Below are positions 1 to 64,000 of a stretch of 64,000 nucleotides of DNA, piece after piece. The translations under genes were made by a program, and so were the position numbers. How positions within the stretch are numbered: the first letter of the stretch is position 1; every line of letters starts with the position of its first letter. Source of the stretch: a virus; IMG/VR virus record IMGVR_UViG_3300027736_002225; one strand, 5' to 3'. The notes below the pieces were generated by a model. It ran no database searches. It saw nothing but the letters and a program-made list of their open reading frames with translations, and was not told the origin of the DNA.

Positions 1-202
1 CTTCTTTGTTTTGCTTTGACCACCATTCAACAGTATCCTTGGCAATATGCAGGCCTGCTTCTTTGCATGACTTTATATCAATAGTGCAGTAAAACGTATC
101 CAGTATTTTATCCCCTTCAAATTTTACTGCACCAATGGAACAAATTGCCGCATTTGATCTTGTTGACATTGTCTCCAAATCAACCATTACGTTTATAGTC
201 AT
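1..202 (-). CDS. DexA-like DEDD 3'-5' exonuclease (5' part; runs off the window)
   Basis: Manual translation [28 protein letters not shown]...TVEWWSKQ shows the DxE exonuclease motif; ATGA overlap with the folE stop. Confidence 0.75.
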
Positions 203-888
203 TTTGAACGGGCGATGCTTAAGAATTCATTTCGTAGTGCAGGATCAGTTTTAAATCCGCCACCTAATTTACTTGTAACTGTAGAGCTACCAGTATCTTC
301 TACGCCTCGGCTCTTAACACAGTAATGCTGAGCATCAAGCATAACTGCAACATTATCTGTTTCCAAGATAAATTGCAGGGCATGGTAAATTTGTTCTGTC
401 AAGCGTTCTTGAATCTGAGGACGCTTGCTAAAGTATTCTACGATACGATTGATTTTACTCAATCCAAGAACTTTATCTTTTGGGACATAAGCAACAGTTG
501 CCAATCCATCAATAACTACAAAATGATGTTCACAATTACTTTGGACATTAACATTGCGCTCAACGACCATTTCATTATATTTCATCTTGTTATCAACTGT
601 GGTACATTTAGGGAATGCGTCATAATCAAGTCCCCAAAAGATTTCATTGACATACATTCGGGCAACACGTTTTGGAGTATCACATAAACTATCATCTTCT
701 AAATCAAGGCCCAGCACTCGCATAATTTCTGAAAAGTGAGACTCAATTACTTCAATCTTTGTTTTGCGATCAAGATCTAATCGAGTATTAGGATCTAATC
801 GGGTAGGAGTCTCGACTCCCATTGCAACTAAATGCTGATGAACTTTTTGCCCCAATTCTGGGTCTGTTTTTGTCTTGTTATATGACAT
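199..888 (-). CDS. folE: GTP cyclohydrolase I
   Basis: [41 protein letters not shown] motifs. Confidence 0.97.
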
Positions 889-952
889 TTGAATCCTTCC
901 TTACACGGATATGATGATTGAAAATTTTGTTACCTTTGTGTAACATTATTAT

Positions 953-1813
953 TTATGTTCCCCACTCATTCTTAAAAAGTGGTACTTGTAAACGATCGCT
1001 ATATCGAAGACCATTCTTCATTGCCATTTCTGCAACCTTTCGATTGTTCATAGCATAAACGCTTTCGACACCGCCTACCGGCATCAAATAAACAGGACCT
1101 TTAAACCCTGCAGATTTATATAGTTCAATTGCTTCCATTGCTTCTTCAGCATCTTCTTCAGTTGCAACTACAAACTTAAGATAAGTGTATCCAACGTCTT
1201 GATATGCTGATACAATGTCGGGGCAAATTGCTTCTTCCCATTTTTCGCCGCTGACACTTAATTTTGGACTAACAGAAAATGTTAGTGCATTATATCCTCT
1301 GTCTTTACGACCAAGAGACCAATTAAGAAGAAATTGTCTGAATTCAGATGACAATGCCTGTGTACCATTTGTTTCAAACGTAATCTCTTTTAAAGATTTC
1401 ATTTTTTCATTATCTAGAAGATCTGGATACGATCGTTGCCAACCAAGTAATGGTTCGCCGCCCGTTATTACAAGATGTTCGTCTTCCCATTTCTTGTACG
1501 GAAGTATATCCATAATTGTATCGGCAATGTTATCAGTATCAAGTACAGGGCTAAGATGCTTAAAACGAGGATCCCAGCTAGCGTAAGAATCGCACCCTGT
1601 ACTAACAAGAGGCAAATCTTTATAGGAAAGAAACTTACGTACGTCAGCCGCGATATAATCAACTTCATTGCTAAATTCCCCTTTTGGCATTCCAAATCCA
1701 CTACAAGTGAAGTTACAACCAAATGTACGAAGAAAAACACTAGGTACGCCCATGTAGCGGCCTTCACCTTGTATACTATAAAACAATTCTGCAACTTTAA
1801 GCTTTGCCATCAA
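953..1813 (-). CDS. queE: 7-carboxy-7-deazaguanine synthase (radical SAM)
   Basis: ELFYSIQGEG, VFLRTFGCN, ITGGEPLL, ETNGT, SVSPKL motifs; adjacent to folE. Confidence 0.9.
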   Translation of the reverse strand: MMAKLKVAELFYSIQGEGRYMGVPSVFLRTFGCNFTCSGFGMPKGEFSNEVDYIAADVRKFLSYKDLPLVSTGCDSYASWDPRFKHLSPVLDTDNIADTIMDILPYKKWEDEHLVITGGEPLLGWQRSYPDLLDNEKMKSLKEITFETNGTQALSSEFRQFLLNWSLGRKDRGYNALTFSVSPKLSVSGEKWEEAICPDIVSAYQDVGYTYLKFVVATEEDAEEAMEAIELYKSAGFKGPVYLMPVGGVESVYAMNNRKVAEMAMKNGLRYSDRLQVPLFKNEWGT

Positions 1814-1851
1814 GACTCCAATAATTTAATTAACACTTATTATATAGTAAA

Positions 1852-2466
1852 TTAGTCATCCATGTCAAGAGGATTGTCTGAATCTATTTCAACTTTTTTA
1901 ACCTTTTTAGGGATATTTATGTTGCGTTTTTCAATATCAATATTGTCCATTTGCCGTTTTAAGTAATCCAAAAATTGGTGACTAAATTCACCGTTATCAT
2001 GATCTTGCAAGATCAAGGAATCAATATCCATATTCTCAATCATCTTATACTTAGTGGCCTGTTGTTTCTTTTCCTTTTGAATTCTGCGAATAAAGGCAAA
2101 GTAAATAATCTGAGTATAATATGCAAATGGATTTGAAGATTTACTTGGGTCAAATTTTTGTACTGCAGTTAAACAATTTTCAATCCCGTCCGAAATCATA
2201 TCATCTTTAAAAGTATAATTAATAAAATTAGATTTGTATGAAAGGTGTGTAGCAATCTTTATAAAACATTCGCCAATATATCTAGTAACAACGGGGGTTT
2301 CTTCTCCTCGTTCTTTAGCAGCATCGACTTGTTCTTTATATGCTATTAAGGCTTCTAAAAACTCTTTATTATTTACATAATGTGCAGTAACCGAAGGTTT
2401 CTTTTCCTTAATGGAAAGTTTTCCTTCGTCTGATTCTATTATTCCCATAGTCGTGTCTTTCATCAT
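1852..2466 (-). CDS. gp55: Late-transcription sigma factor gp55 (true start may be the ATG at 2448)
   Basis: HYVNNKEFL, YIGECFIKIA, DMISDGIENC, NPFAYYTQI motifs. Confidence 0.9.
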   Translation of the reverse strand: MMKDTTMGIIESDEGKLSIKEKKPSVTAHYVNNKEFLEALIAYKEQVDAAKERGEETPVVTRYIGECFIKIATHLSYKSNFINYTFKDDMISDGIENCLTAVQKFDPSKSSNPFAYYTQIIYFAFIRRIQKEKKQQATKYKMIENMDIDSLILQDHDNGEFSHQFLDYLKRQMDNIDIEKRNINIPKKVKKVEIDSDNPLDMDD

Positions 2467-2824
2467 TTTCTTCTTCTAAAATTGAGTCTCTTATTTCATC
2501 TGTTACATCAATTGCGTTTTCTTCTGCTTCTTTACGGGCATCAAGATATTTAATATAATTTTCTGTAAGTTCTTCGTTGGCTTTTGCGTATGATATAATA
2601 TTTCGAACAGGAACCTCATAAAATTCTTCTTTGGTTAATGCAAACCAAGGAGCAAGTGTATACGATTCAATTACAGCTCTTCCAACATTTGATCTAATTT
2701 GATTTAATACCAAAGGATCTTTTATAAAAAGACTAAAGGTATTTTTTAAATCTATTACTTCATCCGTTTTACATACTATATCTTCACCACTATTTAACTT
2801 CAATATTTTATAACTTAGGATCAT
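2408..2824 (-). CDS. Conserved T4-like hypothetical protein (Sm-like fold likely)
   Basis: KILKLNSGEDIV start; usual position between uvsW and gp55. Confidence 0.6.
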   Translation of the reverse strand: MILSYKILKLNSGEDIVCKTDEVIDLKNTFSLFIKDPLVLNQIRSNVGRAVIESYTLAPWFALTKEEFYEVPVRNIISYAKANEELTENYIKYLDARKEAEENAIDVTDEIRDSILEEENDERHDYGNNRIRRRKTFH

Positions 2825-4305
2825 TGTAATTGAACTTTTATAAGTTTGTAGTCAAAATGTTCATCATTGTAAATTTTTATCCGTTCAATCATATGAAGTA
2901 ACGTAAAGTTCTTTTTAGATTTCCAGGTTAAATCATCGCCTATATCATATAGATTGCAACTGTCTTTGTCTTTGGTTGTTCTCAAACCACGTCCAATAGA
3001 TTGCAAATTTCTTATCCGAGATTTAGAAGGAGATGCAAATACAATATTATGCAAATTCTTAATGTTAATCCCGGTAGAGAATGTTCCATATGAAGCCACT
3101 ATTATAGCATTATTTTCGAGTTCTGTCAATGCTCGAATTTTTTCTCTTTGCTCCGTATCTGTTCCCCCATAAACAAAAAATACTTTTCTATTTTCTGCTT
3201 TGGCATTAATCATTTCATATAGATTTTTGCCATGTTTTTCTACATACTGAAATAATACAAGACTGTTACCTTCTTGTTTAAGAGTCAAATTTCTAATAAA
3301 TTTGTTTCTTGGTTCGTATTGAACAAGAAAATCCATTTCTTCTTGATACGTTTTACCCTTCATAGCTTTTTTAATTTCATCCGGATAATCTAATATCAAA
3401 TTATAGATTTTTAAATCAGATAATGTTTTGCTTGTAATAAGTTTCTTAGTTGTTGTGACTTTATAAACAGGACCAAAGATACCTTCAAGAACTAACTTAT
3501 GCGTTTGTGTACCATCCAATGTACCAGTAGTCCCTACTCTATAAGGAGCGTCTGGGCATTTATTTAAAATTCCAGTTAAAGATTTTGCTTTAAATTGATG
3601 AGCTTCGTCTCCATAAACAACTTGGAATTTTTCAAAAAATTGTTTTGGTAATTTATAGATAGATTGCCAGGTACTAATAACAACATTACAATCTGTAGAT
3701 TTTTCATGCCCGCCATAAATGCGATGGCAATGGGATGCTGCATCCCATCCATTTAAACAAGAATAATCTCGAAAATCTGAAAACATCTGTTCTACCAAAG
3801 ATGTTGTAGGTACAATAATTAATTGCCTTCTGTCAAATTCATAGTGCCAACGAATTATACAATAAATTATTAAAGATTTTCCAGATCCGGTGGGAGAAAG
3901 TAATAACCTTCTACCGTCGCTAATTGCTTTATGTACCGCTTCTATTTGATATTCTCTAATTGGAATCGGTTCGCCTTTTGAGCCAATGTTTAACTTTTCA
4001 CAAAATTCTTTTACAGATTCAAAAGTACATTCATCTGCAGTTTTTTCATACTCAGATAAATCTACAGTGTATTCTCTTTCTTTTGCAAAATGTTCAACAT
4101 ACTCTTTTAAGCCAACATAAAGCTCTTTAGTAAACATAGAAAAAAGCCTGACACGGCCATCCCACATCTTTGATCTATACAAAGGGTGAAATTTTGCACC
4201 AGGTACTTCGAAGGAAAAATGATTATTTAATTCCTGAGCAATTGAAGGCTCAGCATCAATATTCAAATATACTTCATTCTTTTTTCTTATTTTTATATCG
4301 GCCAT
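2821..4305 (-). CDS. uvsW: UvsW SF2 helicase
   Basis: SPTGSGKS, DEAH, QSIGRGLR motifs. Confidence 0.95.
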   Translation of the reverse strand: MADIKIRKKNEVYLNIDAEPSIAQELNNHFSFEVPGAKFHPLYRSKMWDGRVRLFSMFTKELYVGLKEYVEHFAKEREYTVDLSEYEKTADECTFESVKEFCEKLNIGSKGEPIPIREYQIEAVHKAISDGRRLLLSPTGSGKSLIIYCIIRWHYEFDRRQLIIVPTTSLVEQMFSDFRDYSCLNGWDAASHCHRIYGGHEKSTDCNVVISTWQSIYKLPKQFFEKFQVVYGDEAHQFKAKSLTGILNKCPDAPYRVGTTGTLDGTQTHKLVLEGIFGPVYKVTTTKKLITSKTLSDLKIYNLILDYPDEIKKAMKGKTYQEEMDFLVQYEPRNKFIRNLTLKQEGNSLVLFQYVEKHGKNLYEMINAKAENRKVFFVYGGTDTEQREKIRALTELENNAIIVASYGTFSTGINIKNLHNIVFASPSKSRIRNLQSIGRGLRTTKDKDSCNLYDIGDDLTWKSKKNFTLLHMIERIKIYNDEHFDYKLIKVQLQ

Positions 4306-4745
4306 TACATCATACCGTTAGTGAATTTTGTCCATTCTAAACAGTTCTTAATATCCCATGTTCTACTATTCAATGACCGAATAATTTGCTCCAATTGGTA
4401 CTGAACAATTTTAAAATATTCAACCTTATCTTCTAATAAAATAAGATCGTTATCTACCTGCAGGAACTCATCCATTTCATTTTTTAATGGTTTGTTTCCC
4501 TGCCATTGTTCCCATTCTTCTGCAGCTAATTCGGCTTGTGTCATTTCTCCTCTGTAATACTTATATTTCTTACGTCGGAGGTTTAAATAGTCAGACTCGG
4601 CTTTTCGTAAATTAAGACGAGTAGATGATAAAAAATTCAAATACTTTGAATGTAATAAAGGAGTGCGAGCAGATTCTTGCCCTAGATTAGTTTCATTAAT
4701 CTTGCAATCATCTGCCCACGATGACTGTAGGTCAGACAATTTCAT
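4305..4745 (-). CDS. uvsY: UvsY recombination mediator
   Basis: LHSKYL, YYRGE, C-terminal IKNCLEWTKF; adjacent to uvsW. Confidence 0.9.
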   Translation of the reverse strand: MKLSDLQSSWADDCKINETNLGQESARTPLLHSKYLNFLSSTRLNLRKAESDYLNLRRKKYKYYRGEMTQAELAAEEWEQWQGNKPLKNEMDEFLQVDNDLILLEDKVEYFKIVQYQLEQIIRSLNSRTWDIKNCLEWTKFTNGMM

Positions 4746-4748
4746 GGA

Positions 4749-5633
4749 TTAACCAATTTTGATAATTTGATTAGGATTACCTTGGAAGTTGAAAGAACCG
4801 AAGTGGTTTAGCGAGATTGACGGATCAAGCCAAATATCACCGCCAATACCTTGCCAACGACGACTAAAGGTATAATCCTCAGACAAATAACGACGATCTT
4901 TAGGATCAATCATTGTGTCAAAGAATGCATAGAAAAAGTCTTGCAAATCTGGAGGAGTATTCAAATCGTTGTTATATTTGAGTTCCGGATATGCTGCAAT
5001 CATCTTGTCAATTGCTTCGCGCTTAATCATCATAAATCCTGTAGCGCCGTCATGCAATTTGATAACGCCACTTTCAATAGCAATTTGCTTCATATCTGCA
5101 TTAACAAATTTAAAGTTAATAGCATAATCACTTCCTGAAGCTGCGATCATTCTATCGTCCATAGGGGCCTGTCCATTAGACAAAACCGCATCACGGATAC
5201 GTTGCCAGTTAACACCCTTCTTAGGATATGCACCAACGCATACTTCTTTATTGTGTGCAATAAGTTTCAAGACATCTTCAACTTGAAATTCAATGTCAGC
5301 ATCAATAAACAATAGACGAGTATAGTTGCTTTGCAAAAAATATGCAACTAAAACATTTCGAGCACGAGTAACAAGAGACTCATTTGCAATTGTTCCAAAT
5401 GCAACTGGAATTTGATGTTGGTTGAAAAATGTCAATGTGCGAACCATTGAACGGAAATACGCTTCTGTTAGCATACCACCATAACAAGGGGTTGCAATAA
5501 AAAGTCGTTCTTTGCGAAGATCTTCAATGTTTATTTGAAGTTGACTTTGTTGGTTTTCTGCTGGTGCGGCAGGTTTATTAAATTTTGGCACCGGTACTTT
5601 CGGAATGTTTTTCAAAGGGTTGTTTTTAGCCAT
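4749..5633 (-). CDS. GT-A fold glycosyltransferase-like protein
   Basis: IATPCYGG, ESLVTRARN, FIDADI (DxD), ATGFMMIKR, LSEDYTF motifs. Confidence 0.75.
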   Translation of the reverse strand: MAKNNPLKNIPKVPVPKFNKPAAPAENQQSQLQINIEDLRKERLFIATPCYGGMLTEAYFRSMVRTLTFFNQHQIPVAFGTIANESLVTRARNVLVAYFLQSNYTRLLFIDADIEFQVEDVLKLIAHNKEVCVGAYPKKGVNWQRIRDAVLSNGQAPMDDRMIAASGSDYAINFKFVNADMKQIAIESGVIKLHDGATGFMMIKREAIDKMIAAYPELKYNNDLNTPPDLQDFFYAFFDTMIDPKDRRYLSEDYTFSRRWQGIGGDIWLDPSISLNHFGSFNFQGNPNQIIKIG

Positions 5634-5652
5634 ACTATCTCCATATTATTAA

Positions 5653-6237
5653 TTAAAGTTTCTCCACCTCAAACAAGGTATATTTAAATGAGGCAATTGC
5701 GGTAAAATATTCAACGCTTGCAGATGCAATATCAAAGTCTAAAGCTTCCAAGGACACAGGGAATATGTCTTTAAACATTATATTTACTTTAGGCGTATTT
5801 GTCGAGTCTAAAATGCACAAAGTTGCATCCGAGTATGCCAAAACTTCAGTAATTCCTTTAGAAGTTACTTTAAATGGAAATGCACTTGGCTTATTCGCAG
5901 TAAATGCGCCGAATTGGGTATAATCTTTTGGAAACCCCAATGCAACTAACCATTTATATATTTCCATATAGTTTGACATATCTTCTGCGATTAAAAATCT
6001 AATACTAAGATCTCCAAATTGCAGCTTGTCTCCAATGCGAGGAATATCGGTAAAGGGCGAGGGTTGAGATGCAAACCCTAAAGCCAATTGAGGTAAATTT
6101 GCAGATTGACAAGTAAACGATACATTTGGTATATCCTTTACAGAAAATCTGAAAGCGTTTGGCCTTAGATAGTCGTGAGTTGTTGGCAAATTATTTGCAT
6201 AATTTTGCTGAAGCACACTTATATTTGAAGTAAACAT
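5653..6237 (-). CDS. gp3: Tail tube terminator / tail completion protein gp3
   Basis: YLRPNAFRF, FTCQSANLP, IGDKLQFGDL, SDATLCIL; position downstream of gp23. Confidence 0.8.
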   Translation of the reverse strand: MFTSNISVLQQNYANNLPTTHDYLRPNAFRFSVKDIPNVSFTCQSANLPQLALGFASQPSPFTDIPRIGDKLQFGDLSIRFLIAEDMSNYMEIYKWLVALGFPKDYTQFGAFTANKPSAFPFKVTSKGITEVLAYSDATLCILDSTNTPKVNIMFKDIFPVSLEALDFDIASASVEYFTAIASFKYTLFEVEKL

Positions 6238-6263
6238 TTTAAAACACCTTCTACTGATACTTA

Positions 6264-6271
6264 TATTTATA
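6264..6271 (-). promoter_or_regulatory. T4-type late promoter TATAAATA (gp3)
   Basis: Exact TATAAATA 26 nt upstream of the gp3 start. Confidence 0.75.
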
Positions 6272-6277
6272 AGGCAG

Positions 6278-6302
6278 AAAAGGGGGAAAAATCCCCCCTT
6301 TT
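6278..6302 (-). terminator. Intrinsic terminator after the major capsid gene
   Basis: GGGGGA-TTTT-TCCCCC stem followed by TTTT. Confidence 0.75.
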
Positions 6303-6369
6303 AAAGAACAGCCTGTAGACTGTAGATATACGCCGGTCTTAATGCCGGCTTTATCAATGTAATTTTTGA

Positions 6370-7665
6370 TTACATTAAATTCAATACTTGCGTACGACGA
6401 TAGTATTGATTACGGTTAGCTGTAAAGCTATCTGCGTCATTTGCGCCTGCTGAGTTAACAACATATGGGTTAGCAATTAGACCGTAACGTGTCTTAAAGC
6501 CAATCTTTGGCTGGAAGCTGTTAGGATCAACTGCGCGAACCATTTGTAGAGGAACATATGGGCAATAGAACATACCTGCATCATAAGGAGAAGAACCCTT
6601 ATAACCAACCATGTAGAATTGGCTTGCTGCGCCTAGATTTGATGAATACGGATCAATGTAAACTCTGTAACGTCCATTTAGAACACCAGCGAATGTATTG
6701 CCTGTATCGTCAACATTTAGACCTGTGCTCAATGCTGGAGCGTAGTCTAGAACACCGGACATAGCTAATGCGCTTGCAACGTCTGCAGAGCAAACGATGA
6801 AGTTACCTTTGCCACGACGTGTGTCTTGTGCAATGTGGTTAGCATCACGTTCAATGTTGAACAATAGACCTTTGAAACGCTCTACAGACCAACGTCCGTT
6901 AGAATCAACGTCTAAGTCAAATGTACCTGCGGTCGCTGTTGCAGGAGAACCTGGCTTAGCTACACCATAGATTGTACGAACAACTTCGCGGTTAATTTCA
7001 AACATGAATTCTTGGGATAGAATGTTTGACAATTCTGCTTCAGCGTCAAGACCATGAATTGCTTTCAAATCTTGTGCTAATTCAACGGTGTATTCTGCTT
7101 TTAACGCACGTGACTTAGCAGTAACTGTAGTCTTGTCAATGCTGAAAGACATTTCGTTAAATGCTTGGCCGCCGGATGTACCTTGAGCTTCAGCCGCTGC
7201 TGTCGTTGTACCTGCACCAGTTGTATAAGCACCAGAAACTGGGTTATTACCTGTTGTGCTAACTGCGTTACCAGAGAACGATGTATTTGCTTCGTTGAAC
7301 AATGCTTCTACACGTGTTGTAGTATTAGCACGCTCGCCGCTATACATAGATCTCATTGCAAAGATTAAGCCTGTTGGACCAGTCATTGGCTGAACACCGC
7401 AAATGTCATATGCCATTAAGTTAGGCATTGCACGGCGAACTAAACCAATCATGATTGGGTCATACTTGTCAATACCGCCAGTTGCGCTGATATTGTTGCC
7501 TGGAGCTGCCTCGAACAATGCATTACGCTCTTCACGTAATGAACGCTCTTGGTTCTCTAAAAGAACAGAAGTAACAGCTTTCTTGTAGCTATCCTTGATC
7601 TCTGGAAGATCTGGGTGCTCAAGAATGGCTTGCCATTTTTGTTGTAGGTTTTCCGATAAAAACAT
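6370..7665 (-). CDS. gp23: Major capsid protein gp23
   Basis: LVRRAMPNL, GVQPMTGPTGLIFAMR, KSRALKAEY, FYCPYVPL, GFKTRYG motifs. Confidence 0.98.
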   Translation of the reverse strand: MFLSENLQQKWQAILEHPDLPEIKDSYKKAVTSVLLENQERSLREERNALFEAAPGNNISATGGIDKYDPIMIGLVRRAMPNLMAYDICGVQPMTGPTGLIFAMRSMYSGERANTTTRVEALFNEANTSFSGNAVSTTGNNPVSGAYTTGAGTTTAAAEAQGTSGGQAFNEMSFSIDKTTVTAKSRALKAEYTVELAQDLKAIHGLDAEAELSNILSQEFMFEINREVVRTIYGVAKPGSPATATAGTFDLDVDSNGRWSVERFKGLLFNIERDANHIAQDTRRGKGNFIVCSADVASALAMSGVLDYAPALSTGLNVDDTGNTFAGVLNGRYRVYIDPYSSNLGAASQFYMVGYKGSSPYDAGMFYCPYVPLQMVRAVDPNSFQPKIGFKTRYGLIANPYVVNSAGANDADSFTANRNQYYRRTQVLNLM

Positions 7666-7694
7666 TTTTTTCTCCTTGATTAGTAGCGTGAAAA

Positions 7695-8822
7695 TTACGC
7701 TCTTTTAAATGATCTTGAAAGCGCTTGTGCATATACAGAAACAGTCGAAGTACCTTCTGAAAGTTCAGTAGGAATATCGTTGTCTTCTGTTAGAGTTTGC
7801 TGGGACTGAACAGATACTTTACCTTCTGTCACAATATTCTTTGGAAAATAATTCTCTTTAATTACAGAAACTTTTTCTCTGTAAAGATCTTCATTTTCAA
7901 AGTCAACACCTTCTAATAATTTACCCAATTTTGCAGCTTCTGTGTTAGCCAAATCTTTGGATAATTCTTCTATAATTGCAGCGCGCTTTAAAGAAATAAC
8001 TTCTTTATTGAGTTCTACACTGTTGCCAATAGCTTCATCTAATTTTGTAGATAGTTCTTCAGCCTTAGCTTGTAGTTCACCGATTACATCGTATTTTTCT
8101 TCAGGCACTTCAATGTAGTGTTCTTTGAATAGTACCTTTAGTCCAGACATGAAATCTTCTGCAATCTCTGTGCGAAGACCATTTTCTAGAGCTAGTTCAT
8201 TCTCTTTCATCCAGTTCTCAACTACATAGTTAAGATATGAATCAATTTTTTCAACAATGCCATCTTTGTATTCTGCAACATCTGCCGCATATTTTTCTTC
8301 TAACGATGCAGCAACTTTGTCCATTTCCGAATTTACGCGAGCAATAACGGCTGCTTCAAAAATAGATGTTGCTTTAGCTTTGAAATCTTCGGATAGATCA
8401 TCGCCAAAAATTGGGGATAGATCAATAACTCCGTTTGTTTCTTCTTCAGCAATTGTCTCACCTTCTTCTTCAGATTCTTCACCAACTGGTGTGTTACCTG
8501 CAGAATTTGGCTGATTAACTGCAGAAGCTAAATCGCCAACTGTTTGGAAGTTAGGAGTAGCGCCAGGGCCTTTTGCTGTTAAAGTATTTTGTTTAATACT
8601 TTTAGCGGAAATTGCGCCTTGGTTTTCTTCTTTCTCATCGCGATCTTCTTCGGTTCCAGCGTCCTGAGATGAGCCTTGTCTTGGCATAGAAGCGTCTCCG
8701 CTAACTGCTGCTTTGATTGAAGAATCTTTTGGGGAGCTAGGGCTCATTGCATCTGCTTCTTCTAAGCTAGCTTTAGCATTTACTTGCTCTAGCAATTGTT
8801 TGATTTTGCTTTCTACTGACAT
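7695..8822 (-). CDS. gp22: Prohead core scaffold gp22
   Basis: LSEDFKAKATSIFEAAV, YLNYVVENWM, IKENYF; synteny. Confidence 0.9.
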   Translation of the reverse strand: MSVESKIKQLLEQVNAKASLEEADAMSPSSPKDSSIKAAVSGDASMPRQGSSQDAGTEEDRDEKEENQGAISAKSIKQNTLTAKGPGATPNFQTVGDLASAVNQPNSAGNTPVGEESEEEGETIAEEETNGVIDLSPIFGDDLSEDFKAKATSIFEAAVIARVNSEMDKVAASLEEKYAADVAEYKDGIVEKIDSYLNYVVENWMKENELALENGLRTEIAEDFMSGLKVLFKEHYIEVPEEKYDVIGELQAKAEELSTKLDEAIGNSVELNKEVISLKRAAIIEELSKDLANTEAAKLGKLLEGVDFENEDLYREKVSVIKENYFPKNIVTEGKVSVQSQQTLTEDNDIPTELSEGTSTVSVYAQALSRSFKRA

Positions 8823-8851
8823 TAGTGTCTCCTAAATGGATTGTTTCAAAT

Positions 8852-8859
8852 TATTTATA
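8852..8859 (-). promoter_or_regulatory. Late promoter TATAAATA (gp22/gp23)
   Basis: Exact consensus in the gp21-gp22 intergenic gap. Confidence 0.75.
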
Positions 8860-8866
8860 AGTTTAC

Positions 8867-9517
8867 TTACCTAGACATTCTAGACATAAACTCTTCAAAC
8901 ATCTTTAGTTTAACAGATTCTAACTGTCCCTTAGATGCGCCCTTTAATGTTCGTTGTGCTTTTTCGACATCAACTGATCTCCAAAGACCGTTTTCGCATA
9001 TCCATTCAGCAGATTCATAAATGCCTTGAACAAAAGCATCATGGGCCGATGGATCAGCAACAATGTCTACGGTTGCAAGATGAAAATCATCTTGTACTTC
9101 ATTTACACCTTCTTTATTAAGTTTTAATGAACCTAATCCTCTAGAAGAAACACCAAGTCTTACGCCGTTCTCAATTAAATTGCGAGCAATGTTGCCCATT
9201 GGTGTTTCTAAAATTTTTGCCTTGCCCATAACATTATTACCTTCAAATTTTAATTGAGTAATAAGGTGAGAACATTTATCCAAATTTAATGTTGGGTTTG
9301 CAGGGTGTCCCAATTCGCCTAGTGATCTTTTTTCGTCAATAAGCTTTTGGTATCTACCTAATTCTTTTTCCATAATGTCGCGCTTATATAAACGTCCATT
9401 ACGATTTGGTTGTTCTGTTTGCATAAAGATGCCTTCAATAAAGACATTTTTTCCGCCGCCTACTTTATCCTCAACCAAATATTGTAGGTCTTGTGCTACT
9501 TCTGTAATTAGTCTCAT
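8867..9517 (-). CDS. gp21: Prohead protease gp21
   Basis: NRNGRLY, GELGHP, GVSSRGLGS, DIVADPS motifs. Confidence 0.95.
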   Translation of the reverse strand: MRLITEVAQDLQYLVEDKVGGGKNVFIEGIFMQTEQPNRNGRLYKRDIMEKELGRYQKLIDEKRSLGELGHPANPTLNLDKCSHLITQLKFEGNNVMGKAKILETPMGNIARNLIENGVRLGVSSRGLGSLKLNKEGVNEVQDDFHLATVDIVADPSAHDAFVQGIYESAEWICENGLWRSVDVEKAQRTLKGASKGQLESVKLKMFEEFMSRMSR

Positions 9518-9530
9518 TTAAATTCCTATA

Positions 9531-9944
9531 TTAATTTGGAGCAGTTTGGAAATTAGGGCCTTCATACCCTGTTCGTTTGCCTAATACCAAATACAACATT
9601 CCACCCGTTGCCGGTAATTGCACTGTTATATTTGCATTTGCACTTATATCATCAACAAATCCTGCGCCTTGATCTAATTCCCAATCTTGACCGCCGTATA
9701 ATATCATTACATTTGACGCAGATGCAGAAGAAACGCCTCTTTGAACTAAGACAGGTACACCCGAGGCATCTGTAGAACTCCACATTGCTGTTTTAATTGT
9801 AACATTTGTATTTGCAAAACCTAGAAAAGTTTCTTCCGGTTGTGTAAGATCTGCTCTCAAATCCAAGTTAGCCATTCCGCTACCAATGAACTTAACAACT
9901 GCTTGTTGTCTTACATTTTTAAGTATTGTGGTTGTTACCGGCAT
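9531..9944 (-). CDS. Hypothetical head-region protein
   Basis: 137-aa ORF with GAGGA RBS in the head operon. Confidence 0.6.
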   Translation of the reverse strand: MPVTTTILKNVRQQAVVKFIGSGMANLDLRADLTQPEETFLGFANTNVTIKTAMWSSTDASGVPVLVQRGVSSASASNVMILYGGQDWELDQGAGFVDDISANANITVQLPATGGMLYLVLGKRTGYEGPNFQTAPN

Positions 9945-9953
9945 TTTGTCCTC

Positions 9954-10988
9954 TTATTTTTTCTCTTCGGGTTTCGGAATACTACTTGGCGTACGAGCTA
10001 GACTAGCATCGCTCTTAGCACGCTGTTTATTTTCTGCATTCCATAATCTTTGAGCAGCACTCATACGGGCTTCTGCAACTTCAGTATCTTCTTTATTCAA
10101 TCTTTTTTCTGCCCTAGTAATACCAAGGCTTCTTTGTATAAATTTATGACCTGCCTCATTGCCGGTCTTAGGATCATTATCTTTTAACGCTTTACCTATT
10201 TTAGTAAATTGTTTATCTTGATCTGCTTCTGCTTTTTTATTATAAGAATACACAGTATCTTTATTTAATTCTTCAATTGGTTCAACTTCTTCTTTTGCTA
10301 AACGGTCAATTGCCTTATTAACATTATTTTGTCTTTTCCAAGATTTTTCTTTATAATCTTGCGATAGTTTAGCACTTGCCTGTTTCATGCCTGGGCTTTT
10401 TGCTCTTATGCCTTTATTCTCAAAATCTGCTGCAATTTTACGTTGAATTCCAGCACTGCGAGCCGCGCCTTTAGCATAAGCCGCAAGAGTAGATTTTGAT
10501 AATTCATCTAACTCCTCAACTTCTTCGCCCAACTCTTCAGAAGATTTCATATAATCCAATGATGTTGTAATATAATCTTCTGCTTTTGTTATTTTTGCCT
10601 GCACCCACTCTGGAAGATTTTCATCTTCTTCGAGCATATCTTTTAATTCTGCAGCATTTCTACAAATTGTTTGTAATTGTGTCTTGGCCATGGCGCCTTC
10701 ATAATCATACTCGCCTTCATCTTTGGCTTCTGCCATATCTTCTTTTTTCTTTTTCTTGGCAATAGCAATTGCGGCTTGTTGTGCAGCATTTGCAGCTTCA
10801 TCCACATTTTCATTTCTTTTAGATGCATACGAGGCACCAAGGGCCATACGAATACGTTCTTTTTTGCTTTTGCCAGCAAATTTTGGGTTGTCTGAATGAA
10901 CAAAATCGTCTATCCATTTACCCGTAGGATCAGAAGCCTTTAAGACTTCTAATAAAGAATCTTCTCTAAATTGATTAAATTTCTTCAT
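9954..10988 (-). CDS. Putative internal head (poly)protein
   Basis: MKKFNQFRE start; repeated ELSKSTLAAY / ELNKDTVYSY modules separated by acidic linkers; between portal and protease. Confidence 0.6.
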   Translation of the reverse strand: MKKFNQFREDSLLEVLKASDPTGKWIDDFVHSDNPKFAGKSKKERIRMALGASYASKRNENVDEAANAAQQAAIAIAKKKKKEDMAEAKDEGEYDYEGAMAKTQLQTICRNAAELKDMLEEDENLPEWVQAKITKAEDYITTSLDYMKSSEELGEEVEELDELSKSTLAAYAKGAARSAGIQRKIAADFENKGIRAKSPGMKQASAKLSQDYKEKSWKRQNNVNKAIDRLAKEEVEPIEELNKDTVYSYNKKAEADQDKQFTKIGKALKDNDPKTGNEAGHKFIQRSLGITRAEKRLNKEDTEVAEARMSAAQRLWNAENKQRAKSDASLARTPSSIPKPEEKK

Positions 10989-11145
10989 TTTCCTTGCCTA
11001 TGCTGGCTGCAATTTCTTGTTTTTTATCGTCTAATGCTGCGGATAATTTAAATCCTAAAGCATCGTTAAATCTATTAACTGCGTCATTTGAGCGATCTGC
11101 TAAAATGTCGTCTACCATGTGTCTAATAACTTCTGATGTATCCAT
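10975..11145 (-). CDS. Small prohead core protein, gp67-like (56 aa; not in the ORF track)
   Basis: Manual translation MDTSEVIRHMVDDILADRSNDAVNRFNDALGFKLSAALDDKKQEIAASIGKENEEI; directly after the portal gene. Confidence 0.7.
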   Translation of the reverse strand: MDTSEVIRHMVDDILADRSNDAVNRFNDALGFKLSAALDDKKQEIAASIGKENEEI

Positions 11146-11148
11146 AAT

Positions 11149-12684
11149 TTACCCCTGCGGTTGCTCTATAGGTTGACCATCCATACCCAATGTAGGTGGA
11201 GGTTCTGCTGCCATTTGTTTTTCCATTGTCTCAATTTCGTCAATGGTCATTCTTAACACATTTCTCATTATATATTCTTTACTAAAATACGTTCCAACGT
11301 ATGGTTGCATCTGATTCAATACGTCAATTCTATTACGAAGATTTTCTGCATCTTTCATTTCCGCAAAATATTGATCTTGTGCAAATTTAAATTGAATTAC
11401 CTCTTTAAATTGTACCCAGTCTTGTTCAGTAATAACGCCAGTTAAAATTAACTGCGTTTTCAATATATCATGAAATAATTGACTAAATTTCTTGCGAAGT
11501 CGGCCAACAAATTTTGCAAATTTTAATTCATCTCTAGTTATCTCTGTTGCTCTACCAAAAGAAATACCCTGTTGTGCTTGCATTCTTGATAAAGGAACAT
11601 TCAATGCCTGATATAATTTATTCTGAAAATAATGAATATCGTCAATCTGACCTAAATTTTCTCCACCTGGTAATGTAGTAATCTCAGTACCACGTCCACC
11701 TTCTCTTCTAGGTAGCCAAAAATCCTCAAGCATCGACATAAATTTGCGATCGTCTCTTATTTCGCCTGTTGCAGAATCATAGACAATCTTATTACGATAG
11801 CGAGCCATAATATCCTTAAGATATTGCTCGGCTTTCAACTTAGGCAAATTGCCCACATCAATATAAAATATTCTTCTTTCTGGTGCTCTTGATAACCTAT
11901 AGATTACCAACGCATCTTCCATCATCTTTAACTGATTCACCGGTTTAATTGCTTTATGCAAATAACTTAAAACAACATTCTTCTCGGAATCATTTAAACC
12001 GGAAGGAGCATAACTAACAGAATCCAAAGATATACGTAGACCTTGATTCGCACCCGTCGCCGCAGTCTGATAATTTGGCTGATAATTTATGCCTTTTTCA
12101 TTATAGATGAAAAATTCTTCAATTGATTTAATAAGATCAATGCCGGTCTTTTGATCTTTATCTTTTTTAATCTCTCTGACCTTACGAATTTTTCGTGGGT
12201 CAATTTGTCTTAACTCAATGATGCCCCTTTTAGGATTTTTCTCATCAATAATCTTTTGATAATAAATTCTACCATCCACATACCATCTACGGAATATATC
12301 AAATCCTTTTATATTGAATCCAAGAAGTCTAACAATTACGCTAAACTGATCTTCAATTGCCTTCTTAATGTTATCAGGAACATCAAGCCCATCTAAATTA
12401 ATTTGTACAACCGCCTCGTCCTCAACCGCCGCAATTGCCTCGGTTACAATTTCATCAATTGCTGTAGAACAATCAGCATACATGGATGCTTCACGATATC
12501 GGGTAATTAACTCTGCCTCTGATTTCGCAGTTGCATCCATTTCTAAGTATGTTCCGAAGTAACCGCCACCTTGTACCGTTGCGGTTCCATCTTCAGTAGT
12601 AGGTGGCACAAACGATTGTGTTCGTGCCAATTTACTCACATCATTATCACGGCTAATTGTGTAGCCGAATATATTAATTGCCAT
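11149..12684 (-). CDS. gp20: Portal protein gp20
   Basis: FRRWYVDGR, RAPERRIFYIDVGNLPK, EDFWLPRREGGRGTEITTLPGG motifs. Confidence 0.98.
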   Translation of the reverse strand: MAINIFGYTISRDNDVSKLARTQSFVPPTTEDGTATVQGGGYFGTYLEMDATAKSEAELITRYREASMYADCSTAIDEIVTEAIAAVEDEAVVQINLDGLDVPDNIKKAIEDQFSVIVRLLGFNIKGFDIFRRWYVDGRIYYQKIIDEKNPKRGIIELRQIDPRKIRKVREIKKDKDQKTGIDLIKSIEEFFIYNEKGINYQPNYQTAATGANQGLRISLDSVSYAPSGLNDSEKNVVLSYLHKAIKPVNQLKMMEDALVIYRLSRAPERRIFYIDVGNLPKLKAEQYLKDIMARYRNKIVYDSATGEIRDDRKFMSMLEDFWLPRREGGRGTEITTLPGGENLGQIDDIHYFQNKLYQALNVPLSRMQAQQGISFGRATEITRDELKFAKFVGRLRKKFSQLFHDILKTQLILTGVITEQDWVQFKEVIQFKFAQDQYFAEMKDAENLRNRIDVLNQMQPYVGTYFSKEYIMRNVLRMTIDEIETMEKQMAAEPPPTLGMDGQPIEQPQG

Positions 12685-12704
12685 TATTTAAATCCAAAAA
12701 TAAA

Positions 12705-13265
12705 TTATACAATGCTGCTAGTTAAAGATTGTACGGTAAACGATTGATATTGGAATGTCACAGAGAATGTAGATAATTGATCGTTAGCCGCAAAATCTAA
12801 TCCAATTGGAGAAATATCTGTTGGGAACGCATCTCTTAAATTGTATTGACGAATTGCAACACCTTTTCTATTCAATTGTACAACATCAATAGTTTGTTGA
12901 TATAACAAAGGTAACATTTCGCCAGTCTTTGCAGTATTGCTTTCAATAAGATTCATCCATTTTTCTAAAGCATTTCTTAAAGTAAAATCACTGTCATTAA
13001 TAATAGTACAAGTAAACGGCGCAAATACTTTATCTCCGGCCAATTTAATTTCGCGACCCCTGTAATAAACAGGAGTAACTCCAATTGTCTGGCCAGGCAA
13101 TTCTGCAATATTAACCAAATAACTTGATATATCAGATTGAATACCTGCAGGTTGAGCAACCGAAGGAAAGTGTATGTCAATTCTAAATTGATTTGGACGG
13201 GCACCGCCGTCGCCCAATCTTGCTTTAAATTGATCTATATTAAAAGGAATCGTTTCTAATGCCAT
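12705..13265 (-). CDS. gp19: Tail tube protein gp19
   Basis: GGARPNQF, YRGREIKLAGD, FSVTFQY motifs. Confidence 0.93.
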   Translation of the reverse strand: MALETIPFNIDQFKARLGDGGARPNQFRIDIHFPSVAQPAGIQSDISSYLVNIAELPGQTIGVTPVYYRGREIKLAGDKVFAPFTCTIINDSDFTLRNALEKWMNLIESNTAKTGEMLPLLYQQTIDVVQLNRKGVAIRQYNLRDAFPTDISPIGLDFAANDQLSTFSVTFQYQSFTVQSLTSSIV

Positions 13266-13280
13266 TTGGTTTCTCCGTTA

Positions 13281-15008
13281 TTATGCGCCAACTTCTTCAA
13301 ACGAAATGCCCGATCTTGTAGCAATAAATGTCAATGATATGAAATTAATAGAACGTGCTGGCTTGACAAATATGTCTGCTCTAAATTCATTTCTATCAAT
13401 TACATCACCGGTGTTGTTTGTGTCATCGCAAACAACTTTGAAATCCGTAATGCCACGTCGACCTTGAACATCTCTTAAGAAAGGCTCTATTAGATTTCTA
13501 AATTGTGATCTTGTAAACGGATCGTTAAATTCAAATAATTGGAATTTTGCAGCAGTTGCAATTGCTTTTTCCAATACAATAAACAATCTACGAACATTAA
13601 TTCTATCAAATGCGCTAGGTTTTGACAACATAGTTTTGTCGCCGTATAGAATTGTTCCTTGACCGGGGAAGGATACTACAGGATTAACACCTGCTTTGTA
13701 TAATGTATCCCTATCCGTCTTAGAAGGATTAAATGCTAGTTTAACAACATTTCTAATTTGACCTCTAGAGAATCCGCCTGGGCTAAACCAAGGATCTGTT
13801 AGAGAATCAGTTCTCACGCATAGACCAGCAATGTCGCCATTTAATGGAACCCAACGATATTTGTCGTTATATCTATCATACTGATATTTCCATCCGGAAT
13901 CCATAACAGCATAACTAGAATTAATATTTAATGTATTATTTCTCCAAGAAACAACGCTGCTTGCTTGAGTAGAAGGAGAAACATTTACAACAGATTCCAA
14001 ACTAGGAGATACAAATACTACGCAATCTTTTCTATCTTCTGCAATTGCAACTAAGTTAGAAACAACTGCTGCGGTATTTGACCAAGGTCCTGCAGGAATT
14101 AAATTAATATCATACAACTCATCGTTTGAGAAGTTGTTAAATCCTGCAATTACGTTACCTGCAGAAATATTTGCTTCGTCAGAAACGCCTTTGCTGAACG
14201 ATACTGATACATTTGTGCTAAGATTTCCAAATGCTCTGCCAACAACTGTGGTTCCCCATGTTGCAGTATTTGCAACTGAAGTTAATGGATGGTCCATAGA
14301 CCAAACATATGCAGATTGATTATTAATTACATCTTTGTAATAGTTTGCAGATCCATCTGATTTCTTAGCATCGGATCCTTTGGATACATATGCAAATTTT
14401 TCTAATACTGTGTTTCTAACACCAGTTAAAATACCTTCTTCGTCAATAATAACAACGTGTAACTCGTCATTCGCTCCACCAAGAGATGCAGTAACGGTTG
14501 ATGTTCCAGGAGCATTATTGAATTCTGATTGATATGGCCATGCGTTTCCAGAAAAACCATTATAAGCATTCCAAGTGTTTCCGTCAACCATTGAAACTTT
14601 TAAGGTATTTCCTATATCTCCAGGGTATTTAGCTGCAAATTCGCCCAAACCATTTCCGCCGTTTGATCTAGTAGAAATATAATCATCAATATTTTTAATT
14701 AATATTGCACTTGCACTTGCATTAGCAATTGCATTTTTAGCTGTTCCCTCGTTTACAACACGAACAAGTTTTAGATTATTACCATAAGATAAGAAATTTG
14801 CTGCAGTATAGAAAGATGTATACGTCGCATCATTAGGTCCGCCGAAATATTTTACTAAATTATTCTCAGAATCGACAGTGGTAACTAGGCCAACAGGTCC
14901 CCATTGGAAGGCGCCAGCAAAACCGCCAGCTGAAGTAGCAACAGAAGGGACTATTGCGGTTAAATCCTTTTCTTGTACTAATACGCCCGGTGAAAGCTGA
15001 AATGCCAT
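13281..15008 (-). CDS. gp18: Tail sheath protein gp18
   Basis: SPGVLVQEKD, WFSPGG, FDRINVRRLF, KPARSINFI motifs. Confidence 0.97.
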   Translation of the reverse strand: MAFQLSPGVLVQEKDLTAIVPSVATSAGGFAGAFQWGPVGLVTTVDSENNLVKYFGGPNDATYTSFYTAANFLSYGNNLKLVRVVNEGTAKNAIANASASAILIKNIDDYISTRSNGGNGLGEFAAKYPGDIGNTLKVSMVDGNTWNAYNGFSGNAWPYQSEFNNAPGTSTVTASLGGANDELHVVIIDEEGILTGVRNTVLEKFAYVSKGSDAKKSDGSANYYKDVINNQSAYVWSMDHPLTSVANTATWGTTVVGRAFGNLSTNVSVSFSKGVSDEANISAGNVIAGFNNFSNDELYDINLIPAGPWSNTAAVVSNLVAIAEDRKDCVVFVSPSLESVVNVSPSTQASSVVSWRNNTLNINSSYAVMDSGWKYQYDRYNDKYRWVPLNGDIAGLCVRTDSLTDPWFSPGGFSRGQIRNVVKLAFNPSKTDRDTLYKAGVNPVVSFPGQGTILYGDKTMLSKPSAFDRINVRRLFIVLEKAIATAAKFQLFEFNDPFTRSQFRNLIEPFLRDVQGRRGITDFKVVCDDTNNTGDVIDRNEFRADIFVKPARSINFISLTFIATRSGISFEEVGA

Positions 15009-15058
15009 CTTATTCTCCTTAAAGATTTTTATATAGTTTTATAACTATGATTACTATT

Positions 15059-15066
15059 TATTTATA
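15059..15066 (-). promoter_or_regulatory. Late promoter TATAAATA (gp18)
   Basis: Exact consensus upstream of the sheath gene. Confidence 0.75.
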
Positions 15067-15077
15067 AGTATAGCGTT

Positions 15078-16781
15078 CTAGACATTTTCCATCCATTTTG
15101 TTTTAAGTTTTTCAAGTTCTTTTGCAGGATCTTGCGAAAACCAAACATCGTCACCAATAATTTCAGGGGCCTCTTTTTCAGGGATCCCTGTATTTATAAT
15201 TCCAAACGGGGTTAAATTCTCTTCAATTTGTTTAAACTGATCTTCATATAGTACTTTCCTCAAATTTGTATCAGTTAAATCTTTGAAGAAAGGTTCGTTT
15301 GTTGCCCAGGAAAACAGAACCAAACACATAACCAAATCGTCATGATATCCTTCGTCCGCTTTGTGGGTTCCACGAACCTCAATAAATGTGGAAATTTCTT
15401 CAATTATTTCGGGATCGTGTATTAATAACTTCTTCCCCTCAACCAAACTCTTAAATGTCGTACATCCTAGACGTTTTACTTGTTTAGTGGTTCTAATCCC
15501 TAGGCCTGCGCCTTGAGTAAAACCGCCAGACAAATATTGTCCAGATTTGCTATTATGACCAACAAAGAATACGTTTTCGTATTCTAAATCCATATACAAT
15601 GAATCCGCTACCTGCTGCCCGTTATCGTTAATTTCAACTAAACAGTAAGCATTATTATAATCTTTTGCCATTTTATATATAATGTTCGGAAACATCAATG
15701 GACTTACCTTATTACTTCTATATTTAGCCACTACGGAATAAGGATATTCTGTAATGTCTAAAACTGTAAATGCCGAGTAATCTCCCCCTACTCCACGGGA
15801 AGTATCTGCAACTAGCATATAGATATGATTTATTCCTTCAAACGTTCCATCATCTTTTTTCTTTGCCCTGATTGGTTCAACCAATACGTCTAATCCCTCT
15901 TTTGTGAACACAAATTGTTTTGTGGACATTTGGGAAATTGTATCTGGAGAAATAAGGGTATTTGAAGAACCTAAGAAACGACATAAAACTTCTTGATTGA
16001 ATTTTAATTCACCAAGCATTGCCTTTTGTTCTCCGGCCCACTTTTCATCTCTGCCAGGGATTCTACTGTAAGGGATAAACAGAGTAGTAAATCCGTTTAA
16101 TCCTTGTTCCGCTTCGTTCCAGAATTTCCAGAAATGATTATATCCTAAAGGTGTAGATGTTAACAGAATTTTTGTAGTGTTGCCTGCAGAGATTGTAGGA
16201 TAAACTGAAGTGAAAAAATCTTCTGCAACATTATTTGGAATAATTGCCGCTTCGTCGATATACAACCAGTTTACAGACTTGCCTCGAATACCAGATCCGC
16301 TGGTTGCCGCAGTAAATACTTTAGAACCATTCTCAAGTTCAATATCGCCCTTGTTGAATGTCTTTACTCCCTGTTGCATCCACATAGGAAGCATTTCATA
16401 CATTAATTCGTATCTTGAAAGAACTTCTCGGGCAGCCGAAGACTTGTTTGCCAAAATTGCAACTGTTTTATTTTCTTGGAATAACGTATACCAAAGAATA
16501 CACGCCGCAGAAGTAATTGTTTTACCTTGTTGACGACCTTCCATTAAAATAACCTTACGATTATTTAATATAACATCAACCTTTTCTTTTTGGCAATCGT
16601 ATAACTTAAAAGGAATAAGACCCTTATCAAGTGATACAATTTTGCAATATGCTTCTATAAAGTAAACAGGATCCTGCATACAACGCATAAGCTCTCTTAC
16701 TTGCTCTTGGGTGTATGATTCTACAATTCCAATTGGTTTAAGATTGGGATTGCCGTTATATGATACTGCTTTACTGCTCAA
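15078..16781 (-). CDS. gp17: Terminase large subunit gp17
   Basis: GRQQGKT, YIDEAA, STPLG, HDDLVM motifs. Confidence 0.97.
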   Translation of the reverse strand: MSSKAVSYNGNPNLKPIGIVESYTQEQVRELMRCMQDPVYFIEAYCKIVSLDKGLIPFKLYDCQKEKVDVILNNRKVILMEGRQQGKTITSAACILWYTLFQENKTVAILANKSSAAREVLSRYELMYEMLPMWMQQGVKTFNKGDIELENGSKVFTAATSGSGIRGKSVNWLYIDEAAIIPNNVAEDFFTSVYPTISAGNTTKILLTSTPLGYNHFWKFWNEAEQGLNGFTTLFIPYSRIPGRDEKWAGEQKAMLGELKFNQEVLCRFLGSSNTLISPDTISQMSTKQFVFTKEGLDVLVEPIRAKKKDDGTFEGINHIYMLVADTSRGVGGDYSAFTVLDITEYPYSVVAKYRSNKVSPLMFPNIIYKMAKDYNNAYCLVEINDNGQQVADSLYMDLEYENVFFVGHNSKSGQYLSGGFTQGAGLGIRTTKQVKRLGCTTFKSLVEGKKLLIHDPEIIEEISTFIEVRGTHKADEGYHDDLVMCLVLFSWATNEPFFKDLTDTNLRKVLYEDQFKQIEENLTPFGIINTGIPEKEAPEIIGDDVWFSQDPAKELEKLKTKWMENV

Positions 16782-17202
16782 TTGTATTACCGTCGTTATT
16801 ATTTTTTAGCATCTTCATTAGTTCTGCGGTAGATCCAGCAAAAACTACATTGTTATTAGTAACACTTCTAGGCCCTTCGGTTTTTCCGGGTTGCAAATCT
16901 TTGGCCTTTTTCTGTAACTCTAGTAAATCTTTTGCAACATCAGATACCGTTTTAATTAACTGGCCGGCAACTTCATATGTTCTTGGATGCTCAGAACTCT
17001 TTGCAAGCTCTATCATCTGGTCCAATGTATCCCCGCTTTTATGAATTAGCCCGCGCAAAGTATTTCGTGCAAGCTGATAATCTTCATCTTGATCTAAATC
17101 TCTTTGTGTGGAATCATTTACAATTGCCGGCAAATCTTGTGTTTTTTCCGCTTCCGTTAACGGCAAATCAAATAATTTATCAAGTTCAGGAATATTTTTC
17201 AT
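16771..17202 (-). CDS. gp16: Terminase small subunit gp16
   Basis: SEHPRTYEV, FAGSTAELMK motifs. Confidence 0.92.
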   Translation of the reverse strand: MKNIPELDKLFDLPLTEAEKTQDLPAIVNDSTQRDLDQDEDYQLARNTLRGLIHKSGDTLDQMIELAKSSEHPRTYEVAGQLIKTVSDVAKDLLELQKKAKDLQPGKTEGPRSVTNNNVVFAGSTAELMKMLKNNNDGNTIEQ

Positions 17203-17954
17203 TAAAAGTTTTCAAAGGTATCAGTAAACCCAATATCGTCACCAGGTTTTGCAGATAATGGCGACGGCTCAACTGTAACTTTAGTTAGTTGTTGAGTTAA
17301 TTCAGTATTATTAAAAGTTGTTGCAACTACTTTTCTAATAATTCCTTGTTTGTTAACAGGGCCATAAAAATTAAGTTTCATTGTAAAATTTAAAGTCCAA
17401 ACAATTGTTCTTTGTTGGTCGAATCCGCCTTCATATGTATCTTCAAAACTAACATTATCTAATAGTATAGGTAGATCGTTTTTAATTCCTAACTGAGGAA
17501 TTGATTTAACCGTTAAGTTATAATCCGGATTAAAATATGGTAAAATTTGTTCAACTATCTGTAACCCGTCATCTTGATTTTTTACATAAACAAAAAGAGA
17601 TATATCAATGTTATATGGAGTAGGCGCATACTGCGCATCCAAGGTTGACGTCGAAGTATTTACCGATCTATTTTGTTGTATTGGGCTAATTTTTCTGGCA
17701 AAATCATAACTTAAAGTTGTCATCTCAAACGACATTCTAGGCACAATGACCTGGACATTCATGTCATCAACATTTGGTCTTTGTTGAATTCTTGCCAATG
17801 CCTTTTGTTTTGATGCATAAGAAATAGGCACCTTTAATACCTGTATTATATTTCCATCGGCATCTCTACGTTCAATAGTAATACTATTAAACATATTACC
17901 AAAGGCAATAATAGCTTTTCGTATGGTTCCCCAATAAAATCTTTGATCTAACAT
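17202..17954 (-). CDS. gp15: Tail sheath stabilizer gp15
   Basis: FGNMFNSI, PRMSFE, QIVEQILPYFNP motifs. Confidence 0.92.
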   Translation of the reverse strand: MLDQRFYWGTIRKAIIAFGNMFNSITIERRDADGNIIQVLKVPISYASKQKALARIQQRPNVDDMNVQVIVPRMSFEMTTLSYDFARKISPIQQNRSVNTSTSTLDAQYAPTPYNIDISLFVYVKNQDDGLQIVEQILPYFNPDYNLTVKSIPQLGIKNDLPILLDNVSFEDTYEGGFDQQRTIVWTLNFTMKLNFYGPVNKQGIIRKVVATTFNNTELTQQLTKVTVEPSPLSAKPGDDIGFTDTFENF

Positions 17955-18703
17955 TATCTAAATACCTCTCCAAAAGGATTCTTTTCGCTAAAATCTAATA
18001 TGTCGGTAATATTAGTATCAAAATCCTCATTTCTAGCAGCTCCATCATCTGAGTGCAATGTAGAATACGATTCTTGAATTATTGGACTTTCCGTGTTGTA
18101 TTCAAATAATAACTCACTACCATCTTCTTGAGTTATCTCAAAATTCTGTACGTCTTCATTAATGATATCTGGATAAGAATCAATTTCAGTAATTCCAGTT
18201 CTAATAACTTCGCTGGAGAATTGCATTAATTCGCAGAACAATTTGTATATGTATAACTTACCAACTTGATAGAAAGGCTGGCTTCCTTCAACCTTACGAA
18301 TTTCAAAATATGAGTGTGTTAATGGGAAATATAATAAATCTCCCTCTGCTGGTCTAGGCAGAATAGTATTACCTGTATTTCCCGCAACTTGTGTCCAACG
18401 TTTTCTAGAAACTATGAATGTTGCATCTTGTACTGTTTGCACACCAAATTTAGATAAGAAATCTCCAGGGCCTTCAAACCCATTGCTGTTTTCCAAATAC
18501 ATCTCAATTGGGTATGCGTGTTCGTAATTGTTCAAAGGATCTTCGCCCAAAATACGGTCTTCGTTAAATGTTTTTCTAGGCAAATAATATAATTCAAATC
18601 CGTAAATCTTCAAGCATTCGATAACCAAATCCTCATAGAGATTTTGTTCCGATTGCCTGCCCATTGGTACGCCAGAATGAAAGTATGGATTAACGGTTGC
18701 CAT
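17954..18703 (-). CDS. gp14: Neck protein gp14
   Basis: YYLPR, FLSKFG, RPAEGDLLYFP, DFSEKNPFG motifs. Confidence 0.92.
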   Translation of the reverse strand: MATVNPYFHSGVPMGRQSEQNLYEDLVIECLKIYGFELYYLPRKTFNEDRILGEDPLNNYEHAYPIEMYLENSNGFEGPGDFLSKFGVQTVQDATFIVSRKRWTQVAGNTGNTILPRPAEGDLLYFPLTHSYFEIRKVEGSQPFYQVGKLYIYKLFCELMQFSSEVIRTGITEIDSYPDIINEDVQNFEITQEDGSELLFEYNTESPIIQESYSTLHSDDGAARNEDFDTNITDILDFSEKNPFGEVFR

Positions 18704-18717
18704 TTTCTAATATTCTA

Positions 18718-18746
18718 TTGACAATCTATTGACACGATGTTATTAT
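18718..18746 (+). promoter_or_regulatory. Sigma70-like promoter antisense to gp13
   Basis: TTGACA-17 nt-TATTAT with extended -10 TG; TCTATTGACA is duplicated. Confidence 0.5.
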
Positions 18747-18773
18747 CTTCTATGAGCCTAGGTGATAAGAATA

Positions 18774-19517
18774 TTATCCAACAAACATATCTACAGGCAA
18801 TTCAAATCTAGATTGTATTTCTGTTTCAATTTGTCTTATTTCTTCTACTGCTTCTTGATACACTATCTCACCATTAAGTGTTACACCTCCGGGAAGTTGT
18901 ACGCCTGAGAACTTTTTCATGTTATCTCCCCATTGTCTTTTGATTAGGGCAGTTGCATACCTTTTAAGGAACATATCATTATATACATCCGTAAACACAT
19001 CCGGATCTAATATTCTCCAGCATTCCACAATTACATATGTACCTGGAACCACGTCAGCTGCCCAATCCATATCAATGAATAATCTATTCATGTGACGGTT
19101 AAACCGTATTGGTTTTTGACCAACGAGCAATTGGTTAATTAATTCTAATTCCTGTCTTACTTCTGTATAATAGATCAAATCTGTAGACATTAATGAATAC
19201 AAATCGTTAATTAAAATCTGATACTTAATATCAAAGATATTTGTACCCGTAGATTTATTCATAAACGGGAATACTCTTTCAACACCAACAACTGCATCCG
19301 ATACTTCAATGTATTGATTTGAAATATTGTTTGCCGTTATTTGATGCTTAAGGTAAACTTTTTCTACAGCATCATAGTGATATTCTCTGTAGAATTGAAA
19401 CGCATCATCTAAACGATCTTCAACTTGATCGTCATCTACGTTTATTTCAATTACAGGAGAACCAAGTCTACGTAGACAGTATTCTTTAAGACCTTGTCTG
19501 GATGTTACTGTTGCCAT
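18774..19517 (-). CDS. gp13: Neck protein gp13
   Basis: YCLRRLGSPVIEINV, LIKRQWG, LPGGVTLNG motifs. Confidence 0.93.
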   Translation of the reverse strand: MATVTSRQGLKEYCLRRLGSPVIEINVDDDQVEDRLDDAFQFYREYHYDAVEKVYLKHQITANNISNQYIEVSDAVVGVERVFPFMNKSTGTNIFDIKYQILINDLYSLMSTDLIYYTEVRQELELINQLLVGQKPIRFNRHMNRLFIDMDWAADVVPGTYVIVECWRILDPDVFTDVYNDMFLKRYATALIKRQWGDNMKKFSGVQLPGGVTLNGEIVYQEAVEEIRQIETEIQSRFELPVDMFVG

Positions 19518-19846
19518 TACCGTGTTACTCCTGGATTTACTGTGATTATGCCTTCAACTATTCTCAATACTGTAGATCCTATATTTGCCTCAACATCATA
19601 CACATATCTTACTGGAACAAGATTTGATGTCTGTGTAGCAGTTAATGATAAATTAATATTACCGGTAGTTGCGTTTGTGATATTTGCAGTTAATGAAACT
19701 GCATTTGCACTATAGTATGATCTACGCATTTGACTATTTATGTCATACCCAGCAAGGGATATCGGATTTTTGCTATTATCCAAATATTGAATATTAGCAG
19801 AAAAAGTTGCGCCTTGATCTATTACTAAATTTTTTGTTGCTGCCAT
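19517..19846 (-). CDS. Conserved small virion protein
   Basis: NLVIDQGATF...RYVYDVE...RIVEGIITVNPGVT; usual position upstream of gp13. Confidence 0.65.
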   Translation of the reverse strand: MAATKNLVIDQGATFSANIQYLDNSKNPISLAGYDINSQMRRSYYSANAVSLTANITNATTGNINLSLTATQTSNLVPVRYVYDVEANIGSTVLRIVEGIITVNPGVTR

Positions 19847-19847
19847 T

Positions 19848-20351
19848 TTATTCAGGCTTTGTTGGCCAAGTTATATTAAACGGATCTGTCTGTATAGTAA
19901 TGTCTCTCAATGCTTGACGGTATGTTGCCCAAGCTTCTTTCGTTGTGAGCGGAACATCTGGTAATTGAGTCCAATCTGTATTTTTTATTAATAATATTCG
20001 TTGCGCTCTTATATTTTGCCATTTTGCAGCAACTGATGCAACTAATTCTATTTCGGTTAATTCAACAGGAGTTTCTTGTACCCATTGTTTTGTAGTATAA
20101 TCAAATTTTGTTAATACCGATGGATTTGTATTTTCTGGTTTTAACACTGGGGTATTAGTGTCAAAATTATGATAGTATAAATCTATTGAAGACGTTGCTG
20201 GATTTGCATTTAGATCTCCGTAGGGTTCGTGAAAAATATCTCCTACGTAAATTTTTGAGGGATCTTCAAAATTAATATTTTCTTCAGGGGCATTTAAAGT
20301 TTCAGTGTATCGCCCATGTTCATCAAATCTGTGATAAGTAATATTTGCCAT
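19848..20351 (-). CDS. Tail fiber assembly chaperone-like protein
   Basis: C-terminal TDWTQLPDVP...WATYRQALRDIT...ITWPTKP; follows the fiber gene. Confidence 0.75.
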   Translation of the reverse strand: MANITYHRFDEHGRYTETLNAPEENINFEDPSKIYVGDIFHEPYGDLNANPATSSIDLYYHNFDTNTPVLKPENTNPSVLTKFDYTTKQWVQETPVELTEIELVASVAAKWQNIRAQRILLIKNTDWTQLPDVPLTTKEAWATYRQALRDITIQTDPFNITWPTKPE

Positions 20352-20352
20352 T

Positions 20353-23300
20353 TTATTTTTTATTTAGTAACATTGTTAGTGAACCACTATAAATTGTATG
20401 ATACATTAAAGGATATGCATACGCATTGGTTTGTCCTGATCTTCCAACTAATGTAATAGCATAATTCCAAACCTGAGATGGTACGGAATAATCTACAAGG
20501 CCAATAATTGGATCATTGAATTTTCCATTAGCAGCAGGATTTGGCAAGGCAATCATATCTAAAACAAATCTATACCAGCCAGGCCCGCCCGGAGTATTAA
20601 TTGCTTGTGCTCCTAAACTTGTTTGTGCAACAATTAGTTTATCTCGTCTATATGAGTAAGCCGGCGTGTTTCCTAAAGCAGCAGATCCTCTACCTGATGC
20701 GTTTCCAACATCTAATACTTCTGTAGATATAGCTTGGAATGGTTGGTCAATAATAGTTATTTCATTTGCACCCCATGCTTGGCCTGCCTGCCCTGGCGCG
20801 CCACCAGGCACAGTTTCCCAATAAGTTTGCGGATTGCCTGATTGATTTGAGCCTCCAAATGCTGCTCTTATTCTAAAATATTGTAATTCTGTGCGAAGTG
20901 GATTATACCTAACTGCCTGCGGATCACTTAACCAACCTATATAATTATCGTAACCTTGAAACTGATCAAGTACATCTGTATATAAAGAAAGTATGCCAGT
21001 TATTGCCGTTTGATTTGGTATATATGTCCAACCAGTTGTTAACATATCAATTGAATATAAATTATAGGTACTTTGACCAAGAATTCCGCGGGCACCACCG
21101 CCTGCCAGTATTACTGGCGCAGATGTAGAAAGTTTTGTTGCAGCAACTACACCACTAATAGCATTATTTTTAATATTGACAGTATCAACTGCATTAATTG
21201 CATTTGCGGTTAATGACCCACTAAATGTACCATTTGCGCCGTAAATATTTCCGCTGAAAACTACATCCCCTTGTATCTTACCTGTAGTAATAACACCAAT
21301 ATTTGCGGACAATGCAGATAATGATCCAACATTAATTTTATCTGCAGTAATTGCTCCTGCTAAAATCTTGTTTGCAGTTACTGCATTCGTTGCAATTGCA
21401 TCTGCGCCTATAGTGCCGTTAACTAACAACCCGCCATTAATATATGCAGCTATTGCAGACCACGCGGATCCTGTCCAAAATCTTGATTGAGAGAATGATC
21501 CTGGAGAACTTGAATTATATAAAGTAACTCTATCAAGTATTACTTTTGTCAATCCTACATTCGTTATTGCGGTTTCTGCATAAGTATCATTCCAAGAAGA
21601 TAATCCTGCGACCCCATATATAAATTCTTTGTATCCTCTTTCTCCAGGCGCACCACTTGCCCCTGCTGCACCCGCTGGTCCAGTGGCACCTGTGGCGCCC
21701 GTTGATCCTGTGCCGCCAGTAACAAATGTCGTCCATGTTCCGCTTTTATAAACATAAGTATTGCCATCTGTTGAATTTTTATATACGTTATTTTCTTTTA
21801 TTCCGCTGCTTGGCGCTGTTGCATATGTACCAATGAATACAACGGGATTTTGAGACAATGCAGAAACAACTGATACATCACTTGTGCCGTCAAAAAATGT
21901 TACTGCACTTGAAAGTTTTCCAGACCCAAACAATACTGTTCCGTCGTCGGCCTTTATTGTTAATCCTCTAGTATCAATTCTATCCGCAGTTATTGAACTT
22001 GCTGCTATTTGTGCTGCGGTAATAGTATTTGCTTTAATTTGTGCAGCTGTAATACTATTAGTTAATATTGCATTTGCAAATAATGTATTTGCAGTAATTA
22101 CCATACCGGAAACAGAATTCGCTCTAATTTGATCGCCAGTAATAGAATTGCCAACAATTGCATTACCAAATATTGTGTTACCAATTAATACCATACCGGA
22201 AACAGAATTCGCTCTAATTTGATCGCCAGTAATAGAATTACCAACAATAGCATTTCCAAATATTGTATTGCCAATTAATACTATACCAGAAACAGAATTT
22301 GCCATAATTCTGTCACCTGTTAATGTATATGCCATAATTGCATTACCGTAAATAGTATTGCCTACAATACTCATACCGGTAATTGTATTTGCTCGAATCC
22401 TATCGCCGGTTAAGGTATACGCCATAATGGAGTTACCATAGATTGAATTTGCCGCAACCGATACTGCAGTAACTGCATTTGCTGCAATTTTATCTGCGGT
22501 AATTGCATACGCTTGTATAGCAGCAGCATATACCGCATTTGCCGCAATTTCTGATGCCGTTACTGCTTGTGCAGCAATCTGATCTGCGGTAATAGTATTT
22601 GCAGCAATTTGAGTTGCTGTAATTGTTCCTGTAGCAATTTCTGAAGCAGTTATTACCCCGGCTGCAATCTTGCCTGCTATGATTGAGTTTGTTGCAATCA
22701 TTCCGGAAGTAATTGTTCCCGCCGCAATTTCTGAGGCATTAATTGCACCGGCTGCAATCTTGCCGGCTATAATTGCTCCAGATGCAATTTTATCTGCAGT
22801 AATAATTCCGGCCTGAAGTGCCGCAGCATTAATTGTATTTGCTCCAACTGTAGGAGTACCGGAGCCTTGAATATAGCTATTATAACTATTCCAAGCACCA
22901 CCTACATATATGTACAGATTACTATCTGCAGTATAAAGAATTGTTCGACCGTTAATTAAGTTTGTTGTTGGTTTTGGAGTAGTATTCCATATTTCAACTG
23001 TTGCAATTGAAGCTGCAGTTGGTGTAAATGCCGCCGCAGGTTTTACCCATGCGTTACCTTGCCAAATATATAAACCACCATCTGCCGCATTATATACTGC
23101 CTGGCCGTTTGCAGTTCCGTTTGCTGTTAATCCAGATACAATACCTACTTTAGCAACATTTGCTGCGTTTGCTGCAATTGTATTAAATACGTTTGTAAAA
23201 TTTGCAAGGGTATTTACATTAACTTGAGCTAACGCATTATTTAATGCATTTAAATTTACTGGTTGTACATTTGCTAAAGCATTTCCTAATCTTGATAAAT

Positions 23301-23853
23301 CAGTATATGTTAGATTTGCAAGTGCATTCCCTAAACCACTTAAATTTGTTGGTTGTACATTTGCAAGAGCATTATTTAACGCAGTTAAATCAACATAATT
23401 TAAATTCGCAAGAGCATTATTTAATGCACCTAAACTAACATAATTTAAATTTGCAAGAGCACTATTTAACGCACCTAAATCTACATTTGCATAAATGTTG
23501 CTATAGTAAATTACATTTCCGCCCGAAAAAGTATTATTATAATAAATTACATTTGCTCCGCCACCGCCATTTCCGGCATTGATTGTAATTGTAATAACTC
23601 TACCATTTGCATTTGCAGTAACTCCGGCTCCAACAAAATTTAAAATAGATACAGCATTTGTTAAATAAGTCCCATTTGCTTGTATTGAAATATTTGCAGA
23701 TCCTGCAGTATTGCTACCTCCAATCAAGGCCAATTGATATACATTTGCAAAATTTTTATTAACCCGTGTAAAAGCACTTCGCAAAGATTCTCCCTGCCCG
23801 TCATTTGGGTAGGTACCTACATTTACATTACTTACGGTATACGTTGTTGCCAT
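20353..23853 (-). CDS. Long tail fiber / adhesin-like structural protein
   Basis: N-terminal PNDGQGESLRSAF; Ala/Asn/Ile repeats; collagen-like GXY stretch. Confidence 0.8.
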   Translation of the reverse strand: MATTYTVSNVNVGTYPNDGQGESLRSAFTRVNKNFANVYQLALIGGSNTAGSANISIQANGTYLTNAVSILNFVGAGVTANANGRVITITINAGNGGGGANVIYYNNTFSGGNVIYYSNIYANVDLGALNSALANLNYVSLGALNNALANLNYVDLTALNNALANVQPTNLSGLGNALANLTYTDLSRLGNALANVQPVNLNALNNALAQVNVNTLANFTNVFNTIAANAANVAKVGIVSGLTANGTANGQAVYNAADGGLYIWQGNAWVKPAAAFTPTAASIATVEIWNTTPKPTTNLINGRTILYTADSNLYIYVGGAWNSYNSYIQGSGTPTVGANTINAAALQAGIITADKIASGAIIAGKIAAGAINASEIAAGTITSGMIATNSIIAGKIAAGVITASEIATGTITATQIAANTITADQIAAQAVTASEIAANAVYAAAIQAYAITADKIAANAVTAVSVAANSIYGNSIMAYTLTGDRIRANTITGMSIVGNTIYGNAIMAYTLTGDRIMANSVSGIVLIGNTIFGNAIVGNSITGDQIRANSVSGMVLIGNTIFGNAIVGNSITGDQIRANSVSGMVITANTLFANAILTNSITAAQIKANTITAAQIAASSITADRIDTRGLTIKADDGTVLFGSGKLSSAVTFFDGTSDVSVVSALSQNPVVFIGTYATAPSSGIKENNVYKNSTDGNTYVYKSGTWTTFVTGGTGSTGATGATGPAGAAGASGAPGERGYKEFIYGVAGLSSWNDTYAETAITNVGLTKVILDRVTLYNSSSPGSFSQSRFWTGSAWSAIAAYINGGLLVNGTIGADAIATNAVTANKILAGAITADKINVGSLSALSANIGVITTGKIQGDVVFSGNIYGANGTFSGSLTANAINAVDTVNIKNNAISGVVAATKLSTSAPVILAGGGARGILGQSTYNLYSIDMLTTGWTYIPNQTAITGILSLYTDVLDQFQGYDNYIGWLSDPQAVRYNPLRTELQYFRIRAAFGGSNQSGNPQTYWETVPGGAPGQAGQAWGANEITIIDQPFQAISTEVLDVGNASGRGSAALGNTPAYSYRRDKLIVAQTSLGAQAINTPGGPGWYRFVLDMIALPNPAANGKFNDPIIGLVDYSVPSQVWNYAITLVGRSGQTNAYAYPLMYHTIYSGSLTMLLNKK
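22099..22239. repeat. 90-bp-period tandem duplication inside the fiber gene
   Basis: TACCATACCGGAAACAGAATTCGCTCTAATTTGATCGCCAGTAATAGAATT occurs at 22099 and 22189. Confidence 0.85.
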
Positions 23854-23864
23854 TTATTACTCTC

Positions 23865-24083
23865 TTATTTCAAAGAATTTTGATTTACCAATTGTTGTAA
23901 AAGATTCTTTATCTCCGACATTTCTGTTTTCATAGTATTTATCTCTTCAGAAATAGCCTGTATTTTGGCAGAACTGTCTTTTTTCTGCTTGTATTCTTTT
24001 ATGCCTTGAATGTCGTTATTAATTAACGCGCCATTTCTTATGTTTTTAACAAACCTATTTTCGTTTTCTAATTGTACAAACAT
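23865..24083 (-). CDS. Small coiled-coil hypothetical protein
   Basis: MFVQLENENRFVKNIRNGALINND...; ATG at 24083. Confidence 0.65.
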   Translation of the reverse strand: MFVQLENENRFVKNIRNGALINNDIQGIKEYKQKKDSSAKIQAISEEINTMKTEMSEIKNLLQQLVNQNSLK

Positions 24084-24084
24084 T

Positions 24085-25944
24085 TTAAAGTACCGCCGTT
24101 GCAATTAAATTTTTAATTTTCGGAATATATGTATCTGTACTAGAAGCATACATAACTATTTTTATTTGAAACTTATTAAAATTATTAAATACGGTAGCCG
24201 AAGTATCTGTTCTATCTGTTCCGTTTGAAACGGTGCCAGTATATGATAAATTATCTACACCAGTAGTTGTTACACTATCGCCTTCTAATATCTTATAAGT
24301 CTCTACAGTATATGAATTTTCACTTGCGCCTGCATATGATTTGGCAGAAGTTATACTATAAGATGAATCTACGTTTGCATTTTGATTGAACAACGGCATT
24401 TTGCGCCAACTTCTATTTTCAATCTTAGAATTTGTTCCGTTATCATATGAACTTAACACCCTGCAAAATACTTCAATATCTGTACCAATTTGCCGATTGA
24501 CTGCAACCTTAACTTCTAAACCAGTAGAATCAAATCCGGGTTGCAATGTAACTGGTTTACTTATATATTTTGATCTAGCAACCCCGTCATTAGAATTGGT
24601 TTCGCTGTTAGATGTGTCAGCATCATATGGATCTATATTATTTTTAAACGTATATAATATAGCACTTTGCATATCAAATATTGGCGTGATATCTTTTGAT
24701 GTATTTGTAAATGATACTTGAAATTTAATATCTCCAGCATTATGCACTATAAGAGGGACCGATGTTCTTACGGGAGTTTGTTCTTTGATTCTACTGTAAC
24801 CAACAAAATTTCCTGCATTATCATACCGACCATTAAAATCATATGTTATAGACGTTAAATCTCCAAAATTATATTGTCTACAATCAAGATAAAAATTGTG
24901 ATAGAATTCGTTAGGGCATGCTAATGTCTGTATCTCAAATTGTTTTGTACCTGTCTCAAATACTGCTTTATTTACTCTAAAACAAATATCAGTATTATTT
25001 TCTTCCAACCAAAGATTTGTATTTTGTGATTTAAACAATTTACCAGAATACGATTCTTTATCTAATATTTTATTTGTTCCTAAAACATATTCTCCAAGTT
25101 TTGCATAATATAAACTATATTGATCAGAATTACTATGAATACAAACTGCGTATTCTCCTGGACTTAGATGTATAGGGTGTGTCATACTAAATTTAGTAGG
25201 CAATATGGGGCCGTTAATTACGTCTGTTGGTATATTAACTGCTGAAGATTCGACTGAAGATACTGTGCCCGATATGTATTGACTTGAATCTGGTAGCCCG
25301 TTAACTACTTTTCTTAATTCTATAGAAACCGGTGCCGCAGAATCTTTCTGTGCAAAAAATAAATCTATAGAAGATATAAAAAGTCCTTGAGTATATCTTG
25401 TGGCATCTACATAAAATGTTTGCGCTAAAGGAATAAGAGAAATAGATCCACCGATTGTTCCTCGAGTTCCTATGGATGGGATTGCTGCAGTTCCAAGAGT
25501 ATCCGAAATTATATTATCATCTCTCGTTGTTGCCAACGATGTTGTTGTTTGTGCATCCTCCACTGACGAATATTTTACAATAATTGTTGCACTAACTCTG
25601 CTGTATTCTTTTGTTTCTGTAAGAGATGCTCCGCCTCGGCCACGCGAAGTAGTTTCAGTTGAATAAAATTTAATTGGTAAATCGCCTTCACTATAACCAG
25701 CAACAACTGATCTTGGTAAAATTATTTTACCATTAACAGATCCTGAACTATTCGTAATTAAAAGATCTCCAGGCAAGCCTGCTCGTTGAGAACTAGTGTC
25801 ACTACGAGAAACCGCTCGAACAATTGTATATTCTGGAATTACTAGACCAGAATAATCTACTCCAAAAATGTATGGGGTAAGTTTTGTATATGCAGCGACG
25901 CCGGAAATGTTAAAATCTAAAACAATTGATTGTGAAAGTGACAT
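24085..25944 (-). CDS. Virion structural protein resembling the C-terminal part of DUF4815/VrlC-like proteins
   Basis: PLAQTFYV, FISSIDLFFAQKD, GKLFKSQN, SKYISKPVTL motifs. Confidence 0.7.
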   Translation of the reverse strand: MSLSQSIVLDFNISGVAAYTKLTPYIFGVDYSGLVIPEYTIVRAVSRSDTSSQRAGLPGDLLITNSSGSVNGKIILPRSVVAGYSEGDLPIKFYSTETTSRGRGGASLTETKEYSRVSATIIVKYSSVEDAQTTTSLATTRDDNIISDTLGTAAIPSIGTRGTIGGSISLIPLAQTFYVDATRYTQGLFISSIDLFFAQKDSAAPVSIELRKVVNGLPDSSQYISGTVSSVESSAVNIPTDVINGPILPTKFSMTHPIHLSPGEYAVCIHSNSDQYSLYYAKLGEYVLGTNKILDKESYSGKLFKSQNTNLWLEENNTDICFRVNKAVFETGTKQFEIQTLACPNEFYHNFYLDCRQYNFGDLTSITYDFNGRYDNAGNFVGYSRIKEQTPVRTSVPLIVHNAGDIKFQVSFTNTSKDITPIFDMQSAILYTFKNNIDPYDADTSNSETNSNDGVARSKYISKPVTLQPGFDSTGLEVKVAVNRQIGTDIEVFCRVLSSYDNGTNSKIENRSWRKMPLFNQNANVDSSYSITSAKSYAGASENSYTVETYKILEGDSVTTTGVDNLSYTGTVSNGTDRTDTSATVFNNFNKFQIKIVMYASSTDTYIPKIKNLIATAVL

Positions 25945-25956
25945 TATATTTGCCCG

Positions 25957-26643
25957 TTATGCTAAGAAATTATTTTCTAAAAATTTTGATTTTGCAATTG
26001 AATCTTGTATTTCAGCAGAATCTTGTATTTCTTGCGAAATTGCAGATGTATCAAAACTTGCAGAATTTAACGTAGACCAACTAGAAGTATATCCATTGTT
26101 TATTGCATATTGTAATGCAGTAGTTACTCCGGCATTGGCATATGTATTATTTGTATTTAAAGTACTATTAATATAATTTGTAACTAAAATAGAATTTGAG
26201 GTATAATTATTAGCTAAGAAAGTTTTCTCATAAATTAATGGTTCATATGATTTTATAAAAATTCCATTTGCAGAATTTATATTATTTGGAACAACTCCTG
26301 TTGCTGTTTGTACGTCCATTAAATTTACATAAACTCCTTGTTTTTTCTGCAATGTATCTGAACTTTGATATTTGGTTGTATCAATGCCGTCCATTCCTAA
26401 AGTTCTTAGATTATCTGCATGGACAATGTCGTTAAATTGATTTATAACATTTAAGAATGTACTGCTATTTGCATTACCGTTTAAATTCTTATATAAATCA
26501 TAAAGAACATTTCCAAAGAAATCTACCGCGCCTTGCCGAACACCGTCTATTTTTAGATTATCTAATTGTACGGGATCCGAAGCATATAAACTTGATGCCA
26601 CATTTGATATGTTAATGTAATCTGATATTTGCGTAGTCGCCAT
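25957..26643 (-). CDS. Hypothetical structural protein
   Basis: 228-aa ORF between the two DUF4815-like genes. Confidence 0.55.
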   Translation of the reverse strand: MATTQISDYINISNVASSLYASDPVQLDNLKIDGVRQGAVDFFGNVLYDLYKNLNGNANSSTFLNVINQFNDIVHADNLRTLGMDGIDTTKYQSSDTLQKKQGVYVNLMDVQTATGVVPNNINSANGIFIKSYEPLIYEKTFLANNYTSNSILVTNYINSTLNTNNTYANAGVTTALQYAINNGYTSSWSTLNSASFDTSAISQEIQDSAEIQDSIAKSKFLENNFLA

Positions 26644-26659
26644 TTTTAGCCTTTAATTA

Positions 26660-29600
26660 TTAACCCGAACCATTGCCACCATTACCTGGACCGTGGTCTG
26701 CAGATTTCTTACCTACAAATGATATAGATGCAGGAGATGCAACTGATATATTATTAAAAGTTGTTACCCTTCCGGAATCGGTAACTATTGATGTAGGATT
26801 TACTTTAAAATATGTATTTGCAGAAGTAGTTGTGGATGAAACATCAACATACGCTTCTTCAGTATAATTCATAGTAACAAAATTATCCTTCATGCTCACA
26901 TCTGGGTCAGCCACAAAGAATAAGTTATGTAAATCTGCAGAGAATGATGGTCTTCCTTCATTTCTTGCAATATCTATAGCAACTGTGTGATGCGGATTTG
27001 TAATATCGGCAACATTTAAACTAGAAAAATCTTCTACTAAAATGCCTGTTTTAAATAATACGTTACCCGATGTTCCGCCTCTATCAAATACTGCATTATT
27101 TAATGCGTATATCTCAAGCCCTTGTTTTTTGACTCTTTTTTCTAATTCTTGTAATTTATTATCTATTAAAGATATATCTTTCATTGTATATCTAGGAGAA
27201 CTATTATAGATAATTTTTACGTCACTTGCACTTGCAGTATATGGTGGGCTAACTAAAGTTGCAATTAACTGCAAATTTTTATCAGTTTTATCTTTATTTG
27301 GTCTAGGACTTACTGCTGATAATCCCTTATCAAGATAAAACTTACTATTTACAGATGTGTTTGCATCTCTGTTCTGTACATATAATCTATCAATTCTACT
27401 TGTATAGAAATCAATGTCTATTTGAGTGCCGGTTGCAGTATCTAATACTGGTTTGTACCAATCGTCAAATAAGAAAATATCAGATAATTGCTGACTTTCA
27501 AATACACCGGGATTAAAATATCCAGTATCATCTTGTCTACGAGATCTATAATCTAAACAATCGCGTAAATTATATTCTGTAGTATCTTTAGGAGATCTAA
27601 ATTTAGGAATTCTATCATACATATTTACTGGATACGATACTGCATCAAAATATCCAGAACCAGAATGTGTAAAGTAATCAAATACTACAACAGTTTTTCC
27701 CGGTACTTTAGATTGATTCCCTATAAATTTTATTGACCCGTGATTATAAAATAAATCAGATTGTCCGTTATCTAAAGTATATAATAATAAAGATTCGCCT
27801 GGAATTTTAGTCCATTTTGTAGAATCTGTTAATGCTGCTCCAGTACTTGTAGCTTTTGCTTGATAAATTAAACCAGAATCTTGCACCATAGAGTTTATAG
27901 AATACGTAGTTCCTGAACTATAATCTCCCGCAAAAGTATTACTACCAATTTTATATACGCCCTTAAGAGAATATACATCAGATTTGAACAAAGAATATGA
28001 TTGGTCTGAGGTCCAAATATTTGATTGTCTTGTATAATTTGATACTAATGTCTTTGTTTTTCTTGGTAGTATATCATTGTAAATAGTAGCACTTACATCC
28101 ATACTAGAATTAATATTTGTATTTCCAAAATTAATTGTTATTCCTGTACCCGTACTATTTAAAGTCATTACTATAGATTCTAAAGGAACAAATACATTTG
28201 CCGCAATTTTCCATGGATCGGTATTTCCATATCCATATACATATTGTCCATCAATTCCTGTAGGTTGTTTAATTATAGAAATATAATACTGTCTTTTAAT
28301 TGAAGAAGATAATTCACCAACAGTACCAACAAATCTATTTGGAGAAGTAGTTGTTATAGTTGCAACCCCTGAACTAATAGTTACGTTACTATATGTTTTG
28401 ATATAAGTAGTATTATTTCTTCGTACATCTTTTATATAAGATGATTCTATTGGAAACACTAATCTATTAACACGTGTAGAATCAAATATTTTTAATTGTT
28501 GTCCACCGGCACCATTTGCCTCGAGTCCTTTAGTTACGCTAACATTTGCAAAGAAAGTAGGATTTGTATTGCTGCCTTTATTGCCTGCAGGATCACTAAA
28601 CCAATTCCTATTGCCTATTATTGACCTTATATCCCCGGGTTGTTTTGATTGAGACCAATGTGTATAAAAATCCCAATGAAACTTAAAGGTCGCAGAATCT
28701 CTATATCCGCTATCATATTGCATACCCGAAAAGGCAATATATCCTACAAGTGTAGAATTTGCACCATAGTTGCCGCCCAACATTACACCTCTGTTAGAAG
28801 TTGAATGGCATTCAAACCAATTATATTGCGAAAGAGTTTGTTCTGCAGGTATACCAAAATTAGGAGCATCAATTAAGATATATGGACCAGATGGAGTGTC
28901 TACTGTAACGCTTTCAGTAGTAATGTAATCTTTTGCTTTTGGAACTATCAATTCTGTTCTATCTATAGTTGTTATATCATACCCACCTACAAAAGCTCTT
29001 CCTTTTGATATATAAAATTTATTTCTTGTAGCATCTGGAGTTGAACCCGACGGCGATATTGAGAAAGGATCTACAATATAATTTCCAGACTCAGCATATG
29101 TTCTTTCCGCAAGTATTGATCCTAATGTAGAATAAGTGCTATCAACAGATGACTCAATTAGATCAACTTTACCTTTTACAAATCTAGCAATTTCAATATA
29201 ATTGCCAACATAATTTGGTTTATCATTACTATCTAAATCAATACTATCAATTACCAATTCTATTTTTAATCTGTCTGCCCCTGGCCCTAAGTAATTTGAA
29301 CTACCAAAAGCAGGATCTAATAGTGAGGTATCATCGTTATAGTTTACAATAGATTCTTGATATTTTAAAATTACAGATTTATTTGGAAATGCTGTATATT
29401 TTTGTACTACAATAGATTGATATGGCACTTGTATAAAGAACCCATTTTTGTAGTATGCCCCGCTACTAATACCTAAAATTAATGACGGCGAAGTATTTTT
29501 TCGTATGAATGTTAAATTTGCAGTATTGTCAGTAACTCCAAAATTCTTATTCAATAATATTCTAGTATCAGAAACTATTTTTACTACATATAAATCTGGA

Positions 29601-30220
29601 GGAATTCCGGTAACTCCTGTAACATAATCTCCTACCGCAATTGTTCCAGTCTTTGAAACAATGACAATTTCGTCCGATAAAGACTCTGTGGTTGCAACTG
29701 CGGTGATAGTAACATCTGCAGCGGTTGTTGCACTTATTGTAGTGGATCCCTTTGTAAATGCATTGGCATGTGAATCATAAAAATATAAAGTATCATTCGG
29801 AAGAAATTCATTTATAGTATCGTTTGGAGTAACAATATTAATAATTAGTGTTTGTGGATCGCCTAAATTTGGATTATCCGCATCGTATACAAAATTGACT
29901 TTTCCTATTAAAGTACTAGATCCACTTGTAACATACTTATTCAAATATGTTGCAGAATCTACAAGAGTTGCACTTGGTTGCAATCTAACAGATTTTACAT
30001 TTTGATTAATTGTAACAGATACTGGATTATCTTTTAATGCTCGGCTGCCATCAACAAATACGTGATTTGCGAATTTTTTTATCTGATCTTGTAGTATAGA
30101 TTGTAACTGAGTAAGCTCTCTTGCTTGCACAGGCACGCCTGGTTTAAACAGTATTCTGTAAAAATTCTTTGTACTATCAAAATCATCATAGTACGGTGCG
30201 GCTGCTAAATTTATATCCAT
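26660..30220 (-). CDS. Large baseplate-associated protein, DUF4815/VrlC-like N-terminal part
   Basis: PYYDDFD, FYRILFKPG, QARELTQLQ, GPGADRLKI, RYTMKDI, FKTGILVEDF motifs. Confidence 0.8.
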   Translation of the reverse strand: MDINLAAAPYYDDFDSTKNFYRILFKPGVPVQARELTQLQSILQDQIKKFANHVFVDGSRALKDNPVSVTINQNVKSVRLQPSATLVDSATYLNKYVTSGSSTLIGKVNFVYDADNPNLGDPQTLIINIVTPNDTINEFLPNDTLYFYDSHANAFTKGSTTISATTAADVTITAVATTESLSDEIVIVSKTGTIAVGDYVTGVTGIPPDLYVVKIVSDTRILLNKNFGVTDNTANLTFIRKNTSPSLILGISSGAYYKNGFFIQVPYQSIVVQKYTAFPNKSVILKYQESIVNYNDDTSLLDPAFGSSNYLGPGADRLKIELVIDSIDLDSNDKPNYVGNYIEIARFVKGKVDLIESSVDSTYSTLGSILAERTYAESGNYIVDPFSISPSGSTPDATRNKFYISKGRAFVGGYDITTIDRTELIVPKAKDYITTESVTVDTPSGPYILIDAPNFGIPAEQTLSQYNWFECHSTSNRGVMLGGNYGANSTLVGYIAFSGMQYDSGYRDSATFKFHWDFYTHWSQSKQPGDIRSIIGNRNWFSDPAGNKGSNTNPTFFANVSVTKGLEANGAGGQQLKIFDSTRVNRLVFPIESSYIKDVRRNNTTYIKTYSNVTISSGVATITTTSPNRFVGTVGELSSSIKRQYYISIIKQPTGIDGQYVYGYGNTDPWKIAANVFVPLESIVMTLNSTGTGITINFGNTNINSSMDVSATIYNDILPRKTKTLVSNYTRQSNIWTSDQSYSLFKSDVYSLKGVYKIGSNTFAGDYSSGTTYSINSMVQDSGLIYQAKATSTGAALTDSTKWTKIPGESLLLYTLDNGQSDLFYNHGSIKFIGNQSKVPGKTVVVFDYFTHSGSGYFDAVSYPVNMYDRIPKFRSPKDTTEYNLRDCLDYRSRRQDDTGYFNPGVFESQQLSDIFLFDDWYKPVLDTATGTQIDIDFYTSRIDRLYVQNRDANTSVNSKFYLDKGLSAVSPRPNKDKTDKNLQLIATLVSPPYTASASDVKIIYNSSPRYTMKDISLIDNKLQELEKRVKKQGLEIYALNNAVFDRGGTSGNVLFKTGILVEDFSSLNVADITNPHHTVAIDIARNEGRPSFSADLHNLFFVADPDVSMKDNFVTMNYTEEAYVDVSSTTTSANTYFKVNPTSIVTDSGRVTTFNNISVASPASISFVGKKSADHGPGNGGNGSG

Positions 30221-30234
30221 TTTTTATCCTACAA

Positions 30235-31566
30235 TTAGAACTCTATAACTATGTGAATATTTTCTGCTTGGTCAGAACTTCTTGTTATTTTTTTACGGTT
30301 TTCAACATATAACACTTTGCCAGTATTTTCTTTTACTTCTGGTCTCACTATCGAAGAAACAATTCCTGTTGCTAAAGATGTATTTCCTGTTATTGTTTCT
30401 CCGCCAATAAATCCCGCATTTTGATTTAATTTGTATTCAAGCGGAACAATATATTTTATTGATGCGTTTCCTGTTATTACATTTGCATTTGCGGATATAA
30501 CAATTCCTTTAGTATTAGTTATTGTTGAAACGGAACCAGTTATAATCTCATCCAATAAAAATGTACCAGATACACTTGTTAAATTTAACGTAAATGTTGC
30601 ATCCATAGTTAATTCAGTTGCAACCGAAGATGTTGCATTTGAAACTGGATTCTGTACTACAGCAATTCTTCTATAATCATTAACTATAGGGAAATCTCCA
30701 CCGCCCTCTGCATAATCTAACCTTGTATTTATCATAATATAATAACCGCCCAATTCCTCAATATTATTATATCCATGTCCACGTAATGGACTTATAATTG
30801 GTCTAGCAATTGCATTCGGCGCATATGTACTATCAATAATAACATTTGCATATGTATATCCACTGCCAGAATCTAATAATTTAACTGATGTTACGCCGCC
30901 GCCTGAATAATTTATATTTCCCAAGGCTGCCCCTGTTCCATTCCCTTTTAACGATCCCGATATACTCGATGTATTTAATGAAACATTTGAATATACTGTT
31001 CCTGGATTGTCGACCACAATACTATCAATTGTTCCCGGAACGGCGGTGGCAGTAACATCACTATTTAGATTTACTGCCATAAAATCATTTGTCAAAAATT
31101 TTAATAAATCTGTGTCAGTTAAGGAATACAAATATTTCCAACGATATCCATCTGCAGTTGTAACTATTGAAGTTGACATGCCGCTTGGTTTATCTGTTGA
31201 TGTTACTCCGTTATTATTTGAAATACATTTATATACGTTATATTCGGGCAATGTTAATACATAAAAATTAGAATTAAACAAATTATTATTTGAATTATCA
31301 TATTGGGAATAAACTTCACCCGGAAACCAATCATGTCTTTTTACAACTTGTTTTATATCTGCAGATACTATTCTTTTTAATGCAATATTTTCTGAAGAAT
31401 ATACAACATCTTGATATTGCGTATTTGTGGGGGTCGGGGGAGAATTTTCGTTAGACCATCTTTGAGGTCTACCCACAGAAAGATATAATGTATCGCTACC
31501 CGATGTGCTTTCTATAAACTTTGTAGCGTTATATAGTTTAAAATTGTTTGTTATAATTTGAGACAT
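30235..31566 (-). CDS. gp8: Baseplate wedge gp8
   Basis: YNVYKCISN, DGYRWKYLY, VLYVENR, ENIHIVIEF motifs. Confidence 0.85.
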   Translation of the reverse strand: MSQIITNNFKLYNATKFIESTSGSDTLYLSVGRPQRWSNENSPPTPTNTQYQDVVYSSENIALKRIVSADIKQVVKRHDWFPGEVYSQYDNSNNNLFNSNFYVLTLPEYNVYKCISNNNGVTSTDKPSGMSTSIVTTADGYRWKYLYSLTDTDLLKFLTNDFMAVNLNSDVTATAVPGTIDSIVVDNPGTVYSNVSLNTSSISGSLKGNGTGAALGNINYSGGGVTSVKLLDSGSGYTYANVIIDSTYAPNAIARPIISPLRGHGYNNIEELGGYYIMINTRLDYAEGGGDFPIVNDYRRIAVVQNPVSNATSSVATELTMDATFTLNLTSVSGTFLLDEIITGSVSTITNTKGIVISANANVITGNASIKYIVPLEYKLNQNAGFIGGETITGNTSLATGIVSSIVRPEVKENTGKVLYVENRKKITRSSDQAENIHIVIEF

Positions 31567-31596
31567 TGGTTTTTATTCCATCTAATTTATTATTTA

Positions 31597-33372
31597 TTAC
31601 AGATATCCAAGTATAGAATATATTGCATCTGTAGTTACTGATAAATTAGTAACTCTACTATTTGTATATGCTGTCATATCAGCGTAAAATGGGTATAGAT
31701 TACTATCAGTAGTCAAACTAAAATAATCCCAAATTTCCGCATTTCCAGAAGTTTCTAGATTACCTGATATATTATTATTAATTAATATCTCGCCAAAAAC
31801 TTCTGTTCCTGCAGGATGAACTGTGGCGGATGCAATATTTTTCCAATTATCAACAGTAACGTCGCTTTGGACAACATAAGAATATGGTTGATAATATATT
31901 TTATTTTTATCTGGACTATTTAAAGCTGGACCTTGAATATAATTTAATTCTGAAAGTTTGCCTTTATTTGTAGACCAATATCCTGAAGATTCTTTAACAA
32001 TTCCTAATTTTGGAGATATAACTGCTTTTTCTGTATATTTTAATATTGCAGATAAACTTGTATTATTTGATCCTGGAGATATTGCAAATCTAAATCTTTT
32101 ATCGTCAAGAACTGTTGAAATTGAAATTGTGTTTTCACAATTATTTAAATAACTAGAAGTATTTCCATATCCAATAATATTTGCAAATTTTCCTTTTATC
32201 AATCCATGAGAATTGTCCGAAGTGAAAGTACCAATATTTTGAGAAATTGTAACATTACCAGTAATATATGTTGCAGGATAATCTATTTCAGAACTTATAA
32301 CACTGCCAACATTATATTGAACTAACGGAGTATTAATATAAACTGAAGGTTCTACAATTGTTATATTTTTAATCTTGCCAGTACTAGTTAATTCTGTAAT
32401 TTTTGCGTAAACGCCCGATATAATTATATTACTATTTGCATTGTATCCTAACGCACCTTCTATAACATCTATATTAGTTAATATAGGAATAGAAGTAACT
32501 TGTATTGTAGAATATACGTTTGGCGCAGTAATTAATTTTCTAGAAACAATATTTTCTTTAACAAAAGTACCTTTAATTTTTGACAAATATAATTCATAGA
32601 TATCGGTATTTTTTATTCTTAATTTTAATACGTTTTCTACAACCGCAGTTGCTCCGGATGTTTGTCCTACAATTTTTGTATTAATTAAATCAAAAGGATT
32701 TCCTGTAGAACTAGCAATTACTCTAATAGTATAATCTTTAATCCAAAGACCATCAGATGTTTTCAATATAACATCTTTAGGATATTTAAATGTTGCTTCG
32801 GTATTAAATAATACCCTAAATAGTAATTTATATGCTTCTTCTGTGCCTTTTGTTTTGTAAATATCTTTAAAATGTTTGACAAAAGTTCTCTTATCTGCAA
32901 CAATATTTCTTGGTAAATCATCGCCATAATTTACAAAAAAGTTTTCAATTAATGAATCAATAGTATAATCAATGTCCGCATATAATCTTGAATTTTGTAA
33001 TAGTTCTTGAGGATGTTGATCTTTTTCTAAAAATTTATAATATGCCTCTAAAAATTTTACAAAATTTGAAGTAGTATCCGTTCTTACAAATTTTGCATAT
33101 ACATTACTTATTGTGACATTTATATTATCACTAACTTCTACCGATGAAGAAGATAATACTTTAGTTACAAAAACTGTATTTGTAATTGCGGGATATACTA
33201 ATTTATCGCCAGCAACAATATCTGCAGTAGATCCAACTTTTACAATTCTTGGGTAACTACTAGAATTTGCAGATATTATTTGTCTATTTTCAGCAACTGA
33301 TTCACCTACCCGAATAAACTCGGGTATTTGTGCAGCAAATATTGAAGATAATTTTTCTTTTATTCTACTCAT
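31597..33372 (-). CDS. Baseplate wedge gp7-like protein
   Basis: FVKFLEAYYKFL, YKTKGTEEAYKLLFR, YYQPYSYVV, VHPAGTEVFG motifs. Confidence 0.75.
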   Translation of the reverse strand: MSRIKEKLSSIFAAQIPEFIRVGESVAENRQIISANSSSYPRIVKVGSTADIVAGDKLVYPAITNTVFVTKVLSSSSVEVSDNINVTISNVYAKFVRTDTTSNFVKFLEAYYKFLEKDQHPQELLQNSRLYADIDYTIDSLIENFFVNYGDDLPRNIVADKRTFVKHFKDIYKTKGTEEAYKLLFRVLFNTEATFKYPKDVILKTSDGLWIKDYTIRVIASSTGNPFDLINTKIVGQTSGATAVVENVLKLRIKNTDIYELYLSKIKGTFVKENIVSRKLITAPNVYSTIQVTSIPILTNIDVIEGALGYNANSNIIISGVYAKITELTSTGKIKNITIVEPSVYINTPLVQYNVGSVISSEIDYPATYITGNVTISQNIGTFTSDNSHGLIKGKFANIIGYGNTSSYLNNCENTISISTVLDDKRFRFAISPGSNNTSLSAILKYTEKAVISPKLGIVKESSGYWSTNKGKLSELNYIQGPALNSPDKNKIYYQPYSYVVQSDVTVDNWKNIASATVHPAGTEVFGEILINNNISGNLETSGNAEIWDYFSLTTDSNLYPFYADMTAYTNSRVTNLSVTTDAIYSILGYL

Positions 33373-35234
33373 GCTGCAATTACATTAACTGTAAGTCCCG
33401 GTACTCTATTTCCAGTACTATTAAGTGTACTATCATCCAATAATAAAATTTGATTTCTATTAACAGTAATATCAAGATACGCATCCTGTACTTCAGCATT
33501 TATTCGTATATCAATAATATCAGAAACATATCCAGTATAATATAAATTGTAAATTTCTACCACACCTGTACCATAATCAATAACACCATACATATCATTT
33601 AAAACTACCCCAGTATCAGCATCTATTAATTTAATAGTACCTGTTCCTAAATTATTTGGAAAAGAATCATTTGGATAATCTTTTAATGTTGCATTCTTAG
33701 AATTACCTTGATATGAAACTATAAAATTGGTGCTGGTTACTGTTCCGGGTTTTAGTCCGTTTTTAAAATTTATAGTATTTGCGCTTATATAATTGTTTAT
33801 AGAATTTGCAACTGGTTCAATTCTTCTTTGCAATTTAACCGTCATTAAATTTCCAATAATATAATCATCTATACTGTCAATATTCTTTGATAATTTGGAG
33901 AATACAAAGTCTTTATCAAATTGCTGTAAATTATTGTAGAAATAATTATTAACTTCCGTTATAACAAAATTATTAATTTCTGTGGCAGATAAAGTACTCT
34001 TTGCAGAATCATACCTAACTTTAATTGATAAATTCACATAAAAATATTCAGGGTCAATAAATTCTGGAGCAATTCCTAATACTTGTTTGCTTTGTAATAT
34101 TACTTTTGAAATATTATTTTTTGTATCTTGATTTACCTCGTACCCATCGTATGGTTTTAATGAAATAATAACCTTGCCATATTTTGGTGGATCATTATTT
34201 TCGCCACCCCATACAGCAATTGATTCTACCAAAGGAAAATCTTTTTCTATTAATGCCTTATAATCTGCATCTGTAACTGCTCTATTTTGCGATGCTGAAA
34301 ATTTTGGAGCTCTGAATTTTATGCTCTCAATACTTTCTTTTGCCTTGCCGCCTCTAGAATTTGTTGTTGCAGTAACTGCACCCAATACTGAACCGCCTCC
34401 AATAGTTGTAGCGCACGTGAACGATTGTGAAATTGTTCCAGCAACATTGCCAACGGTGCCGCTAGTAATTAAATAATTAATAATAATTAAATTATTTCTA
34501 GTTAATTTTTTACCTACTACTCCGTCGCCAAAATAAATTTGAAATCTTCCAATTGCAGTTTCCTCAAGAAAAAAAACTTCCGAGGTATCTGTTACACCCA
34601 GGGTATCTTCCGCAAGCGTGTAAATTGTTTGCGCAGTATCTGTAAATGAATTCTGAACAATTACTTGCATGGTTGATGTATCAATATCATCATTTGGTAT
34701 AACATATTTTTCCGACGGGCCCGCAACATCTACGGTATAAGTATATTGAATTGGTATACCTTCAACTAATTCTATATTATTAAAAGTGTATATTCCGGCA
34801 CTTGGTTGAATTGTTACAGAGTTGAGATTTACAAATGTAAATGTTGCATTGTCAATTGTTGTGGTGAACGGAGTATATTTTTCCAAAGTTAAAAAATTTG
34901 GAGAATTTGTTGGATCAGTTACAGTAAATGTTAATGTTGCCCTTGCGCCCCTTGCAGAAACAGGAGTATATCCTAGGTGTTTCGCAATAGATACTGCCGA
35001 TGATCTTTTCACTGCAGAATCCAAGAACATATCATTAATGACCATGCTGGCCAAATACGCATTATAATGAGTATTGTACGATAAAAGATCTAGTAAGATT
35101 GATAGACCAGAACCTTCAAAATCAAAATCGGTAAAGTATGGCGCACCATCATCGGCGGTATAATTCTTTAAAAATTCTTTTAGATTTGTTTTTATTGTAT
35201 CAAAATCTAACTCTGCGATTCTTAAATTTGCCAT
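33369..35234 (-). CDS. gp6: Baseplate wedge gp6
   Basis: LDFDTIK, DFDFEGSGL, QNRAVT, WGGE motifs. Confidence 0.93.
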   Translation of the reverse strand: MANLRIAELDFDTIKTNLKEFLKNYTADDGAPYFTDFDFEGSGLSILLDLLSYNTHYNAYLASMVINDMFLDSAVKRSSAVSIAKHLGYTPVSARGARATLTFTVTDPTNSPNFLTLEKYTPFTTTIDNATFTFVNLNSVTIQPSAGIYTFNNIELVEGIPIQYTYTVDVAGPSEKYVIPNDDIDTSTMQVIVQNSFTDTAQTIYTLAEDTLGVTDTSEVFFLEETAIGRFQIYFGDGVVGKKLTRNNLIIINYLITSGTVGNVAGTISQSFTCATTIGGGSVLGAVTATTNSRGGKAKESIESIKFRAPKFSASQNRAVTDADYKALIEKDFPLVESIAVWGGENNDPPKYGKVIISLKPYDGYEVNQDTKNNISKVILQSKQVLGIAPEFIDPEYFYVNLSIKVRYDSAKSTLSATEINNFVITEVNNYFYNNLQQFDKDFVFSKLSKNIDSIDDYIIGNLMTVKLQRRIEPVANSINNYISANTINFKNGLKPGTVTSTNFIVSYQGNSKNATLKDYPNDSFPNNLGTGTIKLIDADTGVVLNDMYGVIDYGTGVVEIYNLYYTGYVSDIIDIRINAEVQDAYLDITVNRNQILLLDDSTLNSTGNRVPGLTVNVIAA

Positions 35235-35635
35235 TATCTTACTCTATTAAGTGTTGTTGTTACTGTTACTGGATCCGAAACATTATTAATAGTAAAAGAT
35301 ATTTCTATACCAACTTCATTGCTATCGTAATTGTCTACGATAATAACATCAGTTACAGTTGCTCTTGGTTCAAACTTTGAAATTGTATCTTTTATAGATT
35401 TTTGCAATGCAGAAGTAGTACTAGGGCCTGCATTTTCAAATAATAAATTGCTAACTTGACTGCCTATTTCAGGATGAAACGGTCGTTCATAATTCTTTGT
35501 TAGTATCAGATTTTGTATAGACGTTTTGACGGCGTCTATGTTCTTTAGAACTAGAACGTCCTTTGTGTACGGATGTGGATTAAAAATTAGATTTAAATCC
35601 GTAAACCGTCTAACGCCTTTATTAATGGTGGCCAT
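35234..35635 (-). CDS. gp25: Baseplate wedge gp25
   Basis: ERPFHPEIGS, FEPRA motifs. Confidence 0.92.
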   Translation of the reverse strand: MATINKGVRRFTDLNLIFNPHPYTKDVLVLKNIDAVKTSIQNLILTKNYERPFHPEIGSQVSNLLFENAGPSTTSALQKSIKDTISKFEPRATVTDVIIVDNYDSNEVGIEISFTINNVSDPVTVTTTLNRVR

Positions 35636-35693
35636 TTTAATATTTATTAAGAATTCGTTTTTCTAGATACATTAAATTATAAATAATACCCTT

Positions 35694-35701
35694 TATTTAT
35701 A
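35694..35701 (-). promoter_or_regulatory. Late promoter TATAAATA (gp25/gp6)
   Basis: Exact consensus overlapping the gp5 stop. Confidence 0.6.
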
Positions 35702-37601
35702 GTAACTTTACAAACAGATTTTTGGCTCCGGGCGACGCAGTACTGTGATTAAACATTGTACCATATGGCATTGCGGATTTTGAACCATCTTGGGCGGATG
35801 CAATATGAATCCAAGAAATTGTTCCAGAAGGTCTTGTTGCGTATTCTAACAGAATCTGTTTAAACGGCAAGTTATCTGCTATCCATTTTGCAATAGTATA
35901 ATATTCTGAAAAAGAATGTCCGGGGAATTGTAAATCTACAGCACATCCCTTATTATGATTTGACCCCTTACCTACCCTAAATCCGCTGGTAATTACAACA
36001 TCCGAATAGTTTTCAAATATTGGATCTAACATATTTACCGCCAAATGCTTTAGATTTCCAACAATGTCTGCTTCAGATAAACCTTCTTGGGCCTGCACCT
36101 CAAAAGATGTTGCCGTTGGTTTTGTAGTTAAATCTCCCAAAGTATAATATTTTGATAATTGTAAAGAACGTGGGAATTTTGCAAATTTCTTAAATTCTGA
36201 GGTATCTACTGATTTTGGAGCAATACTTCTTGTAGCAGTACTACTTTCTCCTTGAGTTAATTCTAAATCTGGATTAATTTCTCCGGCAGTTATTCTTTCT
36301 TTTGATAGTGCGTCTGCATCCGGTTCTAAACTATCTCCTAAGAAAATACTTCCAGGAGCATCTGGACGTATTAAATCGCCCGCATCCGCATCCGCAGAAT
36401 ATACTGTAACTTCTGAAGGAGTAGGATATACTGGTAATTTTGTCCCAGCAATTGAAATTGATCCGCCGTGAGTAGTAATTGATGTAGCATCAATTTGTGC
36501 AAGTAACCCACCTTTAAAACTAGCAGTAGATGAACTGCCGGATTGTAGTGCAAGATCCCCGCTAGATTTTGCCGAGAATGTTCCATCTTTTGCATTAATA
36601 GCAATGCTACTTCCTTGTATATTTACCGGGCCATTACTGGTTAATTGTAAACTAGATTTTCCAGAAACAATTATATCTTCTGCTATTACTTGTACTGTTT
36701 TTGCCGATTGCACCAAAGTGGATCCGTGTCCGGTAACATTCAATGCCCCGTTAACTTCAATATCTGCATCATTTTCAATTAATATTTTCGTTGCGCCGCC
36801 AACAGTTAAATTATACGCGCCTTTAACATAAACATATCCATTTCTGTCGCAAACTTCGTAGTTATCACCAACTACTTTTTTAACCATTGTGCCGTTTATA
36901 TCAATTTCTATATAGGTGCCTTTTTTATGATAAACGTGTATGCGTTCCGCATTAGGTGTATTGTCAAATTCAACCACATGGCCAGCTTCAGTTTCTATTA
37001 CCTGATTACTAGGATATCTTGCATTGTAAGCAGGAGTTGGTTCGCTCCAAGTAGAACTTGAACTTGCTTTTTTTATAGATGTTTTTCTGTTTTTAGATTT
37101 AACTGAAAAATATGCATGAGTTTTATCTGTTACTGCTAGTTTATTTGTATCTGGCTTTCCGTCGTAATCTTTCTTAGGATAAACTCGATTAGGATCAATA
37201 AATCCCTGTTGCTGAGATAAAATAGAACTATTTAATGGGCCCGCAGGATCAAAATTTGGATTACTTATGTTGGGGCCTTCGTTTGTATTTGGCTCAGGCG
37301 CACCTGTTATAGTGCCCATCATTATAGGTTGTTGTTTTTCCTCCCCGTCCAAAAACCAACCAACGACCCAAGTACCTTCAACTGGTCCTATAGGTGTAAT
37401 ACCTATACCTGATGTACTTGCAGATGTTATAGGCGTCATTGCCAATGCCCATGGTAAATCTCTGGTAGGCAATATTGTTACATCTTCAGGATGATAACCA
37501 ACAATCCTAACTCGGCATCTACCTAATTTTTCTGGATCATTTCTATCTTCAACTACTCCAAACCACCAGATGAAGTTTGGATTTCCGTACATATGTTGCA
37601 T
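35697..37601 (-). CDS. gp5: Baseplate hub/spike gp5 with C-terminal M15A-like Zn peptidase domain
   Basis: N-terminal GVVEDRNDPEKLGRCRVR OB fold; GHVVEFDNTPNAERI; C-terminal SGFR, HNKGCAVD, WIH. Confidence 0.88.
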   Translation of the reverse strand: MQHMYGNPNFIWWFGVVEDRNDPEKLGRCRVRIVGYHPEDVTILPTRDLPWALAMTPITSASTSGIGITPIGPVEGTWVVGWFLDGEEKQQPIMMGTITGAPEPNTNEGPNISNPNFDPAGPLNSSILSQQQGFIDPNRVYPKKDYDGKPDTNKLAVTDKTHAYFSVKSKNRKTSIKKASSSSTWSEPTPAYNARYPSNQVIETEAGHVVEFDNTPNAERIHVYHKKGTYIEIDINGTMVKKVVGDNYEVCDRNGYVYVKGAYNLTVGGATKILIENDADIEVNGALNVTGHGSTLVQSAKTVQVIAEDIIVSGKSSLQLTSNGPVNIQGSSIAINAKDGTFSAKSSGDLALQSGSSSTASFKGGLLAQIDATSITTHGGSISIAGTKLPVYPTPSEVTVYSADADAGDLIRPDAPGSIFLGDSLEPDADALSKERITAGEINPDLELTQGESSTATRSIAPKSVDTSEFKKFAKFPRSLQLSKYYTLGDLTTKPTATSFEVQAQEGLSEADIVGNLKHLAVNMLDPIFENYSDVVITSGFRVGKGSNHNKGCAVDLQFPGHSFSEYYTIAKWIADNLPFKQILLEYATRPSGTISWIHIASAQDGSKSAMPYGTMFNHSTASPGAKNLFVKLL

Positions 37602-37602
37602 A

Positions 37603-38958
37603 TTAAATATAATCCCAATTAATTTCTGTAGGTTGCGAATCTCGAATAACTTCCATCGTAATCATATGTTTTGCGATATTAATCTTGTGATGAATTGATG
37701 TTATTAAATAACTACCTGAGTATTTTTGATCCAAGTGAGACTGGCTTATCTCTGCTTCTCCTGCAGGAGAAACATCAGGAAAATCTATGGATATTATTCT
37801 TCCTGCTTCTACATCGGTTCTACCATATATTGTTATATTTAATTTTAATGAATTTAAATCTAACATATTAGATAAACGATTACCATAGATGTCATTCATT
37901 TTTTCAGAATAATTATTATTAATATAATTATGTATTCCTGGATTTACAGGATACACCCTTACATGACTATCAAAATTTCGTATTACAGTAGTCTCATTAA
38001 ATATTGGTTTTGGATTAAATTTTATTGCATGATTATACTTGCGAAATTCTGAAACATGGTCGTAGTAAGTATTATTTCTTTTCTTATGTATTAAATCAAC
38101 ACCTATAAATTTACTGGCAAAATATCCATTATCCAAGTTTGAAAGATAATCAAATCCATTAACAATATCAATAGATTGTATTAATCCCATTTTTTCCGAT
38201 ATGTCGTCGGTTCCTCGCATAACACTTGTTGCAGAATACTTATAATTTCCTATTGTATTTTGTGCATCAAATAGGCTTTCTATACTACCAAAATAGAAAG
38301 ATTTGTTTGTTTCCCAGAATAAAAAATTACATGATTTGCCTGATTTTGGTATTGATTTTTTAGACAACCAGTTTATACAATCAAATGGAGTCCATCCTGG
38401 ACTAACAAATTTAACATTATTTTCTGTTTCCGAAAAAATAACAACGGGGGTTTTATTTAAACCGGGTACAATTGCTCCGGATAGATTACCATTTTCAAAT
38501 ACTAAATTTCTAACAGTTAATAAATTCTCTGCAAATATTTTTTCTACAAGTGTACTAATATCTCCGGAAAAAGCATTGTACATAGGAGATAAAGAATCTA
38601 TTATTCCCTCTTGAGATACAAATTTTAATTTGTAAAGTTGTGTATTTTGGTCTCTTATTATCTGTCTATCTTCTACAGAAGTTATCTTAAAAGTTTTATG
38701 TATCCTTGAGTCAAATCCCGGAGTAGTTAAGTTTACTATAAGATATTCGTCCCCAATAATAGGTATGCTTTTTATTAAGTTTCTGCTATCAGAAATTACA
38801 ATATCGCCTGATAAAATATTATTAAAAATACTTTCAAAAATATTTAATTCAACAAGATAATCCAATAACGATATGTATGTATTATTAGATACAAGGATTA
38901 GTTGATCTATAGATACTTCGCCTGGCGATTGAATCGCATTCTGTACAGACTGTGTCAT
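37603..38958 (-). CDS. Baseplate hub protein (gp27-like position)
   Basis: LNIFESIF, FLFWET, YSGSYLITSIHH; between gp53 and gp5. Confidence 0.65.
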   Translation of the reverse strand: MTQSVQNAIQSPGEVSIDQLILVSNNTYISLLDYLVELNIFESIFNNILSGDIVISDSRNLIKSIPIIGDEYLIVNLTTPGFDSRIHKTFKITSVEDRQIIRDQNTQLYKLKFVSQEGIIDSLSPMYNAFSGDISTLVEKIFAENLLTVRNLVFENGNLSGAIVPGLNKTPVVIFSETENNVKFVSPGWTPFDCINWLSKKSIPKSGKSCNFLFWETNKSFYFGSIESLFDAQNTIGNYKYSATSVMRGTDDISEKMGLIQSIDIVNGFDYLSNLDNGYFASKFIGVDLIHKKRNNTYYDHVSEFRKYNHAIKFNPKPIFNETTVIRNFDSHVRVYPVNPGIHNYINNNYSEKMNDIYGNRLSNMLDLNSLKLNITIYGRTDVEAGRIISIDFPDVSPAGEAEISQSHLDQKYSGSYLITSIHHKINIAKHMITMEVIRDSQPTEINWDYI

Positions 38959-39551
38959 TGAGTAATTAATTCAGTAAAATTTGCATCTATAGAAGATACT
39001 ATTTCCGGTTTTAAAATATTGATTTGTCGTCTTTTCTCATTTAGTGCATCTTCATACATAAAGTTTGTCACTGGATATAATGATCCTGATGGAAAATTTT
39101 GTAGAACTAAATTAACCTGTATATTCTGATTCGTTTGTTCCAATTCAACCGATCCCGGATTTATAAAGGTTGAATCTTCTCGCATTGCTCGGTATCCATT
39201 AACAACATACCCTTCCATATTTACATAATGGTGCAATTTATTAATATTTGATGCGCCGTATTTTCCATTACAGTATTTAATTAAATCATTGTAACTTAGA
39301 TGCCAATCAAATCTAGGATCTATAATATTATTTGTTAACAAAATAACCCAGTGTAGTTCAGTATCACCATACCAATAATCTGCAACAATTTCTGGAGTCT
39401 CTCCATCTTTTATTGAATATTGTTCAAAGAATGCATCATTTTTTACTAATTCATTAGATAATGTTATTCTTCTTAAAATATCAGGAATAGTTTGCCTAGT
39501 TTTTCCATTATCTAATGTGTATTGTGTTAACGGGAATTTTTCAAAGAACAT
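38955..39551 (-). CDS. gp53: Baseplate wedge gp53
   Basis: DGETPEIVADYWYG, HWVILLTN, NEKRRQINILKP motifs. Confidence 0.88.
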   Translation of the reverse strand: MFFEKFPLTQYTLDNGKTRQTIPDILRRITLSNELVKNDAFFEQYSIKDGETPEIVADYWYGDTELHWVILLTNNIIDPRFDWHLSYNDLIKYCNGKYGASNINKLHHYVNMEGYVVNGYRAMREDSTFINPGSVELEQTNQNIQVNLVLQNFPSGSLYPVTNFMYEDALNEKRRQINILKPEIVSSIDANFTELITQ

Positions 39552-40625
39552 TTAGTATCCTTCTGCTATTATTGAGTCTTTTGTAACTAATTCTAATTCT
39601 CTAAAACTTAATGTAAGATTTATCTCAGAAGGAGCACCATTGTCAAAAGATGCAAATTGTTCTCCACCATAATCAACAGTCATATCAGTTAATGCACAAC
39701 TCGCAATTTTATTAAAATATCCATTTACTTTATCATTGTAAATATATTCTATAGAAAATTCAGAGGGGTAGATATAAAAATAACCGCCATCTGATAATTC
39801 AGGATGCATATGTTCTTTAAACAATTGTATTATTTCTTTAACCTGTTTAGATTCGCCCTCACTCTTGGGCATAAATTTATATCTAAAATTAAATTTTCTA
39901 TAATCAACCCCTTCAAAGAATACTTCTCTAAAAGGATTAGTTTTTACTTTCGCACCTAATTGAACAATATCTCCTAAAGATGCATTTCCAAATCCAGGAA
40001 GAATTGAAGGAATTTTTGCAAATTCTAAACCAATTGATTGGGCAATTTCTCCTCCGGCGTTGCTGCCGATTGTATCCGATATGGAGGTTTTTCCTGTTAG
40101 GAATCCGCCAAGTATTCCCATATCTTTATCTTGATAATTTACACCGTAACTAACTGTAGGTCTTTCCTGCATTGCCAATGTAATAACGCTTTTTAATCTA
40201 GCTTTGCGATCATCTGTAAGACCCGAAATTGCGGACTTTGCAGTTTCGAAACCAACAATTCCAGCTGGAATTCCCGCTGCCATCGTCAACGCCAATGCTC
40301 TGCCCGCTTTGAATGATGCAGATCCTCCAACATTAGGAATAATGCCTTTAACCGAACTTGCGACTGCACCGCCAACAACCAATCCAATCGCCGCAGCGGC
40401 TGCAGTCTTCGCACCGCTATTACTATTATCTCTTCTAGTATATGCGTCAGTATTTGATATTTCCCCGGTAGTTTGATATCTTCCAGTTTTCTTAAATTTT
40501 GATTTGCCTCGAACAGCAATAAAAAATTGAACGTAATGTAATAGATCCTTATTTACCCCTACCCCGTCAGGATAATGATATCCTACCACATCATATTTTC
40601 CTTGCCCTCTAATGTTTGGTTCCAT
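39552..40625 (-). CDS. gp48: Baseplate tail-tube cap gp48
   Basis: NPFREVFFEGVDYRKFNF, YPSEF, LSFRELE motifs. Confidence 0.85.
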   Translation of the reverse strand: MEPNIRGQGKYDVVGYHYPDGVGVNKDLLHYVQFFIAVRGKSKFKKTGRYQTTGEISNTDAYTRRDNSNSGAKTAAAAAIGLVVGGAVASSVKGIIPNVGGSASFKAGRALALTMAAGIPAGIVGFETAKSAISGLTDDRKARLKSVITLAMQERPTVSYGVNYQDKDMGILGGFLTGKTSISDTIGSNAGGEIAQSIGLEFAKIPSILPGFGNASLGDIVQLGAKVKTNPFREVFFEGVDYRKFNFRYKFMPKSEGESKQVKEIIQLFKEHMHPELSDGGYFYIYPSEFSIEYIYNDKVNGYFNKIASCALTDMTVDYGGEQFASFDNGAPSEINLTLSFRELELVTKDSIIAEGY

Positions 40626-40633
40626 TTTTTTCC

Positions 40634-40662
40634 TATAAATATATAGTTATTAATTATTTATA
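40634..40662. promoter_or_regulatory. Pair of oppositely oriented late promoters (TATAAATA on + at 40634-40641; on - at 40655-40662)
   Basis: Both exact consensus in the 43-bp gap between divergent gp48 and gp4. Confidence 0.75.
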
Positions 40663-40668
40663 TAAGTT

Positions 40669-41118
40669 ATGTACACCAAAACCTATAAGGGCAAGTATCG
40701 AGTGACAAATGCTGCAAAGTATATGGGAGATATTACTAATATTGTATATCGGTCCTTATGGGAACTCCGATTCATGAAATGGTGCGATTCCAATGCATCG
40801 GTGGTAGAATGGGGGTCAGAAACAGTCGTTGTACCGTATATTTCCCCAATTGACAATAAAGTTCATAGATATTTTGTGGATTTCTACATAAAAGTGAAAA
40901 CAAATTCAAATGGGGTTGAAAAATATTTAGTTGAGATAAAACCGGAAAGATTTACTAAACCGCCAACAATTCCAGAAAGAAAAACCAAAAGATTTATAGA
41001 TGAGGTATTTCAGTATGGGGTAAACGATGCAAAATGGAAAGCAGCATTTGAATTCTGTAAAGATCGCAGTATGAAATTTATTATTCTAACCGAAAAAGAT
41101 TTAGGAATAAAGAATTAA
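40669..41118 (+). CDS. gp4: Head completion protein gp4 (TnsA-like nuclease fold)
   Basis: YRSLWE, HRYFVDF, EIKP, NDAKWKAA motifs. Confidence 0.92.
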   Translation: MYTKTYKGKYRVTNAAKYMGDITNIVYRSLWELRFMKWCDSNASVVEWGSETVVVPYISPIDNKVHRYFVDFYIKVKTNSNGVEKYLVEIKPERFTKPPTIPERKTKRFIDEVFQYGVNDAKWKAAFEFCKDRSMKFIILTEKDLGIKN

Positions 41119-41697
41119 ATGGTAAATAAGAATCCTTTTGAGACCATCAGAATTAATGCTGCCGGTCAAGAAAAATCATACCAATGGTATAAGCAACAAG
41201 TTTCAAATCTTGGTAAAATAAGTTCAGTAAATGAGGTTTTAAAAGATACCCCATTAGTTTCGAGCATACTGCCCGGAGAAATGTACTTATTTTACTACGA
41301 TCCAAAGCATAAAGATACATTGCCATATTACGATAGATTGCCTTTAGTATTGCCTTTTAGAAAAGTTCCCGGTGGATTCTACGGTATCAATCTGCACTAT
41401 TTGCCCTATATGATGCGTTTTAAGATTTTACAATTATTGTCAGATTATACTGTAAATAATAATGGAGATACTAGAATAAGATTGTCATGGAAATTGTTAG
41501 AATCAACATCTAGATTGGGGCCTGCAAAATTCGCAGTTAAACATTATTTGAATTCTCAGATTAGATCTAGATTTTATAAAATACAATATAATGATTGGAT
41601 TACCGCATCGCAATTGCCTGTAGAAAAATTTGTAGGCGAACAGAAAACAACTGTCTGGCGCGAAGCACAAAAAGATGCATTAAAGTATCTATACTAA
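41119..41697 (+). CDS. gp2: DNA end protector gp2
   Basis: YDPKHKDTLPYYDRLPL, GINLHYLP motifs. Confidence 0.92.
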   Translation: MVNKNPFETIRINAAGQEKSYQWYKQQVSNLGKISSVNEVLKDTPLVSSILPGEMYLFYYDPKHKDTLPYYDRLPLVLPFRKVPGGFYGINLHYLPYMMRFKILQLLSDYTVNNNGDTRIRLSWKLLESTSRLGPAKFAVKHYLNSQIRSRFYKIQYNDWITASQLPVEKFVGEQKTTVWREAQKDALKYLY

Positions 41698-41705
41698 GGA
41701 TTAGA

Positions 41706-42284
41706 ATGAAATCTGCGTTCAACTTATCAAATTTTATCTCTGAAATAAGAGGTCGAGGACTATCTAAACCAAATAAATTTGAGGTTTGGTTTTCCCGTAC
41801 GAATAGTGATTCTAAACTAGTAAGTTTATTTTGCGAAATATCAAATCTTCCAGGAATTAATATTAACACAAAAGGTCTTAGAATTTATGGCCCAGCATAC
41901 CAAAAACCAGTATCTACAGAATTTGGTGGCGAGGCAATAACTATGACATTTTATGTAGATGCAAACTTTAATGTTAAAAAATATTTTGACGATTGGGTAT
42001 TTAAGGTTGTAAATCCAAATTCTTTTAATGTCCAGTATCAAGAAGATTATACTTCAGATATCTTAATTAAACAACTAAACGAAAAAAATGAAATAATATA
42101 TGATGTTACATTAATAGACGCATTTCCTAGAGCTGTTAATATGATGGACTTAAACATGGGCGCGAATAACCAAGCGCATAAACTAAACGTAACATTTAGT
42201 TACAGGAAATGGGTAACAACTGGGTCTAATAATTTTGCCCCTACAATAAAAGATCCTGTAAAAGCAATCGGGACAATAATTTAA
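41706..42284 (+). CDS. Baseplate tail-tube initiator, gp54-like
   Basis: GLSKPNKFEV, DAFP, VTFSYRKW (tube-like fold); ATG at 41706 after AGGA RBS. Confidence 0.75.
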   Translation: MKSAFNLSNFISEIRGRGLSKPNKFEVWFSRTNSDSKLVSLFCEISNLPGININTKGLRIYGPAYQKPVSTEFGGEAITMTFYVDANFNVKKYFDDWVFKVVNPNSFNVQYQEDYTSDILIKQLNEKNEIIYDVTLIDAFPRAVNMMDLNMGANNQAHKLNVTFSYRKWVTTGSNNFAPTIKDPVKAIGTII

Positions 42285-42300
42285 TTATAAAGGATATATT

Positions 42301-42993
42301 ATGGCTTTACCAATATTAGAAACTCCATCCTACGAATTGACATTACCTTCAACCGGGAAAACTGTTAAATATAGACCATTCTTAGTTAAAGAATATAAAA
42401 TACTTTTAACTAATGTAGAAGCAGATGTTGGGGAAATATCTAGAATAGTTACGGAACTTGTAGATAATTGTACGTTTAAAAAATTAGACATAGACAAACT
42501 CGCTCACTTTGATGTTGAATATTTGTTCCTAAATATTCGAGCAAAATCTATAAGTGAAAGTGCCGATATAATTGTAAATTGTATCTGTGAGAATAAAATA
42601 GATCATACAATTAATATAACAGATCTTAAGGTTACAAAAAATACTGTAGATAATAAGATAATGATAAATGACACAATTGGTGTAGTTTTACGTTATCCAA
42701 AATTTGATGAAATGTTAGATATACATAATAATGCGGATAGTATTAAAATAGTAGAATTGATTACAAACTGTATAGAAGCAGTATTTACCCCTGAAGATTA
42801 TTATGATAGAAAATCATATTCTCAGGAAGAATTAAATACATTTGTTAGTGCATTTACAAAGAAACAATTTGATTTGTTGGAAGAATTTTTTAGAAACATT
42901 CCTAAACTTGTACATCATATTGAGGCAGAATGTCCTAAATGTAACCATTTAAATATTGTAGACTTGGAGGGTCTACAAAATTTTTTCGTCTAA
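42301..42993 (+). CDS. gp26: Baseplate hub assembly protein gp26
   Basis: MALP, YRPFLVKE, YLFLNIRAKS, C-terminal LEGLQNFF. Confidence 0.9.
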   Translation: MALPILETPSYELTLPSTGKTVKYRPFLVKEYKILLTNVEADVGEISRIVTELVDNCTFKKLDIDKLAHFDVEYLFLNIRAKSISESADIIVNCICENKIDHTINITDLKVTKNTVDNKIMINDTIGVVLRYPKFDEMLDIHNNADSIKIVELITNCIEAVFTPEDYYDRKSYSQEELNTFVSAFTKKQFDLLEEFFRNIPKLVHHIEAECPKCNHLNIVDLEGLQNFFV

Positions 42994-43181
42994 CTCTTTC
43001 TCATGAAAGTCTTGTAAATTATTTTCAATTAAATTTTTCGTTAATGCAGCACCATAAATACTCATTAACAGAAATAGAAAATATGTTGCCATGGGAAAGA
43101 GAAATATACGTTTCGTTATTAGTAAATTATATCAATGAGGAAAATGAAAAAATAAAAGCTAAAAAAGCAGCAAGGGGTTAA
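42981..43181 (+). CDS. gp51: gp51-like hub assembly frame with no good start of its own; probably reached by -1 frameshift from gp26
   Basis: -1 frame reads FFRLTLSHESLVNYFQLNFSLMQHHKYSLTEIENMLPWEREIY...ARG*. Confidence 0.8.
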   Translation, partial: FFRLTLSHESLVNYFQLNFSLMQHHKYSLTEIENMLPWEREIYVSLLVNYINEENEKIKAKKAARG

Positions 43182-43183
43182 AA

Positions 43184-43801
43184 ATGGCCGAAGAACAAGA
43201 AGAAAAAATGAGTGCTAGTGAAAAGAAAAAAGAAGATTGGATGAACAGCAAATGGCGTCCAATGATGGGTTGGATGTATATGTCTGTATGTACTTTTGAT
43301 TTTGTAATTGCTCCTATTTTTTGGAGTTTACTACAATCATTAAGTAAAGGATCAGTTAACGTCCAATGGCAGCCATTAACTCTACAGGGGGCAGGATTAT
43401 TCCACGTAGCAATGGGAGCTGTACTTGGTATTGCTGCACATGGTAGAACTCAAGAAAAATTAAACGGTGCTAATAACGGAGGTATGCAATTGCCATCCAA
43501 CGCTGGCACAACGTATGTGCCGCCCGGCGCACAAAATACAGTAAATGTAAGCAATCAACCCGGAGGAATGAACAATGGAGGATTTAATTCACCAGCAGGT
43601 GGCTCAACAGCATTTGGCGCACCAGCAGCAGGAGGTTTCGGCAACTCCGGTGGGTTTGATGCACCAGTCCCCGCATCAAACGGCTTTGGTAGCAGTCCAA
43701 GCGCTGGAGCGTCTACGTTTGGATCTCCGGTTGGATTCGGAAATCCTTCACCACAATCAAGCTTAGCAATAAAACCGGTGGTTAGAAGACCTGCCCTATA
43801 A
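43184..43801 (+). CDS. GTA-type 3TM holin-like membrane protein with low-complexity FG-rich tail
   Basis: WMNSKWRPMMGW, hydrophobic segments, GRTQEK motif. Confidence 0.7.
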   Translation: MAEEQEEKMSASEKKKEDWMNSKWRPMMGWMYMSVCTFDFVIAPIFWSLLQSLSKGSVNVQWQPLTLQGAGLFHVAMGAVLGIAAHGRTQEKLNGANNGGMQLPSNAGTTYVPPGAQNTVNVSNQPGGMNNGGFNSPAGGSTAFGAPAAGGFGNSGGFDAPVPASNGFGSSPSAGASTFGSPVGFGNPSPQSSLAIKPVVRRPAL

Positions 43802-45351
43802 TGGATACAACATCAAATTCTGAAAATCCACTTGTTGAATTAATTCAATTATTCGGCAAGGATGGGCTGGCGCATAAAGATATAAATGATTTAAAAACTG
43901 CTTTAGATACACTTACTGCAACACTAGAAAAACGTGCAGGAAAACCTGAAGAAGACCCCAACGCATCTCCAAAAACGTTACTTGGAAATATTAAAGATTT
44001 TGGTAAAGGGTTTGCGTCCCCTATTACAAAAGATTTGCCGAAATTTCTTGGATTTGGAAAATCTTCTTTGCCCGAAAATATTAACAAAGTTGCAACTGAA
44101 GAACCCCCCGAAACAATTGAACCAACTGAACCAATATTACAAACGCCAAATGAAACTTCGGTTGTAGAAAATAAATTTGGAGATATGGGAAACGTAATTC
44201 CTAGAGAAGATTTGGTTCAAGATACTCCAAAAGAAATTTCTCCGTCTGTTACAGTACCTCCTTCGGTTTCTTCTGAATCTACAAATAAAGTATTATCGGA
44301 CATGGTTGAAGTTCTTATAGATTTAAAAGATGATAAGACCCAAAAACAAATACTTGAAGAAGCAATAAACATTAAAAAAATTATTGCCAATAATATGGTA
44401 TCTTCTTCGGATAAAGCAAAAGGAATTGAACCAAATTCTGAAAGTGCTAAAAATGAAGATAGGGAAAAATTGGCAGAGGCAATTGCTGATAAATTGTCTG
44501 ACGTATTGTCTGCTGCCGGTGGAGGTGGCGGTATCGGCATAGACATTCCTGGGAGTTCAGGCGGCAAAGGTTCTGGCGGCAAATCTAGCGGCGGCAAGCC
44601 AGGTTCACCAAGTCGTATTGGACCTTCGGTAGCAGCAATCGGTAGAACAGCAGTAGCCGGGGCAGCAGTAACCGGTGCCGTTTCTGGTCTAGATTATGTT
44701 GCAGGAGAATTTGGTGTTGGTAAAGACGAAAAAGGAAATGATCTTAAGATAGACGAATCTCAGGATGATAAAAATTGGGAAAAAATGTCTACCGGCCAGC
44801 AAGTAATTTCTGGTGTGGGTCGCGGCATTGAAAAGGTAGGCGATCTACTTCCTTTTAACGCTTTATCGAATACAGTTAGACAAGCAAAATATGATAGGAT
44901 TAATGCTGAAACAGCTGGCTTAAAACAAGATTCAGAAAAAGATAAATTAGAATTACCTAGTCCAGACGAAGCCAAATATATTTTACAAAAGGGAACAACT
45001 GAAGAAATAAAAAATTGGGGCGGAGAAGAAAAACTTAAAGGTATAATAAAACAATCAGAAACAATACAACCAAGTAATAAAACATTAAAGTTTCCAAATC
45101 AACCTACAGAATTAGTTTCGCCAAAAGAATCGCCGGCACTAAAAAATGTTTTAGAAAACGTAACTGGTACAAATACAGATTTAAAATTAAGTCCACAAAC
45201 AACACAAACAAATACAATTGCGCCGTTCGTATCAAATAAAGTCGTAAATAATACAGAACAAACAATTATAGGTACTCCGCCCTCTCCTCATTCCAGTTTT
45301 AGCTCATTTAATAGGTGGCAAGATAAACGATCAACATACACGGATAGATAG
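43801..45351 (+). CDS. Putative hub / tape-measure protein (gp29-like position)
   Basis: 516 aa, helical and low-complexity with a Gly-rich linker; downstream of gp26/gp51. Confidence 0.45.
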   Translation: MDTTSNSENPLVELIQLFGKDGLAHKDINDLKTALDTLTATLEKRAGKPEEDPNASPKTLLGNIKDFGKGFASPITKDLPKFLGFGKSSLPENINKVATEEPPETIEPTEPILQTPNETSVVENKFGDMGNVIPREDLVQDTPKEISPSVTVPPSVSSESTNKVLSDMVEVLIDLKDDKTQKQILEEAINIKKIIANNMVSSSDKAKGIEPNSESAKNEDREKLAEAIADKLSDVLSAAGGGGGIGIDIPGSSGGKGSGGKSSGGKPGSPSRIGPSVAAIGRTAVAGAAVTGAVSGLDYVAGEFGVGKDEKGNDLKIDESQDDKNWEKMSTGQQVISGVGRGIEKVGDLLPFNALSNTVRQAKYDRINAETAGLKQDSEKDKLELPSPDEAKYILQKGTTEEIKNWGGEEKLKGIIKQSETIQPSNKTLKFPNQPTELVSPKESPALKNVLENVTGTNTDLKLSPQTTQTNTIAPFVSNKVVNNTEQTIIGTPPSPHSSFSSFNRWQDKRSTYTDR

Positions 45352-45356
45352 TCAAT

Positions 45357-45386
45357 AAAAAAGCCCAGTTTCCTGGGCTTTCTTTT
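45357..45386. terminator. Bidirectional intrinsic terminator
   Basis: AAAAAAGCCCAG-TTTC-CTGGGCTTTCTTTT between convergent genes. Confidence 0.9.
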
Positions 45387-45576
45387 ACTTCTTCAATTCT
45401 GAAGGTCTTTTAACCTTTGGTTTAGGTTTTTTGACCTTCTTTTCATTTTTATGCCTATTTTCAATCTTTCGAATTTCAAGATTGTTTTTCTTAACCGGGG
45501 TTGCCGCTACAGCAAACCCCGAATGAGCCATTACTAAAGATGTACATAATATAATTACGCTTGCTTTAAAACTCAT
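45385..45576 (-). CDS. Small exported Lys-rich protein
   Basis: MSFKASVIILCTSLVMAHSGFAVAA signal-like N-terminus; AAGGA RBS. Confidence 0.6.
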   Translation of the reverse strand: MSFKASVIILCTSLVMAHSGFAVAATPVKKNNLEIRKIENRHKNEKKVKKPKPKVKRPSELKK

Positions 45577-45589
45577 TTTATTTCCTTTA

Positions 45590-46513
45590 TTAGTCGTCGC
45601 TCGCCAACTTTGAGAAATATGACAAAGATTCATCGTCATCGTCAAAATTTACATCCTGTTTAGGAGTAGGTGTTGGAGCTCGAGTAACTTGTGCTGCTGG
45701 TTTTGTAAATGTTGTACCTTCATCTAGATCAACACTTTCTGCAGGTTTAACCGGAGGTGCACCATTAGAAAGAACCATAGTAAGTTTTTTCTTCAACTCA
45801 TCATATGATTTAAAGTTCTTAGGTTCTAAGAACGCAGTCAATGAATGTTGTTTAGACCAGATTGCCTCGATGATAGAATCATCATTGGATACTGGACTCG
45901 GACTATCAAATTCTGATTTGTCATAATTACGATATCCCTCTACATTGCGAATCTTCAACTTGAAGTTTGCACCTTCCCAGAAATCAAACGGGTTAAGTGG
46001 TTTCTCATCCTCAAATTGTGGCTCTGCAACGTCTTTAATCTTATCAAAGATTTTCTTACCAAACTTATACAAGAATACTTTACCCTCATTCTCGGGATGC
46101 TTAGTATCCTGTACAATAAGAATATTTGTGATATAAGTTAGTTTACGTTTCTGTTTTCGAGCAACTTCTTTATTTGCTTCTGAACCGGAATTCCATAGTT
46201 CAGTATTAAGTTCTGAAACAGGATCTTGTTTACCAAGAGTAGTTAAAGAATTCTCAATATACCATTTTCCGGTAGGTCCCTGAAAACCATGATTCCAAAT
46301 GCGAACCCATGGAAGTTCTTCGCCTTTAGGTGGCGCCAAAAATCGGATAACAGCATAACCATTTCCTGCTTTGTCAACTTCTGGTTGCCAGTAGCGGTCA
46401 TCGTTTTTGTTGTTAGATTCTGATTGGGGATTTGCGATCTTTTCAACTTCTTTCATTAAAGAATCGAAGCCTCCGCGAGATTTGCGTAGATCTGCTAGTG
46501 ATGTGAATGCCAT
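45590..46513 (-). CDS. gp32: ssDNA-binding protein gp32
   Basis: GNGYAVIRFL, WYIENSLTT, KYGKK-like YKFGKKIFDK, YRNYDKSEF, acidic tail. Confidence 0.96.
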   Translation of the reverse strand: MAFTSLADLRKSRGGFDSLMKEVEKIANPQSESNNKNDDRYWQPEVDKAGNGYAVIRFLAPPKGEELPWVRIWNHGFQGPTGKWYIENSLTTLGKQDPVSELNTELWNSGSEANKEVARKQKRKLTYITNILIVQDTKHPENEGKVFLYKFGKKIFDKIKDVAEPQFEDEKPLNPFDFWEGANFKLKIRNVEGYRNYDKSEFDSPSPVSNDDSIIEAIWSKQHSLTAFLEPKNFKSYDELKKKLTMVLSNGAPPVKPAESVDLDEGTTFTKPAAQVTRAPTPTPKQDVNFDDDDESLSYFSKLASDD

Positions 46514-46553
46514 GATAATTTCCTTTCGTATTGGCGTAGTATGTGCGTAGTAT
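46514..46553 (-). promoter_or_regulatory. gp32 leader with direct repeats (putative autogenous translational operator)
   Basis: ATACTACGC-AC-ATACTACGC-CA-ATACG just before AAAGGA RBS. Confidence 0.55.
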
Positions 46554-46741
46554 TAACGTCGTTTAATTTTTTGATTTTCGTATGCATAATCTAGATATTC
46601 ATCAAATACATCATCGTCTTTACTCGATGGTGTCATATTATATATAATCTTTCGATGCTTGTCAAGTTTGTGATTGCCCTTTTCTACCCGGCGAATCTTC
46701 TTCTCACGCTCGTAATTATCTTTTTTCCTGTAATTGTCCAT
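46553..46741 (-). CDS. Hypothetical basic protein (62 aa)
   Basis: MDNYRKKDNY...; ATG at 46741. Confidence 0.55.
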   Translation of the reverse strand: MDNYRKKDNYEREKKIRRVEKGNHKLDKHRKIIYNMTPSSKDDDVFDEYLDYAYENQKIKRR

Positions 46742-46758
46742 TTTGCAATATAAAAATA

Positions 46759-46977
46759 TTAAACATCTTTCGTCTTTTTTGTCGGAACTTTGATATACGG
46801 CCAAGCAAGCAAACGCTTGCTAAGTTCCTGTTGACCGTGCGCAACTTTAATTAAATATCGTTGCGTATCCTTTATCGCTTCTTGTTGGTAAGCTAGTAGA
46901 TCTTGCATTCTAACAAGATCTTCCTCTAGTTTTTTAAACCTACCCTGCGTTTCTAATTCGTTGTCTAAAGATTCCAT
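46759..46977 (-). CDS. Hypothetical coiled-coil protein
   Basis: 72-aa ORF overlapping the gp59 end. Confidence 0.55.
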   Translation of the reverse strand: MESLDNELETQGRFKKLEEDLVRMQDLLAYQQEAIKDTQRYLIKVAHGQQELSKRLLAWPYIKVPTKKTKDV

Positions 46978-47551
46978 TAAATTTTTCCGTATCTATAGAT
47001 AAAAATGGTTTATACTTTTTAATCAATCTAGATATATCGGGCCAAACTATAGTGTCAGTAATTTCTTTATCAAAAACTTCTACATACTTGTTAAGCTTTT
47101 CCAATATAACCAAGGTTTCAATGCTAATTGTTTTTCTTAAAAACGCTTTAATTATATATGGGTGTTGACCCGATTGCACATTAAAGATTTCTGATAAACT
47201 TAAATTTTTATCTTCCATTTCTGCAAGCAGTGCATCCAAATCTTGAGAAAAATTATAAGATAAACTCTCAATTTTCTTTTTCCAAAGTTGATATCTTTCG
47301 CCAGCATCAATATCAAACATCCCTCCCCAGCGATCGCCGGAAACGAAATTTGCAACTAAAAAATTAGCAACCTCTTCGTCAGAATAAGTTTTGGAAATTT
47401 TTCTAATAGAGAAAAGATCAGTTCTTTTTGCAAAAGCTTGTCGGCTTGCTTTGACCTTTCCCCGTTGTTTAACTACATCATATTTGTCTGTTGTAAAATG
47501 CAATTTAAGAGCAATATACATTTTATAAACTGAAAATTCATCCATTGTCAT
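46940..47551 (-). CDS. gp59: Helicase loader gp59
   Basis: YIALKLHFT, FLVANF, ISIETLVIL, KYKPFL motifs. Confidence 0.9.
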   Translation of the reverse strand: MTMDEFSVYKMYIALKLHFTTDKYDVVKQRGKVKASRQAFAKRTDLFSIRKISKTYSDEEVANFLVANFVSGDRWGGMFDIDAGERYQLWKKKIESLSYNFSQDLDALLAEMEDKNLSLSEIFNVQSGQHPYIIKAFLRKTISIETLVILEKLNKYVEVFDKEITDTIVWPDISRLIKKYKPFLSIDTEKFNGIFRQRIRNAG

Positions 47552-47811
47552 AGTGGCAGTTTGCCCCTTGGTTTCATATAATTTTGTTCCTCGGCCTCGT
47601 ATTGAATCTTATCCTTGAGGGACTTATTAATTAAGTTTGCAACAGATTCTACATCAATATCAATTTCGTTACAATATTGAATTACTGCATCCATGTAACT
47701 AATATGTTCCTTAGCAACAAGTTCTTCGATATACAATGAGAACTCGTTAGGCGATCTAAATCGTTTTGTAATAATTAAACTATCGGTTAAAATTTCGTTT
47801 TCTTGTATCAT
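47548..47811 (-). CDS. gp33: Late transcription coactivator gp33
   Basis: FSLYIEE, SYMDAVIQYC, LKDKIQYEA, KLPL motifs. Confidence 0.9.
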   Translation of the reverse strand: MIQENEILTDSLIITKRFRSPNEFSLYIEELVAKEHISYMDAVIQYCNEIDIDVESVANLINKSLKDKIQYEAEEQNYMKPRGKLPL

Positions 47812-48482
47812 TTTAATTCTGGAAATAAAATTTCGTCCATGAAGTTTTTAAAATTGGTTTCGTCCACACCTAGATTAACCATCATTGCTAATGTATGATG
47901 ATTCAACTTTTGATTAATACAATAATTGTTATAGGGGTCTATATAACTATTACTATTTCTCTCATTCCCTACATTATAAAGGAAATAATCTAAATTGTCT
48001 ATAGCAACGTTAATCAATTTATCCAATTCTTCTTCTGTACTAACATTTCCTGCCGCAAGCATTCCCGGGCTAAAAATCCGCTTTGCCCAATCTGGTAGTT
48101 CTCTTGGCTTAGTCCAATTTATAGATGACATCTTATCTTGATACCAATTATAAATTACACTATCGCCAGATTTAGAAAAATCATGGAATGCGCCAGTAAT
48201 CTTATTTGCTCCACATACCACATCAAATCCAAATATTGGAGCAGGGTCATTGAGATGCGGAAATACGGTCATGTGCATAACCCACATCTTTTTAGATTCT
48301 CTTGCATCTACAATTTCAATATGTGATCGTCGAAACTTATCAGATTTGAATAGATAATTTTTCCAAGTGAAATCAATATCAGAATGTTCATATTTACTAT
48401 CTATTGGTAAAATGTCACACTCTTTGAATCTATCAATAATTGATTCCGATAATGGAATCATCTTATCCCACACCATAGACAT
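47808..48482 (-). CDS. pcyX: Ferredoxin-dependent bilin reductase, PcyX/PcyA-like
   Basis: FRRSHIE, MH, PIFGFD, GAFHDFS, RELPDWA-IFS, QKLNHHT; coupled to heme oxygenase. Confidence 0.85.
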   Translation of the reverse strand: MSMVWDKMIPLSESIIDRFKECDILPIDSKYEHSDIDFTWKNYLFKSDKFRRSHIEIVDARESKKMWVMHMTVFPHLNDPAPIFGFDVVCGANKITGAFHDFSKSGDSVIYNWYQDKMSSINWTKPRELPDWAKRIFSPGMLAAGNVSTEEELDKLINVAIDNLDYFLYNVGNERNSNSYIDPYNNYCINQKLNHHTLAMMVNLGVDETNFKNFMDEILFPELK

Positions 48483-49006
48483 TAATTATATTCCTTAACC
48501 ATATTAATATTGTGGTCAAATGCAATGTTTGCTTCGTCTGCCATTTCAATAACTAGTTTAGATCTAACTTTACTAATTAATTCTTCTCTATTCTCAAACT
48601 TGTACATTTTTCCAGAACCAGGCACAAGTTTTGCAAGAGCCTGGCCACCAAATAAATCTCCCATATGACGAACATATACATGGGCCATTGCATCTTGTGC
48701 ATTGTCTATACCAAGTAAATAATTTACATAATCTACTGTAGATTTTTTAGGCGAATATAAAGTTGTAGGAGTGGTAAGCTCATTAATGTCATCTCTAATA
48801 TACGATGATCGTTTCAATTCCGGCATATCGTTAAATAAGCCAAATTTGTTTCCGACATCTTCTTCCAATACATGGTATATAAAACCAAGTTGAAATAAGT
48901 AATCTGCGTATTCTTCTCTTGTTACTGATTTTTTAAAGATAGCTTTAATAAACGGTTGCGTTTCTGCTTCTTTATGTTTTGCATGGGTTAGATCTTTTAG
49001 ACTCAT
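48482..49006 (-). CDS. hemO: Heme oxygenase
   Basis: LKDLTHAKHKEAE (proximal His), HVYVRHMGDLFGGQ, EANIAF motifs. Confidence 0.92.
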   Translation of the reverse strand: MSLKDLTHAKHKEAETQPFIKAIFKKSVTREEYADYLFQLGFIYHVLEEDVGNKFGLFNDMPELKRSSYIRDDINELTTPTTLYSPKKSTVDYVNYLLGIDNAQDAMAHVYVRHMGDLFGGQALAKLVPGSGKMYKFENREELISKVRSKLVIEMADEANIAFDHNINMVKEYN

Positions 49007-49007
49007 T

Positions 49008-49316
49008 TTATTTAAATAGTATTAGGGCAAGAAAACAAGAATGTACAATAAATCCTGCTCCGATAGTAACAATAGTCAACATATCTTTGAGAATTACTGC
49101 TCGGGCAAATAGAAGAGACAATCCAGCCCAAACAAATAGGACAAAATCTACAGGGGGCATCTTATCTGATAGACCAGACATTAATGAAATCATTGTCGGT
49201 ACTGTTGCTGCATGAATTAGTACAATACCAATCCAAGCAATAGTTTCTGCAGTTGCAACTGTTAGTGTAGTCTTGCAGTATTCAATAACATTTTGTAGTG
49301 TAGGTAATTTAATCAT
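49008..49316 (-). CDS. Small three-TM membrane protein
   Basis: Three hydrophobic segments. Confidence 0.65.
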   Translation of the reverse strand: MIKLPTLQNVIEYCKTTLTVATAETIAWIGIVLIHAATVPTMISLMSGLSDKMPPVDFVLFVWAGLSLLFARAVILKDMLTIVTIGAGFIVHSCFLALILFK

Positions 49317-49319
49317 AAT

Positions 49320-49850
49320 TTATTTGTAAAAGATATGGTTGCCAATTTTTGCAATTTGTTGTTTATTCCAATTAGGAGACACGTATGAGGCATGATAATA
49401 CATGGCATCATTTAGACTCTTTAATCTAAATCCTTCTAAAAGAACTTTCTTTGCGACTTCGTATGATTCTTTATATGCTGCGGCATAAATTGGTTTTGCT
49501 TTTGCAGAAGTCTCGCAGTACCAACTAAATTGACAAATTACTTTATCGTAAATAATATTGCGTTGATATACTACCTTGCAAATATCATTTGGAAATTTGC
49601 TAGATGCTGCTCTATTAAGTGTTACTTGAGCAACTGCAACTTTGCCCTCAAATGGTTCTGTTGCTGCTTCATAGTAAATATTATGTGCCAGGCAATCTAA
49701 TTGTTGTTCCCTTACGGCGACGGTTATATCACTATCCTTAAACTTTGATTCTCTTAAATTATTTAATTTTTCTGTTGTTACTTGAACAAAAATAGATACT
49801 AATAGTATTGAGGATAGAAATAATAGAAATGATTTTGTATAAGTTTTCAT
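49320..49850 (-). CDS. SleB-like cell wall hydrolase (Hydrolase_2) with N-terminal anchor
   Basis: CLAHNIYYEA, VAQVTLNR, CQFSW, YYHASYVSPNW, IGNHIFY motifs. Confidence 0.9.
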   Translation of the reverse strand: MKTYTKSFLLFLSSILLVSIFVQVTTEKLNNLRESKFKDSDITVAVREQQLDCLAHNIYYEAATEPFEGKVAVAQVTLNRAASSKFPNDICKVVYQRNIIYDKVICQFSWYCETSAKAKPIYAAAYKESYEVAKKVLLEGFRLKSLNDAMYYHASYVSPNWNKQQIAKIGNHIFYK

Positions 49851-49872
49851 TATTCGTGTATGTTATTAATAA

Positions 49873-49910
49873 TGGTAGGTTATTTGCTATGCTGGTTAAC
49901 CTACCAAACC
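49873..49910 (-). repeat. Hairpin that duplicates the tmRNA-distal hairpin
   Basis: TGGTAGGTTATT...AACCTACC matches 50382-50413. Confidence 0.75.
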
Positions 49911-49918
49911 TTTATAAC

Positions 49919-50356
49919 TTAGAAACTAAGTTTTACACCCGCAGTAACTCGGCTACCATTTTGTGCCTTGATAACATCTTGGCCAACTTGATAAGAGTAA
50001 TCTACAGTAGCGGATACTTTATTTGTTAGAGGTACCGAAGCACCAGCACCAACAATTACAGCATATCCATCTGGATCAACTTTGCTGTCAACAAATGCAC
50101 CGCTTCCTTTTACAGCAACTGATACGGGACCAATTTTTGTAAGAGTTTTAGAAGTACCTACACTATATGTGTCTGACGAAATATTACGAGTAAAGCCACC
50201 GGTTACATCCGCAACACCAATCTTACGACCGATAGTTACGCCCCAAACATTTTCGCTTGAGCTAATGTTAGTACCACCATTGATACCAACTTCTGTGGCC
50301 TGCGCTGCAGTTACTGCACTAATAAGTGCGGTTACAAGTACAAGTTTTTTAATCAA
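49919..50356 (-). CDS. Outer-membrane beta-barrel protein (OmpX/Ail/Lom-like size)
   Basis: Signal peptide ending AQA, alternating beta strands, C-terminal Phe; TTG start with AGGAG RBS. Confidence 0.75.
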   Translation of the reverse strand: MIKKLVLVTALISAVTAAQATEVGINGGTNISSSENVWGVTIGRKIGVADVTGGFTRNISSDTYSVGTSKTLTKIGPVSVAVKGSGAFVDSKVDPDGYAVIVGAGASVPLTNKVSATVDYSYQVGQDVIKAQNGSRVTAGVKLSF

Positions 50357-50381
50357 AATTTTCTCCTGTTGTTAAACATAT

Positions 50382-50680
50382 TGGTAGGTTATTCTGTTAC
50401 GAGGAAACCTACCGAAACCCTAAGCTAGCGTTTAGGCTGCTAATGCGAACAATTCGTCGTTTGCGTTTACGGTTTTTCTTCTTTTTACAAGGTTGCTCTT
50501 GTGCTGTCCACTCATTTACTTGTTGCCCTGTCGAAACTATGCAGGCCCATCGTATAAGCACTAATGGTTTGCCTGCACTCGGATGATTGAGTCGGTTTTA
50601 TGCAATAGTGCGTTATATGGTGGACCTGGGGGGATTCGCACCCCCGTCCAGAACACTTTTCTCTTTGCTTCATACAGCAA
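50382..50680 (-). ncRNA. ssrA: Circularly permuted (two-piece) tmRNA; tag peptide ANDELFALAA
   Basis: T-arm and CAGGTCCACCA end at 50618 precede the GGGCCTG 5' strand at 50548; G3:U70 pair; tag ORF at 50464-50432; self-complementary intervening segment. Outer ends approximate. Confidence 0.92.
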
Positions 50681-50685
50681 TAAAA

Positions 50686-50778
50686 ATATACTTAGGGAGA
50701 TCTGCCCTCCCGTACCCACTAAGAAGCGGGATCTTGTCTAATTGCACAGCCTAGCCGTGTCCGAGATCATAAGTATAT
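50686..50778 (-). ncRNA. Unclassified tRNA-like multi-stem RNA
   Basis: Closing stem ATATACTTA/TAAGTATAT enclosing three arms, one T-arm-like (GGGAG-GGCAGAT-CTCCC). Confidence 0.55.
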
Positions 50779-50781
50779 GTT

Positions 50782-51078
50782 TTATCGTTGATAACAATTT
50801 CTCTCGCGATAAATTTTACCATCCGGTGTTTGAATTTCTTTCCAGTCGGTACATACAGTTTGTGTCTGTTGTACAATTACCGGTTGCTGTTGTACAACCA
50901 CAGGTTGTGGTTGATTTTGGTTTGCAATTATTGCGCCGGCAATACCACCAATAATTAGTGGTGCTACCCAATCACTACGTTCAACAATAACTGTCCGTGG
51001 CTCCCAATGTCTGTGGTGCCATTGGGCGTTTGCTGAAAATGTAAATGCAAAAATTGCTAGAAAAAGTAGTTTTTTCAT
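50782..51078 (-). CDS. Exported hypothetical protein with Gly-zipper-like segment
   Basis: Signal peptide ending ANA; IIGGIAGAII segment. Confidence 0.7.
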   Translation of the reverse strand: MKKLLFLAIFAFTFSANAQWHHRHWEPRTVIVERSDWVAPLIIGGIAGAIIANQNQPQPVVVQQQPVIVQQTQTVCTDWKEIQTPDGKIYRERNCYQR

Positions 51079-51098
51079 TTTTCTCTCCTATTTTATAT

Positions 51099-51127
51099 AT
51101 TATAACAGAAATTTAGAAAAATGTCAA
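51099..51127 (-). promoter_or_regulatory. Early sigma70-type promoter
   Basis: TTGACA-17-TATAAT with extended TG. Confidence 0.85.
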
Positions 51128-51131
51128 GCGT

Positions 51132-51791
51132 TTATTGTCCATTTTCGTAAGAATCTCGACATTTTAGCAATTCCGCGACCCAATTATCACGTTTTTCGAT
51201 GAAAACTTGGGGAGAATCGCCTTCCACTGCTATTAACACCACTAATTTACTAATTGGAATGCCAGTTCTTTCCTCGTACATGATTGCATATGCCGCACAT
51301 TGCATAAAGTAGCTATGAATCCAATGTTTTTCTTTGCGCCTACCCGAAGTCTTGAAGTCAATGACTGCTAATTTGCCATCAAACTCTCCAATACAGTCAA
51401 CAGTCCCTGCTAGACGCAAGTGATCTGAGTACAATCTCTCTTCTTGAAGATGTATATTGTCAATTCGATGCAAATCATTAACAATGCTGTCAAATAATTC
51501 TTTTTGGAACATTGACATTTCTTGTATTGCATTCACATTGTTTAAATAATTTTCAACGTGTGTATGTAATTTAGTTCCTCGACTTGTAGCGGCTCGAGAA
51601 ATCTTATTTGCTTCCTCTTCGCCTACTTTTTTACGCCACTCAATAATTCCTTGTTTGCTTTGAGCACCAAGTATTGTAGTCACCGAAGGATATTTTTTAC
51701 CCTCCGGTGTTACGTAATGCCTTACACCACTTGGTAGCGTAATCTGCTCCAATTTTTCAAACTCTTTCACCTTAACATGATTAAATGTCAT
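51132..51791 (-). CDS. PD-(D/E)XK exonuclease (Cas4-like fold, T4-like core gene)
   Basis: YPSVTT, RGTKLH, AGTVDC, IDFKTS, QCAAYA motifs. Confidence 0.85.
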   Translation of the reverse strand: MTFNHVKVKEFEKLEQITLPSGVRHYVTPEGKKYPSVTTILGAQSKQGIIEWRKKVGEEEANKISRAATSRGTKLHTHVENYLNNVNAIQEMSMFQKELFDSIVNDLHRIDNIHLQEERLYSDHLRLAGTVDCIGEFDGKLAVIDFKTSGRRKEKHWIHSYFMQCAAYAIMYEERTGIPISKLVVLIAVEGDSPQVFIEKRDNWVAELLKCRDSYENGQ

Positions 51792-51794
51792 TAA

Positions 51795-52433
51795 TTATCC
51801 TTGTAATATATCCACTGCATGGTTGTAGTGTGCAATACGATCCTCAAGACCAATAAAACCGCCATTGATTTTTTTAGTCATCATTTTTAAATCTTGCGTA
51901 TCTGCCAATTCATTTAAATTATTTGCATTCCAGAACCAGCATGCAGAATTTAAAGCATAGTATGGTTGCAATAATATATCTGGATTATCTAACAAAGTAT
52001 GGTCATCAAAGAATGCTTCAGAGCATCTTGTATAATTTGATTTACCTGTCAATTGGATTAACCCTCGACCTCTATACTTCCATCCATCTCCACTTGCCTC
52101 ATCCCCATTACCCATCCTGTTTGAATACACTCTGTTTGCAATCTTTTCAGGTTGTCTAGCATATTGTGCAGCAATCTCATTATTGGGAAAATATTTACCA
52201 AAGATTTTCTGTAGACCATCTGCGCTATAGTTCAAGTTTTCTTGAACAAGAGTAAATCCGCCTGATTCATGCGCACATTGTGCAATGAATGCAGCAACTC
52301 TCCCAATGTCGTAAATATCATATTGTGGAAGTGTTTCCACAATTGCAGTATACCATTCAGATATGTTTTTAACTTTTGGTAATAAGTGTTTTAAATGTTC
52401 TTCTGTAAAATTAAAATCAAAACTATCAGCCAT
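51795..52433 (-). CDS. GH19 chitinase-like endolysin
   Basis: AFIAQCAHESGGF, ENLNYS, YRGRGLIQLTG, TKKINGG motifs. Confidence 0.9.
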   Translation of the reverse strand: MADSFDFNFTEEHLKHLLPKVKNISEWYTAIVETLPQYDIYDIGRVAAFIAQCAHESGGFTLVQENLNYSADGLQKIFGKYFPNNEIAAQYARQPEKIANRVYSNRMGNGDEASGDGWKYRGRGLIQLTGKSNYTRCSEAFFDDHTLLDNPDILLQPYYALNSACWFWNANNLNELADTQDLKMMTKKINGGFIGLEDRIAHYNHAVDILQG

Positions 52434-52478
52434 TTTGTCTCCTTATAATTGTTATTCGCATGAGACATAATTAATACG

Positions 52479-53252
52479 TTATATATTGTCCTCGTAATCA
52501 AGTTTTGCTAAGATATAGTCTTTTACTAGTGATGAACGAACAATGTCATCTGCAGTAAATTCTATACGAGTGAATGCTTGCATCTTTGCCGCAATATCGA
52601 AGAACTTTAAAATTCCTGTCTTATCGCCAGCTTTTCTTAAATCGGTTTGTCTATAATCACCACACCAAATAATTTTGGATCGGTATCCTACCCTAGTCAT
52701 AACAGTATCAATTTCTTCAAAATTCATATTTTGCATTTCATCTACGATAATGATCGCATCATCGAAACTCATACCTCTAATGAAACTTGTTGAAATGAAT
52801 TCTATGTGACCTTGTTCTTCTAATCTATCCCAAGCGTCTTTGCGACCGAAAAATGTTTCGCATATCTGACGATATGGTTGCTGGTAGATTTCCATTTTTT
52901 CAGAAACATCTCCAGGCAGATGGCCTATTTCTCTTGACTGCACTGCAGAACGTACAATAATAATTTTGTTGAAAGGATTACTTTTATCTAGTACCTCTTC
53001 CAATGCTTTGTATAATGCAATAAATGTTTTCCCTGTACCTGCAACTCCGTGCAATGCTACAAAGTAGTCTCCCCGTTTATATGCATTAAAAAAATCCTTT
53101 TGATTATCCGTTAACGGAGCAAAGGTTTTGAGATCGTCTAATCGTAATCTTAAAGTATTATTTGATCTTGTTCCTTGTTTATGATCTTTGGTTGTTAATG
53201 AGTTTTCAGAATACGTCGCTGCCGATGTATTAGTTGAACGTTTAGTCGCCAT
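52479..53252 (-). CDS. phoH: PhoH-like ATPase
   Basis: GVAGTGKT, IRGMSF, DEMQN, GDYRQTDL, DIVRS motifs. Confidence 0.93.
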   Translation of the reverse strand: MATKRSTNTSAATYSENSLTTKDHKQGTRSNNTLRLRLDDLKTFAPLTDNQKDFFNAYKRGDYFVALHGVAGTGKTFIALYKALEEVLDKSNPFNKIIIVRSAVQSREIGHLPGDVSEKMEIYQQPYRQICETFFGRKDAWDRLEEQGHIEFISTSFIRGMSFDDAIIIVDEMQNMNFEEIDTVMTRVGYRSKIIWCGDYRQTDLRKAGDKTGILKFFDIAAKMQAFTRIEFTADDIVRSSLVKDYILAKLDYEDNI

Positions 53253-53309
53253 GTAAAGTCTCGGTTAGTTTATATTAAGGGTATTTCTACCCCGCCCCCA
53301 TAATATAGT

Positions 53310-53564
53310 CTAACTCCTAGATAACTTATCTCCTAAGTTACTTTTGTAGTTATTTGAATGAATTTTAGACAATACTTCTTTGAAACCACCGTCTGGTTTA
53401 GTAACTCCTAGACGAACAGCATCTCCAAATGCAGGAGCACCAATAATAGATTCGTGATTTATTGATTGACAGTTAGTACATTGTTGTTCCGGCCGAGATG
53501 CCCAAGAACACAGAACATTGAAAACAGTTTCACAATCTAAACATTTTAAAGTATAACTAGGCAT
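53310..53564 (-). CDS. FmdB-like zinc-ribbon protein
   Basis: MPSYTLKCLDC...CTNC; ATG at 53564. Confidence 0.75.
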   Translation of the reverse strand: MPSYTLKCLDCETVFNVLCSWASRPEQQCTNCQSINHESIIGAPAFGDAVRLGVTKPDGGFKEVLSKIHSNNYKSNLGDKLSRS

Positions 53565-54114
53565 AAATGTACCAATCAGGTTTTTCTCGTTTTTTCCACG
53601 ATGCAAGATGTTGCTTTGCACCTACGTAATAATTTATATATGATTTAATAGAATTAGAAATCACTTTATATGTATCGGGCATTGCAGGGGTTGGCTCTGA
53701 CCACCCTTCGTTACCAATATTCTTTGGAATGTTTTTTAACAGAACAAAGCAAAGTCCGTCTCTTTCTACTTTATGTGTCTTCCCATATCTATATGTATAT
53801 TCTTCGCACAAGGCGATTAACATATTAGATAGCCAAATGTAATTTTCTTTTGACTTTCTTACCCAAATAGCTGAAGGATGGTTGATATGAGTAGCACTAT
53901 ACAATATGCCATCACGATTGTCAAAAAGTTCATACCGTGTCTGTTTTCTTCCAGATTTAGATAAACCAACAACTTGAATACCATCAAGGTACCGATGAGC
54001 AGTAGAAAGAAGTTGAGCATATTCAAGGATCATTTTTACTACATGCTTGTCAGTATGTAGTTTTGCGCATTCAATAGTATTGTTATGTAGATAAAAGATA
54101 TTAATTTTTATCAC
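53557..54114 (-). CDS. Pyrimidine-dimer DNA glycosylase-like protein (start uncertain)
   Basis: NIFYL, HVVKMILEYAQLLSTAH, THINHPSAIW, EYTYRYGKTH motifs. Confidence 0.7.
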   Translation of the reverse strand: MIKINIFYLHNNTIECAKLHTDKHVVKMILEYAQLLSTAHRYLDGIQVVGLSKSGRKQTRYELFDNRDGILYSATHINHPSAIWVRKSKENYIWLSNMLIALCEEYTYRYGKTHKVERDGLCFVLLKNIPKNIGNEGWSEPTPAMPDTYKVISNSIKSYINYYVGAKQHLASWKKREKPDWYIYA

Positions 54115-54337
54115 CTTTATTTAACTTTGCATCTAGCTCTTTCCAAGCTTCTTCCTCTTCTGGAGGAGCAACCGTATCATTTTTCTTAGTCAAAGACCAT
54201 GTACCATCTTCAAGATCTTTCCAGATAAGAGTATCACCTTCTTTCCATCCGGTTTCTTCTAACATATCGGGAGGAAAGTTTAGTATACTATCTCCCGTTT
54301 CAGGATCTTCTTCTATTTTGACAGACCATCTTTTCAT
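54101..54337 (-). CDS. AbrB/MazE-like small DNA-binding protein
   Basis: ILNFPPDMLEETGWKEGDTLIW motif. Confidence 0.6.
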   Translation of the reverse strand: MKRWSVKIEEDPETGDSILNFPPDMLEETGWKEGDTLIWKDLEDGTWSLTKKNDTVAPPEEEEAWKELDAKLNKGDKN

Positions 54338-55656
54338 TTGATTTTATTTTCCATATCTGCTTTTGTTTTATCTAAACGAAGCTCAATAAAAATTGGCAAG
54401 AACAATCGTTCAACATTATCGCCACGATCCTTAATACGAGCATTATATTTTACTGACACAATTTTACCAATAACATCTTTACCAATTGAATCTCGCTCAT
54501 CATCAGTAAATCCTGATCCAACATTCACTTGAATTTTGCCATCTTCGGATTCACATACAAGTGCTCCGAGACGACCTACATTTTTACCTGTACCTTCAAC
54601 CCAATCAACAACTTTAAGATCGCAATCGAGTTCGCCTTTAAACTTGATCTGTTCTTTAGAACGTTTGTCTTCCCAGATATTTGTCTTGGATTTTAGGATA
54701 GTTCCTTCTTGACCTTCAGCAAGAAACTTCTCAAAAATCTTTTGTGCATCATACTGATTATTAACTTCCTTAGTCCACACAATATCTACAAGATGTCCTA
54801 TTGCAGATGCACCTTTAAGGAAATCAATATTTTGTATCAATTCCATAAAGCGATCGTTATACGGTGTAGTATATTTGCCTATTTGAAAGGCAGTAAAAGG
54901 AATTGCATCCCATAATGTTACACGAACCATTGTCGCTTCTTTATCAGACATTGTGCCCTTAACTGCTTTGCTAAGAATGCCGTTGCCTGTTTTACGATCT
55001 AATGGTTTACCTGCAGAATCTACAACAAGTAGTTCGCCATCAAACACATAATTGGAACCATAATAACTAGAAAGTTTAAGTAGGGCGTCACTAAACAACT
55101 TACTCGGAATAGAAAGTTCTCGGCCATTTCGGCTCCTATATTCTACTGTGCCATTACGCACAATTGCGTTGAAACGCATACCATCTAATTTTAACTGACA
55201 GTATGCAGGGAATTTAATTTTGTCGACAAGTTTTTGCTCGAATCCAGAAGCCAGCATAACCGGGTAGGTGGATACAAGCTTTGGCCAGATTTTATTTGCG
55301 GTTGCCTCGGATACTCCGCAACGAAGATCTTTCTTGATGATTTTTTCAATAACGCCGGCGTTTGCTTCATTCAATGATTCCAATACATTAGTCAATAGGT
55401 CAATACCAGCATGGCCGGTAACATTACGAGTAGCTAGTTCATTCTCAATTTGATCCATTGCCCAAGACAAAGGCTTTTTGCCGTTTGCAGTATAGGAAGG
55501 AATCTTTCGAATGTAAAAACTAATCAATGGATCAAGAGCAAGTTTAATTACTCGTTGAAGATCTTTGTTATCTTTGTTCGCAGTTAGAATTGCTTCTTTA
55601 GCCAGCCGAGAATTGTCGGCTGCAAGCAAATCAAAGATATCGGAGATTGTAGTCAT
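54334..55656 (-). CDS. gp30: ATP-dependent DNA ligase
   Basis: KLDGMR, FDGEL, EGTILK, KFK, VGSGF, LFLPIF motifs; ATG at 55656. Confidence 0.95.
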   Translation of the reverse strand: MTTISDIFDLLAADNSRLAKEAILTANKDNKDLQRVIKLALDPLISFYIRKIPSYTANGKKPLSWAMDQIENELATRNVTGHAGIDLLTNVLESLNEANAGVIEKIIKKDLRCGVSEATANKIWPKLVSTYPVMLASGFEQKLVDKIKFPAYCQLKLDGMRFNAIVRNGTVEYRSRNGRELSIPSKLFSDALLKLSSYYGSNYVFDGELLVVDSAGKPLDRKTGNGILSKAVKGTMSDKEATMVRVTLWDAIPFTAFQIGKYTTPYNDRFMELIQNIDFLKGASAIGHLVDIVWTKEVNNQYDAQKIFEKFLAEGQEGTILKSKTNIWEDKRSKEQIKFKGELDCDLKVVDWVEGTGKNVGRLGALVCESEDGKIQVNVGSGFTDDERDSIGKDVIGKIVSVKYNARIKDRGDNVERLFLPIFIELRLDKTKADMENKIK

Positions 55657-55777
55657 TATGAGTTTTTGCCTTACGTTTATAACGAGTTTTGAGTTCAACA
55701 ACTTTCAGTCGATATTTCGGTGTACGAAGATCTTTCGCAACGAAATTTCTAACAGGAAGTTTCTTTACTTGTTTCAT
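55631..55777 (-). CDS. Small basic protein resembling ribosome-rescue factor ArfA
   Basis: MKQVKKLPVRNFVAKDLRTPKYRLKVVELKTRYKRKAKTHNDYNLRYL; first ORF after an early promoter. Confidence 0.5.
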   Translation of the reverse strand: MKQVKKLPVRNFVAKDLRTPKYRLKVVELKTRYKRKAKTHNDYNLRYL

Positions 55778-55783
55778 GTCTCT

Positions 55784-55812
55784 ATTATAACAGAAAATAG
55801 TACCCGTGTCAA
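55784..55812 (-). promoter_or_regulatory. Early sigma70-type promoter
   Basis: TTGACA-17-TATAAT with extended TG. Confidence 0.85.
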
Positions 55813-55836
55813 GCATAAGGTTATTGTGCTTAATAT

Positions 55837-56025
55837 TTAAGCAAAAAATGGATGTTCTTCCACGTTTACGTTAAAAGTAACACTCTTATAACGATGAGGG
55901 GTTACTGATACTTTTTCTTTGGCGGCTTCGATATCTTCGATGTTGGCGTAGACACCTACAACTGATTGCTTTTTATTGCGACCAATTTTATCTCGCCAGG
56001 TTGCTTCTAGTATATATCGAATCAT
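55837..56025 (-). CDS. Hypothetical protein
   Basis: 62-aa ORF with ATGA overlap. Confidence 0.6.
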   Translation of the reverse strand: MIRYILEATWRDKIGRNKKQSVVGVYANIEDIEAAKEKVSVTPHRYKSVTFNVNVEEHPFFA

Positions 56026-56297
56026 GCGCTAGCCATCGTTGTAGAATTTGTAATGGTTTCATACATTGTTTCGAATTCTTCGTGCTCTTCAATCTCTTTG
56101 CTAAAGTTTTGCTTATGATAAACTCTAGCCATACGACGAAAAGTCTTTTTACTAAGTTCTTGCTTCTCACAAATATCTTTAATTGCTTCACGAATAAACT
56201 CACGTTCGCCGTCCATGCGAGTCATACTATTTGAAATTTCTTTCATACAATCAAAGATTTCTTTACGATCTTTTGGGTTTGATGGAATACCTGCCAT
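56022..56297 (-). CDS. dsbA: T4 DsbA-like dsDNA-binding protein
   Basis: KEISNSM, FRRMARVYHKQNF, FETMYE pattern. Confidence 0.8.
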   Translation of the reverse strand: MAGIPSNPKDRKEIFDCMKEISNSMTRMDGEREFIREAIKDICEKQELSKKTFRRMARVYHKQNFSKEIEEHEEFETMYETITNSTTMASA

Positions 56298-56299
56298 AA

Positions 56300-56644
56300 T
56301 TAATTTTTCCTTATAATATCATCTTCAATACAATTATATCCATACTGGATTTCAATAATTTTCAATGGTGCATCAGTTTCGTTGCAAAGTTGGTGCCACT
56401 CTTCTTTGCGTATATGCAGGCTTTGAAATTTATCAAATACTCCATATAGCTCAACATCTGTGCTAACATCCAAAGTATAAACTGTTGCAGTACCTTCAGC
56501 AACGAACCAATGTTCTGCTCTATCTTTGTGTTTTTGCATACTTAAACATTTACCGGGATCTATAGTTAATTCTTTAAGTTTAACTTCTTTTCCGTAGGCA
56601 TATAATACATTATAATATCCCCAATTGCGTGTTGTTATACTCAT
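56300..56644 (-). CDS. Cupin (mannose-6-P isomerase type II C-terminal-like)
   Basis: RNWGYY, LSMQKH-RAEHW, WHQL, IEIQYG, EDDI motifs. Confidence 0.8.
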   Translation of the reverse strand: MSITTRNWGYYNVLYAYGKEVKLKELTIDPGKCLSMQKHKDRAEHWFVAEGTATVYTLDVSTDVELYGVFDKFQSLHIRKEEWHQLCNETDAPLKIIEIQYGYNCIEDDIIRKN

Positions 56645-57033
56645 TATCGCCTCATAGATGAAATTTCTTTTGCTTCGTCATCACTAAAGATAGGTACTGC
56701 GTTAGATTTATGCATCGTACCAATACCTAATACTTTAGTTCCTGTATATTTTTTTGCGGGTGCTAGAACAGCAACTCCGTTGTCTTGATTAAGACTTTTG
56801 ATGTGGGCAGTACTACGCCCTGCAGGAATGTCAAGAGAATATTTCAAAACTTCTGCAGACATTGCCTGCTTACGTTTTTTCTCTTCTGCTTCAACGCCCC
56901 ACTTCTTTTTCATAGCAACCCATTCTTTATCAAGTTGCCGCGCACGTTTAGCCTCTTCGGCGCTTTTAAATTTAACTTTACCTTTTTTCTTTCCGTTTGT
57001 AGAAAGCCAAGGTCCAATAAGGTGCATAGTCAT
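56644..57033 (-). CDS. Conserved T4-like hypothetical protein
   Basis: YTGTKVLGIGTMHKSNAVP motif. Confidence 0.7.
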   Translation of the reverse strand: MTMHLIGPWLSTNGKKKGKVKFKSAEEAKRARQLDKEWVAMKKKWGVEAEEKKRKQAMSAEVLKYSLDIPAGRSTAHIKSLNQDNGVAVLAPAKKYTGTKVLGIGTMHKSNAVPIFSDDEAKEISSMRR

Positions 57034-57053
57034 AATAAGATCTCCATAATATA

Positions 57054-57082
57054 ATTATAACATCTTTTAGAACAACTGTCAA
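57054..57082 (-). promoter_or_regulatory. Early sigma70-type promoter
   Basis: TTGACA-17-TATAAT with extended TG. Confidence 0.85.
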
Positions 57083-57091
57083 GCATTATTT

Positions 57092-57262
57092 TCAATACTT
57101 ATCAAATGCTCTGTACTTATGATGTCTCATTAGTCTAGGATCATGATTTGGATCATTTGGCATTTCCCCTTGATCTAACCATTTACTGACGACCGGTTCA
57201 GGTTCAGATATGTCTCGTTTGAAGAACCGAGTCAATCTTTCAAAGAGACTTTCTCTTTTTTT
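57092..57262 (-). CDS. -1 frame extension of the upstream 162-aa gene (or a TTG-started small ORF)
   Basis: Open frame ...RESLFERLTRFFKRDISEPEPVVSKWLDQGEMPNDPNHDPRLMRHHKYRAFDKY* fills the gap up to the next promoter. Confidence 0.5.
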   Translation of the reverse strand, partial: KKRESLFERLTRFFKRDISEPEPVVSKWLDQGEMPNDPNHDPRLMRHHKYRAFDKY

Positions 57263-57720
57263 GCTACTGGTTCCTTTTTCTCCTTTGGTTTAGGAGGGGG
57301 CAATGCATCAGGGAAAGCTTCTCGAACAATGTCTTCTTTTAGTGAAGGGTATTTTGTTTGTAATTTTTTATCTTTTGCAAGACACAAATCATCTCCTTCG
57401 GTCCAATGAATACCTTCAAGCATTTGAATAAAGAGTTGTTCTTTCTTCATTTTTGTAAGGTTAATATTTGGATCGAGCCAAATATACATACGACGAAATT
57501 CTGCAAACAAATTAGTTTCAGAATATCCTTCCGGTACCGTTTGATCTCTTTTATGCGGAGGATGTCCTTCGGGCAAGTGCAGTTTAACATCTGGGTTAAA
57601 ATTAATCTGCAACATCCCTATAAGTACAGGATGACTATATGCGCGCAAAACATTTACTTTTGCCTGTTTAGTTTGAGCTTTCTCAACTTCAGCAAAGATT
57701 TGTGGTATTGTTGTTTTCAT
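57232..57720 (-). CDS. Conserved T4-like hypothetical protein
   Basis: LPEGHPP, KKEQLFIQMLEGIH, KDKKL motifs; follows rnh. Confidence 0.7.
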   Translation of the reverse strand: MKTTIPQIFAEVEKAQTKQAKVNVLRAYSHPVLIGMLQINFNPDVKLHLPEGHPPHKRDQTVPEGYSETNLFAEFRRMYIWLDPNINLTKMKKEQLFIQMLEGIHWTEGDDLCLAKDKKLQTKYPSLKEDIVREAFPDALPPPKPKEKKEPVAKKEKVSLKD

Positions 57721-58607
57721 TAAAATTCCTCAATCAATTCTAGCATGTTTTTCATTTTATGTTCAACGAAAAAATTCAAAAGCATACTTTTGTTTTTTAC
57801 GGGCTGTTCTACGTAGTTATTTATAACAGCGTTTTTAAGATCTTCAGGAATATATGCAAAATCAACAAGTGTTTTATTTCGTTCAAATCTAGTTTTAAAT
57901 TCGACATCATTTGGCAACGTACTTTGGTCTTTGTACCAAGCTTCTAATTTCTTAGATGAAACCGGCTTTTGTCGTTCACCGGCAACAATAGAATCATCCG
58001 CAGAAAGAACATTTGGAATGCCGTCACCTTTATCGCCTTTAATAGTATGCTCAAACAAATACTGTTCTGGCGAGTTATCCGGTTTAACAAATTTCTTTTG
58101 AATTGGCGAATACTGTTTCACATTCTTAAATTTTTGCAGCTGAATGAAATCATGATCGCCTGAAATGATTAGGAATGGTTTTGGATCATCGTCAAAAACA
58201 GAACCTTCTCGCAAATCATTAGTCTGAGACCACTCTGCCAAAATAGCAATAACGTCATCCGCCTCTGCACCTTCGATGTTAACAACTTTATATGGAAAGA
58301 ATGCATCAATCTCATTACGAATAAGATCAAGTGATTCAAAGATTGCCTTCCAATCTAGACCAGAATCTTCTCGAGCTTTTTTGCGACCAGCTTTGTAGTA
58401 TTGAAATACTTGACGACGCCAGTATGTTCGATTGTCACACGCAATAACAATCTGTCCATATTCTTTTCCAAATTTTTGTTTGTATCCTCGGATCGAATTT
58501 AAAATCATATGTCGAAGAAGCGGAGTCTGTACTTCAATATCTTTACGTCCTCCAATTTCAGCCATAAAATTTGAGATAGCCGTTTGGCTATAATCAACAA
58601 CAATCAT
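57720..58607 (-). CDS. rnh: T4 RNase H (5'-3' exonuclease)
   Basis: WRRQVFQYYKAGR, EADDVI, SGDHDFIQL, GDKGDGIPN motifs. Confidence 0.95.
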   Translation of the reverse strand: MIVVDYSQTAISNFMAEIGGRKDIEVQTPLLRHMILNSIRGYKQKFGKEYGQIVIACDNRTYWRRQVFQYYKAGRKKAREDSGLDWKAIFESLDLIRNEIDAFFPYKVVNIEGAEADDVIAILAEWSQTNDLREGSVFDDDPKPFLIISGDHDFIQLQKFKNVKQYSPIQKKFVKPDNSPEQYLFEHTIKGDKGDGIPNVLSADDSIVAGERQKPVSSKKLEAWYKDQSTLPNDVEFKTRFERNKTLVDFAYIPEDLKNAVINNYVEQPVKNKSMLLNFFVEHKMKNMLELIEEF

Positions 58608-58622
58608 AATATATCCTTTTTA

Positions 58623-59525
58623 TTAAGTATTCATTGTAGTATTTGCAGGAGATACACCACCCGCAGGCAATTCGCCATTTCTAATTTTTTGTTGGTATTC
58701 TACATAAGGTGTAATTGCCGCTTTAGCACTGGGGCTAACAATTGCATTCATTAACTTACTGTTGCATCCTGATAATAAATCAAAAGCCAATCCAACAATG
58801 AATTGTTCAACTGCTGCAGTAATAATCTTTTCGTTTAGTTTGTTTTCAATAACATTATTAAAATTTACTACTGCCGAATTTAAATCTTGCAATGCGGTAA
58901 CTGCTCCAGTATATCCTGTACCATCAGCAACTGCTTTAACGAATTTATCTTTTGCTGCAGTTATAATTGCACCACTATTAAATCCATCGACAATTGTTTG
59001 CAAATCTATATCAGGAACATCTGTTGATTTGCTACATCCAGATCCCATTAAATCCGCTAGAGTGCAACCGCCTGCAAATCCACTACCACCGGTTGCTTGT
59101 CCAGATAATTGATTAGTGTATGTTAAGAAACTTGTTAGTTTTGTTTTGGATTCTTGTAATAGAGCCAATTCATCAATTTCATCACTTGTTTTAGATTCAA
59201 TTGCTGTGAGAAAATCTATCCTAGTTTGAATAGTTGTATTGATTGCTGCTGTTCCTTGCGCTACAGGATTATGAAAGAACTGTTGTGCAATTACGGTTGC
59301 ATTATTAATCTCGCTGGCGGCTGCTTTTACCTTTGCTACAATTTCCTGTGTAAATTGTGCAAGTGCTGCGGCCTCGCCAAATTCGGCTGCGCCGGGAATA
59401 CCTAAGCTTTTAATAATATTTTGAGCGCCGCCCGAAGTTTCGTTAAAAATTTGTTGAACTGGGCTTCCGCCCATTTGTGCAAGAATAATTCTTATTAGTT
59501 GACAATATGATAGTGACAATGCCAT
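58623..59525 (-). CDS. Hypothetical Ala-rich helical protein
   Basis: 300-aa ORF; no motif recognised. Confidence 0.6.
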   Translation of the reverse strand: MALSLSYCQLIRIILAQMGGSPVQQIFNETSGGAQNIIKSLGIPGAAEFGEAAALAQFTQEIVAKVKAAASEINNATVIAQQFFHNPVAQGTAAINTTIQTRIDFLTAIESKTSDEIDELALLQESKTKLTSFLTYTNQLSGQATGGSGFAGGCTLADLMGSGCSKSTDVPDIDLQTIVDGFNSGAIITAAKDKFVKAVADGTGYTGAVTALQDLNSAVVNFNNVIENKLNEKIITAAVEQFIVGLAFDLLSGCNSKLMNAIVSPSAKAAITPYVEYQQKIRNGELPAGGVSPANTTMNT

Positions 59526-59535
59526 TAGCGTCTTT

Positions 59536-60627
59536 CTATTTAATAGCTTTTAGGATAATCATTTCCGCATTGATACGACCATTTGCTGGTTGATCTTTAG
59601 CATTAATTGTATCCATAAATTTTCTTAGTTGTACTTTACCGCAAGCCATCATTGCCTTAATTTGTTCTGCAGGTTTACGCAAAGTCTTTTGAATAGACTG
59701 TTCTGGTTCGTAGTTCTGAATACTTGAACCTTTAACCTGAAACCCTGATTCCGAACGATATACTATCAACTTACGAGTCTTTGTATTGAAGAACCATACT
59801 TGTTGAGCACCAATGATCTCTGTTGCAGAAACAGACTGAAGACCAAGTTCGGTATCAGAACGTTTAAACTTCAAAGACTTAATTTGAATTCCTGGTGCTT
59901 TCGGTTTAGACACTCGCGGCTTGCGATTTGCTTTCTTGAATTCTGAATATTTATCACAATCCTCGATACACTGTGCAAGAGTTTTAACGATGCTTTTTAG
60001 TTCACGTTTCTGCAGGAAAGAATACCCCTCATTCAATTGAGAATCCTTACCTTCATACGCAGCAATAAACTCTCTGAGATTCTTTTTAGACCACTCTTTA
60101 ACATCCGTAACATACGGTTTTGGAATGTGATTCGCTTGCATATGCTTATACAATGAGAAGTCTTCTTTATCTTGAACCATCTTGTCCAAGCAACCTTCTA
60201 GTTCTCCGATATACTCAGAGATCTTTTCTTTCATTGCATCTTGAATAGATACACGGGGAGCAGATGTAGTTACAACTTGTACTACGGGTTCTGCAGTTTT
60301 GATAGTCGAATCTAGAATCTTACGAATGTAATTATTAAACTTAACAAGATGATTATCAGAAATAGAACCACCTAGCATAATAACACGGGCAATCCAACCA
60401 AAGGTGTTTACAATCTGAACATCTTTTATCTCGTCGAAAGTCTTCAGTTCGTTTGGCATCTTTGCCTTAACATAGTCCCTAGTATATCTACGAGCATCGC
60501 TCTTTAGCTTCTCTGCAGAATACCAGTTCATTACCCGCATCAGGTTGATATTGTACTTTATATCCGTACCGTCAATCAAAGATACGTCAGGTTCGTTACC
60601 GGAAAGTGCAGATGTGTTTCGTGCCAT
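59536..60627 (-). CDS. Conserved T4-like hypothetical protein
   Basis: C-terminal WFFNTKTRKL, VKGSSI, KTLRKP, NGRIN motifs. Confidence 0.7.
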   Translation of the reverse strand: MARNTSALSGNEPDVSLIDGTDIKYNINLMRVMNWYSAEKLKSDARRYTRDYVKAKMPNELKTFDEIKDVQIVNTFGWIARVIMLGGSISDNHLVKFNNYIRKILDSTIKTAEPVVQVVTTSAPRVSIQDAMKEKISEYIGELEGCLDKMVQDKEDFSLYKHMQANHIPKPYVTDVKEWSKKNLREFIAAYEGKDSQLNEGYSFLQKRELKSIVKTLAQCIEDCDKYSEFKKANRKPRVSKPKAPGIQIKSLKFKRSDTELGLQSVSATEIIGAQQVWFFNTKTRKLIVYRSESGFQVKGSSIQNYEPEQSIQKTLRKPAEQIKAMMACGKVQLRKFMDTINAKDQPANGRINAEMIILKAIK

Positions 60628-60649
60628 GTTAGTCCTGTGGTGTTGTTAC

Positions 60650-60967
60650 TTAGTCTATTATAACACCATATGTTGTTCTTGTCAAGCGACTTGGATCAAT
60701 AGATGCCTCTTTATAGTCTTTGATAATTTTGATTTCGTCAGCTGTTGTTTTTTCGTCAATTTTGCCGAATTCTTTTTCCATATAATAACGAGCCATCTTC
60801 TTAGTACACTGATCCATCAAACTAGTAGTTTCTTCGATTAACCAGAATCTAATAGGAGAACGGCCCCATGAACGATGCCGCAGGGCAGCGTGAAAGATTT
60901 CTCTATGATGTTTATTGGTTGGGTCAAATGTCTCGCACGGGCGGGAGAATTGTATAAGTTTACTCAT
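60650..60967 (-). CDS. Hypothetical protein
   Basis: 105-aa ORF with AGGA RBS. Confidence 0.6.
   Translation of the reverse strand: MSKLIQFSRPCETFDPTNKHHREIFHAALRHRSWGRSPIRFWLIEETTSLMDQCTKKMARYYMEKEFGKIDEKTTADEIKIIKDYKEASIDPSRLTRTTYGVIID
60657..60685 (-). promoter_or_regulatory. Early sigma70-type promoter
   Basis: TTGACA-17-TATAAT with extended TG, inside the 3' end of the upstream ORF. Confidence 0.8.
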
Positions 60968-60980
60968 ATTATGTTTCCTA

Positions 60981-61463
60981 TTAGTCTTCGTCTAAATCAT
61001 GTAGTTTCTTTACGATCACTCTCTCTTTACCATCAGTCCCAAACGTCATATTGGAATGGTATGCTTCAACCATGCCCTTTCGACGTAAGCTCTCGATGGA
61101 GATAAAGATCATGAACTGGTTTACCTTGGTCAAGAGTTCTTCGTCAGATTTGGATACGACATCCTCTCCGCGGGATAGCATCTCGGCCAGCAGAACAATA
61201 TCAGCCATTCGAGGATCAGTCTCGCGCTCTTCCTCTTCGTCGACATCGTCAAGATCAGCTTTAAAGTTACAGTTCACGATATTATTCAGTTCAGCCAGAT
61301 CAACATCGTTCAGATTCTTGAGAAACTGTCCGACGGTATAATACGGATTGTCTTGTAGATCCGCCGCCAAGATTCGAGTAATCTTCATGCATTCTTTATT
61401 CATGATGATGTTTGCGTAGTTAATATCGAATTCTCCAGTTTCGGAGTCTTGCTTATAGTTCAT
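60981..61463 (-). CDS. Hypothetical acidic protein
   Basis: Likely start MNYKQD at 61463, overlapping the upstream ORF end. Confidence 0.6.
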   Translation of the reverse strand: MNYKQDSETGEFDINYANIIMNKECMKITRILAADLQDNPYYTVGQFLKNLNDVDLAELNNIVNCNFKADLDDVDEEEERETDPRMADIVLLAEMLSRGEDVVSKSDEELLTKVNQFMIFISIESLRRKGMVEAYHSNMTFGTDGKERVIVKKLHDLDED

Positions 61464-61641
61464 CTTCGTTATCGTCCAGTAGTTTAATTGCCTTCTCGAG
61501 ACCGTCGATATACGGAACGAAACGATGCGGAATAATAAGTTGATAGATCCAACTTCGCCCGTCCCAATATTTACCCTCATTCAAGAGTTTCAAAAGACCC
61601 TTAAGATCCTCGACTGTCTCTAAGCGTTCTTTAGTATTCAT
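61453..61641 (-). CDS. Hypothetical protein
   Basis: 62-aa ORF directly after a promoter (nearly leaderless). Confidence 0.55.
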   Translation of the reverse strand: MNTKERLETVEDLKGLLKLLNEGKYWDGRSWIYQLIIPHRFVPYIDGLEKAIKLLDDNEDEL

Positions 61642-61649
61642 ATGTCTGT

Positions 61650-61678
61650 ATTATAACATCTTTCCCCTAAGATGTCAA
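61650..61678 (-). promoter_or_regulatory. Early sigma70-type promoter
   Basis: TTGACA-17-TATAAT with extended TG. Confidence 0.85.
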
Positions 61679-62028
61679 GCGCCTTTGTTCATCTCGGCAT
61701 TTTCAACGTTCGGAAACCCACTCATCATATCTTCTTCCCAAGGTTCCTCGACAAGATCCACCAACCGGGCATTGCTTTCAAAGTGTAGTTTATCCTGAAA
61801 CATACGTTTTTCCTGCACAGTAAGTTCACCATTAGTCTTTCGACCATTTGAACAGATCGGGCAACCAGCATTCCCACAATCCAGAGCATGATGCTTAGCC
61901 AGACGATGAGGCTCTTTAATGTAATGATCTAATCCAAATGTCTTAGCGATCTTTGTTTGTCTACGTATAGATGCATCTTTCTTTAAAATGCGTTGAGAGT
62001 GTAAGAATTTTTGTTCTTCAGATGACAT
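61675..62028 (-). CDS. Hypothetical protein with a His/Cys cluster (possible Zn site)
   Basis: HRLAKHHALDCGNAGCPICSN motif; AAGGAG RBS. Confidence 0.65.
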   Translation of the reverse strand: MSSEEQKFLHSQRILKKDASIRRQTKIAKTFGLDHYIKEPHRLAKHHALDCGNAGCPICSNGRKTNGELTVQEKRMFQDKLHFESNARLVDLVEEPWEEDMMSGFPNVENAEMNKGA

Positions 62029-62041
62029 ACAGATCTCCTTA

Positions 62042-62141
62042 TAGTGTAGTATAGTATAGAAACGATTAGTGTAGTTTATGGCTTCTATCTAGTATATATT
62101 AGTAAACGTCATAGTGTAGCGGTAGAGTAGCGGTAGAGTAG
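62042..62141. repeat. Six copies of TAG(T/A)(G/A)TAG
   Basis: Copies start at 62042, 62052, 62067, 62112, 62123 and 62134. Confidence 0.7.
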
Positions 62142-62387
62142 GAATAGAGGAACTCTTTTTAGTGTTGTTTTTCTGGAGAAATTTTTCTAGGGGAAATTTT
62201 TTTGAGATAAGAGTGACAACTTAGAGTGAGAAAACTCTGCGGGTCGTAGTGACTCGTAGTACGAATTGGATAAGTGATGATATAAGGTGGAGGGGCATAA
62301 GCTGAGGATATAGCAGCGAGGGGTGCTGACTTATAATTGAGGGTACCCCCTAGGGTATCTACCTCTAATCCGCCAGCCCCTCTAAGA

Positions 62388-62573
62388 CTATACCATAACC
62401 TCGCGGTCGTACCCTTCACGCATATCTACATGGTAAGCCATCTCGTCCACGGCATCTGTCACCGCCCGAACTGCCCCTAGGGGAATATTCAAGCGTCTAG
62501 CGATCTCTGTCTCTGAGATACCTGCGTCATACAAAACTTCGATTTCGATGAATAGATCCTTCATTTTGCTCAT
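62388..62573 (-). CDS. Small HTH-like protein
   Basis: GISETEIARRLNIPLGAV motif. Confidence 0.6.
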   Translation of the reverse strand: MSKMKDLFIEIEVLYDAGISETEIARRLNIPLGAVRAVTDAVDEMAYHVDMREGYDREVMV

Positions 62574-62788
62574 ACAGACTCCTTTTCTTTGCTATATTTC
62601 TCTGTCAATGCCTTCAAATTACTTAACACCTCTGCTTGCTTGTACCTAGGCATGTCCGCGAGTAGAGTAGAGAGCTGCATCTGTAGAGCACCCGCTGAGT
62701 AGGCATAAGAGCCCCAGTGTTCGTAGGTTACTTCGCCGAACTCGTTGAGGACTTCGTTGATTTCTTCTTTAGTGTATTTCGTAGTCAT
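62570..62788 (-). CDS. Hypothetical protein
   Basis: 72-aa ORF, ATGA-coupled to the next gene. Confidence 0.6.
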   Translation of the reverse strand: MTTKYTKEEINEVLNEFGEVTYEHWGSYAYSAGALQMQLSTLLADMPRYKQAEVLSNLKALTEKYSKEKESV

Positions 62789-62789
62789 A

Positions 62790-62879
62790 TTACATTGCGT
62801 AGAAGTAGATGATGAAAGCTGCGAACATTGTCGCTGCGAAGACTGTTGCTTGGAAGAGTTCTAGAGCGAATCGTTTCAT
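62790..62879 (-). CDS. 29-aa single-TM peptide (not in the ORF track)
   Basis: MKRFALELFQATVFAATMFAAFIIYFYAM*; AAGGA RBS; first ORF after an early promoter. Confidence 0.65.
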   Translation of the reverse strand: MKRFALELFQATVFAATMFAAFIIYFYAM

Positions 62880-62905
62880 TTTGGTTTCCTTGTTACTATG
62901 TCTCG

Positions 62906-62962
62906 ATTATAGCACAAAATGGACAGAGGGTCAAGCAAAGACCCTTTGCCCTGTAGGGCTTT
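62906..62962 (-). promoter_or_regulatory. Early promoter with upstream stem-loop (PeSL-like)
   Basis: TTGACC-17-TATAAT plus imperfect AAAGACCC...GGGCTTT inverted repeat. Confidence 0.75.
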
Positions 62963-63869
62963 ACGCCCCGGCGCTGACGATGTAACGAGCCAGATCTTTC
63001 CAATTCTCATTCTCAGCGCGAATCTTCGTCACTGCAATCAAAGAACGCAGAGACAAATTGTCTACTGTATTTGCTACTTCTTTAAGCAGATTCAAAGCGT
63101 CTTGCTTAAAGCCCATGCTGTACTCAGGCAGGAATTCGTCTTCTTTCATGATCACTTCCATGCGCTCTAGCTTCTGCATCTGTGTCATGGACAAGTCAAC
63201 GCACATAGCGCGTGTCTTCACTGCTTGGTCTATACGATCAGCGTCCATGTTGCTGATGAACACGATGGCACCTGTGAACTTGAAGGAACGAGGCAGATCT
63301 TCGTCTTTCATGTCTGCGTTCCAGCTGATCCAGCGCTCACCGTAAGAATCTAGCGCACCCTTGAGCAAGTTCAACGCTACGGGATCTTTGAGAACACTGT
63401 CGCAGTCGTCGAACACGAGCACTTGTCCGTTACCCTCGAACAACGTACGATAGAGACCTTTTGCTGTGCTGTAACCCTTGACAACACGATAAGACTTCGA
63501 AGAGTTAAACTTGTAACCTTCTTCGAATGATGCGAGGTCTGTAGTATCGATCAAGCCCTGAGCCTTGAGCGACTTCAACACTGTGTGCGTCTTACCCAGA
63601 CCACCCTGACCTGTGATGATCGCTGAGGCAATAGTCTTCTTACCAACCATTGTGACCATCTGCTGAACGAACTCAAAGCGCTTATTGATGCCAAACTCGT
63701 CAATCTTAGGCTGATTGTTCACAATGCCTGTAGTCGCTTCGACCTCTAGACCCATGCTAGCCAGAACGTTCTTGACGTACATCTCATGCTTAGAACGTGT
63801 CACCATTTTGCCATCCACGAATCCCTCGAAACGATTCTTTGCTTTGTTGAATTTGACTGCTACTTTCAT
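62961..63869 (-). CDS. P-loop ATPase (AAA-like), early gene
   Basis: Walker A GQGGLGKT, Walker B VLVFDDCD. Confidence 0.8.
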   Translation of the reverse strand: MKVAVKFNKAKNRFEGFVDGKMVTRSKHEMYVKNVLASMGLEVEATTGIVNNQPKIDEFGINKRFEFVQQMVTMVGKKTIASAIITGQGGLGKTHTVLKSLKAQGLIDTTDLASFEEGYKFNSSKSYRVVKGYSTAKGLYRTLFEGNGQVLVFDDCDSVLKDPVALNLLKGALDSYGERWISWNADMKDEDLPRSFKFTGAIVFISNMDADRIDQAVKTRAMCVDLSMTQMQKLERMEVIMKEDEFLPEYSMGFKQDALNLLKEVANTVDNLSLRSLIAVTKIRAENENWKDLARYIVSAGA

Positions 63870-63897
63870 ATACACCTCTGTTGCTGTTTATGCTGCT

Positions 63898-63963
63898 ATT
63901 ATAGCACCTTTTGGTCAGATCGTCAAGCACTAAGTTAAAGACCCATATCTCTATAGGGTCTTT
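63898..63963 (-). promoter_or_regulatory. Early promoter with upstream stem-loop (PeSL-like)
   Basis: TTGACG-17-TATAAT plus AAAGACCC...GGGTCTTT inverted repeat. Confidence 0.75.
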
Positions 63964-64000
63964 TTAGCAACCTATCGATTGGCACACTCGCAGTCAGCAC

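Follow-up and report, generated by a model that had tools for sequence, protein, structure and literature searches.

A Portable, tRNA-Shaped RNA Cassette in Stable-RNA Transcription Units of Uncultured T4-like Phages

Results

The 64,000-nucleotide stretch of viral DNA analyzed here (IMG/VR record IMGVR_UViG_3300027736_002225; hereafter the window) derives from a T4-type myophage, with genes for gp32, PhoH, a DNA ligase, portal, sheath, baseplate wedge and hub proteins, and the large terminase, and has a GC content of ∼35%. A heme oxygenase and a bilin reductase are also encoded in the window. Its minus strand carries a circularly permuted, two-piece tmRNA gene, which ARAGORN calls as tmRNA* at 50341-50710 and which matches two Rfam models, RF04321 at 50432-50679 and RF01850 at 50373-50731. 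Immediately upstream of the acceptor piece lies a folded RNA element of 93 nt, which we call the cassette (Table 1). The tmRNA 5′ boundary, UUAUUGCUGUAUGAAGC, is common to ∼119 contigs with differing upstream sequence; conservation in these contigs begins at UUAUUGCUG, and the DNA upstream of that point is unrelated. RF04321 starts at 50679, and RF01850 reaches 50731 only via 50 unpaired model columns with a promoter-like consensus. Because the overlap with RF01850 consists only of these unpaired and poorly aligned columns, we do not consider the cassette to be part of the conserved tmRNA.

The 98-aa open reading frame (ORF) that precedes the cassette has no Pfam match. A terminator scan found no minus-strand terminator-like site between this ORF and the cassette, so that co-transcription of the two is likely. 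The promoter in front of the ORF is the likely source of a transcript that would run through the cassette into the tmRNA. A second promoter-like sequence, TTATCA-17-TATGAT at 50794-50766 (9/12), extends into the cassette; we judged it to be a coincidence because its transcription start would fall inside the closing stem and its −10 element is the conserved junction UAUGA.

Table 1. Features of the cassette and its surroundings in the window, in the order of transcription
Feature	Position	Strand	Basis and remarks
Sigma-70-type promoter, TTGACA-17-TATAAT, with TG	51099..51127	(-)	Perfect match, 12/12; before the 98-aa ORF
98-aa ORF upstream of the cassette	50782..51078	(-)	Stop codon 3 nt before the cassette
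tRNA-like cassette, 93 nt	50686..50778	(-)	Covariance model match, fold, covariation; RNA read 50778 to 50686
Closing (acceptor-like) stem, 5′ strand AUAUACUUA	50770..50778	(-)	Partner 50686-50694; compensatory changes in 7 of 9 pairs, 18 sequences
UG linker	50768-50769	(-)	Joins closing stem to arm 1
Arm 1 (D-arm position)	50731..50767	(-)	Covarying pair 13:48, inner-hairpin double changes, invariant columns
Inner hairpin of arm 1, CACGGC-UAG-GCUGUG	50745-50759	(-)	3 pairs with double changes
Arm 2 (anticodon-arm position), 6 bp and UCUU tetraloop	50715..50730	(-)	Double changes in 3 of 5 modelled pairs
UAC linker and arm 3 (T-arm-like GGGAG-GGCAGAU-CUCCC)	50695..50714	(-)	Near-invariant sequence; covariance model cross-match to tmRNA T arm
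Closing stem, 3′ strand UAAGUAUAU	50686..50694	(-)	Abuts arm 3 with zero linker; fold and covariation
UUUU linker (50682-50685) and tmRNA acceptor piece	50618..50685	(-)	Piece from ∼50682 to CCA at 50618; RF04321
Intervening segment of the permuted tmRNA, 69 nt, here a plain stem-loop	50549..50617	(-)	Sequence reading and Rfam
tmRNA coding piece, starts GGGCCUG at 50548, tag ANDELFALAA*	50373..50548	(-)	ARAGORN; RF01850, RF04321

In ViennaRNA, the minus-strand RNA folds into a four-way junction with a minimum free energy of −30.9 kcal/mol (z = −2.64). Two of 200 shuffled versions fold equally well, and the single-sequence folding energy, taken alone, is only modest evidence. A sequence-only reading had described this structure as a GC-rich island; all of the stems that it listed are present on the minus strand, the predicted junction is the same, and the GC fraction is 0.47 compared with ∼0.35-0.39 in the flanks. 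One stem needed trimming: within the proposed GAUCU...AGAUC arm, a 4-bp AUCU/AGAU stem with one covarying pair holds, and the fifth pair, G11/C49, is ambiguous. The closing stem, 9 bp in the window copy and 8-11 bp across the relatives, encloses three arms. Beyond its 4-bp outer stem, arm 1 opens in the window copy into a nearly invariant internal loop (CGGA on one side, CAAUUAGACA on the other) that leads to the inner hairpin. Arm 2 follows arm 1 directly, and its loop, 4 nt here, spans 3-7 nt among the relatives, most of which have 3-5 nt. The exceptions, loci L137 (CUUUGAA) and L143 (CUUUUAA), have 7-nt loops of the form CU-NNN-AA, a sequence likeness that hints at tRNA ancestry. The cassette encodes no CCA. 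Its 3′ flank is U-rich in every context, with UUUUA following the closing stem in the window.

Fixed-motif scans of viral and metagenome contigs yielded 18 distinct homologues, and a covariance model of the cassette was built from 8 homologues. The model places the cassette exactly at 50686-50778 on the minus strand, at 92.5 bits versus 9.4 bits on the plus strand, and finds a single copy in the 64-kb window, as there is one copy per locus elsewhere. In the 18-sequence alignment used for the pair counts, which was fitted to the covariance model, standard pairs fill 99.2% of the pair cells of 29 base pairs. Changes on both sides occur in 14 of the 29 pairs, distributed over the closing stem (7/9), the outer stem (1/4) and inner hairpin (3/6) of arm 1, and arm 2 (3/5); pair 13:48 of the outer stem, for example, is A-U in 13 sequences and U-A in 5. 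None of 500 column shuffles reached the observed pairing and covariation values, and sliding the partner strands out of register left pairing at only 22-47%. From an independent, plain MAFFT alignment, RNAalifold arrives at the closing stem, the inner hairpin, and arms 2 and 3 as well. The check proposed in the initial reading, covariation among homologues, thus gives a strong result, with 14 of 29 pairs compensatory across 18 sequences. Its remark that the G:U pairs work only on the minus strand applies to the family as well: pair 22:32 is UG in 12 sequences and CG in 6, pair 23:31 is GC in 9 and GU in 9, and the G·U pairs would become C·A mismatches on the plus strand, so the functional strand is the minus strand, that of the tmRNA. 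On this comparative evidence, the cassette is confirmed as a conserved, structured RNA family on the tmRNA strand.

The same comparison bears on whether the element might have no RNA function at all, being a decaying tRNA pseudogene or a DNA-level repeat such as a MITE or an att scar. Such an origin would suit the 9-bp terminal inverted repeats, the movement of the cassette between sites, and the 7-nt CU-NNN-AA loops of L137 and L143. Against it, compensatory changes hold four helices, the G·U pairs work on one strand only, each locus has one copy, and the cassette motif is absent from the genomes of 185,579 bacterial and archaeal species, one representative each. The covariation leads us to regard this explanation as largely refuted, and we consider it extremely improbable.

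Sequence conservation is concentrated in a few places. Arm 3 is invariant across the homologues apart from one G-C to G-U change, and its lack of covariation is due to this near-invariance. Its loop comes in two forms, UGAGAAU/UGAAAAU and GGNRGAU (including GGCRGAU), in which positions 1 and 5 change jointly, being either U..A or G..G. The same near-invariance is seen in the UG that follows the closing stem, in the UAC ahead of arm 3, and in the arm 1 internal loop, which reads GGGA on one side and CAAUUAGAC(U)A on the other. In all, the unpaired invariant core amounts to 15 nt. The most distant member, L149, is the only copy with a variant arm 1 internal loop. We considered and rejected a coding and an antisense role for this region. 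An AUG at position 9 opens a micro-ORF of 10 codons (MISDTARLCN*), the stop of which is the UAG in CAAUUAGAC; 1-nt differences in loop length shift its frame in L137, L139, L130, and others, and it is therefore non-coding. The complement of the invariant loop, GUCUAAUUGC, has 5 matches in the window compared with 5.1 expected, which is chance level.

Searches for known RNAs agree with the initial judgment that the cassette is not a tRNA and has no known family. Rfam 15 gives the cassette (50675-50790) no match at E≤10 to tRNA (RF00005), tmRNA, a ribozyme, or a riboswitch; the sole match within that threshold, at 15.8 bits, is a chance one to a Dictyostelium RNA on the opposite strand. By this measure, namely the lack of an Rfam 15 family match at E≤10, the family is uncatalogued. 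ARAGORN at default settings calls no tRNA in 13 cassette variants, and at 60-80% thresholds it makes mutually inconsistent calls of His, Arg, Ser, and Stop. The relaxed calls suggested a class II tRNA in which arm 2 would be the long variable arm; this assignment is incompatible with the covarying outer stem of arm 1, and we rejected it. A blastn search of 50330-50800 against GenBank phages returned nothing but a 68-nt tmRNA match in a Stenotrophomonas phage. When four sets of metatranscriptome contigs were compared with 50300-51150, contigs of relatives covered the conserved pieces of the tmRNA alone (50382-50551 and 50616-50686), left the cassette uncovered, and diverged upstream of ∼50683. 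The phage itself is present at freshwater or river sites, at 66-86% of sampled words.

The likeness to tRNA nevertheless extends to several details of the fold. A 2-nt UG occupies the position of tRNA residues 8-9, a 4-bp stem stands at the D position, and the junction topology is shared. Arm 3 has 5 bp and a 7-nt loop, is closed by G-C, and joins the closing stem without a linker, so that the 5-bp/7-nt T arm stacked on an acceptor stem expected of a tRNA is present, albeit with a non-canonical loop sequence; the 3-nt linker before it ends in an invariant C. The combination of a 7-bp acceptor stem, a 7-nt anticodon loop, and CCA is missing. With a closing stem of 8-11 bp, the acceptor-T stack measures 13-16 bp rather than the canonical 12, the loop at the D position is greatly expanded by an extra covarying hairpin and lacks A14, most members (the window copy, with its 4-nt loop, included) have no anticodon loop, and the T-like loop is without the canonical UUCRA. 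Arm 3, in the form ACGGGAG-UGAGAAU-CUCCC, resembles the T arm of the tmRNA (ACGGGGG-UGCGAAU-CCCCC). The covariance model of the cassette cross-matches the T arm of the window's own tmRNA at 13.3 bits, and the genuine tmRNA T loops of these phages, UGCGAAU and GGCGGUA/GGCAGUA, parallel the two loop forms of arm 3.

HDV-like theta ribozymes are found behind phage tRNAs, and the cassette could in principle be a small ribozyme of a new type, cleaving itself and so trimming its neighbor RNAs. Several helices packed into a compact fold, an internal loop and a junction that do not vary, and the constant placement where an RNA end must be made would fit such an activity. We nevertheless consider this very unlikely: no Rfam ribozyme matches at E≤10, no pseudoknot or second docking loop is evident, and tRNA mimicry explains the helix geometry more simply. 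The arrangement of a structured leader followed by a U-run likewise suggests control of transcription into the tmRNA by a riboswitch or attenuator, and a glutamine riboswitch has been reported beside the two-piece tmRNA of marine phage Melnitz, although at the 3′ end of ssrA (PMC9004378). We find no glutamine riboswitch match at the window locus and no match to any riboswitch family. The cassette contains no canonical terminator, since its GC hairpin lies 9 nt from the U-run, and the scan detected no minus-strand terminator. Gating would moreover make no sense in the tmRNA spacer and the tRNA array, where the cassette also sits (see below), and we regard this function as highly improbable.

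The cassette occurs in three kinds of site. An exact search with a 37-mer from the tmRNA T arm retrieved at least 119 IMG/VR contigs, and among the first 119 tmRNA-bearing loci only 4 contain the cassette. (The 37-mer also matched a single contig in a Haliscomenobacter MAG, which may be phage DNA that was binned wrongly.) The commonest site is the 5′ leader of the acceptor piece rather than the spacer: it is occupied in the window and in at least 11 other distinct loci (among them L125, L139, L060, L078, L120, L122, L123, L130, L138, and L140), and 4-5 U's lie between these cassettes and the conserved point at which the acceptor piece begins. L123 pairs the cassette with a different tmRNA, and in L049 and L109 a second, unrelated folded module stands between cassette and tmRNA. 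Loci of the L060 type have a 12/12 promoter with an extended −10 that ends 9 nt before the closing stem, which puts the cassette at the very 5′ end of the transcript; the predicted start is 2-3 nt before it. In the second kind of site (L128/L133, L137, and L143), the cassette fills the interior of the intervening segment, arranged as CCA-(U/A)AA-cassette-UUCUGAU-GGG. The tmRNAs of L128, L137, and L143 are three that are quite unlike that of the window; overall, four different two-piece tmRNAs are linked to the cassette. The third kind is represented by L149, where the cassette belongs to an array of 17 tRNAs, shares their strand, and is followed after 14 nt by tRNA-Ile; the 12 kb retrieved for this locus contain no called tmRNA. 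Present in some phages and absent from their close relatives, the cassette is restricted to uncultured aquatic phages. Its presence in leader, spacer, and tRNA-array contexts means that it is portable and not tmRNA-specific, and we describe it as a portable element of the stable-RNA transcription units of uncultured freshwater T4-like phages. The sequence-only interpretation is revised accordingly: a structured, tRNA-like RNA that is not a tRNA, on the tmRNA strand and of no known family, stands, and the idea of a device specific to tmRNA gives way to that of a portable cassette.

The initial proposal that the cassette is a processing guide for the tmRNA 5′ end is weakened by the same distribution. 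It agrees with the 4 U's that separate the cassette from the conserved start of the acceptor piece in the window, and with the genuine tRNAs that occupy the same spot in other phages (a tRNA-Trp that ends ∼5-20 nt before the acceptor piece in L001 and a tRNA-Arg that ends ∼25 nt before it in L018). More than 100 contigs with the window-type tmRNA, on the other hand, have no cassette and a promoter at that spot, which in most relatives sits 7-9 nt upstream of the 5′ end point of the acceptor piece, and the cassette also occurs within a tmRNA spacer and a tRNA array. Maturation of the tmRNA evidently does not need the cassette, given that so many contigs with the same tmRNA lack it, and a processing role alone would be pointless in L060-type loci, in which transcription from a dedicated promoter begins 2-3 nt ahead of the cassette.

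We compared the spacers of 86 phage tmRNA genes from the fetched loci. They comprise 61 different sequences of 25-284 nt (60 in the count of unique spacers used below, as the script filters differ by one locus) that share a frame, (U/A)AAG...CUUU-UGAU|GGG, around unrelated interiors. Most are a simple hairpin. A Shine-Dalgarno sequence with an ORF of 23-87 aa is found in 19 of 60 unique spacers, the cassette described here in three spacers, and other modules with canonical T arms in several.

Discussion

Taken together, these results incline us, on balance, toward the view that the cassette is a new tRNA-shaped, portable RNA that is excised by tRNA-end enzymes and that, once released, probably has a job of its own. 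The minus-strand transcript would lead from the small secreted-protein ORF, by way of the cassette, to the acceptor piece of the tmRNA. Host tRNA-end enzymes would then recognize the tRNA-like stack and elbow of the cassette and excise it, RNase P presumably cutting at the 5′ edge of the closing stem and RNase Z/BN or RNase E in the U-rich tract just 3′ of it. CCA-less tRNA precursors are cut by RNase Z/BN, RNase Z prefers U-rich trailers, and the CCA-less tRNAs of T4 depend on host RNase BN; from its shape and its U-rich 3′ flank, we infer that recognition as an RNase P/Z substrate is the likeliest mechanism. In the window, the acceptor piece set free by the 3′ cut would begin at approximately the point where a promoter starts it in relatives. 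For spacer copies, a 5′ cut 2-3 nt past the CCA would free the acceptor CCA end and leave a short tail for exonucleases. The conserved arm 1 internal loop is a feature of which RNase P/Z recognition gives no account. A function of the released RNA in trans seems likely from the comparative data, because the cassette is missing from most phages that have this tmRNA, is served by a promoter of its own in some, and has an invariant unpaired core.

A simpler account is that the cassette acts purely in cis, as a leader or spacer module that insulates or stabilizes folding and has no life after excision. It would then shield the folding of the tmRNA from interference by the upstream mRNA, or by the two tmRNA ends, or guard the 5′ end from RNase E. 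Stem-loops at the 5′ end do stabilize RNAs, and it is consistent with this account that the cassette is always found in the discarded parts of precursors, that the closing stem in L060-type loci lies 2-3 nt from the predicted transcript start, and that in the window the stop codon of a translated ORF is 3 nt upstream. A simple hairpin would suffice for such a purpose, as it does in most spacers, and a 15-nt invariant unpaired core together with four covarying helices exceeds what insulation needs; the L149 copy, moreover, is surrounded by tRNA genes, and the 12 kb retrieved there include no called tmRNA. We therefore think a purely cis-acting module rather unlikely.

What the released RNA might do in trans can be narrowed to some extent. 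One suggestion is a tRNA or TLD mimic that binds a factor reading the elbow or acceptor and so tunes trans-translation or serves as a decoy; candidate partners are SmpB, EF-Tu, the CCA-adding enzyme, a tRNA-targeting defence nuclease, or a phage protein. The linkage to four different two-piece tmRNAs, the mirroring of tmRNA T arms by the T-like arm, and the invariance of the unpaired core all point this way. There is also a precedent, in that a "TLD-only" tmRNA remnant is on record in mycobacteriophage DS6A and inhibition of tmRNA by TLD-only molecules has been reported, with titration of SmpB as a possible cause (PMC4131195). The cassette, however, has no G3:U70 and no CCA, no model detects a tmRNA-type D loop in it, and an SmpB decoy would also strike the phage's own tmRNA. 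A decoy against anticodon nucleases, which the sequence-only reading had also entertained, is unlikely given an arm 2 loop that in most members shows neither conservation nor likeness to an anticodon loop. Overall, a mimic of this kind appears improbable, and the same holds for the broader proposition that phages have deliberately coupled a trans-acting tRNA/TLD mimic or a new ribozyme to their own tmRNA. Were the cassette such a mimic, it would be cut from the tmRNA precursor and attach to an elbow-reading factor of translation or defence, phage tmRNA genes would double as expression slots for small ribosome-rescue or anti-defence effectors, and T4 RNA C, unexplained for 50 years, would be a molecule of the same kind.

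RNA C (species 1 RNA, rnaC) is in fact the nearest analogue that we found for the cassette in architecture and setting. This small stable RNA belongs to a T4-type phage, and its gene stands on the tRNA strand where the tRNA array ends. In its predicted fold, as in that of the cassette, a closing stem encloses a long interrupted arm, a second arm, and a T arm that abuts the 3′ strand. A tRNA-like multi-arm fold encoded with tRNAs in a T4-type phage is likewise what the window fold and the L149 array present. The two differ in that RNA C has 139 nt and a canonical UUCGAAU T loop, whereas the cassette has 90-96 nt, a non-canonical T-like loop, and for the most part a tie to two-piece tmRNA genes. 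We did not find RNA C in Rfam, and in the T4 tRNA region the cassette model scores rnaC at 9.8 bits (E 0.5), the same as ordinary T4 tRNAs. With no detectable homology, we treat RNA C as an architectural and contextual analogue and not as a family member. The biological role of RNA C is listed as unknown (PMC3014915). If the cassette acts in trans, it may illuminate the class of T4 RNA C and RNA D.

A second parallel comes from mascRNA/menRNA (RF01684). These RNAs resemble the cassette in their cloverleaf-like shape, acceptor-T stacking, reduced anticodon arm, and lack of an encoded CCA, and like it they adjoin another RNA whose end they could define. Their model gives no match to the cassette, for which such processing is proposed. 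The known mascRNA-type tRNA-like RNAs that are cut out by tRNA-end enzymes are eukaryotic; if the cassette is excised in the same way, it would be a bacterial-virus case of tRNA-like punctuation that defines the end of another RNA. The spacer module of L120/L121 shows a weak, sub-threshold match to the mascRNA model (20.9 bits, E 0.11 in L121).

These observations add to phage biology an uncatalogued, structured RNA family tied to ribosome-rescue genes, and they provide a compact four-way junction, validated by covariation, for structural study. They also support a wider pattern in which the discarded leader and spacer of phage two-piece tmRNAs are slots for exchangeable cargo, be it tRNA-like RNAs, other folded RNAs, or mini-ORFs. 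Compared with the other spacer cassettes, the one described here is four-way, tRNA-shaped, and of its own sequence family, and the same module is found both inside and outside the tmRNA intervening segment, with a patchy distribution among close relatives.

Spacer Diversity and Coding Content

The 86 phage tmRNA genes examined (loci L002-L143), in which a spacer separates the acceptor piece ending in CCA from the coding piece starting with GGG, yielded 61 distinct intervening segments, exemplified by those of L028, L012, L079, and L060. A Shine-Dalgarno sequence followed by an ORF of 23-87 aa is present in 19 of 60 unique spacers of these permuted genes; the ribosome-binding sequence is often UAAGGAG placed directly 3' of CCA, and the stop codon is often the UGA within the conserved UGAU that precedes GGG. 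Several of these ORFs encode hydrophobic peptides, the product of one 86-aa ORF is Cys-rich, and the motif CCGRGCEGCVW occurs in the spacers of L037, L113, L101, and L108. Among species-representative genomes, the tmRNA 37-mer, an exact T-arm word, was found in a single contig (L142; NZ_JBBAKG010000090.1, labeled "MAG: Haliscomenobacter sp."), whose spacer holds a small ORF-like insert resembling that in phage contigs L028 and L031. The L142 contig probably represents phage sequence that was assigned to this MAG during binning.

Folded Modules and T Loops

Other spacers are filled by tRNA-like modules with canonical T arms, both in L120/L121/L124, where the spacer is 78 nt long, and in L112, L114, and L063. 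One such T arm, AAGG-UUCAAGU-CCUU, is stacked on a closing stem of 8-10 bp. ARAGORN called no tRNA among the modules of these six loci, and the L121 module gave a weak, subthreshold match to mascRNA (20.9 bits, E 0.11). A second folded module lies between the tmRNA and the cassette (or a promoter) in L049 and L109, and as a variant in L098; its 9-bp closing stem, ACACUAUAG/CUAUAGUGU, is again followed by UUUUUA. The L098 contig, from a tmRNA-bearing phage, also has a group I intron match near tRNA genes.

In some phage tmRNAs of this set, as in the acceptor pieces of L140/L147, L143, and L137, the T loop is not U(U/G)CGAAU but one of two noncanonical forms, GGCGGUA or GGCAGUA, with G..G rather than U..A at positions 1 and 5. 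The identical switch is seen in the T-arm-like hairpin of the cassette (arm 3).

Interrupted Acceptor Pieces

In L135, L145, and L146, an inserted ORF splits the acceptor piece after its first ∼12 nt, just 3' of the cassette. The junction falls between UUAUUGCUGUAU and UAAUUG..., and the Shine-Dalgarno sequence of the ORF reads MKKTTLVCCSGCGKH... A complete tmRNA follows ∼550 nt beyond the interrupted piece in L135. One possible reading of the insert is a mobile gene with the tmRNA gene as its target.

Genes around the Window tmRNA

The window tmRNA is bracketed by two small ORFs of secreted or outer-membrane type, and this T4-type phage, of noncyanophage appearance, carries a heme oxygenase/bilin reductase pair.

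Features located in the window and in related loci
Feature	Location	Strand	Remarks
Heme oxygenase and ferredoxin-dependent bilin reductase pair	window 47808-49006	-	Pfam PF01126 and PF05996
145-aa YfaZ-like beta-barrel, downstream of tmRNA	window 49919-50356	-	Pfam PF07437, E 7e-6
98-aa ORF, upstream of tmRNA	window 50782-51078	-	signal-peptide-like start; preceded by a perfect sigma-70 promoter
Second folded module, ∼90 nt, unrelated to cassette	L049:3532-3624	+	also in L109; variant in L098
Group I intron match	L098:5670-5872	-	Rfam RF00028, 51.2 bits

Follow-up and report, generated by a model that had tools for sequence, protein, structure and literature searches.

A short DUF7230 peptide encoded by a freshwater phage as a remote relative of the ribosome-rescue factor ArfA

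Results

The peptide gene and its locus

The window, i.e., the whole stretch of 64,000 nt analysed here, comes from a freshwater phage and is the source of a 48-residue peptide gene (Table 1). The initial annotation had described this ORF as an ArfA-like peptide with its own stop codon, and the TGA was indeed found in frame. The ORF shares its last 26 nt with the beginning of an ATP-dependent DNA ligase, whose Shine-Dalgarno-like AAGG sits within R-K codons of the peptide and whose ATG lies at 55656. The peptide ORF is a real gene, because its homologues are conserved, the pN/pS ratio between the window peptide and its 73%-identical copy in the relative L030 is 0.28, and a normal Shine-Dalgarno site is present in many relatives. 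The gene is under purifying selection, and across the stretch A-K-D-L-R-T-P-K-Y-R the window and L030 differ by five synonymous and no non-synonymous changes. It is also dispensable, since close relatives carry the same promoter directly before the ligase without the peptide gene. A megablast search of the region against cultured phages gave no match. Contigs from two metatranscriptome runs matched neighbouring parts of the window, with positions 55439-55773 uncovered. The RNA fold z-score at the gene was ordinary (-1.67), with no outstanding structure and no 3' regulatory hairpin. A hairpin just past the stop codon (about 55610-55632) was considered and rejected, as by eye only it is seemingly not kept in L030 and the fold z-score is ordinary.

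Table 1. Features of the peptide locus and of the tmRNA region in the window
Feature	Position	Strand	Description	Basis
Permuted (two-piece type) tmRNA	about 50341-50731	minus	tag ANDELFALAA	ARAGORN; Rfam RF04321 126 bits, RF01850 101 bits
Second promoter, same class as the early promoter	51099-51129	minus	upstream of a 98-aa ORF (50782-51078) and the tmRNA	
ATP-dependent DNA ligase	54334-55656	minus	downstream, in the transcription unit of the peptide	Pfam DNA_ligase_A_M, OB_2; phrog_114 E 2e-123
ArfA-like peptide gene, DUF7230 family	55631-55777	minus	48 codons, own TGA stop	ORF and translation
Basic tail K-T-R-Y-K-R-K-A-K-T-H	55658-55690 (codons 30-40)	minus	aligns to the ArfA mRNA-channel tail K33...Y39-x-R-K-x-K-H, GKG deleted	
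Conserved block N-F-V-A-K-D-L-R-T-P-K-Y-R-L-K-V-V	55697-55747 (codons 11-27)	minus	aligns to ArfA residues 14-30, including F25	
Early promoter GCTTGACA-N14-TGTTATAAT	55784-55814 (12/12 match at 55812-55784)	minus	TTGACA, 17 nt, TATAAT; TG before the -10 hexamer	sigma-70 match 12/12

The position of the peptide as the first ORF after a consensus early promoter, which had been claimed earlier, was borne out by a sigma-70 match at all twelve positions. This promoter class occurs in seven copies in the window as against 0.03 expected by chance, and all of them are on the minus strand. The -10 hexamer ends only 6 nt before the ATG, and a leaderless mRNA is therefore predicted. The layout recurs in two relatives, with spacings of 6 nt in L029 and 9 nt in L030, and it is for the window and these two relatives that the peptide mRNA is probably leaderless. 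In other relatives, a TATAAT before the start mostly represents the Y-N codons of an M-Y-N-K N-terminus with a normal Shine-Dalgarno site upstream, and it was not taken as a sign of a leaderless mRNA. A longer reading of 61 aa (start at 55816) was discarded as well; its ATG and the codons next to it belong to the promoter consensus ATGCTTGACA, another copy of which lies at 57084.

The tmRNA of the window

ARAGORN and Rfam agreed on the tmRNA reported in the initial annotation. The Rfam models matched were tmRNA_permuted and beta_tmRNA, and the RNA is of the permuted, betaproteobacterial type. It may be co-transcribed from the second promoter of the class described above. A blastn search with the tmRNA against cultured phages gave five short partial matches only. 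The tmRNA lies about 5 kb from the peptide gene, and the same arrangement is repeated in L030. A two-route rescue system made up of the tmRNA and the peptide had been proposed, together with a check on the co-occurrence of the peptide with ssrA. Of the twelve IMG/VR records that carry the peptide, nine have a permuted tmRNA, and it is present in each of the six records with a completeness of 95% or more. Six cultured carriers of the peptide lack a permuted tmRNA. Close relatives of the window keep the tmRNA, but their sequenced part contains no peptide gene, whether at the ligase locus or outside it. The link between the two is therefore not obligate, because each also occurs without the other.

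The DUF7230 family

The window peptide matched the Pfam family DUF7230 (PF23876) with an E-value of 2.5e-5 and 24.7 bits, i.e., 2.3 bits below the curated cut-off of 27, and all nine of its close, near-identical homologues carry this domain (PF23876.2). Judged from these matches, the peptide is a member of DUF7230. An exhaustive HMMER search with a limit of E<1e-3 found at least 149 cluster representatives. In IMG/VR, the family is present at no fewer than 535 loci. The 149 relatives have in common the core RN-x-[VI]-AKDLRTPKYR-x-RVV, in which the residues corresponding to P20, K21 and Y22 are nearly invariant. The DUF7230 model matched 96 of 148 family members, and it is weak on the bacterial ones. 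The counterparts in PHROGs are 20887 and 2701, both listed with unknown function. DUF7230 itself is listed as a family of unknown function, and neither a mention of it nor a link between it and ArfA was found in the literature searched.

The family is common in phages and in certain marine bacteria. Among its cultured carriers are T4-like phages of Acinetobacter, rhizobiophages and pelagiphages, for instance Acinetobacter phages 133 and Acj61 (gene Acj61p003) and Sinorhizobium phage phiM12 (gp232), and Alphaproteobacteria are among the hosts. The neighbours in these other phages are rIIA (Acinetobacter phages), tRNA arrays and a RelA/SpoT gene (phiM12); in 17 of 60 viral loci, a tRNA array follows the peptide gene downstream at a distance of 0.6-6 kb. 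The short form is also a conserved chromosomal gene in SAR86, where it follows tatC, and in SAR11-related clades, where it was found in three syntenic contexts. These conserved housekeeping contexts argue for a beneficial cellular function. SAR86 and the SAR11-related clades are groups not listed as ArfA-bearing. The Pfam ArfA model itself matched in just 3 of 300 gammaproteobacterial genomes.

Relationship to ArfA

ArfA (alternative ribosome-rescue factor A; PF03889; E. coli YhdL; PDB 5MDV, 5H5U, 5U4I, 5MGP) and the window peptide are both small and basic. Both have a block of the form N-x-[IV] ... P-x-[FY]-R-x-[RK]-V and a tail of the form Y-x-R-K-x-K. The window peptide did not match the Pfam ArfA model PF03889 at E<=10, and thus not at its gathering score, and single-sequence searches with the peptide retrieved no ArfA from NCBIfam, from the PDB (phmmer) or in BLASTP with E. 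coli ArfA. The family profile, on the other hand, when searched against 177,635 PDB sequences, recovered six ArfA constructs at E-values of 4e-5 to 4e-4, with the next match at 0.78, so that ArfA alone was significant. The best of these had an E-value of 4.1e-5. The residue pairing between peptide and ArfA agrees with that drawn by eye in the initial annotation. An HHpred-type comparison, which had been suggested as a check, was made with hhalign and gave 81% probability and a P-value of 1.2e-5 over 40 columns. Against the canonical ArfA HMM, the peptide scored 7.8 bits; among 5000 composition-matched shuffles, 4 came up to this value, and the family had a median of 11.2 bits as compared with 0.2 for shuffles. 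This control shows that composition does not account for the likeness. The Pfam ArfA model matched 12 of 148 family members, the best with an E-value of 3.5e-5 and 23.6 bits, under the cut-off of 25.5. In a protein atlas, an ArfA cluster was listed among the feature neighbours.

Intermediate sequences were found in several places. Chromosomal peptides of SAR11 contain AKDLRTPKY followed by KKGKGSF-x-RKK; they pass the Pfam ArfA gathering score (29-31.6 bits versus 25.5) and match the window peptide at 14 of 21 residues with an E-value of 2e-9. A canonical gammaproteobacterial ArfA contains T-P-K-F-R-S-R-I, and in P0071, a member of the family that matches both Pfam models, those of ArfA and DUF7230, K-K-G-R-G is inserted. 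The DUF7230 family is related to ArfA and the window peptide is a shortened and remote relative of it, and this link is visible only via profiles or intermediate sequences.

The strongest conservation of the family falls in the block aligned to the RF2-contacting ArfA residues 15-31, and not just in the basic tail. The roles ascribed here to residues 15-31, F25 and Q27-E30 of ArfA come from the literature (PMC6299226, PMC8012679). Within the block, N11, P20, Y22, R23, K25 and V26 of the peptide align to N14, P23, F25, R26, R28 and V29 of ArfA, K25/R28 being a similar pair and Y22/F25 a pair of aromatics, so that the proline, the aromatic at the F25 position and the R-x-R-V-type strand of the RF2-contacting segment are present. 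In the tail, Y33-K-R-K-A-K38 aligns to Y39-M-R-K-G-K44, with Y33, R35, K36 and K38 equal to Y39, R41, K42 and K44, respectively; an ArfA-type basic tail is thus present, and it is predicted to occupy the mRNA channel. At the K-H motif, the ArfA histidine is replaced by T39 with H40 adjacent, and this histidine is not kept in the closest relatives. The KGKGS loop, a hallmark of ArfA noted earlier as missing, is absent, and every alignment has a three-residue gap in place of GKG. The positions of ArfA A18, L19 and L24 are occupied by K, D and K in the peptide, and RF2 activation may therefore differ or fail. Even so, the canonical ArfA L110 carries R in place of A18.

Unlike E. coli ArfA, the peptide is phage-borne and probably leaderless, has its own stop and is without a 3' regulatory hairpin. 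An in-frame TGA stands directly after the peptide core, which differs from the E. coli type of synthesis from a truncated non-stop mRNA. The own stop had been regarded as a special feature in the initial annotation. The stop itself is there, but it is less distinctive than this implies, as the SAR11 ArfA peptides and another canonical ArfA likewise have their own stop right after the core.

Discussion

The window peptide is probably a shortened ribosome-rescue peptide of the ArfA lineage. The genes in its company, the tmRNA here and in L030 and tRNA arrays in other phages, are related to translation. By analogy with ArfA, we infer ribosome binding, a release-factor partner, rescue activity and a benefit to the phage. 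The peptide would be synthesized early in the phage from the consensus promoter, probably on a leaderless mRNA, and we propose that its own stop codon would let it escape the tmRNA-coupled repression which keeps E. coli ArfA low. The conserved block would form a beta-strand paired to domain 2 of a class-I release factor (most probably RF2), with Y22 occupying the pocket that takes F25 of ArfA, and the release factor would then hydrolyse peptidyl-tRNA without a stop codon. In this way the peptide would free ribosomes stuck on fragments of host or phage mRNA, beside the tmRNA of the phage. The trans-translation carried out by tmRNA-SmpB has the same substrate as ArfA, i.e., ribosomes with an empty mRNA channel, but it is an RNA-protein system which tags the nascent chain, unlike the peptide. 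A complex prediction of the peptide with E. coli RF2 scored 0.32 (best of three controls, 0.02), a mark attained by 58 of the 80 solved complexes and by 2 of the 110 mismatched pairs; passes at or below 0.60 count as weak. Contact agreement between runs was 62% or more, with a partner pLDDT of at least 50. This prediction may reflect memory of the solved ArfA-RF2 structures.

A broader proposal, which we put forward with some reserve, is that DUF7230 constitutes a second, 'short' ArfA clade without KGKGS, serving as a functional rescue factor of streamlined marine bacteria (SAR86, SAR11-related) and as a widespread auxiliary gene of phages. In the freshwater phage group studied here its expression would be early, leaderless and without repression, and it would act together with the phage tmRNA (in other phages, beside tRNA arrays) to keep ribosomes free during host mRNA degradation or under RNA-cleaving defences.

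The same features could be read differently. An ArfA-derived decoy or inhibitor would bind the empty mRNA channel, and perhaps RF2, without hydrolysis, like ArfA(A18T), which binds and recruits RF2 without activating it (PMC8012679); in the course of host takeover, it would stop rescue or termination in the host, or withdraw RF2. The deleted KGKGS loop, the residues K, D and K at the A18, L19 and L24 positions, and the expression as an early gene from a strong promoter are in keeping with it. We nevertheless consider it unlikely, because an inhibitor is not expected as a conserved chromosomal gene of SAR86 and SAR11-related bacteria, the phage also has a rescue function in its tmRNA, R stands at the A18 position in a canonical ArfA, and the residues of the KGKGS tail are individually non-essential for ArfA activity (PMC6299226). 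It also seems improbable that a rescue factor of the ArfA lineage works here in another mode or with another partner, i.e., by recruiting both RF1 and RF2, in the manner of ArfT, or by acting with SmpB of the host and the tmRNA of the phage in place of a release factor. The N-terminal half does differ from E. coli ArfA at the residues contacting the RF2 switch loop, the Alphaproteobacteria among the hosts are absent from the ArfA-bearing groups in ribosome-rescue reviews, and ArfT is an example of a small rescue peptide able to work with either release factor (PMC6299226). Both the beta-strand segment and the residue at the F25 position, an aromatic specific to the RF2 pocket, are however nearly invariant, and no evidence here favours RF1 or SmpB.

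A convergent basic peptide, whose likeness to ArfA is coincidental and which binds nucleic acid or acts as a uORF regulating the downstream ligase, is a quite remote prospect. Such a role would agree with a short, lysine/arginine-rich sequence, with the overlap with the ligase start and the position of the ligase AAGG inside peptide codons, and with single-sequence searches in which no ArfA appeared. The shuffle control excludes composition as the cause, though, the bridging SAR11 sequences both pass the Pfam ArfA model and have 14 of 21 residues in common with the peptide, and the family in other phages is not tied to the ligase (rIIA, tRNA arrays, RelA/SpoT).

If the short form is an active rescue factor of the ArfA lineage, DUF7230, which is present in hundreds of phage genomes including therapeutic-type Acinetobacter T4-like phages, gains a testable function, and the known range of ArfA-type rescue, now the Beta- and Gammaproteobacteria, widens to include SAR86 and the SAR11-related Alphaproteobacteria. 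Phages would then import stop-codon-independent termination beside tmRNA and tRNAs, and the absence of the KGKGS loop would reveal which features of ArfA are dispensable.

ArfT of Francisella and BrfA of Bacillus are likewise small rescue peptides that depend on a release factor and place a basic tail in the mRNA channel (PMC6299226, PMC8012679). Neither was seen in the profile or single-sequence searches. ArfT forms a separate, repeat-forming family without an aromatic at the F25 position (PMC6514570, PMC6299226), unlike the window peptide with its tyrosine there, and an identity with ArfT was set aside on the description in these papers of charged-helix/KGG-type repeats and no such aromatic. 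There are two earlier annotations of a phage-borne ArfA, namely the ORFs g10 of Citromicrobium phage RXM and gp30 of pelagiphage HTVC027P, both of which match the canonical Pfam model (PMC8953757, PMC12753301). By this annotation they resemble the peptide, as phage-encoded and ArfA-type with a predicted function; unlike it, they match the canonical model. When cultured phages were searched by tblastn with the long form of SAR11 as query, no match was obtained. HTVC027P gp30 is transcribed both early and late in infection (PMC8953757, PMC12753301).

Relationship of the peptide to ArfA

Judged from profiles, DUF7230 (PF23876), the family of the 48-residue peptide, is a short branch of the ArfA lineage, and the link is clear at family level because a PDB profile search, hhalign, Pfam matches, a shuffle control and bridging sequences all point to it. 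The peptide alone matched neither Pfam ArfA (PF03889), nor PDB sequences, nor E. coli ArfA by BLASTP. When a profile built from 148 members was run against the full set of 177,635 distinct PDB sequences, six ArfA constructs came up (E 4e-5 to 4e-4) and nothing besides ArfA below E 0.78. A profile-profile comparison with ArfA, suggested in the initial annotation, was run with hhalign and aligned the family with a nine-sequence ArfA alignment over 40 columns at 81% probability (P 1.2e-5), a narrower 20-sequence profile giving 27% (P 7e-4). The alignment made by eye in that annotation is identical to the one obtained from profiles. Pfam ArfA is matched by 12 of the 148 members and DUF7230 by 96. 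On a canonical-ArfA HMM the members scored a median of 11.2 bits and 95% of them reached at least 5 bits, as against 0.2 bits and 1.5% for composition-matched shuffles; the window peptide scored 7.8 bits, equalled by 4 of 5000 shuffles. The bridging chromosomal peptides of three Pelagibacteraceae genomes, K-N-[FL]-I-AKDLRTPKY-[KR]-x-R-[VI]-V-K-P-KKGKGSF-x-RKK, exceed the gathering threshold of Pfam ArfA with 29.1-31.6 bits and agree with the window peptide at 14 of 21 residues (E 2e-9). The family member P0071 carries a K-K-G-R-G insert and matches both Pfam models, and a canonical ArfA of a gammaproteobacterial genome reads N-L-A-K-R-A-V-M-T-P-K-F-R-S-R-I, then KKGKGSY.

RF2 is contacted by ArfA residues 15-31, F25 occupying an RF2 pocket and Q27-E30 adding an extra beta-strand to the RF2 sheet, while the basic tail including KGKGS sits in the empty mRNA channel and has no essential single residue (PMC6299226, PMC8012679). 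Peptide residues N11, L17, P20, Y22, R23, K25 and V26 align with ArfA N14, L20, P23, F25, R26, R28 and V29, and tail residues Y33, R35, K36 and K38 with Y39, R41, K42 and K44. The block aligned to the RF2-contacting segment is the conservation maximum of the family, with A14, L17, R18, P20, K21 and Y22 conserved at 90% or more. Unlike ArfA, the peptide has K, D and K at the positions of A18, L19 and L24 (R at the A18 position also occurs in a canonical ArfA), and GKG of the KGKGS loop, whose absence had been noticed at the outset, is deleted. Unlike E. coli ArfA, there is no 3' extension or hairpin; the stop codon follows directly on the core, and folding shows nothing out of the ordinary in this region (z -1.67).

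The peptide gene, its promoter and its neighbours

The ORF with its own stop and the consensus early promoter before it, both described in the initial annotation, are present (table). On sequence grounds the peptide gene is real. Nine related proteins in public data are 76-100% identical, all nine with DUF7230, and 149 relatives at E<1e-3 came from an exhaustive HMMER search covering 1.84 billion cluster representatives, nearly all of them with 36-70 residues, sharing the core RN-x-[VI]-AKDLRTPKYR-x-RVV-x-x-KK-x-Y-x-RK-x-KH. Between the window and the 73% identical copy of the viral contig L030, codons 1-40 gave pS 0.60 and pN 0.17 (ratio 0.28), and the ten codons of A-K-D-L-R-T-P-K-Y-R showed five synonymous and no non-synonymous changes. 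The final 26 nt are shared with the ligase start, so that the terminal eight residues are the ligase 5' end in another frame; they are the least conserved among relatives.

Features at and near the peptide gene in the window
Feature	Position	Strand	Basis
Sigma-70 promoter, 12/12 consensus, extended -10	55812-55784	minus	sequence match
Peptide ORF, 48 residues, TGA stop	55777-55631	minus	ORF/translation
ATP-dependent DNA ligase, 440 aa	start ATG 55656	minus	Pfam DNA_ligase_A_M + OB_2; phrog_114 E 2e-123
Heme oxygenase adjoining ferredoxin-dependent bilin reductase	47808-49006	minus	PF01126; PF05996
78-aa ORF directly downstream of ligase	54101-54337	minus	weak MazE/AbrB-like match (phrog_661)
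114-aa cupin, two genes upstream of peptide gene	56300-56644	minus	mannose-6-phosphate-isomerase C-terminal domain

The promoter class GCTTGACA-N14-TGTTATAAT, likely the early class of this phage, has seven copies in the window (five exact; chance expectation 0.03), all on the minus strand at 51-64 kb (51099-63928). A-[TC]-G immediately precedes GCTTGACA in several copies. In the other copies checked (51099, 57054, 60657 and 61650) 20-69 nt separate promoter and start codon, and two of the leaders (51099 and 57054) contain a GGAG Shine-Dalgarno site. At the peptide gene the promoter ends 6 nt from the ATG, a search for a Shine-Dalgarno site ahead of this ATG found none, and the short layout is kept in the loci L029 (6 nt) and L030 (9 nt) with different intervening bases; the peptide mRNA is therefore probably leaderless. 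A 61-aa longer ORF proposed by gene callers was rejected as an artefact, since its start ATG falls within the promoter consensus ATGCTTGACA, which recurs at 57084.

Nearby genes include a T4-type RNase H, a DsbA-like regulator, PhoH, heme oxygenase, bilin reductase, a GH19 glycoside hydrolase (Pfam 'Chitinase class I') and a cell-wall hydrolase, a neighbourhood of the large T4-like freshwater phage type by gene content. The stretch was found again in freshwater and riverine metagenomes of several studies, and a search of the region against cultured phages found no near-identical one. Adjoining heme oxygenase and bilin reductase genes, here in a phage with a betaproteobacterial-type tmRNA, are to our knowledge unusual outside cyanophages.

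The peptide gene is accessory. It is present in only 5 of 31 viral contigs with a 72-98% identical ligase and an available upstream region, namely those of the window's own group and L030, which shares its record with L125. The remaining contigs have the same promoter directly before the ligase and a 27-nt leader with an AAGGA site; this leader (L118-L149, ligase 72-83% identical) resembles both ends of the peptide ORF fused, so that the core is an insertion or deletion of about 110 nt in this phage lineage.

Distribution and association with tmRNA and tRNA genes

At least 535 peptide loci were confirmed in IMG/VR viral contigs. Among cultured phages 98 records carry the peptide, 69 of them Acinetobacter T4-like phages (in Acj61 the gene lies two genes upstream of rIIA), others being large myoviruses of Rhizobium, Sinorhizobium, Agrobacterium and Ochrobactrum and phages of Roseobacter and Pelagibacter; all these homologues are annotated as hypothetical or not at all. 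One exact 8-residue pattern, searched in 185,579 species genomes, gave 25 loci, and some bacterial loci are clearly chromosomal. The gene directly follows ubiB-tatABC in SAR86 and occupies three distinct syntenic housekeeping contexts in SAR11-related clades. ArfA-like peptides 35-44 residues long, each ending at its own stop, are encoded on the chromosomes of Pelagibacteraceae (L018-L020) and SAR86 (L007, L009-L014) and at further loci (L021-L023, L025-L027). Among these streamlined marine bacteria, the KGKGS-bearing forms of SAR11 clear the Pfam ArfA threshold, and the short form occurs in SAR86 and other alphaproteobacterial clades. SAR11, SAR86 and related clades are absent from the ArfA-bearing groups named in PMC8012679 and PMC6299226.

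The tmRNA of the initial annotation is real, permuted and of betaproteobacterial type; 5 kb separate it from the peptide gene upstream, and a promoter of the same class precedes it, an arrangement shared by L030. The proposed pairing with the peptide held in part. A permuted tmRNA above the Rfam threshold occurs in 9 of 12 peptide-bearing IMG/VR records, but these were taken from the best peptide matches and probably share ancestry, so that the figure does not test independence; it occurs in all six records estimated at least 95% complete (160-345 kb). Each is also found without the other: two close relatives, both fragments, keep the tmRNA without the peptide gene, and no permuted tmRNA was found in Acj61 and five cultured alphaproteobacterial phages carrying the peptide. 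The link is not obligate. By blastn against cultured phages, only five records match the window tmRNA even partially. Large freshwater phage genomes (160-345 kb; G306-G312, G314, G316, G318, G319, G322) commonly carry permuted betaproteobacterial-type tmRNAs, and four environmental tags and the window's own read AND-x-x-[FYW]-ALAA.

A tRNA array starts 0.6-6 kb downstream in 17 of 60 peptide loci. The gene lies about 640 bp upstream of tRNA-Met/Leu/Arg in L050, L053, L056, L058, L059 and L061 and likewise just upstream of arrays in L032-L034, L039, L043, L049, L054, L057, L063 and L081; many large environmental phages show this order, with arrays of up to 22 genes.

Possible function of the peptide

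We consider it rather likely that the peptide is an ArfA-type, release-factor-dependent rescue factor, the steps beyond ArfA homology being drawn by analogy. It would be made early in infection, its synthesis would escape the repression that tmRNA is known to exert on E. coli ArfA, and together with a release factor it would rescue ribosomes that stall on truncated mRNAs in the infected cell. The peptide, supplied with its family alignment, was co-folded with E. coli RF2 and scored 0.32 (best of three controls 0.02), the runs sharing at least 62% of contacts at a partner pLDDT of at least 50; 58 of 80 solved complexes and 2 of 110 mismatched pairs attain this mark, and a pass at 0.60 or lower counts as weak. 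The model thus lends the partnership weak support and may reflect likeness rather than binding, because ArfA-RF2 complexes are already solved. A variant of the ArfA lineage that uses another partner seems unlikely to us. Both the housekeeping contexts of the cellular members and the nearby tmRNA and tRNA genes speak against a decoy that binds without activating release, which we regard as improbable, and also against a coincidental likeness to ArfA arising by convergence, which we likewise regard as improbable.

In the literature searched, no mention of DUF7230 was found, nor any paper connecting the family with ArfA or phage tmRNA. ArfA-type phage ORFs as such were already known from annotation: ORFs matching Pfam ArfA were annotated without functional tests in Citromicrobium phage RXM and pelagiphage HTVC027P (PMC8953757, PMC12753301).

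In Sinorhizobium phage phiM12 (L154, record 144805-146564) the homologue gp232 lies two genes upstream of a RelA/SpoT-family gene, another translation-stress-linked gene. In Pelagibacter phage HTVC115P gp18 (L002:2501-2761) and Roseobacter phage CRP-603 gp61 (L156) the ArfA-like motif forms the N-terminus of a longer ORF or sits inside one (86 aa, ending in an acidic tail; 316 aa), and these may be fusions or miscalled starts.
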